Positions 1 through 24,000 of a stretch of DNA of 24,000 nucleotides are shown here, in pieces; positions within the stretch are counted from its first letter, which is position 1, and every line of letters starts with the position of its first letter. The DNA is taken from positions 11,198 to 35,197 of the forward strand of contig NZ_JACHCN010000003.1 in the NCBI RefSeq assembly GCF_014205795.1, read 5' to 3'. The DNA is from Rhodanobacter sp. MP7CTX1. Its GTDB lineage: Bacteria > Pseudomonadota > Gammaproteobacteria > Xanthomonadales > Rhodanobacteraceae. The translations under genes and the position numbers were made by a program. The notes beneath the pieces were generated by a model. The model was not told the origin of the DNA and ran no database searches. It was given only the letters and a program-made list of their open reading frames with translations.

Positions 1-666
1 GATGGCAGCGAGCGCACGACCATCGTTGCCGAAGGCGCGACGCGCACGCCCAAGCAACTTCGCCTCGACATGGCAAACGGCCATATCTATTGGTGTGATC
101 GGGAAGGTATGCGAATCATGCGGGCGAATCTCGACGGCACTTCAGTCGAGGCGTTGGTGGTAACCGGTGATGCAGAGGTCCATCGCGGCGATGCGACACG
201 TTGGTGCGTAGGCATGGCGCTCGATCTCGACCGGCGTCAGGTGTACTGGACACAGAAGGGGCCACCCAGTGGCGGCCATGGCCGCATCTTCCGCGCGCCG
301 ATGGATAGACCAAGCCGTCCGTATGCCACTTCGGAAATTGAGCTTCTGATCGACAACTTGCCTGAACCAGTCGACCTCGAGTTCAACACGGGCGGCGACA
401 GTCTCTACTGGACCGATCGCTCTCGTGGTCCAGGCGGCGGCAGCGCTTACCGCGCCCGAATTGATCCAGTCACTGGCGCCCACAGCACACCTGAGGTGCT
501 TACGATGGGTCTGGATCAGCCTATTGGTCTGGCACTCGATCCCGATACGAACCGCATGTTTGTGGCCGACCTCGGCGGCAACATCCAGGTCGGTTATCTC
601 GACGGCCGGCGCTGGAGTCGACTGATCTCGGGATCCGGAAGATTCACCGGCATCTGCATGCTCTAA
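1..666 (+). CDS. YWTD-type beta-propeller repeat protein (5' end outside window)
   Basis: Frame 1 is open from base 1. Blades recur: IYWCDREG..RANLDG, VYWTQKG, LYWTDRS, MFVADLGG. Stop at 664-666. Confidence 0.7.
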   Translation, partial: DGSERTTIVAEGATRTPKQLRLDMANGHIYWCDREGMRIMRANLDGTSVEALVVTGDAEVHRGDATRWCVGMALDLDRRQVYWTQKGPPSGGHGRIFRAPMDRPSRPYATSEIELLIDNLPEPVDLEFNTGGDSLYWTDRSRGPGGGSAYRARIDPVTGAHSTPEVLTMGLDQPIGLALDPDTNRMFVADLGGNIQVGYLDGRRWSRLISGSGRFTGICML

Positions 667-735
667 CTCTTAAAAGGCCCGCCAACTAAGCCGCGCATCG
701 CGTGCTTTGCGGCAACAACTTAAAGGTGACTCATC

Positions 736-2301
736 ATGAAACTGACAGGCAAGCTATTTATCGGCGCCAGCGAAGTCGCGGCGACCGAAGGAACCATGAA
801 GGCGCTTAATCCCGCGACGAACCAGGTTATCGAGCCGGAGTTTGCGCTCGGTGGATTGGCTGAAGTCGATAGGGCAGCCTTGCTCGCCGACGATGCGTTC
901 GACAGCTACAGCCACACTTCACTCACAGAGCGCGCTCAATTCCTCGAGCGTATTGCAGACAACCTGGATGCCGTGCGCAAGGAACTGGCCGCACGCGCAT
1001 CGCTGGAAACTGGCCTTGCCGAAGCACCACTCGAAGCCGAGGCAGCTAAAGCGGCGACACAGTTCCGCCAATTCGCGGATGTGGTACGAAAGGGCCGCTT
1101 CCTGCAACTCTCCATCGATCCCGCACTGCCGGAACGCCAACCCCGGCCACGCATGGATCATCGCCTCCAGAAGATGGCGATTGGCCCGGTAACGATCTTC
1201 GGTGCGAGCAACTTTCCCATCTCCTATTCAGTGGCGGGTGGTGACACGGCGTCCGCGCTGGCATCGGGCGCAACGGTGATCCTGAAAGCCCACAACGCCC
1301 ATCCCGGCGCATCGGAAATCCAGGCGCGCGCTATCCGCAATGCGGTGCGCGAGAGCGGGCTGCATGAGGGCGTCTTCTCCATGTTGCGCGGCGAAGGCAA
1401 TGCGATCGGCGAAGCACTGGTCGATCATCCGCTCGTCAAAGCAGTGACGTTCACCGGCTCAGAGGTGGGTGGGATGGCCCTCTATCGACGCGCGCAACGG
1501 CGCCCGGACCCCATCCCGGTATTCACCGAGATGACAAGCGTCAACCCCACCTTCATTCTTCCCGCTGCGCAGGCAGCGCGAGGGGCAGCGATTGGCGATG
1601 GTTTCGCGGAACGAATGCTAGTCAACGTGGGCCAGGCATGCCTCAAGCCGGCCATTCTTATTTCCATCGAAGGCCCGGGTTTCGATGCGCTGCGTGATGC
1701 CATGGCCGAGCGCGTTGCCGGTGCACCGGCGCGCACTATGCTCACACCGGGTATTCACTCGGCCTATGAGCGCGGCGTCACGAGGTTGGAAGGCGAAGGG
1801 GCCTGCCGTGTCGCCGAGGGCGGCACATCACAAGCGGCCTTCGATGGACAGTCAGTGCTGCTCGAGGTTGATGGACAGGCTTTTTTGTCCAACGCGGCGT
1901 TGGCGGAAGAGGTCTTCGGTCCGGCTGCGTTGCTAGTGAAAGCCCGCAATGAGGAAGAGCTATTGGCCATCGCACGCTCGCTCCGCGGACAGCTCTCTGC
2001 AACCATGCACCTGGAGCCCGGTGATACGGCGCTGGCTCGTCGCCTTCTGCCTCTGCTTGAGCGTCGCACCGGACGTGTGGTCGTAAATGCCTTCTCCCAT
2101 CCGCAGGAGGTCTCCTTCGCCTCCATCCATGGCGGACCCTTCCCGGCGACCTCGGACAGCCGCTTCACCTCGGTCGGCATGACATCGATCGAGCGGTTTC
2201 TGCGGCCGATCAGCTACCAAGGCTTTCCGGACAACCTGCTGCCAGAGGCGCTACGCGACGCCAACCCTTTGGAAGTGCCGCGCCTGGTGGACGGCCAGTA
2301 A
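736..2301 (+). CDS. NAD(P)-dependent aldehyde dehydrogenase, alpha-ketoglutaric-semialdehyde-dehydrogenase-like subgroup
   Basis: 521 aa. ALDH-type motifs: FGASNFP, KAHNAHP, FTGSEVGG, catalytic-Glu region EMTSVNP, catalytic-Cys region VGQACLKP, EEVFGP. AAGG-like RBS upstream of ATG 736. Confidence 0.88.
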   Translation: MKLTGKLFIGASEVAATEGTMKALNPATNQVIEPEFALGGLAEVDRAALLADDAFDSYSHTSLTERAQFLERIADNLDAVRKELAARASLETGLAEAPLEAEAAKAATQFRQFADVVRKGRFLQLSIDPALPERQPRPRMDHRLQKMAIGPVTIFGASNFPISYSVAGGDTASALASGATVILKAHNAHPGASEIQARAIRNAVRESGLHEGVFSMLRGEGNAIGEALVDHPLVKAVTFTGSEVGGMALYRRAQRRPDPIPVFTEMTSVNPTFILPAAQAARGAAIGDGFAERMLVNVGQACLKPAILISIEGPGFDALRDAMAERVAGAPARTMLTPGIHSAYERGVTRLEGEGACRVAEGGTSQAAFDGQSVLLEVDGQAFLSNAALAEEVFGPAALLVKARNEEELLAIARSLRGQLSATMHLEPGDTALARRLLPLLERRTGRVVVNAFSHPQEVSFASIHGGPFPATSDSRFTSVGMTSIERFLRPISYQGFPDNLLPEALRDANPLEVPRLVDGQ

Positions 2302-2355
2302 GTCGTAAGCGCTTAGTGATTGCAGGATCTAACCGGGCAGCGAGGCTTTTCAACC

Positions 2356-3201
2356 ATGGATACTTCCCTCAAACAGCTGAAAATCACCCGCGAGAACAGC
2401 GCGTACTGGCGCGTGACCTTCGATAATCCCCCCATCAATCTGCTCGATGCGGCCACGGTGCCCGAGCTACTGAACCTCATCGAACTCATGGAGTCTGATC
2501 CGGATCTGCGTGTGATTGTTTTCGACAGCGCGAACCCCGAATTCTTCATCGCGCACTTCAGCGCCTCGGCCGGGCTCGACACGATAGTCACGCCCCGGCC
2601 GAACGGTCTCTATCCGTGGGTCGACTTCGTCGACCGGCTGTCCAGGGTTCCGGTGGTGACGGTTGCAGCGATCCGTGGGCGGGCGCGGGGCGTAGGCGCC
2701 GAATTTGCGCTGTCCTGTGACATTCGTTTTGGCAGCAGGGAGAAAGCTATCCTGGCGCAGATCGAAGTCGGGGTTGGCCTTTTTCCGGGCGGCGGTGCGT
2801 TGGAACGATTGCCTCGTCTGGTCGGGCGAGGGCGCGCGCTGGAAGTCATCTTGGGAGCGGACGACTTTGATGCGGTGACGGCCGAGATGTACGGATGGCT
2901 GAACCGCGCTGTCCCCGACGCAGAGTTTGAGGGTTTCGTCGACGCATTTGCTCGCCGAATCGCGTCCTTCGATAAGCAAGCTCTTTCGGAGGCCAAGCGC
3001 CTTCTCAATGCGCATTATGATGAGCCGTCATCCGCGTCAGTCAACGAATCCCAGCAGGCCTTCTTTGGCGCCTATCGTTGGCCAGGCGCGGCAACGCGTG
3101 CTCCCAAACTTGCGGCGCTTGGTGTTGGCCGTTATAGCGATCTTGAGCTGAACTTTGGTCGCTACCTAAGTCAGCTCAACGACGGCGCGAGCGCGAAGTA
3201 A
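2356..3201 (+). CDS. enoyl-CoA hydratase/isomerase (crotonase) family protein
   Basis: Crotonase pattern: WRVTFDNPPINLL, VIVFDSANPEFFIAHF, AAIRGRARGVGAEFALSCDIRF, GLFPGGGALERLPRLVG. ATG at 2356 preferred over the TTG at 2320 used by the ORF track. Confidence 0.85.
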   Translation: MDTSLKQLKITRENSAYWRVTFDNPPINLLDAATVPELLNLIELMESDPDLRVIVFDSANPEFFIAHFSASAGLDTIVTPRPNGLYPWVDFVDRLSRVPVVTVAAIRGRARGVGAEFALSCDIRFGSREKAILAQIEVGVGLFPGGGALERLPRLVGRGRALEVILGADDFDAVTAEMYGWLNRAVPDAEFEGFVDAFARRIASFDKQALSEAKRLLNAHYDEPSSASVNESQQAFFGAYRWPGAATRAPKLAALGVGRYSDLELNFGRYLSQLNDGASAK

Positions 3202-3444
3202 TGGACTTCCCCGGAGATGATGGCACTTCCAGCCTATGTTTATGTCAGTCGGGAGCCTGAACTACTTTGGTTCGTCAAAGTTCTTGGCCATCGGGTGCCA
3301 GACAGCAATCGTTATGACGACTGGGAGTCCCTTGACCTAACGCTTCGCTCGCATCAGAGAAACGAGGGGTTTATCGTGCGTAGGGACCGTCCGTAGGGAA
3401 TGTCTGAACAACTCGGCGCGCGAGGCCGCCTGATTGGTGTCAGC

Positions 3445-3911
3445 TCACCTCTGGTGCCATCGGCGCCGAGTTCTGAAATCCAGGGCGACGATCATCGGGT
3501 TGCGCATCAGTGTCCTCGTTGCCTGCCCGCCCGCAGGACGGTATCGGCCGAAGTTCAATTCGAAGTCGCTCGGAGCACCGTAACCCATACTGCCGACCTT
3601 GGAACGGCCTGCGTGCTGGACCATGCGAGGATTGAGAAGAACATGTCGATGCTCGACTAAAGCTCGGCTGCTGTCCGCGTCCAGAACTGATTGATCCATG
3701 CCTTCGCCGCGACCAACGTTTCACGGTCGAACGAGGCCAGACGCCGGAGGAGCGCATCGACAAACGAGTCGAGGTCGTCATCGTCCAGCGTGGGGCTCAC
3801 CCAGCGGGTGTCTTTCCACTTTCGGGGCGTCCGTAGGATTAGCCGGTCCAGGGCCATTTCTTGCAGTCGCGCCGGCGAGGCATCGACCACAGCGATGGTG
3901 ACAGCGCCCAT
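3445..3911 (-). pseudogene. decayed enoyl-CoA hydratase paralog: 3' half only, frameshifted
   Basis: Two minus-strand frames match the C-terminal half of the intact crotonase at 2356-3201. LDDDDLDSFVDALLRRLASFDRETLVAAKAWIN matches VPDAEFEGFVDAFARRIASFDKQALSEAKRLLN. In a second frame SDFELNFGRY matches SDLELNFGRY. No N-terminal half is present, and the frame switch lies near 3660-3700. Confidence 0.6.
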
Positions 3912-3924
3912 CAGAGCCGCCGCA

Positions 3925-4605
3925 TCACAAGGGCAGTCCCTTCCCATCCTGCTCGCGGATGAGGTACTCCGCGTACCAGTCCGGCCAATTCTCATCGCGC
4001 TGGCCGCCGGTACGCTTCTCGTGCTCGCCGTGCGCAGCCTCCGCCCGCCGCAGCGCAGCCGCGAGATCCGCCGATGAGGTGAATGTCGTGACATCCGTGT
4101 CGATGCGGCCGGGTGCTCGATGGGTGAGTTCCTGGAACAGCCAGCCATTGCCGTCCGGATCGTTGAACGAGGCGAACGAGCGGTAGCTGCTACGTTCGGG
4201 ATCCGGACCGCTAACCCGGACCCTCCCGAACAGGTAAGGCTCGTCCTGGCCGGCGTACACGCCAGCGGCGTCGTGGAATACTTCGCTGATCTCCACGCCG
4301 CGACCGACCAGTTCTTTACGAGCTGCCTCGACGTCGGAGACGATCAGGTAGAGGCCCTGGGCGGATCCGGGGGTGGCCGCGGTGACGTTCTTGCCGAAGA
4401 TGACTGAGCACCCGGAACCGGGCGGGGTGAACTGAATCACGCGGAAGTAGCCATCCTCTGAAGGGTAATCAGCGTCTAACCGCCACCCCAGGCCACCGTA
4501 AAAGCGCTTGGCGCGATCAACGTCCGAAACAGGGATGACGATGATCTCGAGCTTCATATCCACACCCCGTGCATGCGGGGTTTCAACTGCAGCGCTGCTC
4601 ATCAT
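3925..4605 (-). CDS. VOC/glyoxalase-bleomycin-resistance family protein
   Basis: MKLEIIVIPVSDVDRAKRFYGGLGWRLDAD... is typical of the VOC fold. GGAGG lies 5 nt upstream of the ATG at 4605, so the longer track ORF (to 4659) is probably an over-extension. Confidence 0.82.
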   Translation of the reverse strand: MMSSAAVETPHARGVDMKLEIIVIPVSDVDRAKRFYGGLGWRLDADYPSEDGYFRVIQFTPPGSGCSVIFGKNVTAATPGSAQGLYLIVSDVEAARKELVGRGVEISEVFHDAAGVYAGQDEPYLFGRVRVSGPDPERSSYRSFASFNDPDGNGWLFQELTHRAPGRIDTDVTTFTSSADLAAALRRAEAAHGEHEKRTGGQRDENWPDWYAEYLIREQDGKGLPL

Positions 4606-4808
4606 GTGGACCTCCGATAGCTTGGGCCGCAACGCGGCCTTTGAGATTGACGACAACAAAGCTTGGTAAACGGAACCGGGCTGTGAAACGTCAACGAGAC
4701 CAGGGTGGCGTGCAACCCGTACTCGCTACGCCGCATCTCTTGGCGCCGGGTCGGCCGTGACGATCGGGCGGGCATGGACGGCGCTTGGCTGCCCATGCCC
4801 GCCCCACT

Positions 4809-5035
4809 TTACTCCGAGATCAGATGCGTGGCATGGGTGACGGTCCCACCGGCGCGCAGGTTTGCAGCGACGAACGCGGTTTCGGCATGCTCCACTTTGG
4901 TGGCCCGGCCTTAAACGCCTCCCCCCTGTGGGTTTCGATGCAATAGGGGCACTGCGTGGTCAGCGCCACCGCCATCATCTCCACTTCTTCGGGATCGCGC
5001 CGTCGCCGGGAGATCTCTGTTTTTGCCTGGATCAA
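4809..5035 (-). pseudogene. carboxymuconolactone decarboxylase/AhpD-like gene, N-terminally truncated and frameshifted
   Basis: One frame carries the CxxC core motif TTQCPYCIETH. The expected C-terminus ATKVEHAETAFVAANLRAGGTVTHATHLISE* continues in a different frame, switching near 4905-4915. The N-terminal ~40+ residues are missing at the composition break near 5040. Confidence 0.62.
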
Positions 5036-5262
5036 GTTTAAGGGGAGTCGACAGGGCGAGGAGGCCTACTCGTTTTCGCGGAAGCAAGGGCGTGCCACAA
5101 TCGTTAGTGGCTCTGTATACGTCTCCTGTAATCACTATGGAGTTACTTCGCTAAAGTTTCTGAACTGTCTGCCGATCCATGTGTGAAGGTAAATGGAGTG
5201 GACATGTCAAAGGTATTTGAGGGCCATGTCGCTCGAGTTTCGCCCTGTTTCGGATCAATCTG

Positions 5263-5859
5263 ATGCCCTACACAGAAGATTTCCGCTCCGCCGAAGAAAG
5301 GTCACGTCGTTTGGGCCTGGCTGTTCCCGCGTATGCATTTGAATCAGAACGTCGGTGGCTCGATGCCACTGCGCACGCTCAGTTTCCTTACATCGTACGT
5401 GGGGGCTTGGGTGAATTGGACTTCAGCGACGTTGTGGGTCAGTGCTTGGCCATTCACTATCGTCTGCTGCCAGTGATTCAAGAATGGCTTGGCTGCCCTG
5501 TTCTTTACACAAACGGTTGGGTCGACGACGGCACTGAGAATGGGATGTTCCGTTTCGATGAGATGTTCATCGAAGATAGACTACGGACCTATCGCACTGG
5601 AGGGCTAGTCAACATCCATGCGTGGCTAACATTGCCCAGTATGGAAATCATCGATGTATCACTAGCGACCAGTATGGCGGTACTGCAAGGATTGCCAAGC
5701 GGGCACGGTGGCGTGATTGCCATGCATGGGGATCAGACACGAGGGTTTAGCTACAAGCCAATGCTTGTTGGCTTAGATTTTCTGCATAAAACTGGTATGG
5801 CAGGATCTCGCGACGACGGTCGTGCAGCATGTAGTTACGTGCTGGCTGGAAGGAAGTAA
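5263..5859 (+). CDS. hypothetical protein with Cys61/His119/Asp131 pattern (possible transglutaminase/papain-like thiol hydrolase fold)
   Basis: 198 aa with an ATG start. GQCLAIH...NIHAWLTLPSMEIIDVS has the same residue pattern and spacing as the ORF at 10151-10780. The fold assignment is inference only. Confidence 0.55.
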   Translation: MPYTEDFRSAEERSRRLGLAVPAYAFESERRWLDATAHAQFPYIVRGGLGELDFSDVVGQCLAIHYRLLPVIQEWLGCPVLYTNGWVDDGTENGMFRFDEMFIEDRLRTYRTGGLVNIHAWLTLPSMEIIDVSLATSMAVLQGLPSGHGGVIAMHGDQTRGFSYKPMLVGLDFLHKTGMAGSRDDGRAACSYVLAGRK

Positions 5860-5928
5860 ACCGGTCTAGACGGGCCGGTACTCGCGACACATGGCGTTTG
5901 GGCAGCCGGCGTCGGCTCACAATGTCTC

Positions 5929-7041
5929 TTGCCCAACTTTGACTACATTGAATCGGTGGACCTTCGCAACTCGCTGCAAGGCGATTACGAGGAAATGCAA
6001 AAAGCCGCCAAGGTGGGAGCTTGGAAGAGCGCCCAGGTCATGGCTGGTAGCATCGTCGAATGCTTACTTGTCGATTATCTGCTTTCGAAGCCCGACGGGC
6101 CGCCCGGAAAGAATCCCCTAAAAATGGACCTCGCCGAAGCCATTGCTGCTTGCAAGGAGGATGGCGCAATTTCCGACCGAACGGCGGATCTGTGCGCTGT
6201 CGTCCGGTCATATAGAAACCTGATCCACCCAGGCCGAATGATTCGACTCGAAGAGAAGGCGCCAAACCGCGCGTCCGGTGAAATCGCGGTTGCACTGATC
6301 GAGCTGATCGTTGACGACATCGCGCAAACCAGAAGAGACACGGTAGGTCTGACTGCTGAGCAGATTCTCCAGAAGATCGAGAAAGATTTCCAAATTCAGT
6401 CGATATTGAGGCACCTTCTTGACGAAGTGCGGGAGGCTCAGCGCGTCAGACTTCTCACTGACCTTCTCCCCAAAGCACATCGGGCCCATCTAGGGTATTT
6501 CGAAGGTCAAGAGGTAGCGAAACGCATCGAGGCAGCCTTTCGAACGATATTTGAGTCGCTTTCCGCTTCTCGGAAAACGGAAGTAGCTGATCGCTTCGCG
6601 CGTTTGCTGCGGGAAGAGGATGGTGAAGTTATTGCGACCTACCGAATGGCTTTCTTCAAGGGGTCCGACCTGGAGCACCTGAGTCCGCAACACCTCGCGA
6701 TCGTCAAGGAGCATATCTTCGGATCGATCGGTAACTTGCTCAGAGACGAAGACTTAGCTGTCCTCGCCGGGATCGGCAAATTTCTAGTACCTGAGGACGC
6801 ACGGCGCTGGTTCGGGCCAATCATGTTATCGATTCTGTCGCCGAGCATCGAACAACAATTGAAGAAGAAGGCAAGGATCATAGCGATTGAAACGATAGCC
6901 CAGTCTGACTATGCCTTCTGGCAGGCCGCTGACAGGGTGGCGGCATCATGGATCAAGGCATACGAAGAGCGTGGAAAGTCCGACACCGTGGATCTTATTC
7001 AAGGATTCAGGAGCGACCTTGATGATTCGATTCCCTTCTGA
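5929..7041 (+). CDS. HEPN-domain protein (N-terminal HEPN plus ~230-aa helical C-terminal region)
   Basis: 370 aa. RSYRNLIHPGR (R93/R96...H100, nt 6205-6228) follows a helix with a conserved Glu (SIVECLLVDYL), a typical HEPN layout. The start is uncertain: TTG 5929, GTG 5956 or ATG 5995. Confidence 0.62.
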   Translation: MPNFDYIESVDLRNSLQGDYEEMQKAAKVGAWKSAQVMAGSIVECLLVDYLLSKPDGPPGKNPLKMDLAEAIAACKEDGAISDRTADLCAVVRSYRNLIHPGRMIRLEEKAPNRASGEIAVALIELIVDDIAQTRRDTVGLTAEQILQKIEKDFQIQSILRHLLDEVREAQRVRLLTDLLPKAHRAHLGYFEGQEVAKRIEAAFRTIFESLSASRKTEVADRFARLLREEDGEVIATYRMAFFKGSDLEHLSPQHLAIVKEHIFGSIGNLLRDEDLAVLAGIGKFLVPEDARRWFGPIMLSILSPSIEQQLKKKARIIAIETIAQSDYAFWQAADRVAASWIKAYEERGKSDTVDLIQGFRSDLDDSIPF

Positions 7042-7131
7042 TCATGAAGCGATAGGTTGGCAACTGATCAGGAAAAGTTCGCACGATCGTGGTGGGCTTG
7101 CGCAGCGGCATGCGGGCAACTTCTCTCCCCC

Positions 7132-7344
7132 TCATTGTGGTGGCAACCCACCTGTCACCGCGATCCACGCGGAGCGGGTGTAGTGCTCGATTTCCGAGTC
7201 TGAGGTCAATCGGTCGAGCAACAGTTTCATTTCGTGCTGATCGGAACCGGGCCGCAACGGCCCGGATTGGCGCTCGATCGCCAACACTGCTATAGCGAGC
7301 GCCTTTTTCACCAAATGCAGATCTCGTAATTCGATATTCGCCAT
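7132..7344 (-). CDS. small hypothetical protein (70 aa)
   Basis: ATG at 7344 is preceded by GAGGA at 6-nt spacing. Sequence begins MANIELRDLHLVKKALAIAVLAIERQ... No recognisable family. Confidence 0.4.
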   Translation of the reverse strand: MANIELRDLHLVKKALAIAVLAIERQSGPLRPGSDQHEMKLLLDRLTSDSEIEHYTRSAWIAVTGGLPPQ

Positions 7345-7505
7345 AGCGCATCCTCGATCCACGAAGAGGCAAAGAGAATAGCGCGACCGGCCAGTGAGCA
7401 CCTCACGCGAGTGTGCATCAAAGCTGGATCCCCGCATTCAAGTTCGCCCGCTCAAATACTCGTAGTTGTTTACCGTCACGTAGTAGCAGGAAGGAACGTT
7501 CGTAG

Positions 7506-7790
7506 CCAGGAAACCAAAGCGTACTCGCTTATCTTCCGAAAATATCTCACTGGGCGAAGGCGCCTGTCAGATGGCTGGCTGGATACATCCCCAAACTAAG
7601 AGGATTGGTCGAGCCTCAAGGGGTGCCCAAGGTGAAGAAGAAAGCGGCGGGATCCTTGCGGGCCGTCGGCAAGCGCTTTGTGTTCTTTGTCGACGATATC
7701 GACCGATTGACACCCAATGAAGCCCTGGACTTTTCCGAGAGATCGAGGCTCTCGGTGATTTCCCAGAGGTGGTTTACACCCAACCTCAAA
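7506..7790 (+). pseudogene. KAP P-loop NTPase gene fragment (Walker B region only, frameshifted)
   Basis: GKRFVFFVDDIDRLTPNEALD matches DRRVLIIIDDIDRLAPDEALG of the intact KAP at 14001-16136. After a frame change, LFREIEALGDFPEVVY matches VFRLVKSIGRLPNVMY. No Walker A is present. The fragment ends where the HEPN gene 3' end (7786) abuts. Boundaries are approximate. Confidence 0.55.
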
Positions 7791-8600
7791 ACTGCACTCC
7801 AGTCTCCCATTTCATCCTTAAATCGATGTTGGCGGTGACCGTCGCGAGTTGAGTCGCTGCATGGACTGCTTGCATGCAGTCATGTGCGTGGCAGACGGTT
7901 GATCCAGGTTCATGCACCAATTGGTTACGGAGCTTGCGAAGTGTGTCCACCAGGTCGGCAATCTTGGCAGGAATCAAGCCGGTGTCACGGAGTTCATTGA
8001 CCATTTTGCTGACTGGAATGGGGCGGCCGTTTTTTTGTGACCGAGGGCCAAAGATGGCCTTGACGGAAGACTCGATAACGAACCATAGAAGTGTGAAGGA
8101 GACCTTGTAGTCGTTGTTCTTGTAGGCTGTCTTCGCTTTTGCAATGAACGATAGTCTCTTCACCAAATCGGCGTCTTTCGACACGAAAGTAAAACTATCT
8201 AGGGCGTCTACAATCACCGATCTCTTGACCACGCGCCAAAGCGCCAAGTCATCGAGTGTCTCATTGGTGGTCAAAGGCGTCTTCATTCCGCCGGCTATCC
8301 ATGCAGTCAGATCGCTTCGTGCGCGCAGAGGCGACCAGCGTCGAGGATATCTTCGATTAACCACCGAGCCGTCCAGGAAGCCGACTCTACAGGTATCAGA
8401 GATCGACACTGCATCGGCTAAGGCCTCCTGCGAAATCGTGCATTTGAGTGATTCAGACTCGATAAGAAGTAGCAAAGTGTTCGCGTAGTCCAAGTGCTCA
8501 TCCCACCACTGGACAGACTCGTTGAGCTTGTTGGGGTCGCCCATGTTAGGTATGGATGTCGCTAGATGGTCCATTCTCAGAAGAACTAGGCCATCGATAC

Positions 8601-8604
8601 ACAC
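8601..8604. repeat. target-site duplication ACAC (left copy)
   Basis: ACAC lies immediately outside the IS terminus, and an identical ACAC sits at 9794-9797. Confidence 0.75.
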
Positions 8605-8645
8605 CGACGTCCCCCCGCTTTCAGTAGCGGAGCGAATTAGAGTCC
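8605..8645. repeat. IS terminal inverted repeat (orfB-proximal end)
   Basis: CGACGTCCCCCCGCTTTCAGTAGCGGAGCGAATTAGAGTCC compared with the reverse complement of 9752-9793. The first 13 nt are identical, then the two are similar with one indel. Confidence 0.72.
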
Positions 8646-8649
8646 GGGA

Positions 8650-9474
8650 TTACTGTAACTGTTTTGCATAGGCGGCAGGCGTCAGTCCGCCGAGTGCTTT
8701 CTTGGGTCGTTCCTCGTTGTATTCCCGACGCCAGCTTTCGATCTCGGTGCGTGCGTGTAACAGGCTGGGAAACCAGTGCTCGTTGAGGCATTCATCGCGA
8801 AAGCGGCCATTGAACGATTCGATATAAGCGTTCTGGTTGGGCTTGCCTGGTTCGATCAGGCGAAGCTGCACGCCACGTTCGTGTGCCCAGGTGACCATGG
8901 CCTTGCCGCAGAACTCTTTGCCGTTGTCGCTGCGAATGACTTTGGGCAGGCCGCGACTGAGCGCAAGACGATCCAGCACGCGCGCCAGGCCCATGCCGGA
9001 GATCGCCCGTTCAACCTCGATAACGACTGCCTCGTGGGTGGCATCGTCGACCACGGTTAGGCACTTGATGACACGAGCATCCGCCGTGCGATCAAACACG
9101 AAATCCATCGACCATACCTCGTTGGGTGCCGACGGCCGCAACAGCGGTTGCCGCTCAGCTACTGGCACTTTCTTCCGCTTGCGTCGGCGCACCTGCAGCT
9201 TCGCTTCCTGGTACAGACGCTCCACGCGTTTGTAGTTCACCAGCAGTCCCTCCTGTCGAAGCTTCAGGTAGATCATCCCCACGCCGTAGCGCTTGTGCCG
9301 CTGTGCCAGGGCCACGATCCGTTGTCGAAGATCCTCGTTACCATCCGGGCGCGTCTCGTAGCGATACGCACTGGCACTCATGCCCACGATCGCCAGCGAC
9401 CGGCGTTCGCTCAAGCCCTTGTCCACTATGTGCCGCACCAACTCGCGTCGAGCCGGTGCGCTCACCACTTTTTT
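8650..9474 (-). CDS. IS3-family transposase OrfB (DDE/rve catalytic domain), expressed as an OrfAB fusion by -1 frameshift
   Basis: The -1 frame from the slippery site reads [13 protein letters not shown]... and runs to the stop at 8650. It has an rve-type DDE triad. The upstream part of the 375-aa track ORF is a shadow of orfA. Confidence 0.88.
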
Positions 9475-9725
9475 CGCAACGCTTCCTTGATGACCTCGTT
9501 CTCGAGCACGTGCTCGGCGAGCAACTTCTTCAGCCGCGCGTTCTCCGTCTCCAGCTCCTTCAGGCGCTTGGCATCGGGCACGCTCATCCCGCCAAACTTG
9601 CTGCGCCACAGGTAGTACGAGGCCTCGCTGAAGCCGTGCCGGCGGCACAGCTCCTTCACCGGCATGCCGGCTTCCGCTTCGCGCAGGAAGCCGATGATCT
9701 GTTCTTCGGTAAACCGCTTCTTCAC
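9462..9725 (-). CDS. IS3-family transposase OrfA (HTH)
   Basis: (M)[45 protein letters not shown]... with a leucine-zipper-like tail. GTG start at 9725 is preceded by AAGGAG at 7 nt. The track start (TTG 9731) is 2 codons longer. Confidence 0.88.
9468..9474 (-). promoter_or_regulatory. programmed -1 ribosomal frameshift heptamer A AAA AAG
   Basis: The minus strand reads CGA AAA AAG TGG TGA in the orfA frame. This X XXY YYZ motif sits 2 codons before the orfA stop, the classic IS3-family arrangement. Confidence 0.8.
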
Positions 9726-9751
9726 GTCCAATCTCCTTGGGTTGAGGGATT

Positions 9752-9793
9752 GGACTCCAAATCGCTGTGCTACTCAAAACCGGGGGGACGTCG
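9752..9793. repeat. IS terminal inverted repeat (orfA-proximal end)
   Basis: The reverse complement reads CGACGTCCCCCCGGTTTTGAGTAGCACAGCGATTTGGAGTCC. Confidence 0.72.
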
Positions 9794-9797
9794 ACAC
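9794..9797. repeat. target-site duplication ACAC (right copy)
   Basis: Matches 8601-8604. A 4-bp duplication fits the IS407 subgroup. Confidence 0.75.
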
Positions 9798-10150
9798 AAG
9801 TGCTTTAAACGTGTCGTTTACTGTTTGAACGGCGATTTCGGGAATTATTCCTGCTAGACGGTGTGCGCTTTGAAAGTTGTAGGGGTCAATCGCCTCATCG
9901 ACCCAAAATCCTTCAGATGTATAGAAGCCAACAAACGTTTCCATTTGCTTTAGCTGGGCATCCATTCGCTCTTTGGTCATACTGCCGAGCCCGTTCATGT
10001 CCATTCGGTTTTGATCCGCATGTGTGTTCATTTTCTGGGCGTGTGCCAGGCGACGTCCGTCTGGAATTGAGTAGCACGAAGCATTAGAGGTCCTACCTCA
10101 CACTTGAGGAGATCGGACGTGAAGAAGTATTTTTCGGAAGGACGTAGCAT

Positions 10151-10780
10151 CTAGAACGGAAGCTTTTCGATTCGCGCATACCTCGCAAATTTGATCGCGC
10201 CGTGTGCCCAAGGGTCTCTGCGGGTCATGGCTCGCTGCAACGCTTCTTTTCCGCTGAAAATCCAAGTCGGTAGCGTCGGGCGTATTCCCTGTTCCCACCG
10301 GCTATTGCACTCCTTAAGAAATGCTTGCATGCGGCCAGTGATGGTGTCGTTCGACGCTAGTTGTACGTCGGGCTCATAGCGAAATTTCGGTCGATATCGG
10401 AGGAATAGTGGGCACTGAGCAAGTGGCAGCGCTATCGCTGGTATGGTCGCAGCGGGAAAGCTGGATTTACGAGGCAAATAGTGGGGGCCTAGGTCGAGGA
10501 GTCGCCCCGAGGACTCGACCCAGAAATGCGACGGCAGCGCTAAATCGCTTCCTTGCCCGAAGCCCTGAAAATTTGCTTGCCGGCCGTCCTTCGAGACGAC
10601 GAATGCAAGAAAATCACCTCCAACAATACGGGCGTCGAGGCCCAATTGTCTGAGTAGTGAGGAAAGACCGAAGGCGGCGTACACGCATCGTGCATCGTAG
10701 TCATCTGGGAACAGCTCACGCAGCATGCTATCAATGAGACCCATGCAACTCGCTATCTCGTTCGAAGCTTCCTGGCTCAT
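10151..10780 (-). CDS. hypothetical protein with Cys32/His85/Asp96 pattern, divergent paralog-like of 5263-5859
   Basis: 209 aa from the ATG at 10780, with AAGGA 9 nt upstream. ARCVYAAFGLSSLLRQLG...PSHFWVESSGRLLDLG. The 98-codon N-terminal extension in the track ORF looks non-coding. Confidence 0.55.
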   Translation of the reverse strand: MSQEASNEIASCMGLIDSMLRELFPDDYDARCVYAAFGLSSLLRQLGLDARIVGGDFLAFVVSKDGRQANFQGFGQGSDLALPSHFWVESSGRLLDLGPHYLPRKSSFPAATIPAIALPLAQCPLFLRYRPKFRYEPDVQLASNDTITGRMQAFLKECNSRWEQGIRPTLPTWIFSGKEALQRAMTRRDPWAHGAIKFARYARIEKLPF

Positions 10781-11423
10781 CGTTTCAATTCCTTTAGCGT
10801 GCTGGTGGGGCAAACATGGCGGTTTCGCTTGTGCCACGGCCATACCCCGACGCTGTGGCGAGTTCGGTGCGGCTTGTAATCTTAGGCGAAAACTAGTCGG
10901 GCAAGAGTGGCTTCCCCCCCACGAGTCCCTGTGCTGGCATTGATGCGCGAAGAGTTGAAGTTTCGATTCAACGTCAGTGCATACGAGGCCGCGCAGAAAA
11001 AGACGGCCGACCACGCCAAAAACCAGGTTGGCCCGACGCTCGACGCAATGCGTAAAGGCGCGTCCTCCCAGCAAGGCTGAGCCTTGCTCAAGGCCTCGGA
11101 CGACACAGAAGTTCCCCGTGTGCAGTAGCAGCCGGCTCTAACAATCCTGTTTCGGAAAAATGCCTGGGCATTTGGGCCTCATAGTCGGCGTTCGTGGCTG
11201 ACGGCTTTGCCGGCGCGTAACACTACCGCTGGGCTTGGGCAGCACAAGTAACTAAACTCGTACCTGTCGAAACGCGGAAATTGCGTCTCTCAGAGGTGGC
11301 CTCCTGAGACTGATGATGGCGGGCTGTACACATGCGGTTTTTGGCCCCACGGGTTTCCTGCTGGGGTTTGGGGTTACCGAAGTGATCGCTCTTCTATCTG
11401 AAATCACAAAGGAGGATATGCGC

Positions 11424-11549
11424 ATGGTCCAAAAGGCAGCGGTATCGAGTGGGAGGCGGCTGTGGTCATACGTCAAAAGTTCTACCAGGCGCTTCATCGC
11501 GTTTTGGGAGGCTCACCTTCCTTACAGGCAACACAGACAAACCTGCTGA
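11424..11549 (+). CDS. possible small basic protein (41 aa)
   Basis: A strong AAAGGAGG at 11408-11415 lies 8 nt before ATG 11424. Sequence: MVQKAAVSSGRRLWSYVKSSTRRFIAFWEAHLPYRQHRQTC. It ends ~100 bp upstream of the AbiU2-like gene. Confidence 0.3.
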   Translation: MVQKAAVSSGRRLWSYVKSSTRRFIAFWEAHLPYRQHRQTC

Positions 11550-11652
11550 TGAGCTTGTGCAATTCAAGCGAAAAGGGCCTGAGAGCGGTGCCTAACAATT
11601 CTAGGCGAACGGTCGCGTCGCCGCTCAGTTCCACCACTATGTCCCGCAACCG

Positions 11653-12216
11653 ATGACCGTCGCGTTCAAAATTCTTGGCCACCTTATCGACGAAGCAAAT
11701 GCCGCTCGCGCGCATTTTCAAGTGTGGTGGGCGTTGCGCAACCTGGCGTTGCCAGAGTTTTACGACACAATGAATGATTCCAAGTATGTCCAGTTCTTCC
11801 ATGCTTCGAATTCTGGCCATTACAAGCTGGTGTTCGTTGCTCTAGGTAAGATTTACGACAGTGACACCCGCGCCGCTGGCATAGCTGAGTTGAAGAGCGC
11901 CTTACGAGCCGAGGGGCGAGCTGACGTGGCGGATAAGGTCCAGCGGGACTTGGCCTCAATGAACGCGCATGTGCAACGCATCCTCGGGATTCGCAACCGC
12001 ACCGTGCTGCACAACGAACATGCTCTAGAGCGGGCTATTGTCTATGAGATGCATGGCATTCAGCCAGACGAAATATGGGAGTTGATTGACGCGACGTCAG
12101 AAGCCTTTAACGTAGCAGCTGAGGCTCTTGGGCACTCGTTCCGCGTCTCTGCAAGCAAATCTTACGAGGCGGCTACACTCGCTATGCTCGAACAATTGCA
12201 ACGTGGCGGCGCCTAA
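11653..12216 (+). CDS. HEPN-domain protein, AbiU2-like
   Basis: 187 aa. ILGIRNRTVLHNEH carries an RN...H motif (R114...H120, nt 11992-12012). The size and the helical N-terminal part (HFQVWWALRN, LVFVALGKIYD) resemble abortive-infection AbiU2-type HEPN proteins from memory. Confidence 0.6.
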   Translation: MTVAFKILGHLIDEANAARAHFQVWWALRNLALPEFYDTMNDSKYVQFFHASNSGHYKLVFVALGKIYDSDTRAAGIAELKSALRAEGRADVADKVQRDLASMNAHVQRILGIRNRTVLHNEHALERAIVYEMHGIQPDEIWELIDATSEAFNVAAEALGHSFRVSASKSYEAATLAMLEQLQRGGA

Positions 12217-12423
12217 CTGTGCGCTCAGGACAGGAAACGCCGCTTGGTTAGCGCCCGGAGCGGACATAACGAGAAGCTTTTCGAATCACCATACTCTGGC
12301 TATTGAAATAGAAATTGAAGGGCTCTTTGGCATTGTCGAAAAGCCCCTTGGAGCTCAAGCCAACGGCAAGTTTGCGATTCCTGGAGTGAGCTATCCCGCC
12401 TGACGCTTCTGCGGGCAGCTAGC

Positions 12424-13941
12424 TCAGCGTTGAGGGATTGGTGGCTGCCATCCAGTCACTGGTCCGACGTGAACGCTGATGCCGTATGCAAATTGATGCT
12501 GATGATATGGAGATCCGCGGTAGAGAATTGCGTCGACCTCTTGGGCGAGCTCTCGATAAAGCTCGTTGTCCGTCGCGCAGGAATACAAAAGCGCAATGCG
12601 CAGTTTTTGAGGCCCGCTTGAGGCGGCGACCTTGACATATAGCGAACGATCGTCTGGCTCACCAATCTCGACGCTCCAGCCTGCGTTTCTTAAAGGTCGC
12701 ACCAGATCGTCAATGCATTCCTGCTGAAGCACGGCTTTTCGTAGCAAGACGCCGTCGTCGGTAGGCATTGCAGGTACCAGCCTGCCATGCTGGCGATAAT
12801 TTTGTTGTTCGATTTGCTTTACTGCCATTTGGGCCTGCGCTTGCAACATCGCCTGCTGCCATAGAAGCCTGCCGTCCTCATCCATGCCAGGGAATATAAG
12901 CGGCACCTGATTGGACTCATCGTGCCATGACTCGATCACCCCAAGTGTTGCAATAGCCACCACAAGACGCGAAAAATTTGACGGCTTCTGCCAGTCCATT
13001 GATGCGCCGTGTGCGAACAGGTGTCGGTTTAACCAAGTGAGGCCGTCATACTCGCCGGTACGGCGAAAGAATGAATTCTCGAGCCACCGCCGGAAGGTTT
13101 GAAATACAAAGACTCGTTCGTCCTGCACGTAAAGGTAATCTTTTTCGCGGTACTCGGATGGAACCCACATGTCACCGAAGTGCGATCTGGCTGCCAACAT
13201 GCATGCCCGATCAATAATTTTGTCGACCTGCTCGAGAACAGGTTGCCCTGCGGCTTCGCTCGATATGCGACTGACCGCGCCTTCCATCACCGGAATCAGC
13301 GCCGCAATGCTGGAGGCCCTGTGCCCTGAATAGAACGCGAGATAGGCTTCCCGTGCGATCGGGGCAAATACCGAAAGCGATCGAGACTGAGGCAAGAATT
13401 GCGCGATGCACACTGCCTGAAACGGTAACGTGTAGATCGTTGATGTGTGATATTCAAACAATCGCAGCGCGTCCTCTTTGGAACGGTGCTCAATCGCCTG
13501 AAGTAGCTCATTGACCTTCCCCTGGGGAACCCAGAGAGGTGCAAACCACTCGACTTTTTCCCACAGGCTTGCGATCCGGTCCAAATGGACTTTGTGGGCG
13601 ACCCATTGCGGGTCACCAGTTGCCGCAACTTTCGGAAAGCAGGCTATTCCCTCGTCCGACTGCAGAACAACTGCGGGAGTGGGCCGGAAGATGCCAACAC
13701 TACGCTCCGAAACATCGAGCACTTTGATTTCCATCTGGTGGGCCCAGCCAGAGACCAGGTCCGCCTGAAGATCATTCAAGCTCGGCAGCGCCATAGCACG
13801 CCGCCAGAGTCCGGGAAATTTCGATCGACTCTCTTCGCCAGTCATTTCCGTCCAAATGCCGAGTTCGTCTTTCATGATCATTTGGACAGATTTGTCACTA
13901 TCAGCCCACCGTTCGCAGTGATCGACCAACCGGCCGCTCAC
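12424..13941 (-). CDS. large hypothetical protein with central HEPN-like region (Rx4H)
   Basis: 505 aa, 60 bp downstream of the KAP NTPase on the same strand. FAPIAREAYLAFYSGHRASSIAALIPVMEGAVSRI ... TWLNRHLFAHGAS (R306...H311, nt 13009-13026) ... NFSRLVVAIATLG. The GTG start at 13941 is uncertain. Confidence 0.7.
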   Translation of the reverse strand: MSGRLVDHCERWADSDKSVQMIMKDELGIWTEMTGEESRSKFPGLWRRAMALPSLNDLQADLVSGWAHQMEIKVLDVSERSVGIFRPTPAVVLQSDEGIACFPKVAATGDPQWVAHKVHLDRIASLWEKVEWFAPLWVPQGKVNELLQAIEHRSKEDALRLFEYHTSTIYTLPFQAVCIAQFLPQSRSLSVFAPIAREAYLAFYSGHRASSIAALIPVMEGAVSRISSEAAGQPVLEQVDKIIDRACMLAARSHFGDMWVPSEYREKDYLYVQDERVFVFQTFRRWLENSFFRRTGEYDGLTWLNRHLFAHGASMDWQKPSNFSRLVVAIATLGVIESWHDESNQVPLIFPGMDEDGRLLWQQAMLQAQAQMAVKQIEQQNYRQHGRLVPAMPTDDGVLLRKAVLQQECIDDLVRPLRNAGWSVEIGEPDDRSLYVKVAASSGPQKLRIALLYSCATDNELYRELAQEVDAILYRGSPYHQHQFAYGISVHVGPVTGWQPPIPQR

Positions 13942-14000
13942 TGACCAGCCGATCGCGTCCTGAAGCGAATTTTACATACCGTTAGCATGGACTCTATCGG

Positions 14001-16136
14001 TCAAAATCTCTCCGACCCCTTTCTCGCCCACGCCTCCAGGAATACCCGCACGGCCTCGAGGTCTTCTGCGGGCCGCCGCTGCTCGCGAGCGATACGCTCC
14101 AGTGCAGTTCGAAACTGGTCTGGATCAAACAAGTCAAAGTCGCTGCGAATATCGACACGCATCTCTCGGCGTGACACGCGATCACCGAGGCTGCCAAACC
14201 CACCCAGCCCTGTCGTCCTTGACTCACTAGTCAACGCGCGCGCCAGCCGCACCAGGACATCGTCGCGGCGCATTCTGTCGGTGAGCCAAGCCTTCATTTC
14301 GGCACCGTCGTCGCCGGCAAACTCCCTCCAGCGGTACAGGCAATACATGATGTCTCGCTGGAGTAGCAGCGAATCATCCTGGGCTGCCTGGCGTAGCGCG
14401 TTTAACGCGCGCTCTATCAGGGCGGGCAAAGCTTCCTTCGTCGTTAGTGCCGTCGCTAAATCTAACTCTCGTCCCTGCCGGGGATAGTGATCAGCGTAGG
14501 CCGAAGAAACAAAATCAACCAGCCAGCCCAATGTGGCGCGCTCGGTAGCGGCCAAGTAGAGCGCGGACTTTTCCTCGAGCGTGAAGCGATCTTCTGTCAC
14601 GCGGCGAATGAGCCAATGTATACGCAGCGACGTCGTAGCCATCGCGAAACCACGCTCTCCGTCTTGCTCGCGATCAATCGCGTCGGCGATCTCGAAGATG
14701 GCCGAGAAGAACGCGGGCACCTTGTCTTTGGCGATTTGTCGCCCATGACTGGTCAGCTCGTCCAGCACCACCGGGACCATCGATTTAGCTTTGCTCCGAA
14801 GCTGTGTCGCTGCACGCAACAACCTCTCTTGAATGAACTCTTTGTCACCCGATCGATCCAGAAGCTCCCGGATCTCCTTACTGGGCAATGTGTCGTCGCT
14901 CAAGGACATCTTGAAATAGGTATCGAAATGCTTGGCCACGCACACGCGGCGTTCCAATTCCCAGCTTTCGCGAAACCCCGAGTATGTGACTTCCTCGAAC
15001 GCCGGGAACAGACGCTGCAGAGCAATTTGCAGCCCTTCAAGGCGCTCTTTCGGCATGCCGGCCAAGAACGGATCGAAGCGCGCCTTGTCCCTCGACCCAC
15101 CCCGACTGGCGCTGGTCACAATATCCCGGTGCTGCCGGATCGACGTGTAGAGCGAGGGCTCGTACAGGCGCAAGGTTTCTAAGGCGAGGTAGTCGGCGTG
15201 GCTGACGTTGTTGGCCACTGGCGGCCAGGTAACAGTGATCGCGTTGATCAAGCGAGTAACGTGCCGCGGCGTGGTGAGGTAGGGAACCACCACGTCATAG
15301 AACAAATTCATGAAACGCACCTGATGCTCTTCCTTAGGCGTACCGCACCGTTCCTGGAAGGCCGTCAGTAGCGCGTTGTGCAAATCGCTGGGCGTTGGCG
15401 AAGGAAGTTCGAAGCTGGCTTGGATGATCTTCTCGAGAAAGTGAGGGCCTTCAGAAGGAAAGCGCTCCTTGACCGCAGCATCGGCCAGCGCACGATCGAA
15501 CACCATCAGATACATAACGTTGGGCAAGCGACCGATGGACTTGACCAGCCGAAACACCCCCAACGCCTCGTCCGGGGCCAACCGGTCGATGTCATCGATG
15601 ATGATTAACACACGCCGGTCCTGCGCCTCGAGCGTCTTGGAGAGCTTGCGAAAGGTCTTTTCCAACGAGGGTTTGTCGGGGAAAAAGCGCTTGGCGAAGG
15701 CTGCCGAGCCCGCGGCCAAGGCACCCCAACCGCTGGTCGTAGCCAAGGCGATCGCACTGCCGAGTACCGGCCCGGCTTGAAGCACGTGGCGACCCATTTC
15801 CGGCACTAGGTCTTTGACCTTGTCACCCAAGGAGCTCTTCAGTGCGGAGTTCAGTTCTTGCAAAAACGCCAGGGCGATTGCTTCCTCGCCTCGGTACCAC
15901 CAACACTTAAAATCAAAGACCGACAAGGTGTCGTCCTTTCGCTCGAGCAGTTCTGCCCGAATCAAGTTGACGGCACTGCTCTTGCCCGAGCCCCACGGGC
16001 CGGTCACCGCAATGGTGCTCCCGACAGGTTTGGCAATGCCAAGCAAACTCGTCGCCAGAGCCTCGGCAAAGGCGTGGACTCCATAACAATCGTCTTCCCG
16101 ACGTTCAATTGGACTGTCGTTAAAGTACTGGGACAT
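14001..16136 (-). CDS. KAP-family P-loop NTPase
   Basis: 711 aa. Walker A is GPWGSGKS (nt 15978-16001). A Gly/Ala-rich hydrophobic insert (AGPVLGSAIALATTSGWGALAAGSAAF) separates the Walker motifs. Walker B is RVLIIIDDIDRLAPDEAL, followed by LMVFDR. RBS GGAGAAAGGG precedes the ATG at 16136. Confidence 0.92.
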   Translation of the reverse strand: MSQYFNDSPIERREDDCYGVHAFAEALATSLLGIAKPVGSTIAVTGPWGSGKSSAVNLIRAELLERKDDTLSVFDFKCWWYRGEEAIALAFLQELNSALKSSLGDKVKDLVPEMGRHVLQAGPVLGSAIALATTSGWGALAAGSAAFAKRFFPDKPSLEKTFRKLSKTLEAQDRRVLIIIDDIDRLAPDEALGVFRLVKSIGRLPNVMYLMVFDRALADAAVKERFPSEGPHFLEKIIQASFELPSPTPSDLHNALLTAFQERCGTPKEEHQVRFMNLFYDVVVPYLTTPRHVTRLINAITVTWPPVANNVSHADYLALETLRLYEPSLYTSIRQHRDIVTSASRGGSRDKARFDPFLAGMPKERLEGLQIALQRLFPAFEEVTYSGFRESWELERRVCVAKHFDTYFKMSLSDDTLPSKEIRELLDRSGDKEFIQERLLRAATQLRSKAKSMVPVVLDELTSHGRQIAKDKVPAFFSAIFEIADAIDREQDGERGFAMATTSLRIHWLIRRVTEDRFTLEEKSALYLAATERATLGWLVDFVSSAYADHYPRQGRELDLATALTTKEALPALIERALNALRQAAQDDSLLLQRDIMYCLYRWREFAGDDGAEMKAWLTDRMRRDDVLVRLARALTSESRTTGLGGFGSLGDRVSRREMRVDIRSDFDLFDPDQFRTALERIAREQRRPAEDLEAVRVFLEAWARKGSERF

Positions 16137-16149
16137 CCCTTTCTCCGTA

Positions 16150-16190
16150 GGCTTTGTAACCTACTATATATATTGCACTGGGCGTTTCTT
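16150..16190 (-). promoter_or_regulatory. possible promoter of the KAP operon (AT-rich TATATATA/TATAGT tract)
   Basis: The only strongly AT-rich stretch in the 280-bp gap upstream of the KAP start. A minus-strand TATAGT-like -10 is present, but no convincing -35. Confidence 0.25.
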
Positions 16191-16416
16191 GGCGTGAGAA
16201 TCGGCCTGGCCGTTCTCTCTTCGCCGACGCCGATCCTGCCGCTTCGAAGAATAGCCGATGCTTTTCTCCGCGGCGGTCCTAGTCTGCGACCGCGAAATCG
16301 GCTCTCCAGTCACCAGTCCCTTGTAGATATGCCGAGGAGATCGGTAACCGACATGCCGGAAGGGAAGTGATGCTTAAACTGTCGATGGTCGGGTCTATTC
16401 ACCTTCTATCAGAGCA

Positions 16417-17181
16417 TCATCGAGATGAGTTCGTCGGGGTTGAGGTGGCTCCATCACTGTGCTGCACTCTGGACGTTGCCCACACTACCGATCCTATCGG
16501 TACGGTTACTACTTCCTCATGGGAGAAAAGGGCACAGAAGCGATCGGAGCATTGCATGATCCGATATGAGTGAAGCACTCCGTCAGGAGACGTGACCACG
16601 ATCGCCGGCGCATTGGGAAACCCTCGCGCGAAGTCTTCCGCAGCCGTTGCAGCTCCTACGTGCAGGAAAGGTGCCACAAGGAGTAGGAGCGTGGCGCCAA
16701 TTACAAGGCACAGGGTGTAGAGCATATAGGCGCCGAAGAAGGCGCTGAAGACCCAAAGGGCTGCCAGCTTTACCGCAGGGTGCAGCGAAAGCGACCGAGT
16801 ACCTTGATGCGATCGTGAGCTACGCCAGCGCTCGGCAAGCTGGCGAAGGTAATAAGCGCCGACAGCCAATACCACGATTGAAATAGCGGGCACCAGAGTG
16901 GTGGCCGCCCAGTGCATTTTGAAGGTGTCACTGATGGCCGTAAAGACCCTGGTTGCCCCTCCCATCCAGGCGAGCGCTGCAAAGGTCAATGTATCGGGGA
17001 CATCGGATGGGAACATGGAAGAGGATAGGTGAAAGTAGCCAAGATAGCCTTCGTGAAAGGCTACCCCGTTCAAATAGAACACGGGTGTAAGGATTGCGAT
17101 TGCGGTAACTAGCCATTTGGCGATGGCATACCAAGCCATCTTTTCTTTCCCACCATCCGTGGCTGCAGATTCAGCGTCCAT
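16417..17181 (-). CDS. multi-pass membrane protein (4-5 TM) with a ~70-aa soluble C-terminal domain
   Basis: 254 aa. Hydrophobic segments: WLVTAIAILTPVFYL, LTFAALAWMGGA, LVPAISIVVLAVGAYYL, LAALWVFSAFFGAYMLYTLCLVIGATLLLLVAPFL. GAGGA RBS upstream of the ATG at 17181. Confidence 0.75.
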   Translation of the reverse strand: MDAESAATDGGKEKMAWYAIAKWLVTAIAILTPVFYLNGVAFHEGYLGYFHLSSSMFPSDVPDTLTFAALAWMGGATRVFTAISDTFKMHWAATTLVPAISIVVLAVGAYYLRQLAERWRSSRSHQGTRSLSLHPAVKLAALWVFSAFFGAYMLYTLCLVIGATLLLLVAPFLHVGAATAAEDFARGFPNAPAIVVTSPDGVLHSYRIMQCSDRFCALFSHEEVVTVPIGSVVWATSRVQHSDGATSTPTNSSR

Positions 17182-17230
17182 GTTGCATATCCTCTAAATT
17201 TTGACGAAGTTGCCATTAGGCTTTGGGTTG

Positions 17231-17264
17231 GTCTCGCGGAGCGAGACTGGGCGGTGGCCCGCCC
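17231..17264 (-). promoter_or_regulatory. two adjacent perfect GC-rich hairpins in an intergenic region
   Basis: GTCTCGC-GGA-GCGAGAC (17231-17247) and GGGCGG-TGGC-CCGCCC (17249-17264). No U-tract follows on either strand. Confidence 0.35.
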
Positions 17265-17322
17265 CCTGAATCATAAGCAGTTCCAGCCTACTTCGTCCGC
17301 GGGCCCCGATGAACGCCACGCC

Positions 17323-17766
17323 CTAGTAAATCCCATGTGCTGTTCGGTACAACAGGGACTCTACTAGACGGGCACCGCTATCGCTTACAGCTAAGGCCAT
17401 CGGAGTGATGGGAATTTGCTTGGGAATGTAGTTTGCGGGAGTGCGGAGCCACTTCAATGCGGCTTCCTCATTGCAAAACAGTTGCACAGCCTCGGCAAAG
17501 ACACGGGCCAGGCGCACGACACGATCGGATTCGTGTACGGCGAATCGGCTGTTAGAAGCGAGTCGGCGCCGCACTGTACTTTCAGGGACGAGAAGGCCGG
17601 GTGGCAACCTGAGCTTTGCCGTCACGCGCATGTATGTTCGGGCGCTGATACCACTGGAAACCGCACGGACGACATCGGCTTCAGAGTCAAGTTTCAGGTT
17701 AAGCAGCTCGCTCATCCGAGTGAAAATTGGCACCGTTTGGACTGACGGATTGGGAAGATCTCGCAT
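17323..17766 (-). CDS. Xre/MbcA/ParS-type antitoxin-like protein (DUF2384 toxin-binding domain)
   Basis: 147 aa. ESDRVVRLARVFAEAVQLFCNEEAALKWLRTPANYIPKQIPITPMALAVSDSGARLVESLLYRTAHGIY matches the conserved C-terminal domain of RES-associated antitoxins. GAGGAGG lies 7 nt upstream of the ATG. Confidence 0.82.
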   Translation of the reverse strand: MRDLPNPSVQTVPIFTRMSELLNLKLDSEADVVRAVSSGISARTYMRVTAKLRLPPGLLVPESTVRRRLASNSRFAVHESDRVVRLARVFAEAVQLFCNEEAALKWLRTPANYIPKQIPITPMALAVSDSGARLVESLLYRTAHGIY

Positions 17767-17853
17767 GACGTGTCCTCCTCATTGTTCGGTCATCGGTCTT
17801 CTTGAAGGTATCTGCGTTGACGGGGTTGACCCCATTAGGGCGGCTGAATTCGG

Positions 17854-18597
17854 TCACGTCGAAGCGGGACGTCTGTAAAACGGTTCGAGTTGCAGGCCGG
17901 ATATTCCCGCACGATGGGACGGCTCTTGGGGAAGGAAGCAAACTTGAAACATGTTCGAGGTAAGGCCTGCGTCACATGCGATTCGAATGAGTGCGTCCTC
18001 TAGTACAGCCTCGTGCGCCGCATTTACTGCGAGAACAATCTGCGGCGGCACGTCACGATTGGGGTGATGCAATTCGTACATGTAGGCCTCATCAATGTAA
18101 CCGGTGGACACAAACCAGGACGCCAAGGCGTAGGCAACTGGGTAGAGGCTATCGTCAGGCAATCGGAACACCCACGGACTGTCATGCGACGGAAGGCTCC
18201 CGAATTCCGGGTCGGCTGCAGCAAGAGCCTGCAATCGTTTGTACGCGAAATCGCTTATCTCATATTTGACGGGCGAGAGCGGATTGATCACAAAGCGCCG
18301 CTTGTTTGTGCTCAATAACAAACGAAGCATGTGCACCCGGACATAGGTCGCTGGGGAAGGTAAGGCTGGCGGTCCACGAGATGTCGAAGTGAAGAGGGGA
18401 ACAACATGCCGACCATCGGTATACCCCCACTCGACCAGATTGTGTCTGGGGTCTGCCTCGCCTGGACCGGGTGGGCATCTGAGTATGGCAACGATGGTGC
18501 TCGTCGACAGCTGGTCGAGGAAATCCAACTCACCATTCTCACTTAAAAATCCAGCATCTATCTGTTCGCCCAATGGGTCATGGTGCTCATCTGACAT
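17854..18597 (-). CDS. SseB-family protein
   Basis: 247 aa. WGYTDGRHVVPLFTS...FVINPLSP...E parallels E. coli SseB (W..DG..VIPFFTS...). The C-terminal ISGLQLEPFYRRP parallels HIAPFYERR. AGGAG RBS lies 6 nt upstream of the ATG at 18597. Confidence 0.68.
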   Translation of the reverse strand: MSDEHHDPLGEQIDAGFLSENGELDFLDQLSTSTIVAILRCPPGPGEADPRHNLVEWGYTDGRHVVPLFTSTSRGPPALPSPATYVRVHMLRLLLSTNKRRFVINPLSPVKYEISDFAYKRLQALAAADPEFGSLPSHDSPWVFRLPDDSLYPVAYALASWFVSTGYIDEAYMYELHHPNRDVPPQIVLAVNAAHEAVLEDALIRIACDAGLTSNMFQVCFLPQEPSHRAGISGLQLEPFYRRPAST

Positions 18598-18896
18598 CGT
18601 CTTCTCCTTTTCTAGTCCGCACGCCGCGAGAATTTCTGCTTCTTAGCCACTACGCGAACCAAAACCGTTCAAGGGTGATTTCTCCACTCTGCTGTCACCG
18701 CGGATCGGCCGGCTAAAGCCCGTTCTGAAGCCGTTTCGGACTTGTCTTTCGTATCGTGTATATCACACGGAAAAACAATGACTTACGCTTGACTTGGCAG
18801 TGCGAATATGCCAGTTTTTGCCCGTGAGTACACCCCGGATCGCCGTCAGAGGGATGGGCTCCCGCGTCGTCTGCCCGTACCCCGGCGAGTGGGCTT

Positions 18897-18916
18897 AATC
18901 CGGACCAATCCGGACT
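18897..18916. repeat. tandem 10-bp direct repeat AATCCGGAC(C/T) x2
   Basis: AATCCGGACC AATCCGGACT lies immediately upstream of the RBS/start of the AlpA-like gene. Confidence 0.3.
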
Positions 18917-18930
18917 GAGAGGCGTTGGTC

Positions 18931-19197
18931 ATGGGCGATAACCCCCAATCCCGAGTGGACCTTGAGCTGTACCTGCCCAGGACACCGGTTATAAGCGGCG
19001 CAGAGACTGCCCGCATCATGGGGTTTTCCACTACCGAAGCCCTTTACAAGGCACGGCAAGCCGGACGGCTGCCGATCGACCTGTTTCGCTTACCTGGACG
19101 ACGAGGCTGGTTTGCGGCTACTCCCGCTGTGAGAGAGTGGTTGCACGGAGTCATGTCCGAAGGGGGCGTCGGTACCAACCCAGGAGACAGGAGATGA
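18931..19197 (+). CDS. AlpA/excisionase-type helix-turn-helix DNA-binding protein
   Basis: 88 aa. VISGAETARIMGFSTTEALYKARQAGRLPIDLFRLPGRRGWFATPAVREWL fits the HTH_17/excisionase pattern. ATG 18931 preferred over the track TTG at 18925. Confidence 0.68.
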   Translation: MGDNPQSRVDLELYLPRTPVISGAETARIMGFSTTEALYKARQAGRLPIDLFRLPGRRGWFAATPAVREWLHGVMSEGGVGTNPGDRR

Positions 19198-19340
19198 CTA
19201 TGAGCGAATAGCCCACTTGGCGGGCTATAAAAGTTCGAGCCCCGCGTGGCAAGACGCAGGGCTCGGATACGAAGGCGAAGCTTTTGAGAATCGCGCTTCT
19301 CCTTCCTTATAGTGCCGCCCCCAGAGCACGTCAAGCGATT

Positions 19341-19357
19341 TCACCGCATAGCGGTGA
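19341..19357. promoter_or_regulatory. perfect inverted repeat TCACCGC-ATA-GCGGTGA upstream of the transposase gene
   Basis: 7-bp arms and a 3-nt spacer, 83 bp upstream of the ATG at 19440. Possible operator. Confidence 0.35.
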
Positions 19358-19439
19358 TGAGTTGATCCCGCGTGTTCGGATTTCCGGCGACCCTGCCAGG
19401 CCGTCTAGGTCCTTGCGCGCCCAGCGAGGAGGCACACCC

Positions 19440-21842
19440 ATGTTTAGTGATGCTCAGCGAAGCCTTTACTACCAAGCACGAGGTCTACATTCCACCGCCC
19501 TGCGCGAAGTCGAGGAGATGAGGGTGAACAGCCCGGCGCGAGAACCCAGTCAACGTGGCCTCACGAACACCATTGTCGACTTCCACTCAACGATGAGCGA
19601 CCGGCGGTGGTTGTTGGAGAGCTATACCGGCGAATTTCTCTTCGCGCTCTATCTAGAGGTGTTCAGTGGCTGCGACGAGTACTACGCTCAGGTGCGGCCG
19701 AAGAACGTGGTTCGCAATAGGCGGACGAGCTCGCTCACCGTCGACTTCATGGTGTTTGATCGGGCGGGAATCCGGCTCGTTGAAGTAAAGCCGCAAAGCC
19801 GACTGGAAGCGCTGGGTACTTCGAACCCCGAAGAGTGGGTATGCCACGCGGGGCGCTGGACGAGGCCGCCGGTGGAAGCGTGGGCAAGCGATCGAGGTCT
19901 GACCTACACCATCTGGTCCCCACCGGAACCTCACGGCATTTGTCAGGTAAACCTACTGTCTCTTTACGGAGTGGTGGCCGATACAGCGGCTCGAGAAGCC
20001 GAAATGAAGTGCGTTCGGCGCTTACGCAGGTTATTGCAGAAAGGCCCCCTAACCATATGCGACGCACTCGATAGGGTCTCTGGCCTCTCTGGAGTGCACG
20101 TACTCGCTGCGCTGGCAAAGGGATACATCTTCGGTCCTTTGCAGTCGGTTCCTCTCGACGAGGCTGGCCGCTTCACGCTTTTCGGCGTCAAAGCGCAGGC
20201 GGTCGAGTGCGATGAGCGACTGCTGAGTCAGCTGAAGGCGCATGTCAGCCAGCCCAACGTCGGCTCGAAGCTTATGCTGGCGAGCCCCAAGGACTACGCC
20301 AGCGCCCAACTTCGCCTAGCAAAGGTGAATCGAATCTTGGCGGGTGAGGTGCCCGCGACTCGACGATATGCTCCTTTGGTCCGCATCGTGTGCCAAGCGC
20401 GATCAGACGGACAGAGCGAGCTCGAAGTCTGCCTGACGCGCTACGCGAACTCGGGTCGACGCATAGGTCAGTTGACGGGCGATCAAGAGCGCGAAATGGC
20501 CGCGGCAATTGACGCGTATCGGAAGAATCCTGATATTCGCAACAAGCTCCAAGCCCATGACTATTTGGTAAAAGCCTGCGATCTTAAGGGCATTCGTCCT
20601 CCGGGCCGTGCGACTTTCAACGCTCGCCTTCGTCAGTCGAGCGACTTGGTGCGCGCTTATACCGAAGGAGGCTACAGGGGCTACCACGCCGCGGAGTGTG
20701 TATCAGACCCTGGTAATAGAACACTGCGTTGCAACGTGCCGGGCCTGATGGTGCACATCGACTCCACGAAGTTCGATTTGCGCTGTACTCCCGATTTCCT
20801 GGGTGCCTTGGAGTTCGACTGTCCGACACTCTACGTGGCCATGGATTCGGCTGCAGCTAAGCCGTTGGGCTACGCCGTATTGTTTGGTCCGGCGTGCCGC
20901 AACGCGTTAGCTGTGCTCATTCGCGACATCTTTCACAGGCAAGGTTTTTTGCCTCGTTACTGGATCGCTGATGGTGGCGCGGAATATGTCGGCCCCTGGT
21001 TTGCAGAAGCGTGTTCGTTTTTTGGCGCTACCCGCATACAGCCACCTCCGGGTACTCCCCGCAGGAACTCGCTTGCAGAAAACGCCCTAGGTCGAATCAA
21101 CGCCGAACTCGCGCATCGCTTCTTGGGTAGCACCGCGCCGGATCAAAAGGGACGCTCGGTCACTTCACGCCAAAAGAGCTACGCCACAGCCTGCCATCGT
21201 TACTCGACGATCGCAGAACACCTTGAGAAATATCTCTTCGAAGATGTCCCCGAGACACCACTGTTGTCTACGCGGTTCAGCCCTCAGGAAAGGAACGATG
21301 AGCTTACCGCCCTCTATGGCAATGCTGGTGCAGTAAGGATTCGGAATCTGGATGAGTTCCTGATCGTAACCTCGGTTCCTCTCGGTCGAGGAGTCACCGC
21401 CGATCCTCGTCGTGGGATCCGTTATCTCCAACGAACCTACGCCAGCGCTGACCTCATGCAACTCCTTCGCTTTCATAAGCCGATCGACATACGGTTGGAT
21501 TGTGTGGATCCGCACCGAATGTACGTGCGATTTCCATCGAAGTGGGTGCTCGCAATGACCAGCCAAAGCTTGCAAACCGGTGGTAGGGATACCGCGACCA
21601 AACTTTTCGAATCCATCATGGATAGCAAGCTGAGAAGCGAAGGGGCGCAGAAACGCGACGAACTTCGGAGAAAACGCGCAGAGCGCATTGCCGAAGCAAA
21701 CCTAGCAGCCAAGACGGCGGACCACCTCACATACATGCTTAAGCCTGCGAAAGATGCGCCACCGAAGACTAAGAAAACACGCATCTGGAGTGATCTCAAA
21801 AGCCCAATTGCCCCCTTCACCACCGGACAGGGTGACCTATGA
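19440..21842 (+). CDS. fused TnsA-like endonuclease / TnsB(TniA)-like DDE transposase
   Basis: 800 aa from ATG 19440, with GAGGAGG 7 nt upstream. The N-terminal part, LESYTGEF...LTVDFMVFDRAGIRLVEVKPQ, has the E/D/K pattern of the TnsA restriction-endonuclease-like fold. The C-terminal part has an rve-type triad: HIDSTKFD (D, nt 20760-20762), WIADGGAEYVG and NSLAENALGR. It also has the Mu/TnsB-type motif RRGIRYLQRTYAS. Confidence 0.82.
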   Translation: MFSDAQRSLYYQARGLHSTALREVEEMRVNSPAREPSQRGLTNTIVDFHSTMSDRRWLLESYTGEFLFALYLEVFSGCDEYYAQVRPKNVVRNRRTSSLTVDFMVFDRAGIRLVEVKPQSRLEALGTSNPEEWVCHAGRWTRPPVEAWASDRGLTYTIWSPPEPHGICQVNLLSLYGVVADTAAREAEMKCVRRLRRLLQKGPLTICDALDRVSGLSGVHVLAALAKGYIFGPLQSVPLDEAGRFTLFGVKAQAVECDERLLSQLKAHVSQPNVGSKLMLASPKDYASAQLRLAKVNRILAGEVPATRRYAPLVRIVCQARSDGQSELEVCLTRYANSGRRIGQLTGDQEREMAAAIDAYRKNPDIRNKLQAHDYLVKACDLKGIRPPGRATFNARLRQSSDLVRAYTEGGYRGYHAAECVSDPGNRTLRCNVPGLMVHIDSTKFDLRCTPDFLGALEFDCPTLYVAMDSAAAKPLGYAVLFGPACRNALAVLIRDIFHRQGFLPRYWIADGGAEYVGPWFAEACSFFGATRIQPPPGTPRRNSLAENALGRINAELAHRFLGSTAPDQKGRSVTSRQKSYATACHRYSTIAEHLEKYLFEDVPETPLLSTRFSPQERNDELTALYGNAGAVRIRNLDEFLIVTSVPLGRGVTADPRRGIRYLQRTYASADLMQLLRFHKPIDIRLDCVDPHRMYVRFPSKWVLAMTSQSLQTGGRDTATKLFESIMDSKLRSEGAQKRDELRRKRAERIAEANLAAKTADHLTYMLKPAKDAPPKTKKTRIWSDLKSPIAPFTTGQGDL

Positions 21843-22825
21843 ACCGCCAGCCTATTATTCCCCATCCTGCCTTTGTCCGAGCGCGGGACGCCTTAGTGCG
21901 GGCCCTGGACACGGACCAGCGCGGGCAAATTATCTTTGTCATCGGTCTGTCGGGATCGGGCAAGTCTGAAATTCGCTATGAGGCGATGCAGGCGTTTGCC
22001 GGAGCGCTGGATCAGTGGCCAGACGGTCAGATGCCCGCGATTGCGCTGCGAGCAGCGCCGACTGATCGATCCCGCTTTAGTCCGAAGGAGTTTATGACTC
22101 GCTTTTACCTTGAACTGCATGAACCCGATCTTCGCTGGCTCACTGGACGAAATGTGATCAACGATCCGGATTTGGTGCATCGCAGGGCGGACGCTCGCCT
22201 GTCAGATGCATTTTGGATCGATATGCGGCGTCGCACGACCGAGCACCAGCTGCGTACTTATGTGGAGCGCATGATTCCTGCCCGAGGTGTACGAGGCGTC
22301 TTTGTTGAGGAGGCCGCCTCGCTTACCTACACGCATACGTCAAAGGATCCTGAAAATCACATGGTGAACTACATGTGTCTAGCCGAAGAGATTGGCATCA
22401 CTTTGGTGCTGTTCGGCGTTCCTCGTGCAGCGAAACTCTGGGAGGGAAACGCGGAGATCCTTCGGCGCTCAAGATTTGTTTATGTTGAGCGCTATCGCTT
22501 GAAAAATGCGGAAGATTGCGTGAATTTTGAACGATTGGCTGTGAGCCTCGCTCAGCGCTTTACCTTCTCTCGTCGGAACCTTCTACGTCGAAACTTCGAC
22601 CTTGCCTACGTGTCGAGCGCTGGAGTTTGCGGCGAGCTGAAGAGCTACCTGTTGCGCGCCGACGACTTGCGCGCGAGCGATGGCGCGGAATCCATCACTC
22701 TGGTCCATCTTGAAGGGGCCGTCCAGCCAGAGGCCGTGCTGAAGACGCTTCACGCGGACGCGGTAGAGTTTGATGTTCTCCGAACGCCGGCGAATTCGAG
22801 CACCATAAAGAGGATTCTCAAATGA
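21839..22825 (+). CDS. TniB/TnsC-like AAA+ ATPase
   Basis: 328 aa. Walker A GLSGSGKS (nt 21944-21967) and a Walker B-like GVFVEEA. ATGA overlap with the upstream transposase stop. Confidence 0.78.
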   Translation: MNRQPIIPHPAFVRARDALVRALDTDQRGQIIFVIGLSGSGKSEIRYEAMQAFAGALDQWPDGQMPAIALRAAPTDRSRFSPKEFMTRFYLELHEPDLRWLTGRNVINDPDLVHRRADARLSDAFWIDMRRRTTEHQLRTYVERMIPARGVRGVFVEEAASLTYTHTSKDPENHMVNYMCLAEEIGITLVLFGVPRAAKLWEGNAEILRRSRFVYVERYRLKNAEDCVNFERLAVSLAQRFTFSRRNLLRRNFDLAYVSSAGVCGELKSYLLRADDLRASDGAESITLVHLEGAVQPEAVLKTLHADAVEFDVLRTPANSSTIKRILK

Positions 22826-24000
22826 ATTCTCAGCGCTCCATCGCTAAGAGTGATCTGAAAGCTCGATGGACCGTTCTCCCTCCCCTGAAGTTAAAAGGCG
22901 TGGGTACTTCGCTCGTGGAATCGGTGCCTAGCTACGTGGCTCGCATGCTCTGGACGACGGGCGTTCCTTTGAACCACCTCGTAAGATGCGTGGCTCGTCG
23001 TGCTATTCCTGGCTCAGGAAGTTCAACCACGTTTATGGTCTCGGAGGCACTCAACACGATTGCGATATCTCGTGTCGAGGAGCTCGAATCCCTCAGTGGG
23101 GAAAAGGATCTGCGTTGCGGCTCTCTTTGGGCGCTATCAGAGATCATGTCCTATAAAACCAATGTCTATGGCGAGTACAAGCGACGATGGTGTCCTCAAT
23201 GCTACGAGGACTGGGACAGCAATTCCTATGAGCCTCTCGTTTGGCGAGTCGACCTCTTAGGCGTCTGTCCACGGCACCAATGTCGCATGGAATGCACCTG
23301 TCCGAAGTGTGGAAAATTTCAGCGCGATACCTACCAACTCGACCTTCGTCGGACTTGTTGGGCATGTGGCACCTCTCTCTCTACAGGCGCGATATGGCCG
23401 AAACGTCCGGACTTCGCCCATTGGGTCGATGAGCAGATCATGCAGCTGATCGAGTTTTGCGCGACGCCTCGTGCCGTGCCAGCGCCATTGTCGATCTATA
23501 CCGATTTCGCGATGGGCCTGTGCATCAACGCCAAAAGGAGCGGCCGGAGGGACACAGTGATGCGGCTCATACTCAAGGACATCGAGCGGCACGCACGGCG
23601 AAACTCGCGGCGACCAACCTTACGTTCATTGCTCAACGTTTGCGCATTACAGGGTATATCTGTGCAGGAGCTTTTATGCGCTCCGAGGCAGGTGTCTGGG
23701 CCGCTGCTCTTTGATCAGTGGCCCGGTATGAGCTACTTGCCCCTGCCTTCTGCTGTTCACGCGCAAAGAATTCATGCTGCGTCTCGGTATCTAGAGGACT
23801 TTCTCGCGCTAGATCCTCCCTTTCTTCCTCCCATGAACATCCTGCTTCTTTGTTTTCACATCCAGCTTCTCGCACTAAAAGATGTCGCAGCCGATATCTT
23901 TCATGCTTATGAAGAACGCTACCTCAGCCAAGGTTCTCGCTCACGGCTGGCGTGTTTGCGAAGTTCGTTCCTATGCGCGCGGAGGGTGCTTATTCATCCC
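22822..24000 (+). CDS. TniQ/TnsD-family target-selection protein (3' end outside window)
   Basis: The frame is open from ATG 22822 to the window end (393 codons, translated by hand, absent from the ORF track). N-terminal LVESVPSYVARMLWTTGVPLNHL is TniQ-like. A Cys/His zinc-finger cluster reads WCPQCYEDW...GVCPRHQC...CPKCGKF...CWACG. ATGA overlap with the tniB stop. Confidence 0.78.
   Translation, partial: MNSQRSIAKSDLKARWTVLPPLKLKGVGTSLVESVPSYVARMLWTTGVPLNHLVRCVARRAIPGSGSSTTFMVSEALNTIAISRVEELESLSGEKDLRCGSLWALSEIMSYKTNVYGEYKRRWCPQCYEDWDSNSYEPLVWRVDLLGVCPRHQCRMECTCPKCGKFQRDTYQLDLRRTCWACGTSLSTGAIWPKRPDFAHWVDEQIMQLIEFCATPRAVPAPLSIYTDFAMGLCINAKRSGRRDTVMRLILKDIERHARRNSRRPTLRSLLNVCALQGISVQELLCAPRQVSGPLLFDQWPGMSYLPLPSAVHAQRIHAASRYLEDFLALDPPFLPPMNILLLCFHIQLLALKDVAADIFHAYEERYLSQGSRSRLACLRSSFLCARRVLIHP

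Follow-up and report, generated by a model that had tools for sequence, protein, structure and literature searches.

Small genes that lie directly upstream of toxin-like genes raise the question of whether the neighbours form functional units or have come together by chance. This question is posed twice by positions 5263-10780 of the analysed window, a stretch of 24,000 nucleotides from Rhodanobacter sp. MP7CTX1, in which two divergent genes for Cys-His-Asp proteins of about 200 amino acids (S1 and S2) are each followed on their own strand by a gene encoding a HEPN protein (H1 and H2). A preliminary description regarded the region as two inverted copies of a two-gene cassette that may couple a thiol hydrolase with an RNase. 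The evidence considered here argues for a different reading: the region probably belongs to a mosaic defence island, mobile and rearranged, whose single-gene modules were acquired independently, and is not a set of two two-gene systems.

The small proteins S1 and S2

S1 (5263..5859, + strand) is a solitary papain-like protein of 198 aa with the residues Cys61, His119, and Asp131, and S2 (10151..10780, - strand) is a papain/transglutaminase-like protein of 209 aa, counted from its ATG, with Cys32, His85, and Asp96. The sizes of both ORFs (5263-5859 and 10780-10151) and the residues originally singled out are correct, and these residues are conserved within each family. A longer ORF of 307 aa at S2 is spurious because the homologues begin at the same MSQEAS.

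The search for S1 homologues yielded 160 proteins, among them one from Rhodanobacter sp. MP7CTX1 that matches S1 with 100% identity. Cys61, His119, and Asp131 are invariant across 47 homologues, with identity down to ~38%. In the AlphaFold model of S1 (pLDDT 91), Cys61 is placed at the N-terminus of a helix, and two consecutive strands carry His119 and Asp131. The best PDB match of this model, a weak one (E 0.067, TM 0.41) over nearly its full length, is 2HLY, followed by other papain-like folds. S1 matches nothing in Pfam, PADLOC, NCBIfam, or PHROG, its family has no match to Transglut_core3 or Transglut_core, and neither sequence nor profile similarity links it to DUF2026. Among 72 relatives of S2, His85 is invariant and Cys32 and Asp96 are at least 90% conserved, Cys being replaced by Ser or Thr in a few. 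Transglut_core3 is weakly matched by 11 of these 72 relatives (best E 2e-4) and DUF2026 by only two (E ~0.04). Moreover, alignment of the S2 profile with a DUF2026 protein by hhalign (probability 57%, E 1e-4) brings the Cys, His, and Asp residues into register. The S2 model, which is of low confidence (pLDDT 59.7), also finds its best PDB match in 2HLY, nearly over its full length. S2 is remotely related to DUF2026 (Atu2299).

The suggestion that the C...H(A/F)W...D signature is of the papain/transglutaminase type agrees with the placement of the three residues in the S1 model, the Transglut_core3 matches, and the DUF2026 alignment, and it holds because S1 and S2 have the same best solved match; as judged from the models, the nearest solved fold of both is DUF2026 (2HLY). 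The two proteins are not diverged copies of each other. BLASTP between S1 and S2 found nothing, and hhalign gave a probability of 0.14% with the first profiles and of 5.6%, over 21 columns only, with deeper ones. In the absence of significant sequence or profile similarity, S1 and S2 therefore represent two separate families of predicted small, cytoplasmic, single-domain papain/transglutaminase-like enzymes. In both, a Cys thiolate, activated by His, with Asp as the orienting residue, would attack a protein or peptide substrate at an amide, isopeptide, or thioester bond.

It is extremely improbable that S1 and S2 lack catalytic activity and, having kept no more than the papain-like fold, serve as scaffolds or immunity-type binding proteins. 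Such a role would be in keeping with DUF2026, which has no known activity, with the Ser that replaces Cys in 2HLY, with the few S2 relatives carrying Ser or Thr at this position, and with the label DUF1851 that one database gives to an S1 homologue. However, DUF1851 is matched by no S1 member at E<=0.1, and the invariance of the three S1 residues, together with the invariant His and nearly invariant Cys and Asp of S2, is what would be expected of active sites.

The HEPN proteins H1 and H2

H1 (5929..7041, + strand; 370 aa) consists of an N-terminal DUF4145-type HEPN domain (R96-N-L-I-H100) and a C-terminal part of ~260 aa. The Pfam match covers residues 22-101 (E 1.3e-3), and R96 and H100 are invariant in the homologues, 178 of which are full-length. 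In H2, the DUF4145 match lies at the C-terminus (residues 242-324 of the restored protein, E 1e-4) and includes R304-NQLV-H309. The scores of both proteins are just under the curated (gathering) cut-off of DUF4145, 23.1 bits. Both partners are DUF4145-type HEPN proteins containing the HEPN strings quoted previously, and the domain is N-terminal in one and C-terminal in the other, as had been described. They match the same PHROG and have in common only ~50 residues, the HEPN core. The remaining parts (~260 aa in H1 and ~230 aa in H2) are indeed unrelated to each other and match nothing known.

H2 had been presented as a second protein of 350-370 aa. A product of 350 aa results only after restoration, because no intact ORF exists and the gene is split by an IS3-family insertion sequence of 1,189 bp (8605..9793, - strand; orfA 9731-9462, orfB 9777-8650). 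This element has 17-nt terminal inverted repeats, encodes rve and HTH_Tnp_1 domains, matches NCBIfam transpos_IS3, and is flanked by a 4-bp target duplication, GTGT (8601-8604 and 9794-9797). It separates a 5' fragment (9794..10031, - strand; ORF part 10031-9798), encoding residues 1-79, from a 3' fragment (7786..8604, - strand), encoding residues 80-350, and the two read in frame when the element is taken out together with one duplication copy. An intact homologue of 346 aa, 82% identical, is found at another locus (L059, 5004-6044), where the DNA is 84.8% identical to the 3' fragment. That locus lacks the insertion, and its two matches to the window overlap by 4 bp. H2 is a pseudogene, currently inactivated by the IS3-family insertion.

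Conservation of the gene pairs

The two genes of each pair share a strand and are closely spaced, and the reported distances of 69 bp (5860-5928) for S1-H1 and 119 bp (10032-10150) for S2-H2 are correct. No terminator-like site was found between S1 and H1, and the two may be co-transcribed in this genome. This arrangement, the fold class common to S1 and S2, the HEPN type common to H1 and H2, and the fusion of HEPN and transglutaminase-like peptidase domains in giant defence proteins (PMC3710099) would suit two analogous two-gene systems of a toxin-antitoxin- or sensor-effector-like kind, in which the thiol hydrolase processes, activates, or neutralises the HEPN RNase or acts in parallel with it. 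Nevertheless, this model has very little probability, since neither pairing recurs elsewhere: not in 52 S1 loci or ~12 S2 loci, seen from the small proteins, and not in 8 H1 loci or 2 H2 loci, seen from the HEPN proteins.

In particular, in the 176 genes that lie no more than two positions from 52 S1 homologues, the H1-family HMM found nothing at E<=10, and phmmer with H2 found nothing either. The 25 Pfam families listed for 95 immediate neighbours of S1 homologues include integrases, SMC/AAA ATPases, and relaxases and no HEPN family, although a very divergent HEPN neighbour may have been missed, because H1 and H2 themselves fall below the DUF4145 cut-off. Among the same-strand downstream neighbours, DUF4145 occurs only in the window's own gene. 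Conversely, H1 homologues stand alone, with no S1-like neighbour in the eight loci L051-L058; the S1 and S2 HMMs found nothing in 10 loci with H1 or H2 homologues, and S2 is absent upstream of the intact H2 homologue. The gene after S2 homologues of 89-90% identity is T5orf172-like or convergent, and not H2. The neighbourhood survey largely refutes the two-gene model, and the proposed coupling of a thiol hydrolase with an RNase lacks both the linkage and the profile similarity on which it had been staked beforehand.

The same neighbourhoods bear on another proposal, namely that S1 and S2 are not free-standing enzymes but accessory factors of mobile elements or ATPase-based defence systems. S1 would then be an enzyme linked to conjugation or establishment whose expression goes with that of the relaxase operon, and S2 and DUF2026-like proteins would be subunits of SMC/ABC-ATPase nuclease systems. 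As examples of such a role for S1, an anti-defence factor and a relaxosome or host-protein processing enzyme may be named. The S1 family, which is without a Pfam model, is common on mobile elements: homologues are found on 159 plasmids, of which 130 are conjugative. In the two loci inspected, the homologue comes directly after the nikA-type and relaxase genes; its distance from the relaxase gene upstream is 25-38 bp, as seen in an E. coli plasmid of type IncI-gamma/K1 and in Yersinia contigs. The families most often found beside S1 include SMC_N, AAA_15, AAA_21, and AAA_23. One S2 homologue (42% identity) stands third in an operon, after a Metallophos and an SMC_N gene, and overlaps the end of the SMC_N gene by 4 bp. 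Another is directly upstream of an AAA and UvrD pair on a Rhizobium plasmid, and a DUF2026 gene three genes away is the last of a divergent AAA operon. An accessory role is nonetheless rather unlikely: each association is a minority (raw counts of 2-4 among 95 neighbours), the islands concerned are rich in such ATPases anyway, and neither S1 nor S2 has such a partner in the window.

The S2-H2 junction and the surrounding island

The S2-H2 gap is occupied by an IS-end remnant of 101 bp (10051..10151, + strand), which resembles the left end of a related IS3-family element from its terminal repeat to the first orfA codons and is paired by inverted repeats with 9693-9793. At locus L001, the same remnant also follows the S2 homologue, and beyond it the sequences diverge. 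DNA homology to L059 comprises only the H2 gene, and that to L001 and L067 only the S2 block; synteny is lost in or beside the remnant. The remnant marks a recombination junction. A junction at this site, with flanks homologous to two different foreign contexts, speaks against two-gene systems, and so does the disruption of H2.

The island contains a third HEPN gene, of the AbiU2 family (11653..12216, + strand; Pfam HEPN_AbiU2, E 8.6e-10), which is divergent from S2. Further along lies a defence gene for a PifA-like KAP-family P-loop NTPase (14001..16136, - strand; PADLOC PifA E 2e-116, Pfam KAP_NTPase E 3.5e-46), and a TniB-like gene is also present. With three HEPN genes among about eleven, the island is so dense in them that chance adjacency is likely; by a rough count, the chance of both small genes adjoining a HEPN gene would be ~0.1. 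The island is probably cargo beside a TniA/TniB-like transposition module at 19284-22825. In such a mosaic of single-gene modules, shuffling would have produced the S1-H1 and S2-H2 adjacencies. Judging from their family, H1 and H2 would most likely each act alone as abortive-infection-type RNases, and S1 and S2 may each act alone or with non-HEPN partners.

Comparison with known systems

The only described conflict system to unite a HEPN domain with a transglutaminase-like peptidase is that of giant proteins (MTES_1575; PMC3710099). Each of these is a single polypeptide of >2,000 aa that also contains helicase and DNase modules, whereas the S and H genes are separate and do not form a conserved pairing. 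HEPN-MNT type VII toxin-antitoxin systems likewise combine a HEPN RNase gene with a small same-strand gene; however, S1 and S2 are papain-like and not nucleotidyltransferases, the neighbourhood is not conserved, and the HepT models reach no better than E 0.14 with H2.

Taken singly, the proteins have closer counterparts. H1 and H2 resemble DUF4145-type HEPN proteins (PF13643; superfamily survey by Anantharaman et al. 2013, PMC3710099) in their Pfam matches, their conserved R-N-x-x-(x)-H motif, and their defence-island setting, and H2 has a further match in type I HsdR, to its N-terminal DUF4145 region. H1 differs in having Rx3H (R96...H100) or Rx6H (R93...H100) and not the canonical RNxxxH. 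The Cys...H-x-W-x-E...D signature recalls Transglut_core3 (PF13471, MEROPS C96, e.g., the lasso-peptide protease McjB) and Transglut_core (PF01841), and transglutaminase-like peptidases also have Cys on a helix and His and Asp on adjacent strands, but the matches are weak and no lasso-peptide genes lie near S1 or S2. Finally, 2HLY (Atu2299/APC5867) belongs to DUF2026 (Pfam PF09641) and has been classified as papain-like (PMC10318531). S1 and S2 are below the Pfam threshold of this family, S1 being without any sequence or profile similarity, and at the nucleophile position they carry Cys, in contrast to the Ser of 2HLY. They nevertheless resemble DUF2026, which also occurs in the company of restriction and defence-type genes (PMC10318531), in their single-domain architecture of ~200 aa, in the best solved match of both models, and, for S2, in the aligned Cys, His, and Asp residues.

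The small proteins S1 and S2

The preliminary description presented the region as two inverted copies of a cassette, in each of which a gene for a small Cys-His-Asp protein (S1, 198 aa, 5263-5859 on the plus strand; S2, 209 aa, 10780-10151 on the minus strand) precedes a gene for a HEPN protein (H1, 370 aa, 5929-7041 on the plus strand; H2, downstream of S2 and likewise on the minus strand). The positions of the open reading frames, the residues C61/H119/D131 and C32/H85/D96, and the intergenic gaps of 69 bp and 119 bp were confirmed as described. Nevertheless, S1, H1, S2, and H2 represent four independent gene families without conserved linkage.

S1 is 100% identical to a protein of Rhodanobacter sp. 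MP7CTX1, which points to this organism, or one with a near-identical genome, as the origin of the window. It has at least 160 homologues of approx. 185-190 aa, every one annotated as 'hypothetical', in Beta- and Gammaproteobacteria, Bacteroidota, Campylobacterota, and other groups. In an alignment of 47 diverse family members, C61, H119, and D131 are invariant, as are W121, T123, P125, and E128 of the HAWLTLPSMEIID block. S1 and its relatives matched none of the models in Pfam, NCBIfam, PADLOC, or PHROG, and a search of curated phage genomes with S1 gave no match. A DUF1851 identity, suggested by the UniRef label of one homologue, was dropped because none of the S1-family members matches that Pfam model. 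In the AlphaFold model of S1 (pLDDT 91, pTM 0.88), helix 61-76 starts with C61, strand 119-123 begins with H119, and strand 128-131 ends with D131; this predicted order of helix-Cys, strand-His, and next-strand-Asp is that of papain and transglutaminases. A Foldseek comparison of the model with the PDB revealed no close relative. The best match was weak (2hly; E 0.067, probability 0.80, 208 aligned columns), and papain-like proteins were found among the lower matches, namely SseI, phytochelatin synthase, transglutaminase 2, plant cysteine endopeptidases, MepS, and a CHAP endolysin. The structure 2HLY is that of Atu2299 (APC5867), a member of Pfam family DUF2026 (PF09641), which a 2023 survey describes as papain-like, of unknown function, and located near restriction-type genes (PMC10318531). 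At the level of sequence profiles, S1 had no meaningful match among PDB sequences and reached a probability of only 0.1% against a DUF2026 protein (hhalign); neither S1 itself nor any of its 47 relatives matches the DUF2026 Pfam model. The C-terminal approx. 18 residues of S1 (~181-198; 5803-5859 in the window) do not follow the family consensus, and their pLDDT in the model is below 61; recombination at the 3' end of the module may have left this divergent stretch as a scar.

S2 is rarer than S1: a word-indexed search yielded six homologues and a full HMM scan 139 representatives. Among 72 family sequences, H85 and W191 are invariant, and conservation is at least 90% for C32, W87, and D96, with Ser or Thr replacing Cys in a few sequences. 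S2 itself matched nothing in PADLOC, NCBIfam, PHROGs, or Pfam; of its 72 relatives, 11 show a weak match to Pfam Transglut_core3 and two a match to DUF2026 (E ~0.04). A small S2 profile found no match among PDB sequences, and the best match of the S2-family profile was 2hly, over the His...Asp hairpin. Comparison of the S2 profile with a DUF2026 protein encoded on a Rhizobium plasmid extended over 74 columns (hhalign probability 57%, E 1e-4), in which Cys, His, and Asp are all aligned. The S2 model is poor (pLDDT 59.7), and its best Foldseek match in the PDB is again 2hly (E 0.016, probability 0.89, 193 columns). In this low-confidence model, the first turn of helix 28-45 contains C32, strand 85-90 opens with H85, and D96 directly follows strand 93-95. 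Truncation of S2 by an insertion-sequence remnant at its stop codon was ruled out because all homologues share the ...LPF end at approx. 209 aa. With conserved Cys, His, and Asp residues, their placement on helix and strands in the models, and 2hly as the top match of both, the proposal that S1 and S2 are papain/transglutaminase-like Cys-His-Asp proteins stands at the level of predicted structure.

Their interpretation as copies of one another fared differently. BLASTP produced no alignment between S1 and S2, and hhalign of their first profiles gave a probability of 0.14%. When S1 was compared with the 72-sequence S2 profile, only a 21-column His...Asp hairpin was aligned (probability 5.6%, single-comparison E 0.007), which is exactly the segment singled out in the preliminary description; a forced global alignment was meaningless. 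These values, together with the lack of a DUF2026 match for the S1 profile, argue against duplication. S1 and S2 probably constitute two families of one superfamily, which corresponds to Pfam clan Peptidase_CA, and their likeness would be the generic active-site signature of that superfamily.

The HEPN proteins and the disruption of H2

Both partner proteins had been described as HEPN proteins, and their assignment to the DUF4145 type is reasonably supported by sequence comparison. H1 (residues 22-101; 19.2 bits, E 1.3e-3) and H2 (residues 242-324; 22.7 bits, E 1e-4) match DUF4145 (PF13643) with scores just under the gathering score of 23.1 bits, a precomputed PF13643 match exists for one H1 homologue (P0175), and phrog_1305 matches both proteins over their DUF4145 regions. 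For H2, there is also a match to the DUF4145 region at the N-terminus of type I HsdR. The full-length homologues of H1 number at least 178; in 37 aligned sequences, E44, R96, and H100 are invariant (motif RNLIH), and N97 is invariant or almost so. R96...H100 forms an Rx3H and R93...H100 an Rx6H motif. The motif of H2 is canonical (R304-NQLV-H309, Rx4H) and is retained in its intact homologue on a metagenomic contig (L059). No match to PDB sequences was found with the H1 profile, and both H1 and H2 were almost absent from a search of plasmids. The HEPN parts of the two proteins are alike at the domain level, as had been claimed; the likeness is confined to approx. 50 residues of the HEPN core (BLASTP E 0.005; hhalign probability 5.9%), and the remaining 230-260 residues of each protein are unrelated.

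A second HEPN protein of 350-370 aa, assumed to follow S2, does not exist as an open reading frame in the window. H2 is broken into ORFs of 85 aa (10031-9774) and 272 aa (8604-7786) by an IS3-family element of 1,189 bp (8605-9793). The element has 17-nt terminal inverted repeats that are 94% complementary, an orfA with HTH_Tnp_1, and an orfB with rve and rve_3 that scores 234 bits against NCBIfam transpos_IS3 (cut-off 160), and a 4-bp direct repeat, GTGT, borders it on both sides (8601-8604 and 9794-9797). Deletion of the element and one GTGT copy regains the 350-aa frame. The L059 contig represents the empty site: it carries an uninterrupted H2 gene (82% protein identity), and the window segments that match this gene overlap by exactly the four duplicated bases. 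Since the homologue is uninterrupted and the element has left a GTGT duplication, H2 has been inactivated recently.

A second trace of transposition is found between S2 and H2. Most of the 119-bp gap is a 101-bp remnant (10051-10151) that begins at the S2 stop codon and looks like part of a related IS3-family element, namely its left end from the terminal repeat through the first orfA codons. The same remnant lies behind a 90%-identical S2 homologue (L001, ~6694-6790), where different genes follow past the terminal repeat.

Gene neighbourhoods of the homologues

If the cassette were conserved, pairing of a small protein with a HEPN protein would be expected elsewhere; it is absent from S1, S2, H1, and H2 loci alike. 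For S1, 52 loci were surveyed (43 from genomes, 7 from viral contigs, and 2 further). phmmer searches with H1 and H2 against the ORFs of the 43 genome loci gave no match, and among 176 genes located at most two positions from S1 homologues, the H1-family HMM had no match at E<=10 and phmmer with H2 had none either. Pfam families assigned to 95 immediate neighbours include integrases (4), SMC_N/AAA_15/AAA_21/AAA_23 ATPases (3-4), relaxases (2), Mor, and amidase_2, and the 25 families listed contain none of the HEPN type. DUF4145 was detected in one of 19 same-strand downstream neighbours, namely H1 of the window itself; the 18 from other loci lack it. S1 homologues occur in 159 plasmid records, 130 of them conjugative. 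In the loci inspected, the homologue (e.g., WP_000332081.1, for which a literature search found no mention) directly follows a nikA-type gene and a relaxase gene on the same strand: it begins 25 bp after nikB on the IncI-gamma/K1 E. coli plasmid NC_019097.1 (7001-7573 in that locus), and on Yersinia contigs, it is located 38 bp behind the relaxase gene (6001-6573). Elsewhere, the homologues are solitary, with reverse transcriptases, IS elements, or Qat genes beside them.

The S2 loci examined likewise contain no HEPN partner. Upstream of the 89-90%-identical S2 homologues, there are a 101-aa gene and a DUF1889 gene of 99 aa (5339-5951 in L001; 5278-5888 in L067), and the next gene downstream is T5orf172-like or is a 261-aa gene in convergent orientation, but in no case H2. 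Homology between the window and these loci ends 139 bp upstream of the S2 start (10781-10919), so the 101-aa and DUF1889 partners are missing and S2 lies inside an 815-bp homology block. In an operon of Metallophos and SMC_N genes (L005, 2259-6639), a homologue with 42% identity shares 4 bp with the end of the SMC_N gene, and plasmid homologues have TIR, DUF4238, AAA and UvrD, and DUF2026 genes nearby. S2-like and DUF2026 genes are repeatedly located beside genes for SMC/ABC-type ATPases (L005; L081, 582-8573; L079). One S2 homologue lies directly upstream of an AAA and UvrD-helicase pair, and the same locus has a divergent AAA operon with a DUF2026 gene as its last member.

H1 homologues were found at eight loci representing three genomic contexts, solitary among housekeeping or other island genes. 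In two of the contexts, a same-strand ORF of 57-63 aa follows after 77-152 bp (L051, 6185-6376; L052, 1322-1513; and L053-L056, e.g., L053, 6263-6436); tblastn detected no counterpart of this ORF in the window. No S2-like gene is present upstream of the intact H2 homologue, S1 and S2 profile HMMs had no match in ten loci with H1 or H2 homologues, and the genes adjoining foreign S2, H1, and H2 homologues had no tblastn match in the window. The preliminary description had itself named a lack of linkage to HEPN genes as a ground for refutation; such linkage was found at none of the 52 S1 loci and at no S2 locus examined.

Composition of the island

G+C content falls from ~0.64 to ~0.53 within 4500-5500, between a glyoxalase-like gene (3925-4659) and S1, and the drop near 4,700-5,000 marks the left border of an island; no tRNA gene was found in the window. 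Just beyond S2, an AbiU2-family HEPN gene (11653-12216) is followed by genes for a 505-aa protein that matched nothing in any library (12424-13941) and a PifA-like KAP NTPase (14001-16136; PADLOC E 2e-116). An Xre/ParS-type antitoxin gene (TIGR02293, E 6e-20) is encoded on the minus strand at 17323-17766, and the 254-aa ORF after it on that strand (16417-17181), which has no family match, may be its toxin partner. In the 19284-22825 block, the gene for a protein of 852 aa, whose DDE (IS481/rve-like) signal is weak, overlaps the start of a gene for a 328-aa TniB-like AAA_22 ATPase. This block is approx. 75% identical to one situated approx. 3 kb from S2 homologues (L001, 1-3002; L067, 6-1233), and because the TniB-like block is shared near S2 homologues, the island may be cargo of a Tn5053/Tn7-like element.

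Homology at the DNA level is arranged in separate blocks. The window shares with L059 only the H2 gene (7780-8604 and 9794-10017), and with L001 and L067 only the S2 block (10105/10148-10919) and the distant block at ~19040-22046. The S2 block terminates in the IS-end remnant, beyond which the window and L001 diverge. As the homology blocks are separate and the remnant lies at the end of the S2 block, S2 and H2 seem to be separately exchangeable modules, with a junction in or adjoining the remnant. Moreover, three of the approx. 11 island genes encode HEPN proteins; therefore, it is not improbable that both small genes acquired a downstream HEPN gene by chance, for which our rough estimate is ~0.1.

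Functional implications

From these comparisons, we infer that the adjacency of S1 to H1 and of S2 to H2 is most probably a chance juxtaposition in a rearranged island. The concept of two copies of a thiol hydrolase and HEPN cassette is unsupported, and the region is an ordinary mosaic island; a true two-gene system of this kind would have meant a new defence architecture. The case illustrates that adjacency within defence islands requires a test of conservation before a system is called. S1 and H1 may still interact functionally in this lineage specifically. The two genes lie on the same strand only 69 bp apart, no terminator-like site was found between them, and they may be co-transcribed in MP7CTX1.

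Under the favoured explanation, chance juxtaposition, H1 would be a HEPN RNase of the abortive-infection type that works as a single protein, as would H2 before its disruption. S1 and S2 would be cytoplasmic thiol hydrolases or transferases that act on a protein or peptide substrate, with Cys as the nucleophile, His as the base, and Asp orienting His, and they would work independently of the HEPN genes. The relaxase neighbours of S1 and the SMC/ABC-type ATPase neighbours of S2 and DUF2026-like genes are possible leads to their partners. A joint reading, which we regard as rather unlikely, combines S1 as a thiol enzyme of mobile elements with S2 and DUF2026-like proteins as accessory subunits of SMC/ABC-ATPase defence. 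S1 could then act in transfer or establishment, e.g., by cleaving or modifying a host-defence or relaxosome protein. If this were true, adjacency to HEPN genes would reflect a shared 'conflict' role without direct partnership.

H2 offers a clean case of a defence gene disabled by an IS3-family insertion, with an empty site available for comparison. The analysis also defines two uncharacterised small papain-like families with conserved catalytic residues and a tie to DUF2026 (2HLY). Genes of the S1 family are common on conjugative plasmids of clinical relevance and, in the inspected loci, directly follow the relaxase gene. All of these features belong to known kinds, i.e., the papain-like superfamily, DUF4145 HEPN proteins, and the IS3 family. 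Among proteins of solved structure, it is the DUF2026 member 2HLY that provides the top, though weak, match to the models of both S1 and S2.

Follow-up and report, generated by a model that had tools for sequence, protein, structure and literature searches.

A PifA-family KAP NTPase gene and a putative HEPN-type gene as neighbouring single-gene defence candidates in a Rhodanobacter island

Introduction

Do two adjacent genes in an island of Rhodanobacter sp. MP7CTX1 make up one defence system, or are they two candidates that merely lie side by side? The question was raised by a stretch of 24,000 nucleotides (hereafter, the window), in which a KAP P-loop NTPase gene is followed on the same strand by a 505-codon ORF. 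A sequence-only reading of the window had proposed that the pair forms a single module where an NTPase sensor controls an RNase effector. Here, we provide evidence for another answer: with a probability of roughly 60%, one island carries, as neighbours, two single-gene defence candidates that are independent of one another, a PifA-family NTPase and a putative HEPN-type protein.

Results

Both ORFs were found where the sequence-only reading had placed them, on the minus strand: the KAP gene at 14001-16136 (711 aa) and its neighbour at 12424-13941 (505 codons). The proposed gap of 60 bp between them depends on the start codon, as it amounts to 59 nt only if the first GTG of the 505-codon ORF is used but to 125 nt with the start in the deposited annotation, ATG 13875. 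The homologues suggest ATG 13845 as the start, and the protein made is likely to have 483 aa (ATG 13875) or 473 aa (ATG 13845). The intergenic spacer of 122 bp (13879-14000) is unique to the Rhodanobacter sp. MP7CTX1 genome, and a scan of it for terminator-like or promoter-like sites found none; since no terminator separates the KAP gene from the 505-codon ORF, the two may be co-transcribed here. The location of the pair within a defence island was supported, and the island was horizontally acquired. A second KAP remnant, thought to occupy 7506-7790 of the same island, does exist, but it is limited to 36 aa around Walker B on the plus strand (7620-7727; 41.7% identity and E 2e-4 in tblastn, E 2.5e-4 for Pfam KAP_NTPase).

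The product of the 14001-16136 gene is indeed a complete KAP NTPase (Pfam KAP_NTPase PF07693, E 3.5e-46, residues 22-303). Its translation contains intact Walker A GPWGSGKS with K52 (residues 46-53; 15978-16001, minus strand) and intact Walker B IIIDDIDR (residues 178-185; 15582-15605, minus strand). KAP proteins typically carry an insert between these two motifs. The insert seen here (residues 115-152; 15681-15794, minus strand) had been described as hydrophobic; it is present, but it turned out to be Gly/Ala-rich and only mildly hydrophobic, with a maximum Kyte-Doolittle 19-residue mean of 1.36 and no clear transmembrane helix.

The KAP protein is not of an unnamed type, as it matches the PADLOC PifA model PDLC02361 over its full length (E 2.1e-116, residues 2-691 vs. 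profile positions 3-706 of 720), and the match takes in the full PifA-type C-terminal region. Furthermore, BLASTP aligned the protein end-to-end with PifA of the F-type plasmid (24% identity over 702 aa, E 2e-41). Judged by these sequence comparisons, the protein encoded at 14001-16136 is a member of the PifA family. PifA is a single-gene abortive-infection system sensing the T7 proteins gp1.2 and gp10 (PMC8594841), and validated defences include further single-gene KAP NTPases that have C-terminal regions fused to them (PMC13552941, PMC13586616). Since the identity to F PifA is only 24%, the trigger and the mechanism of the Rhodanobacter protein may differ from those of its plasmid relative. 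In the F pif operon, PifC serves as a regulator. A pifC repressor gene is absent upstream of the Rhodanobacter KAP gene; the 254-aa ORF located there was considered as PifC and rejected because it has no similarity to it. We know of no evidence that exclusion by PifA requires PifC.

The proposal of one two-gene system, where the KAP NTPase senses infection and switches on a HEPN RNase, draws on the arrangement of the genes, which share a strand, are separated by 59-155 nt and have no predicted terminator in between, and on validated single-protein defences in which KAP domains regulate the effector regions attached to them (PMC13552941). However, the KAP protein already possesses a complete PifA-type C-terminal region of its own, and no close homologue of either gene has kept the partner. 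No KAP gene lies within 5-8 kb of the 505-aa homologues that are 87%, 83% and 78% identical, and the KAP homologues at 87%, 86%, 74%, 70% and 53% identity have different neighbours and no 505-aa relative. In the neighbourhood comparison that the sequence-only reading had itself named as a refuting check, the 505-aa homologues proved not to be syntenic with KAP NTPases, and the closest relatives of each gene (74-87% identity) were without the partner. Only 2 of the 57 genome loci of the 505-aa family have a KAP gene within 8 kb. This is above the expectation for random placement, but neither case is operonic, and a gene intervenes both times: at one locus (L042) a serine recombinase lies between the two genes and the KAP gene runs on the opposite strand, and at the other (L049) a 210-aa ORF separates it from the 505-aa relative. 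When the flanking ORFs were clustered across 60 loci of the family, a conserved partner was not found.

Moreover, the similarity to cassettes in other genomes stops at the borders of each gene. In blastn, the similarity to the KAP cassettes L067-L069 spans exactly 14001-16229, ending at 14001 on the spacer side, and that to the 505-aa gene cassette L066 spans exactly 12424-13878. The 505-aa family is also met alone in phage hotspots. Each of the two genes is thus autonomous. On comparative grounds, the KAP gene and the 505-codon ORF are not a conserved pair, a two-gene NTPase-RNase module is not supported, and we consider a single system built of both genes highly improbable.

The 505-codon ORF is matched at 100% identity by the hypothetical protein P0001 of Rhodanobacter sp. 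MP7CTX1. Its product had no match in Pfam, PADLOC, NCBIfam or PHROGs, the last of these having no family for the phage homologue either, and our literature searches found no paper naming the family. The protein belongs to an unannotated family of ~475 aa with three predicted domains. In the AlphaFold2 model of P0001 (mean pLDDT 86), an N-terminal alpha/beta domain (13621-13818, minus strand; helices 20-28 and 38-47, strands 52-81 in P0001 numbering) precedes a central all-alpha, HEPN-like domain (12778-13620, minus strand), which gave a pLDDT of 82.6 and a pTM of 0.81 when modelled alone. A C-terminal alpha/beta module of 113 aa (12436-12774, minus strand), traced by tblastn and hhalign, completes the protein and has no conserved catalytic residues. 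The shortest members of the family are devoid of the N-terminal domain, and many members are devoid of the C-terminal module. In Foldseek searches, an alpha/beta part of the protein gave weak PDB matches to the Cap4 nuclease domain, an Hjc resolvase and NIF3-like proteins.

The Glu within IPVMEG and the R-x4-H motif within LNRHLFAHG, previously read as the layout of a HEPN domain, are present in the 505-codon ORF and conserved in its relatives. In our conservation set A2, comprising 37 divergent family members with 17-35% identity, H311 is invariant, and E220, N305 and R306 are conserved in at least 90%. The acidic E220 belongs to the helical IPVMEG segment (13279-13296, minus strand; model helix 186-205 in P0001 numbering) and is followed three to four residues on by R or K (E-x3/4-[KR]), R225 in the window's protein. 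The R-x4-H motif itself, R306-H-L-F-A-H311 (13009-13026, minus strand), has H or N after the Arg in nearly all 37 members. Since these residues have been kept at such low identity, they are not a matter of chance. The published definition of HEPN comprises R-x4-6-H with N, D or H after the Arg and an upstream acidic E-x3-[KR] (PMC3710099). As far as the residues themselves go, E220 and N305-R306-x4-H311 of the 505-aa family are the classic HEPN signature and fit this definition.

A HEPN fold, which the sequence-only reading expected a structural search to reveal, was approached with the models. Neither the full model nor the isolated central domain had a Foldseek match in the PDB at E ≤ 0.001, the hits being limited to non-specific all-alpha or low-probability ones, and profile searches of the PDB sequences with the alignments A2 and A4 found nothing. 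The window's 505-aa protein had no significant profile match to any Pfam HEPN family model. Among the 37 members, one (P0375) touched Pfam HEPN PF05168 through its acidic-helix pair, under the gathering threshold (E 0.002, 18.7 bits vs. a cut-off of 22). A search of BFVD with the central domain returned two uncharacterised phage proteins at prob 1.0 and, at prob 0.96, a DUF4209 protein; DUF4209 is the C6orf70 HEPN family, classed as active and found in restriction-modification contexts. The BFVD and Pfam matches weakly suggest a HEPN fold of the central domain. AbiU2 and DUF4145 genes surround the 505-codon ORF in the window. Comparison of the family core with their products by hhalign was not significant for the AbiU2 protein, nor for the DUF4145 protein (E 0.085), whose alignment gained only two homologues on an attempt to deepen it.

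It is conceivable that the 505-aa protein is not an RNase, and that E...NR-x4-H, for instance, binds a ligand or nucleic acid or helps to regulate the mobile element harbouring the gene. Such a function would agree with the absence of significant hits among HEPN models and solved structures and with uncharacterised phage proteins being the best structural neighbours; non-catalytic HEPN domains are also documented (PMC3710099). These documented domains, however, have usually lost R-x4-6-H, whereas in the 505-aa family no residue is better conserved than R and H, which are accompanied by a polar residue after R and an acidic residue upstream, and the gene is found in the context typical of defence genes. 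A non-RNase role therefore seems unlikely to us.

The range of the family covers Proteobacteria, Acidobacteria, P2-like phages and plasmids. One member is gp01 of the P2-like Yersinia phage vB_YenM_56.17, adjoining the integrase; a P2-like prophage of P. luteola holds another in its portal-proximal hotspot; and a third lies beside an AAA_21 and DUF4435 (PARIS-like) pair on an IMG/VR P2-like contig. A scan of viral contigs with the family alignment A1 returned two contigs only. Neighbours of family members comprise SIR2 and DUF87 (HerA-like), MmeI, NotI and type III restriction-modification genes, and small serine recombinases adjoin them as well. The 505-aa family moves on its own between phage-defence hotspots.

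Mobility of this kind also bears on the idea that the 505-aa protein is a toxic nuclease mainly stabilising its mobile element, through addiction or competitor exclusion, rather than acting against phage. The family does travel with small serine recombinases, plasmids, prophages and integrative elements, and a relative with the common C-terminal module adjoins a recombinase on IncF resistance plasmids. Nevertheless, no conserved antitoxin-like partner gene was found, and validated anti-phage systems are found in the very P2 hotspots occupied by the family (PMC9122126, PMC13586616), so that we regard a mere stabilising function as quite improbable.

Discussion

In the reading that we prefer, that of two independent single-gene candidates, each protein would act by itself. 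By analogy with PifA of the F plasmid, the KAP NTPase would sense a phage protein and then abort the infection through its own C-terminal region, whose activity would depend on NTP and be directed at the membrane. The central domain of the 505-aa protein would be a metal-independent RNase, inactive until infection; once activated, it would cleave RNA and stop phage growth. Sensing, regulation or oligomerisation may fall to the N-terminal domain and to the swappable C-terminal module; HEPN active sites are normally built across a dimer. Tentatively, and at slightly below even odds, we propose that the ~475-aa family represents an unnamed, autonomous single-gene anti-phage system and a new, highly divergent HEPN family, whose optional ~110-aa C-terminal module, exchanged with plasmid YaaC-family proteins, would be a portable sensing or assembly unit.

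The analysis removes a "new KAP-HEPN two-gene system" as a false lead and illustrates that adjacency within a defence island can mimic an operon. The lead that remains is a widespread, horizontally mobile family which bears a sharply conserved HEPN-type signature and is found in validated defence hotspots. If this family protects against phage, it would give annotation tools one more single-gene HEPN system and would present a case of a small domain common to two different effector scaffolds; the advance would be incremental, not conceptual.

Among the known systems, PifA of the F plasmid is likewise the product of a stand-alone gene on mobile DNA, a KAP P-loop NTPase of ~710-740 aa in which Walker A and B enclose an insert and are followed by a long C-terminal region. 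The Rhodanobacter protein differs from it in being chromosomal and located in an island, whereas F PifA is encoded on an enterobacterial plasmid, and in its low level of identity given above. Qat, whose QatA is a KAP NTPase, and Tmn are similar in that a P-loop NTPase of the KAP type, or close to it, is at the heart of each of these defence systems. The QatA match of our KAP protein covers the P-loop region only (NCBIfam QatA, 49.7 bits vs. a cut-off of 600). Besides the pair, the island's ten largest ORFs were scanned, the flanking ones among them, and had no PADLOC match; the neighbours scanned extended through 10151-11074 on one side and 16417-22825 on the other, so that no QatBCD-like partner was detected there. 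Identity with Qat was rejected, given a QatA score far under the cut-off and no QatB, QatC or QatD detected. Tmn is a YobI-type NTPase (PMC13001434). The link to Tmn raised in the sequence-only reading did not hold: the KAP protein is not Tmn, since its Pfam YobI-ATPase match (E 0.023) is under threshold and it has no clear transmembrane segment. A model named Tmn was not among the nine PADLOC matches of the protein.

The 505-aa family can be compared with the single-gene HEPN abortive-infection proteins AbiU2, AbiD/AbiF, ApeA and DUF4145 (PMC3710099). As in those proteins, the gene is autonomous and located in defence islands and prophage hotspots, accessory domains are fused to the HEPN core, and a conserved acidic residue together with R-[N/H]-x3-H marks an all-alpha domain. 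Unlike them, the 505-aa family has a longer spacing from the acidic residue to the motif (86 residues), an N-terminal domain of its own and an optional C-terminal module, and it shows no significant sequence or profile match to these proteins. As for C6orf70/DUF4209, the predicted central domain superposes on the phage DUF4209 protein (TM 0.46-0.47 over 246 columns, E 0.48), but none of the 37 members matches Pfam DUF4209 even at E ≤ 5.

The plasmid "YaaC family" proteins, such as WP_086353235 of E. coli IncF plasmids, differ in architecture: in these proteins the common module is N-terminal and fused to the YaaC domain PF14175, whereas in the 505-aa family it comes last, C-terminal to the HEPN-like domain. 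Homology of the central domain to the YaaC domain was rejected (hhalign E 0.076), and the effector domains of the two families are not detectably related. What they have in common is the ~110-aa module itself (hhalign 99.5%, E 1.6e-22), for which tblastn also found matches on IncF plasmids, along with a comparable size (~505 aa) and a location adjoining small serine recombinases.

Gene Order and Synteny

ORF calling confirmed the two genes on the minus strand within the interval that the sequence-only reading had given them: gene 1, a KAP NTPase ORF of 711 aa, at 14001-16136, and gene 2, with 505 codons counted from the first GTG, at 12424-13941 (residue numbers below follow this ORF). The two encoded proteins are each 100% identical to a deposited entry of Rhodanobacter sp. 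MP7CTX1. The deposited annotation starts gene 2 at ATG 13875 (483 aa), and the homologues favour ATG 13845. The close same-strand spacing noted earlier thus holds, but the gap, put at 60 bp, ranges from 59 to 155 nt with the choice of the gene 2 start. No terminator-like or promoter-like site was found when this gap was scanned, and the two genes may be co-transcribed in MP7CTX1.

The sequence-only reading had proposed that gene 1 as a sensor and gene 2 as an effector make up a two-gene module. This pairing is contradicted by missing synteny, which had been set beforehand as an observation that would decide against it. Any KAP gene was found within 8 kb in only 2 of the 57 genome loci encoding the gene 2 family. 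At locus L042, the KAP gene lies on the strand opposite to the gene 2 homologue, with a serine recombinase in between, and at locus L049 a 210-aa ORF separates the two. No KAP gene adjoins the closest gene 2 relatives (87%, 83% and 78% identity), and the closest gene 1 relatives (87%, 86%, 74% and 70%) have no gene 2 relative beside them, their downstream genes being different. Other downstream genes, none related to gene 2, were likewise found next to the 53%-identical gene 1 relatives, an E. coli clade on integrative conjugative elements. Clustering of all flanking ORFs at 60 loci revealed no recurrent partner of the gene 2 family; the commonest neighbour was a serine recombinase (5 of 60). 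The DNA similarity to related KAP cassettes covers exactly 14001-16229, that to a related gene 2 cassette exactly 12424-13878, and the 122 bp between them are unique to the MP7CTX1 genome. Taken together, the synteny and the cassette borders indicate that gene 1 and gene 2 are not a module, and that the two genes, each moving separately elsewhere, were brought together in this genome.

Gene 1 as a PifA-Family KAP NTPase

The translation of gene 1 contains the previously noted Walker A (GPWGSGKS) and Walker B (IIIDDIDR) motifs, separated by a Gly/Ala-rich insert. That the KAP NTPase is complete was borne out by the Pfam KAP_NTPase match (E 3.5e-46) and by the PADLOC PifA model, which spans the whole protein (E 2.1e-116, residues 2-691 against 3-706 of 720). 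PifA of an E. coli IncF plasmid, encoded there downstream of pifC, aligns with the gene 1 protein end-to-end (24% identity over 702 aa, E 2e-41). On these alignments, gene 1 adds a new member to the PifA family, which is already known. An assignment to QatA was rejected, as the matches were confined to the P-loop region and fell far under the NCBIfam cut-off; the match to the Tmn-type YobI was also under threshold. Comparison rejected PifC as the product of the ORF upstream of gene 1.

The Gene 2 Family and Its Central Domain

None of Pfam, PADLOC, NCBIfam and PHROGs has a match for the gene 2 protein. Its homologues, about 475 aa long, occur widely in Alpha-, Beta-, Gamma- and Deltaproteobacteria and Acidobacteria and also in a Nitrospirae MAG, and their identity of up to 55-60% between phyla indicates horizontal transfer of the family. 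An exhaustive search of 1.84 billion representatives gave 243 relatives, including short forms (250-390 aa) with the central region only and otherwise unrelated proteins sharing only the last ~110 residues. Truncated copies at L051, L053 and L057-L059, one of which is a partial second copy in Dyella monticola, suggest frequent decay of these genes. The AlphaFold2 model is confident (mean pLDDT 86) and shows three domains: a small alpha/beta N-terminal domain, an all-helical central domain of ~280 residues, and a C-terminal module with the order alpha-beta-beta-beta-alpha-beta.

The central domain had been described as HEPN-like, and its motifs IPVMEG (E220) and LNRHLFAHG (R306, H311) are present in the translation. 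In an alignment of 37 family members (17-35% identity), H311 is the sole invariant residue, and only P135, G206, E220, N305, R306, N322 and F323 are at least 90% conserved; R306 is nearly always followed by H or N, and R or K occurs three to four residues past E220. This pattern fits the HEPN active site as published (PMC3710099), where R-x4-6-H marks the helix 3/helix 4 junction, its R is followed by N, D or H, and an acidic residue, often within E-x3-[KR], lies upstream. The description stood as to the conserved acidic residue and R-x4-H. Neither the full model nor the central domain modelled by itself drew a significant Foldseek match in the PDB, and a profile search of PDB sequences with the family gave no match. 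One member, P0375, matches Pfam HEPN PF05168 under the gathering threshold (E 0.002), exactly at the helix pair bearing the acidic residue, and hhalign aligned the same helices, not significantly, with a DUF4145 protein of the window (E 0.085). A search of predicted viral structures with the central domain returned two phage proteins of uncharacterised function (probability 1.0) and a DUF4209 protein (probability 0.96, TM 0.46-0.47, E 0.48). Profile and fold support are both weak, and the central domain is rated a probable member of the HEPN superfamily.

The C-terminal module (residues 390-502) shares homology with a module at the N-terminus of plasmid-borne "YaaC family" proteins in E. coli, Citrobacter and Klebsiella (hhalign probability 99.5%, E 1.6e-22). 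The conserved residues of the module (R, L, W, A, Y, G, P) form no nuclease-type catalytic set, and it has no relative among PDB sequences. Since the module is common to YaaC-family proteins and missing in many of the 37 aligned members, it behaves like an accessory domain that is portable between proteins, and it may serve in assembly or sensing. On the E. coli IncFIA plasmid pHNEC46 (L060 5427-7542), a module-sharing "YaaC family" gene immediately follows a small serine recombinase gene, a few kb from blaNDM-1, and may be a candidate defence-type gene on resistance plasmids.

Neighbourhoods of Gene 2 Homologues

In IMG/VR, a contig that also has a P2-type gpD gene carries a homologue next to genes for an AAA_21 ATPase and a DUF4435 protein, the two domains paired in PARIS. 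The homologue on a P. luteola replicon is part of a P2-like prophage, where it is three genes away from the portal gene and adjoins HNH and RelE/ParE-Xre genes. In the P2-like Yersinia phage vB_YenM_56.17, gp01 is a full-length homologue; its gene stands between the integrase gene and the end of the genome, a position described as a minor P2 defence hotspot (PMC13586616). Other loci place homologues near SIR2 and DUF87 (a HerA-like pair), near MmeI-type, NotI-type and type III restriction-modification genes, and near small serine recombinases, a gene type suggested to mark defence loci (PMC13552941). In B. pseudomallei (L073 9535-10869), a 444-aa MauJ-domain protein begins 23 bp after the homologue, and in another lineage (L075 7655-8008) a 117-aa ORF overlaps the homologue start by 8 bp; both could be lineage-specific partners.

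The Surrounding Island

The region 4700-24000 has a G+C content of 0.53-0.58, lower than the 0.60-0.64 of the metabolic genes at 1-4700. Mobile and defence-type genes are dense there, as would be expected of an island gained by horizontal transfer; its edge is not marked by a tRNA gene. Around gene 2 lie two ORFs with weak DUF4145 (HEPN) matches, at 5929-7041 (+) and 7786-8604 (-), the latter with a textbook HEPN signature (ESSVK...RNQLVH) and only two detectable homologues in 5.8 billion proteins. An AbiU2-type HEPN gene (11653-12216, +; Pfam E 8.6e-10), a third HEPN-like gene of the island, converges with gene 2 about 200 bp from its end. A second KAP remnant, previously placed at 7506-7790, is present only as a short fragment (7620-7727, +) near an IS3-family transposase (8650-9777, -); an earlier KAP gene may have been destroyed there by an insertion. 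An Xre/MbcA/ParS-type antitoxin-like gene (17323-17766, -) precedes a 254-aa ORF that matches no family (16417-17181, -); together they may form a toxin-antitoxin pair whose toxin is of an unrecognised type. At 19284-22825 (+), an 852-aa ORF that matches no family has a 4-bp overlap with the start of a gene for a 328-aa AAA_22/TniB-like ATPase, the two possibly forming a transposition or defence module.

Comparison with Known Systems

The reading that fits the locus best is that of two autonomous candidate defence genes sharing one island. Gene 2 belongs to an unannotated family whose members most likely function as infection-triggered HEPN-type RNases, the putative catalytic domain being flanked by the N-terminal domain and an exchangeable C-terminal module. 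The novelty left is gene 2 as a candidate single-gene system, of a familiar kind and a reasonable target for testing.

PifA of the F plasmid is a classic single-gene abortive-infection determinant responding to T7 gp1.2 and gp10 (PMC8594841), and other single KAP NTPases with attached C-terminal regions also protect against phage (PMC13552941), among them the "Reve" system (PMC13586616). Gene 1 resembles PifA over the full length of the protein but differs in that the ORF upstream of it does not encode a pifC relative. The DUF4209 protein that the central domain of gene 2 matched in structure (E 0.48) is of the C6orf70 HEPN family of Anantharaman et al. The accessory module of gene 2, C-terminal in this family, is N-terminal in the plasmid "YaaC family" proteins, where it precedes the YaaC domain.

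Follow-up and report, generated by a model that had tools for sequence, protein, structure and literature searches.

An antitoxin gene of the Xre/ParS/MbcA type (DUF2384) in Rhodanobacter sp. MP7CTX1 lies between a gene for an SseB-like protein and a gene for a multi-spanning membrane protein, with no gene for a RES toxin downstream of it. This raises the question of whether the three genes form a dedicated system, in which the antitoxin has acquired a new partner, or whether the antitoxin stands alone among unrelated neighbours. We analysed the surrounding 24,000 nucleotides of DNA (the window) and consider the second answer rather more probable: the three genes would be island neighbours, the antitoxin belonging to a stand-alone RES-less lineage that travels with Tn7-like transposons and the membrane protein being an independent cassette.

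A preliminary description of the locus had reported three minus-strand open reading frames with strong ribosome-binding sites, and their coordinates, strand and lengths are exactly as claimed (Table 1). Shine-Dalgarno motifs (AGGAG, GAGGAGG and GAGGA for the SseB-like, antitoxin and membrane protein genes, respectively) are located 7-9 nt ahead of each ATG. The family labels given to the SseB-like and antitoxin proteins also hold, as both score above the Pfam cutoffs and the antitoxin additionally scores above the cutoff of TIGR02293.

Table 1. Features of the locus, with positions numbered from the first nucleotide of the window.
Feature	Position	Strand	Product or length	Basis
PifA-like KAP P-loop NTPase gene (abortive-infection defence protein)	14001-16136	-		PADLOC, Pfam
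Membrane protein gene (uncharacterised family)	16417-17181	-	254 aa; three predicted TM helices	
Spacer with two adjacent perfect hairpins/palindromes	17182-17322	-	141 bp	
Xre/ParS/MbcA-type antitoxin gene, RES-less (orphan)	17323-17766	-	147 aa	TIGR02293, PF09722
SseB-like protein gene	17854-18597	-	247 aa	ORF list and Pfam SseB N-terminal domain
Small putative DNA-binding (excisionase-like) protein gene	18925-19197	+		ORF; HTH label read from sequence alone
TnsB-like DDE transposase gene	19284-21842	+		Weak rve-region matches (NCBIfam)
TniB/TnsC-like ATPase gene	21839-22825	+		Pfam AAA_22/TniB

The locus is a mosaic, low-GC island of defence genes and mobile elements, with a shift in GC content near position 5000. 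Its content includes PifA, HEPN_AbiU2 and DUF4145 proteins, an IS3 transposase and Gabija. The PifA-like protein matches the PADLOC model PDLC02361 (PifA) over residues 2-691 of 711 (E 2.1e-116) and Pfam KAP_NTPase (E 3.5e-46), and its gene is separated from the membrane protein gene by 280 bp. On the other side of the three genes is a Tn7-like operon, comprising a TnsB-type DDE transposase, a TnsC/TniB ATPase and TniQ (PF06527); the last of these is located beyond the window, where it is followed by Gabija (GajA and GajB), as seen in locus L001. With the rve-positive TnsA/B-like proteins encoded at loci L005 and L011, the transposase of the window shares 23% identity. The small gene upstream of the transposase is divergent from the SseB-like gene, and its product has no match in Pfam, NCBIfam, PADLOC or PHROGs. 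A repeat search of the window identified no convincing transposon end repeats enclosing the three genes, the far end lying outside the window, and no tRNA genes were detected in the window.

The 147-aa protein is a genuine, full-length member of the Xre/ParS/MbcA antitoxin family. It scores 71.2 bits against the full-length NCBIfam model TIGR02293 (cutoff 57) and has the C-terminal toxin-binding domain PF09722 (Xre_MbcA_ParS_C; 27.2 bits against a cutoff of 24.5, residues 93-145), while the N-terminal Xre-like HTH domain PF20432, taken alone, reaches 22.7 bits and stays under its cutoff of 25.8. A profile of its clade aligns full-length with the solved Xre antitoxins 8GUG_B (5e-16) and 6GW6_B (1e-9). 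All 36 clade-invariant residues are kept in the protein, including the C-terminal DxGARL motif and the TA.G motif.

In all 15 of the examined loci that encode relatives of this antitoxin at 33-64% identity (about ten distinct sequence types), a RES gene starts no more than approximately 70 bp downstream; the nearest of these RES-paired relatives are 59-64% identical to the antitoxin of the window. Here, no RES gene lies immediately downstream, and tblastn searches with the RES partners of the closest homologs found neither a RES gene nor a remnant of one anywhere in the 24-kb window, spacer included (the best hit, E 0.18, is outside the window). Comparison with a RES profile using hhalign gave probabilities of 2.9% for the SseB-like protein and 0.06% for the membrane protein. 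The lack of a RES-like open reading frame in the preliminary description is therefore upheld by Pfam, by tblastn across the window and by profile-profile comparison of both neighbours. The cryptic RES or toxin domains that it proposed to look for in the 254-aa and 247-aa proteins did not emerge from Pfam, NCBIfam, PADLOC or PHROGs scans, from Foldseek comparison of AlphaFold2 models with the PDB, or from PDB sequence profiles.

RES-less antitoxins are found in the window and at loci L017, L011/L012 and L045. In a phylogenetic tree the RES-less copies form a single subclade nested inside the RES-paired antitoxins, and the protein of the window is placed inside it. The lineage appears to have lost its adjacent RES toxin, the RES-less state extending throughout the subclade. 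Every RES-less copy with enough context adjoins TnsB/TniB/TniQ transposon genes, an association that rests on four or five RES-less contexts, several of them on short contigs and some related to one another. At L011/L012 the antitoxin gene lies directly after TnsAB-TniB-TniQ and is co-oriented with them. L045 and L011 share 83% DNA identity over the 3' end of tniQ and the antitoxin gene, and divergence begins 18 bp past the stop codon. At L044 a distant DUF2384-like gene is located beside a TnsA/B-like gene and a homologue of the small putative DNA-binding gene of the window (67% identical). Plasmid relatives of the antitoxin are distant matches only (approximately 30%). The RES-less lineage is under purifying selection, with dN/dS values of 0.18-0.20 for the antitoxin gene of the window and 0.17-0.20 across RES-less copies, which have diverged to 63-70% identity; between the L011 and L045 antitoxins dS is 0.53 and unsaturated.

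The space where a RES gene would be expected is taken up by the 141-bp spacer, whose length and two perfect hairpins were verified as previously described. The first stem (GGGCGG-GCCA-CCGCCC) is at 17249-17264 and the second (GTCTCGC-TCC-GCGAGAC) at 17231-17247, and the spacer folds with -55 kcal/mol (z-score -2.6). No T-tract follows the hairpins, so no T-tract terminator is seen, and no Rfam family matches the spacer. One stem base pair varies symmetrically, as G-C, C-G and T-A in the window, L017 and L018. Homology to L018 begins at position 17287; the 3' 106 nt of the spacer travel with the membrane protein gene, and the palindromes accompany this gene at L018 even though the antitoxin is absent there. 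Distant members of the membrane protein family have no comparable hairpin upstream.

What might an antitoxin of this kind do? On the reading we favour, a lineage that would have lost its adjacent NAD+-targeting RES toxin persists as a stand-alone gene with a TnsB/TniB/TniQ transposon family. The 147-aa protein would most likely act in trans, neutralising RES toxins made elsewhere, whether these come from Xre-RES modules for addiction or defence, resident or newly arrived, or are delivered RES-domain toxins. The host or the element would thereby be protected, an anti-addiction or anti-defence outcome. The orphan antitoxin with an anti-defence or regulatory role was one of two alternatives offered in the preliminary description, and it is the one that the evidence favours.

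In the regulatory variant, the Tn7-like element would have co-opted the protein for DNA binding, to regulate transcription of element genes or to help in target choice; it would no longer neutralise a toxin, and the palindromes would be its operators, controlling the membrane protein gene. We regard this as unlikely, though it accommodates several observations: the position of the gene straight after a co-oriented tniQ at L011/L012 and L045, its closeness, both in the window and at L044, to transposase genes and to the small gene for a putative DNA-binding protein, the N-terminal Xre-like HTH (below cutoff, as noted), and the perfect 16- and 17-bp palindromes at 17231-17264 with their symmetric substitutions between homologs. 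However, no conserved residue of the toxin-binding domain has been lost, and at L018 the palindromes accompany the membrane protein gene with no antitoxin present. Furthermore, the isolated Xre protein of Pseudomonas putida is a monomer and a weak repressor, whose strong binding to DNA depends on complex formation with RES (PMC12204516), a property more in keeping with toxin binding than with regulation by the protein alone. More generally, we tentatively suggest that the RES-less DUF2384 lineage could be a recurrent accessory gene of TnsA/B-TniB-TniQ transposons, acting as a portable antidote to RES NADases or as a DNA-binding factor in regulation or target choice. Under the same suggestion the gene may directly follow tniQ in some elements and, in others, be divergent from the transposase gene and the small gene upstream of it. 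Orphan antitoxins are already known, and a transposon-linked RES-less DUF2384 subclade is a modest novelty; none of the papers retrieved describes a link between Tn7-like transposons and an orphan lineage of DUF2384 antitoxins.

The membrane protein has a distribution of its own. It was initially described as having four to five transmembrane segments. That number is too high: the sequence shows three hydrophobic segments (at about residues 19-42, 89-113 and 136-181) plus one amphipathic helix, and the predicted topology has three transmembrane helices, with the N-terminus inside and the C-terminus outside. In the AlphaFold2 model of the protein (pLDDT 90) the C-terminus is a small SH3/Sm-like beta domain, with two conserved cysteines. 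The protein has no match in Pfam, NCBIfam, PADLOC or PHROGs, and its model has no fold match in the PDB at E<=1e-3 using Foldseek. An exhaustive HMMER search yielded a family of 122 cluster representatives, the most conserved motifs of which are predicted to lie outside the cytoplasm. A DUF2384, RES, SseB-like or PifA gene was found within 6 kb of the family member in none of eight genomic loci. In a P2-like prophage the gene occurs alone, on the opposite strand, between tail and baseplate genes, as a moron. T6SS effector loci are nearby in three of the eight genomes (VgrG-Tle1, a PAAR toxin and TssM), and at the VgrG-Tle1 locus the neighbours of the family member also include two DUF2931 proteins, whose position makes them candidates for immunity; in four Pseudomonas genomes the context is ordinary chromosome. 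At loci L018 and L019 the membrane protein gene is present together with the proximal spacer, but the antitoxin is missing. Plasmid and phage searches returned no relatives of the membrane protein or of the SseB-like protein. Because the family occurs alone as a moron and beside T6SS effector and candidate immunity genes, its gene neighbourhoods suggest that the 254-aa protein is less likely to be a toxin than an envelope protein with a protective role, of the immunity or exclusion type. In the window its gene would be an independent single-gene cassette with its own hairpin-bearing leader of approximately 105 nt.

The other alternative in the preliminary description was that the ParS-like protein controls a membrane-disrupting effector. 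The two would then make up a new pair of the toxin-antitoxin type, the DUF2384 protein keeping in check, by neutralisation or repression, a membrane protein that is disruptive when freed. We consider this improbable. The two genes do share strand and order, both are under purifying selection, their adjacency is retained at L017 together with the spacer, and the distant DUF2384-like gene at L044 is upstream of another multi-spanning membrane protein. However, L017 carries antitoxin, spacer and membrane protein gene in one continuous stretch of 85%-identical DNA, and the pair there is therefore not an independent co-occurrence. The 394-aa membrane protein at L044 was compared with the 254-aa protein and is not a homolog (hhalign 1%). 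The other RES-less antitoxins (L011/L012 and L045) have no such membrane partner, and true Xre-RES pairs are separated by 0-70 bp, against 141 bp with hairpins here. Members of the membrane family are encoded without a DUF2384 gene in eight genomes, in a close metagenomic copy (L018/L019) and in the P2-like prophage, where an unguarded toxin would be unexpected. The protein itself is large, its best-conserved motifs are on the predicted outer side, and it is homologous to no known family of membrane toxins or effectors and has no consistent neutralising partner.

The SseB-like protein fares no better as a partner. Its SseB N-terminal domain (PF07179; residues 25-115) scores 25.7 bits against a cutoff of 21, and it reaches 13.4 bits against the NCBIfam SseB equivalog NF008624 (cutoff 295), which places it outside E. 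coli SseB orthologs. The subfamily is rare and associated with mobile elements, with 12 homolog clusters among 5.8 billion proteins, and nine of 11 homologs have the same precomputed SseB domain. The AlphaFold2 model (pLDDT 87) has no significant fold match in the PDB using Foldseek, and dN/dS against the L002 homolog is 0.12. In five other loci with homologs, no DUF2384 gene adjoins the SseB-like gene; elsewhere the homologs usually follow ordinary Xre-type HTH regulators. The SseB-like gene is a separate gene of the island and not a partner of the antitoxin.

Two further explanations are very improbable. A single new multi-gene anti-phage system made up of all three genes, and perhaps also of the PifA-like NTPase downstream, would fit four co-oriented genes inside a defence island, but apart from the contiguous stretch at L017 no two of the families occur together elsewhere, L017 lacks PifA downstream of the membrane protein gene, the intergenic gaps are 141 and 280 bp, and PADLOC matches PifA alone. 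That the antitoxin gene is a functionless relic decaying after deletion of RES would fit the missing toxin and the non-coding stretch in its expected place, but the open reading frame is intact behind a strong Shine-Dalgarno motif with every invariant residue present, dN/dS among the diverged RES-less copies is low, the whole subclade is RES-less and no RES remnant is detectable.

For the original proposal the outcome is mostly negative. The attractive module of an antitoxin with a membrane effector most likely arose by chance in a mosaic island. If the RES-less subclade acts in trans, the transposon would be carrying an antidote to a widespread family of NAD+-depleting toxins, with implications for the ways in which mobile elements get past defence and addiction based on toxin-antitoxin systems. 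The membrane family (approximately 120 clusters), found in moron sites, near T6SS effectors and in this defence island, is a candidate envelope-protection protein.

Each component can be compared with a known system. The 247-aa protein is similar to E. coli SseB in length and in the N-terminal domain, but it is far below the equivalog score and belongs to a rare subfamily of mobile elements and defence islands. The 254-aa family resembles prophage morons and orphan immunity genes near T6SS in its lone P2-like site and its VgrG-Tle1, PAAR and TssM neighbourhoods, but differs from them in matching no known immunity or exclusion family and in the ordinary chromosomal context of its four Pseudomonas copies. 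With Xre-RES, ParST and MbcTA (TIGR02293, PF09722 plus PF20432; 6GW6, 8GUG) the 147-aa protein shares both domains and all clade-invariant residues, whereas the downstream position of RES is occupied by the spacer and an unrelated membrane protein gene. As a stand-alone antitoxin homolog under selection, carried inside or beside a mobile element of a defence island, the 147-aa protein also has a parallel in the orphan anti-addiction or anti-defence antitoxins of mobile elements described in the literature, such as the phage orphan antitoxin-like enzymes that counter DarTG1; the putative antidote described here differs from them by its link to Tn7-like transposons.

The three minus-strand ORFs lie exactly where the preliminary description had placed them, each preceded by its Shine-Dalgarno motif 7-9 nt before the start. 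The 147-aa protein is a full-length Xre/ParS/MbcA antitoxin (TIGR02293, 71.2 bits against a cutoff of 57; PF09722, 27.2 against 24.5), and its clade profile matches the solved antitoxins 8GUG_B (5e-16) and 6GW6_B (1e-9). The 247-aa protein scores just above the threshold of the Pfam SseB N-terminal domain (25.7 versus 21 bits) and far below that of the NCBIfam SseB equivalog (13 versus 295 bits). The initial SseB-like and DUF2384/Xre-type labels both hold. The reported absence of RES was also borne out, as neither a RES gene nor a remnant was found in the 24-kb window by Pfam scan or homology search. A cryptic RES domain in the neighbouring proteins was rejected, with hhalign probabilities of 2.9% for the SseB-like protein and 0.06% for the 254-aa membrane protein; neither has a significant fold match in the PDB (Foldseek for the whole membrane protein).

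Antitoxin homologs formed 47 clusters at E <= 1e-10 among 5.8 billion proteins, and their context was drawn from DNA around the closest homologs together with 17 metagenomic loci. A RES gene starts at most ~70 bp past the antitoxin stop in 15 of the 15 loci that carry homologs of 33-64% identity and have downstream DNA available (about ten distinct sequence types). The RES-less exceptions are the window itself; L017, a fragment with 85% DNA identity to window 17451-16414; L011/L012, where an antitoxin homolog (67% identical) directly follows TnsAB-TniB-TniQ; and locus L045, which matches L011 at 83% DNA identity from the tniQ 3' end through the antitoxin, loses this similarity 18 bp past the stop, and has no RES start within the next 130 bp. 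In a neighbour-joining tree, the window antitoxin clusters with homologs P0017, P0018, P0019 (from L011), P0020 (from L045) and P0025 as a single subclade nested inside the RES-paired antitoxins. All 36 clade-invariant residues are kept in the RES-less genes, including the C-terminal toxin-binding motifs, and their dN/dS is 0.17-0.20 (dS is unsaturated, at 0.53 for L011 versus L045). The RES-less subclade is therefore no relic: its toxin has been lost, yet the lineage is still maintained. Wherever the flanking sequence of a RES-less copy is long enough, Tn7-like transposition genes are found within 2 kb. A possible operator is the short inverted repeat GGGGT-CA-ACCCC (window 17822-17833) in the gap that separates the SseB-like gene from the antitoxin gene; a repeated GTCAAC follows it, and it precedes the antitoxin start by ~55 nt.

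Divergent from the SseB-like gene, and upstream of it, are genes for a 90-aa putative DNA-binding protein, a TnsB-like transposase and a TniB-like ATPase, followed on the longer contig by TniQ and a Gabija system. In L001, the continuation of the contig beyond the window's right end, Gabija occupies 1-2901 directly after TniQ (GajA, an OLD-like TOPRIM ATPase, and GajB, a UvrD helicase) and has the appearance of cargo carried by the Tn7-like element; a repeat search of the window did not find the ends of this element. At a further locus, L044, a distant DUF2384-like gene is divergent from two others, one for a homolog (67% identical) of the 90-aa protein and the other covering the N-terminus of a TnsA/B-like transposase.

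From position 1 to ~4700 the window carries housekeeping enzymes at a GC content of 60-64%, and from ~5000 onward GC is 53-59%; the shift at ~4700-5260 marks the left border of an island. Left of it are aldehyde dehydrogenase, enoyl-CoA hydratase and glyoxalase genes, and a 26-nt inverted repeat pair (3180-3205/4980-5005) flanks the glyoxalase region. On the other side, the membrane gene is followed after 280 bp by a full-length PifA-like gene; PifA is a type of phage-exclusion protein known from the F plasmid. The adjacent 505-aa ORF, without a match in Pfam, NCBIfam, PADLOC or PHROGs, could be a PifA partner or a separate defence gene, and the HEPN_AbiU2 and two DUF4145 proteins are candidates for further defence genes of the island. 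Two nested pairs of inverted repeats (9693-9793/10051-10151) just upstream of the IS3 transposase start could represent either an end of the IS or some regulatory structure. The GC drop, the PifA, AbiU2, DUF4145 and IS3 content, and the TnsB, TniB, TniQ and Gabija neighbours therefore place the three genes in a defence/mobile-element island adjoining a Tn7-like transposition module.

Features of the island segment of the window
Feature	Position	Strand	Details
DUF4145 protein	5929-7041	+	
DUF4145 protein	7786-8604	-	
IS3-family transposase	8650-9777	-	rve, rve_3, HTH_21
HEPN_AbiU2 protein	11653-12216	+	
505-aa ORF	12424-13941	-	~60 bp downstream of PifA-like gene
PifA-like KAP P-loop NTPase	14001-16136	-	full-length, PADLOC PifA E 2e-116
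Membrane-protein gene	17181-16417	-	254 aa; ORF, SD GAGGA
Xre/ParS/MbcA antitoxin gene	17766-17323	-	147 aa; ORF, SD GAGGAGG
SseB-like gene	18597-17854	-	247 aa; ORF, SD AGGAG

Scans of Pfam, NCBIfam, PADLOC and PHROGs gave no hit for the 254-aa protein. The protein is a membrane protein as first described, with three hydrophobic segments and one amphipathic helix in place of the proposed 4-5 transmembrane segments. A word-indexed search returned only two close relatives, and an exhaustive HMMER search a family of 122 cluster representatives, mostly of 240-260 aa. Conserved in the family are YLNGxAYHDGYL...SMFPLD past the first hydrophobic segment, PF..VG...A..D...F past the last, and a C-terminal YRxIxC....FCALY...VP with two nearly invariant cysteines. 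In a confident AlphaFold2 model (pLDDT 90) the protein has four long helices plus a small beta domain, to which we take the top sub-threshold Foldseek matches to correspond (small Sm/SH3-like barrels, E about 0.05-0.15, roughly 50-60 aligned columns). The family-wide charge distribution (net +4.5 for the 113-136 loop) suggests that this loop is cytoplasmic and that the C-terminal domain is outside, as are the motifs with the strongest conservation.

Within 6 kb of the membrane-family gene, none of eight genomes (one Rhodanobacter and seven Pseudomonas) has a DUF2384, RES, SseB-like, PifA or TnsB-like transposase gene. Three of the eight (L025, L026 and L027) carry it within 2-3 kb of a region for type VI secretion effectors. 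One such region has VgrG-Tle1 and, after it, two DUF2931 proteins; another encodes a PAAR-domain protein, with three small ORFs downstream and an HNH gene; and the third is a TssM locus that also encodes a 925-aa SH3/GH19-like protein. Four Pseudomonas genomes share a common, ordinary chromosomal context; in these (L021-L024) the gene follows an APH-type kinase and a formyltransferase-enoyl-CoA hydratase fusion whose two domains recall those of HoxX/HypX. Locus L002 has a comparable fusion protein (558 aa) ~4 kb from its SseB-like gene, among hydrogenase maturation genes, which is probably a coincidence. In IMG/VR the family occurs once, at L046 4893-5636 (UViG 2671180913), a P2-like prophage in which it stands by itself on the opposite strand, with tail gene S on one side and the baseplate genes on the other, a typical moron site.

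The 141-bp spacer upstream of the membrane gene does contain the two perfect hairpins described earlier (adjacent stems at 17249-17264 and 17231-17247); the spacer folds with a z-score of -2.6, no T-tract follows the hairpins, and no Rfam family matches. One pair of hairpin 1 is G-C, C-G and T-A in three sequences (window, L017 and L018), changes compatible with pairing in an RNA stem as well as with a symmetric palindrome bound by a protein. Loci L018/L019, close relatives, keep the membrane gene and the proximal 106 nt of spacer with both hairpins, but the sequence upstream differs and lacks the antitoxin, and in L017 the homology to the window stops at the membrane gene's stop, with no PifA downstream. 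The membrane gene thus behaves as an autonomous cassette that includes its leader.

The SseB-like family comprises only 12 clusters, and none of five other loci has a DUF2384 neighbour. An ordinary Xre-type HTH regulator is usually encoded one to three genes upstream, and small membrane proteins are sometimes present too. The gene's surroundings are mobile or defence contexts: a related TnsB-TniB-TniQ element adjoining a type I restriction system, an IS3 neighbourhood, DNA methylase islands, and a Lit-like peptidase U49 with an integrase; dN/dS against L002 is 0.12. The first of these contexts (L005/L006/L007; a distantly related element, transposase 23% identical) is arranged like the window, with an accessory operon running divergently next to the transposase gene; this operon encodes HTH (159 aa), 2-TM (148 aa) and, last, SseB-like (247 aa) proteins, and the type I restriction-modification system follows. 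A small conserved protein (43% identity over 54 aa) is encoded in two unrelated elements (L002 1090-1437 and L009 5209-5547), beside Xre-type HTH genes upstream of SseB-like genes.

The three-gene cluster is best explained by island mosaicism, as an orphan but functional antitoxin with two unrelated accessory genes. We propose that the antitoxin would neutralise RES toxins in trans, in an anti-addiction or anti-defence role serving the element. This is argued from the retained toxin-binding residues and from the weakness of isolated Pseudomonas putida Xre as a repressor: alone it is a monomer, and tight DNA binding requires RES (PMC12204516). RES domains are also present in secreted polymorphic toxins (PMC3482391). 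The main rival is that the RES-less protein is a DNA-binding factor for the transposon. The preliminary description had offered an orphan antitoxin, which the RES-less subclade, its kept residues and its dN/dS favour, or an antitoxin controlling a membrane-disrupting effector; this second pairing is unlikely because the membrane family occurs without DUF2384 in all eight genomes and alone in the P2-like prophage, other RES-less antitoxins lack the membrane gene, and the sole recurrence of the pair (L017) is not independent. Two points are worth following up, the membrane family without a library match and the transposon-linked RES-less DUF2384 subclade; the literature already describes orphan antitoxins broadly like this one.

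Follow-up and report, generated by a model that had tools for sequence, protein, structure and literature searches.

The 24,000-nucleotide stretch of Rhodanobacter sp. MP7CTX1 DNA analysed here, referred to as the window, probably covers the transposition genes and one of the cargo arms of a Tn7-like transposon (TnsAB-fusion clade, ~23.5 kb) that extends from position ~5005 to 28559 (Table 1). According to this best explanation, the element has two cargo arms: the defence system Gabija between tniQ and the padR-side end, and the 5.0-18.6 kb island between the core genes and the far end. The conserved core comprises four genes, coding for a small PrtN/AlpA-like HTH protein, TnsAB, TnsC and a TnsD-like TniQ, and is intact in this copy. 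The attachment site, judged from the sequence, lies across the element from the island, adjoining padR 4.6 kb beyond the window end. Features past the window are located on the same contig (C3) and are given in window-equivalent coordinates, which are the C3 coordinates minus 11197.

Table 1 Features of the putative transposon and its surroundings (we, window-equivalent coordinate)
Feature	Position	Strand	Description
Duplicated host-like segment	3894-5004		Glyoxalase gene and decayed AhpD-like pseudogene
Probable cargo, tnsAB-side defence island	5005-18930		Low GC, no end sites inside
Small HTH gene	18931-19197	+	88 aa, PrtN/AlpA/excisionase-like; first of the four conserved core genes
tnsAB	19440-21842	+	Natural TnsA-TnsB fusion transposase, 800 aa
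TnsAB domain	residues 40-160 (roughly)		N-terminal PD-(D/E)xK nuclease
TnsAB domain	residues 437-550 (roughly)		DDE core
TnsAB domain	residues 659-706		Small beta domain
Residue conversion, TnsA part			E112 = E60, D154 = D102, K169 = K117
Residue conversion, TnsB part			D493 = D441, D563 = D511, E599 = E547
tnsC/tniB	21839-22825	+	AAA+ regulator, 328 aa
tniQ	22822-24207 (we)	+	TniQ/TnsD-like target selector, 461 aa; passes the window end at 24000
gajB	24281-26083 (we)	-	PADLOC GajB 9.4e-254, UvrD-like helicase
gajA	26086-28221 (we)	-	PADLOC GajA E = 0, ATPase and TOPRIM, OLD class 2
Left (target-proximal) end	28487-28559 (we)		73-bp block, three 19-bp sites
Candidate 5-bp target duplication	28560-28564 (we)		AGTCA
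Conserved attachment motif	from 28580 (we)		CATGACTTCAGGCCCATGTACTAGT
padR	28658-29020 (we)	+	Pfam 5e-21

The TnsA-TnsB fusion and its core partners

The reading frame of tnsAB is open from 19284 to 21842, and its start was assigned to the ATG at 19440, which is preceded by GGAGG at a distance of 7-11 nt. Residue numbers of the first-pass annotation referred to an 852-aa track ORF and are converted to the 800-aa protein by subtracting 52. That annotation had described a single ORF joining a TnsA endonuclease to a TnsB DDE core. Sequence profiles and a predicted structure confirmed a genuine natural fusion: the TnsA-type nuclease and the DDE core of TnsB reside in one polypeptide, their catalytic residues are conserved, and 9bw1 is matched over both halves. 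In an alignment of 56 full-length TnsAB homologues, D441, D511 and E547 (DDE spacings of 70 and 36) as well as E65 were invariant, and E60, D102, E115 and K117 were conserved in at least 90% of the sequences. TnsAB matched 1144 cluster representatives; the 107 with E-values below 1e-30 were mostly ~800 aa long and aligned end to end. Profile alignment, which had been proposed as a check on both halves, connected the family to the natural TnsAB fusion 9bw1_M (PmcTnsAB; 2e-163) in two stretches, 5-266 and 277-763, and the TnsA half matched residues 3-266 of 9bw1_M with 211 bits. The profile also matched E. coli TnsA 1f1z (E = 0.03), and the TnsB proteins of Tn6677, ShCAST and Tn7 were recovered with E-values from 6e-29 to 3e-12. 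The AlphaFold model (pLDDT 90) aligned with 9bw1_M over 731 columns (E = 2.6e-41) and with 1f1z at E = 2.5e-4, and Foldseek matched it to TnsB and MuA cores. The end-to-end homologues of ~800 aa and the two-domain match of both profile and model to 9bw1_M argue against a sequencing artefact.

Pfam searches with the TnsAB protein alone gave a weak match (rve, E = 0.16). Across the 56 family members, TnsA_N (PF08722) was detected in 15, rve in 36 and Mu-transposase_C in 9, these matches coming only from other members of the family. The small beta domain was taken to be the Mu/TnsB-type C-terminal domain, and the tail (residues 771-800) was predicted to be disordered. The fusion as such is not new, since natural TnsA-TnsB fusions, which the annotation mentioned as noted before, are already an established clade with a solved structure (PDB 9bw1).

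As annotated, tniB and tniQ follow the fusion gene with ATGA overlaps, their starts at 21839 and 22822 overlapping the preceding stop codons. TnsC was recognized by the Pfam families AAA_22 (7e-7) and TniB (1e-3), and its best PDB match was the TnsC of PmcCAST (8fcu/9bw1; 2.8e-9, residues 7-292). TniQ matched PF06527 (5e-10) and, best among PDB entries, the 462-aa TnsD of 9bw1/8v32 (1.5e-11). The small HTH protein had no Pfam match even at E = 10; its nearest atlas clusters include the PrtN family and HTH_17. The ORFs found in its place in the genome G064 and in Dyella subtropica are 49-53% identical to it in the alignment (57-62% when only the BLAST-aligned region is counted), and an ORF of 89-90 aa occupies this position in the metagenomic relatives L025 and L028. 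The protein may regulate or assist transposition; we infer this role as well as the activity of the core proteins.

Cargo and extent of the element

The GC content is 50-57% from 5005 to 28559, compared to 59-63% outside, and it is continuous across 18600. The island itself (55.5% GC versus 59-63% in its flanks) codes for a PifA-type KAP NTPase and for DUF4145/HEPN-like, Xre-type antitoxin-like and SseB-like proteins (Pfam, PADLOC), and is interrupted by an IS3-family insertion sequence (IS) with a transposase ORF at 8650-9777. The adjacent genes gajA and gajB of Gabija are located between tniQ and the padR-side end. The expectation of defence-type cargo beyond tniQ was thus borne out by the PADLOC assignment of Gabija, but the placement of all cargo outside the window was not, as the island is most likely cargo, too.

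Four diverged relatives with a TnsAB identity of 54-57% were found at the same chromosomal site, carrying unrelated cargo and the left-end block, whose spacing from the padR motif is the same in all. At their other end, five sites of the same 19-bp type as in the left end form a cluster of ~190 bp. This cluster was mapped in two relatives, to 12.5 kb upstream of tnsAB in G064 and 10.5 kb in D. subtropica, with cargo in the interval; the metagenome element L025 carries at least 9.5 kb of cargo upstream of tnsAB. Where this genome has the island, unrelated defence-type cargo of at least 10 kb is present in three relatives. Homology to three related elements starts at 18970, at the conserved small HTH gene, and the sequence upstream of it is element-specific cargo. 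The absence of end sites from 18600-19440 and further upstream, together with the distance of 10-12.5 kb between tnsAB and the far end of the relatives, makes the island most likely cargo. A search of public genome contigs for related loci yielded one relative only, D. subtropica. More distant TnsAB elements (G033 and G061, 29-32% identity) were found at other sites. The genomes G014 and G032 were counted in tallies only, and no claim is built on either.

The far end was searched for with a position-weight matrix of the 19-bp site, built from 28 sites and used with a threshold of 9 bits. No family end site of at least 9 bits was detected in C3:1-39680 except for an isolated 12-bit match inside tniQ, and the left-end 19-mer had no match on the contig upstream of tnsAB with up to 6 mismatches allowed. 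Exact 10-mer inverted seeds from 18500-19500 or 4000-5600 matched the region past gajA at chance level only; by this test, the inverted downstream copy of the 18650-19440 region, by which the annotation had proposed to define the ends, was not recovered above chance. At position ~5005, where the low-GC island begins on its left, a decayed duplicated gene is interrupted by a rearrangement breakpoint. The segment in front of it is 88% identical over 1123 nt to C16:84546-85649 of the same genome, with the homology stopping at ~5004. The window copy carries frame-breaking indels; in the C16 copy the gene runs on, and an R-end-type site cluster follows 440 bp further. The window's left flank (2300-4700) lacks conservation across the genus and hence provides no anchor, and the true left neighbour of the site is on contig C16. 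With the far end absent and the left edge of the island being a breakpoint, this copy is probably stranded, that is, it would lack its far end and be immobile. As no far end is joined to the element, its extent on this side was deduced from composition and from the relatives.

A much larger element is possible, because an IS bridges the end of C16 to the start of C3. An intact element of ~50 kb would have its far end at C16:93753-93930 and continue via the C16 end, an IS3-family copy (C40) and C3 from position 1 onward; the whole window would then be cargo, including the metabolic genes at 1-5 kb. Of the neighbours of the empty site, the left one, which is conserved, is indeed on C16 and the right one on C3, in compatible orientations; C40 overlaps both contig ends by 95 nt, and an alignment of ~190 nt connects the C16 cluster with the far ends of D. 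subtropica (~80% identity) and G064, with identical site spacing (0, +24, +53, +79, +154). However, the cluster lacks the terminal TGGGCAT found in both relatives, C40 also joins C4 and partly matches the end of C12, and C3:96-16200 is host-like with a GC content of 59%. Moreover, a left-end fragment (C16:103347-103378) is located between the cluster and the IS, and this IS-cut left end is not continued at any of the three IS exits (C3, C4, C12). The position of this fragment makes it more likely that the cluster derives from an older, IS-cut element of 9.6 kb. We therefore regard the ~50-kb element as unlikely and retain the ~23.5-kb element as the preferred reading.

The left end and the attachment site at padR

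The sites of the left end have the form TGACACCAATGT(T/A)TGTAC, two of them in direct and one in inverted orientation, and the terminus reads ...GGTGTCATGCCCA. The three-site block occurs once in the genome, separated by 20 nt from the conserved motif in front of padR. Across 7 genomes or contigs, 19-21 nt separate the left terminus from CATGACTTCAGGCCCATG, and the orientation is constant. G064, D. subtropica and L025 have the block at the corresponding place, and remnants were detected in G003, G007 and G008. In G064, the element is flanked on either side by the 5-bp duplication ACCAG, to within a 1-nt ambiguity; in D. subtropica, the far end and an older left end are 1 nt apart, compared to the 5 nt expected. 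Published left ends of the TnsAB clade face the target (PMC9881144), and the attachment side found here agrees. In the literature searched, a padR attachment site was not found in conjunction with the term Tn7-like, and the site is apparently previously undescribed.

Alternatively, the block could be chromosomal, an operator or palindrome within the padR promoter, and merely serve as the target of the transposon. Its conservation (0-3 mismatches per site) exceeds that of the transposases (54-57%), and it is found in G003, G007 and G008, all lacking a TnsAB gene. But it is missing from four congeners with an empty site, in which the padR promoter motif is intact and padR adjoins a cyclophilin-type gene. 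A second block, full or partial, abuts the far end in G064 and D. subtropica, as tandem insertions beside an older element would produce. The far-end cluster is built from the same type of site, and published left ends of the TnsAB clade carry sites in both orientations. An operator is thus quite improbable, and we keep to the block as the target-proximal transposon end.

The model of the first-pass annotation, with the tnsAB-proximal end in 18600-19440, the island outside the element on the attachment-site side and cargo only beyond tniQ, is hardly credible: it would correspond to the canonical Tn7 layout with tnsA adjoining the right end, and the region offers ~330 bp of intergenic space and the direct repeat GCCCGT..ACCCCGG twice in 18820-18885 (at 18820 and 18873; 0 expected by chance), but it has no match to family end sites, the GC content is unbroken across 18600, the far end of relatives is 10.5 and 12.5 kb upstream, and the attachment site is on the padR side. 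The short repeats proposed as TnsB sites are unlike the family end sites and show no conservation in front of the small ORF in four relatives, and AAGCC(C)GTT occurs at chance level.

Comparison with known systems and implications

The TnsAB-fusion clade includes PmcCAST (type I-B2), McCAST/CyCAST (type I-D) and Tn5469, and its TnsABCD transpososome has been solved (PDB 9bw1). The system described here shares with it the TnsA nuclease and TnsB DDE transposase in one polypeptide, the TnsC and ~460-aa TnsD that match 9bw1 best, end sites of either orientation, a left end pointing toward the target, and site-specific homing at a fixed distance from a recognized sequence. It differs in its low identity to PmcTnsAB (~20%), its proteobacterial instead of cyanobacterial host (with a relative in Dyella), its target in the padR promoter region instead of a tRNA gene, the conserved small HTH gene before tnsAB, and at least 10 kb of cargo from the far end to tnsAB. 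No Cas domain was detected in the large ORFs, no tandem (CRISPR) arrays were found, and this contig has a single TniQ; the element was therefore not assigned to the type I-B2 or I-D CAST, which carry Cascade genes, a CRISPR array and a further, short TniQ.

By analogy with the solved PmcCAST TnsABCD machinery, TnsD would bind to the conserved motif of the divergent promoter region that precedes the padR-type regulator gene and recruit TnsC. TnsAB, positioned on the 19-bp sites of both ends, would cut both strands with its nuclease and DDE domains. Insertion would take place 20 nt from the motif CATGACTTCAGG, with a 5-bp duplication and the compact three-site end toward the target.

Like Tn7 of E. 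coli (TnsA, TnsB, TnsC, TnsD; attTn7 at glmS), the system would be a heteromeric cut-and-paste transposon combining a nuclease with a DDE transposase, an AAA+ adaptor and a TniQ-domain DNA-binding selector. Tandem accretion at one att site would also be common to both, as would a putative 5-bp duplication and asymmetric multi-site ends. In contrast to Tn7, TnsA and TnsB are fused, TnsE is absent, the ends start with TGGGCA and not TGT, the tns operon is away from the ends and points toward the target, and the matches to 1f1z and 7pik are distant. The defence-cargo Tn7-like elements surveyed by Benler et al. (2021; PMC8649781) similarly carry mostly defence cargo (here Gabija, PifA and HEPN-type genes) and IS3-family IS, the latter reported for ~30% of elements; unlike in those elements, the cargo here would flank the transposition module on both sides.

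On balance, the evidence leans slightly towards an undescribed proteobacterial subfamily of TnsAB-fusion transposons, characterized by the padR/cyclophilin attachment motif, the HTH core gene, a two-armed cargo layout that separates the far end from tnsAB by at least 10 kb, and a tandem hotspot of ~88 kb. In this genome, repeated insertion would have produced a tandem, decaying defence-island hotspot of that size. The textbook rule that tnsA lies next to the right end and that cargo is found only beyond tniQ fails in the padR-site subfamily, so that boundary-prediction pipelines and readers relying on it would miscall both ends and cargo. The padR site appears as a recurrent defence-island hotspot in which successive elements stack and decay, which would account for the mixed content of the surrounding ~88 kb. 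As a CRISPR-free proteobacterial TnsAB-TnsC-TnsD system with a short and well-defined attachment motif and mapped ends, this type of transposon may serve as a compact model or tool beside PmcCAST.

Genes of the element and the TnsA-TnsB fusion

The interval 19440-24000 is filled by three ORFs in the same orientation, and, as the first-pass annotation had described, tniB and tniQ follow the fusion gene with ATGA overlaps at both junctions. The 852-aa version of the first ORF, read from a TTG, is an open frame only and not its real start.

Features of the element and of contig C16 of the same genome. Positions without a contig name refer to the window (C3:11198-35197; the source genome has 44 contigs), those beyond 24000 being window-equivalents
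Feature	Position	Remarks
First ORF (tnsAB)	19440-21842	800 aa; start ATG 19440, GGAGG just upstream
Second ORF (tnsC/tniB)	21839-22825	start overlaps preceding stop as ATGA
Third ORF (tnsD-like tniQ)	22822-24207	461 aa; runs past window end; start overlaps preceding stop as ATGA
gajB	24281-26083	beyond tniQ; PADLOC 9e-254
gajA	26086-28221	PADLOC E = 0
Far-end cluster 1	C16:86089-86260	
Far-end cluster 2	C16:93753-93930	~80% identical to the D. subtropica cluster, without terminal TGGGCAT
Left-end fragment cut by IS	C16:103347-103378	

Pfam searches with the 800-aa protein alone were almost blank (rve, E = 0.16; NERD, E = 0.29). An exhaustive search yielded 1144 representatives, 107 of them below 1e-30, most about 800 aa long and aligned end to end. 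In an alignment of 56 relatives E65, D441, D511 and E547 were invariant and E60, D102, E115 and K117 at least 90% conserved, which bears out the catalytic residues named earlier once 52 is subtracted from their numbering. Among these 56 members rve was matched in 36, TnsA_N in 15 and Mu-transposase_C in 9. The family profile matched chain M of PDB entry 9bw1 (898 aa) with 2e-163 in two stretches, the nuclease half and the transposase half. Next came TnsB proteins from several CASTs and from Tn7; TnsA (1f1z) was a weak match. An AlphaFold model of the protein (pLDDT 90.2) matched the same chain over 731 columns (E = 2.6e-41) and 1f1z with E = 2.5e-4. The proposal of a single ORF joining a TnsA-type nuclease to a TnsB DDE core is confirmed.

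The best solved relatives of the TnsC and TnsD of the window are also found in 9bw1, presumably the structure of Wang et al. (Cell 2024). Cas genes, a CRISPR array and a second TniQ were not found in the element, which is therefore a plain TnsAB-TnsC-TnsD transposon. Entry 9bw1 is the TnsABCD transpososome of a type I-B2 CAST from a Peltigera cyanobiont (PMC12585508), and its TnsAB has been called a natural fusion (PMC11915506). The fusion is thus genuine, and fusions had indeed been noted before, as the first-pass annotation believed: Hsieh and Peters (PMC9881144) described the fused clade, to which McCAST, Tn5469 and Tn5541 belong, and Faure et al. mapped it in their TnsC tree (PMC10293859).

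In a cleanly bounded relative (G064:C12:79038-81421; 13027-15506 of its locus L012), tnsAB is split near residue 540 into overlapping ORFs of 580 and 274 aa, which could reflect a frameshift, a pseudogene or a sequencing error. Two Tn7/Tn5053-like modules lie elsewhere in the Rhodanobacter genome, one with a 627-aa TnsB-like ORF and TniQ (C8:22098-24880), the other with two adjacent TniQ genes (C5:260933-262899).

Left end and padR attachment site

Extension of the contig past 24000, suggested earlier as a check, revealed an end block at 28487-28559, beyond gajA. GC content climbs from ~50% to ~62% past gajA, and just before this rise a 19-bp site occurs three times within 28487-28553, twice in direct and once in inverted orientation; a search allowing up to 2 mismatches gave no further copy anywhere in the genome. 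The block terminates with ...GGTGTCATGCCCA at 28559. The same three-site block occupies the same place in three related elements (G064, Dyella subtropica and a metagenomic contig) with TnsAB identities of 54-57% and unrelated cargo. In four congeners (G001, G004, G013 and G016) the site is empty: the direct neighbour of padR, facing it, is a cyclophilin-type gene, and the flank of our element becomes homologous from the motif CATGACTTCAGG onward. This motif follows the block terminus at a distance of 19-21 nt in 7 of 7 occupied genomes or contigs. Three genomes (G003, G007 and G008) retain the block without any TnsAB gene and are read as remnants. The relatives' blocks and the empty sites place the attachment site by padR, opposite to the island side assumed in the first-pass annotation. 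No paper in the literature searched pairs Tn7-like elements with PadR.

Downstream of a HAAS/sensor gene on the same contig (C3:41130-41350; L001:8130-8350), palindromic repeat units of ~100 and ~80 nt were observed. They belong to a dispersed, REP/MITE-like family of repeats with many copies scattered over this genome and throughout the genus.

Far end and cargo arms

In G064, tnsAB is preceded at a distance of 12.5 kb by a cluster of five sites that spans ~190 bp. After its tip, TGGGCA, come 5 bp (CTGGT) and, behind these, an older remnant's left end. The identical 5 bp also border the left end of the G064 element itself, one base being ambiguous within a run of A. A second insertion into a Tn7-type site that was already occupied would be expected to look like this. 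The same cluster (spacing 0, +24, +154) is found in D. subtropica 10.5 kb upstream of tnsAB; it adjoins an older left end that is complete, but the two are only 1 nt apart. Element-specific genes, mostly defence-like, lie between far end and core in the relatives, and the only genes common to all elements compared are an 88-112-aa HTH gene, tnsAB, tnsC and tnsD. A 90-aa ORF also takes the HTH-gene position upstream of a 42%-identical tnsAB at another site.

In our element, homology to the others starts at 18970, within the small HTH gene, and the sequences upstream are unrelated. From the contig start to tnsAB, no match was obtained with the 19-mer or with a weight matrix derived from 28 sites, so that the end previously expected within 18600-19440 is not supported. 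Since homology begins only at 18970 and no end sites lie upstream, the 5.0-18.6 kb defence island sits in the tnsAB-side cargo-arm position. Its left edge at ~5005 is no transposon end; there an 88% duplicate of C16:84546-85649, with a decayed AhpD-like pseudogene, breaks off. The corresponding copy on C16 is followed after 440 bp by a cluster of the far-end type.

Among the short repeats formerly suggested as TnsB sites, AAGCC(C)GTT occurs at chance level, and GCCCGT..ACCCCGG is real but private to this element. The latter, a direct repeat GCCCGT(N0-6)ACCCCGG present twice at 18820-18885, may serve to regulate the small HTH gene just downstream. Two copies of AATCCGGAC (18897-18916) also immediately precede this gene, and relatives carry other short repeats at that position, e.g. 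of GCGAC type in D. subtropica; such repeats may serve the HTH protein as operators.

On contig C6 of the source genome, a related site, CAGAACTCCAAAGTTTGTA, was observed in pairs at C6:17182-17218, 43891-43927 and 59636-59678, with left-end (18 nt, inverted) and far-end (24 nt, direct) spacing. Contig C6 has no tns gene, and the pairs may represent fossilised ends from a sister family of elements.

A probable stack of insertions between the conserved neighbours

Of the two conserved neighbours of the empty site, the left one is located on C16 (to ~56000) and the right one on C3 (from 39776). A repeat contig of 1.2 kb, of the IS3 family, links the C16 end to the C3 start, and also to C4. Besides the present element, the interval includes two far-end clusters and a left-end fragment cut by an IS, for which no continuation was found at any IS exit. 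We read the interval as a stack of successive insertions, later eroded by deletions and IS activity. Far-end cluster 2 would, as the far end of the present element, extend the latter to ~50 kb, an alternative we consider less likely.

Congener G003 (contig C493) has a region 89-92% identical to this part of C16 except that it lacks a 406-bp stretch with one far-end-type cluster (C16:85986-86391), so this cluster represents an indel between close relatives. The segment C16:93930-103378, between cluster 2 and the cut left end, contains no tns genes; it encodes a 1130-aa pro-kumamolisin/S8 protease with FG-GAP repeats, SDR genes, an MFS transporter and LysR regulators. It could be a sister element that carries metabolic cargo and is either non-autonomous or decayed.

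The fusion itself is already known. The padR-promoter attachment site, the two-armed cargo layout and the conserved small HTH gene appear to be new, as does the likely stranded state of the copy studied here.
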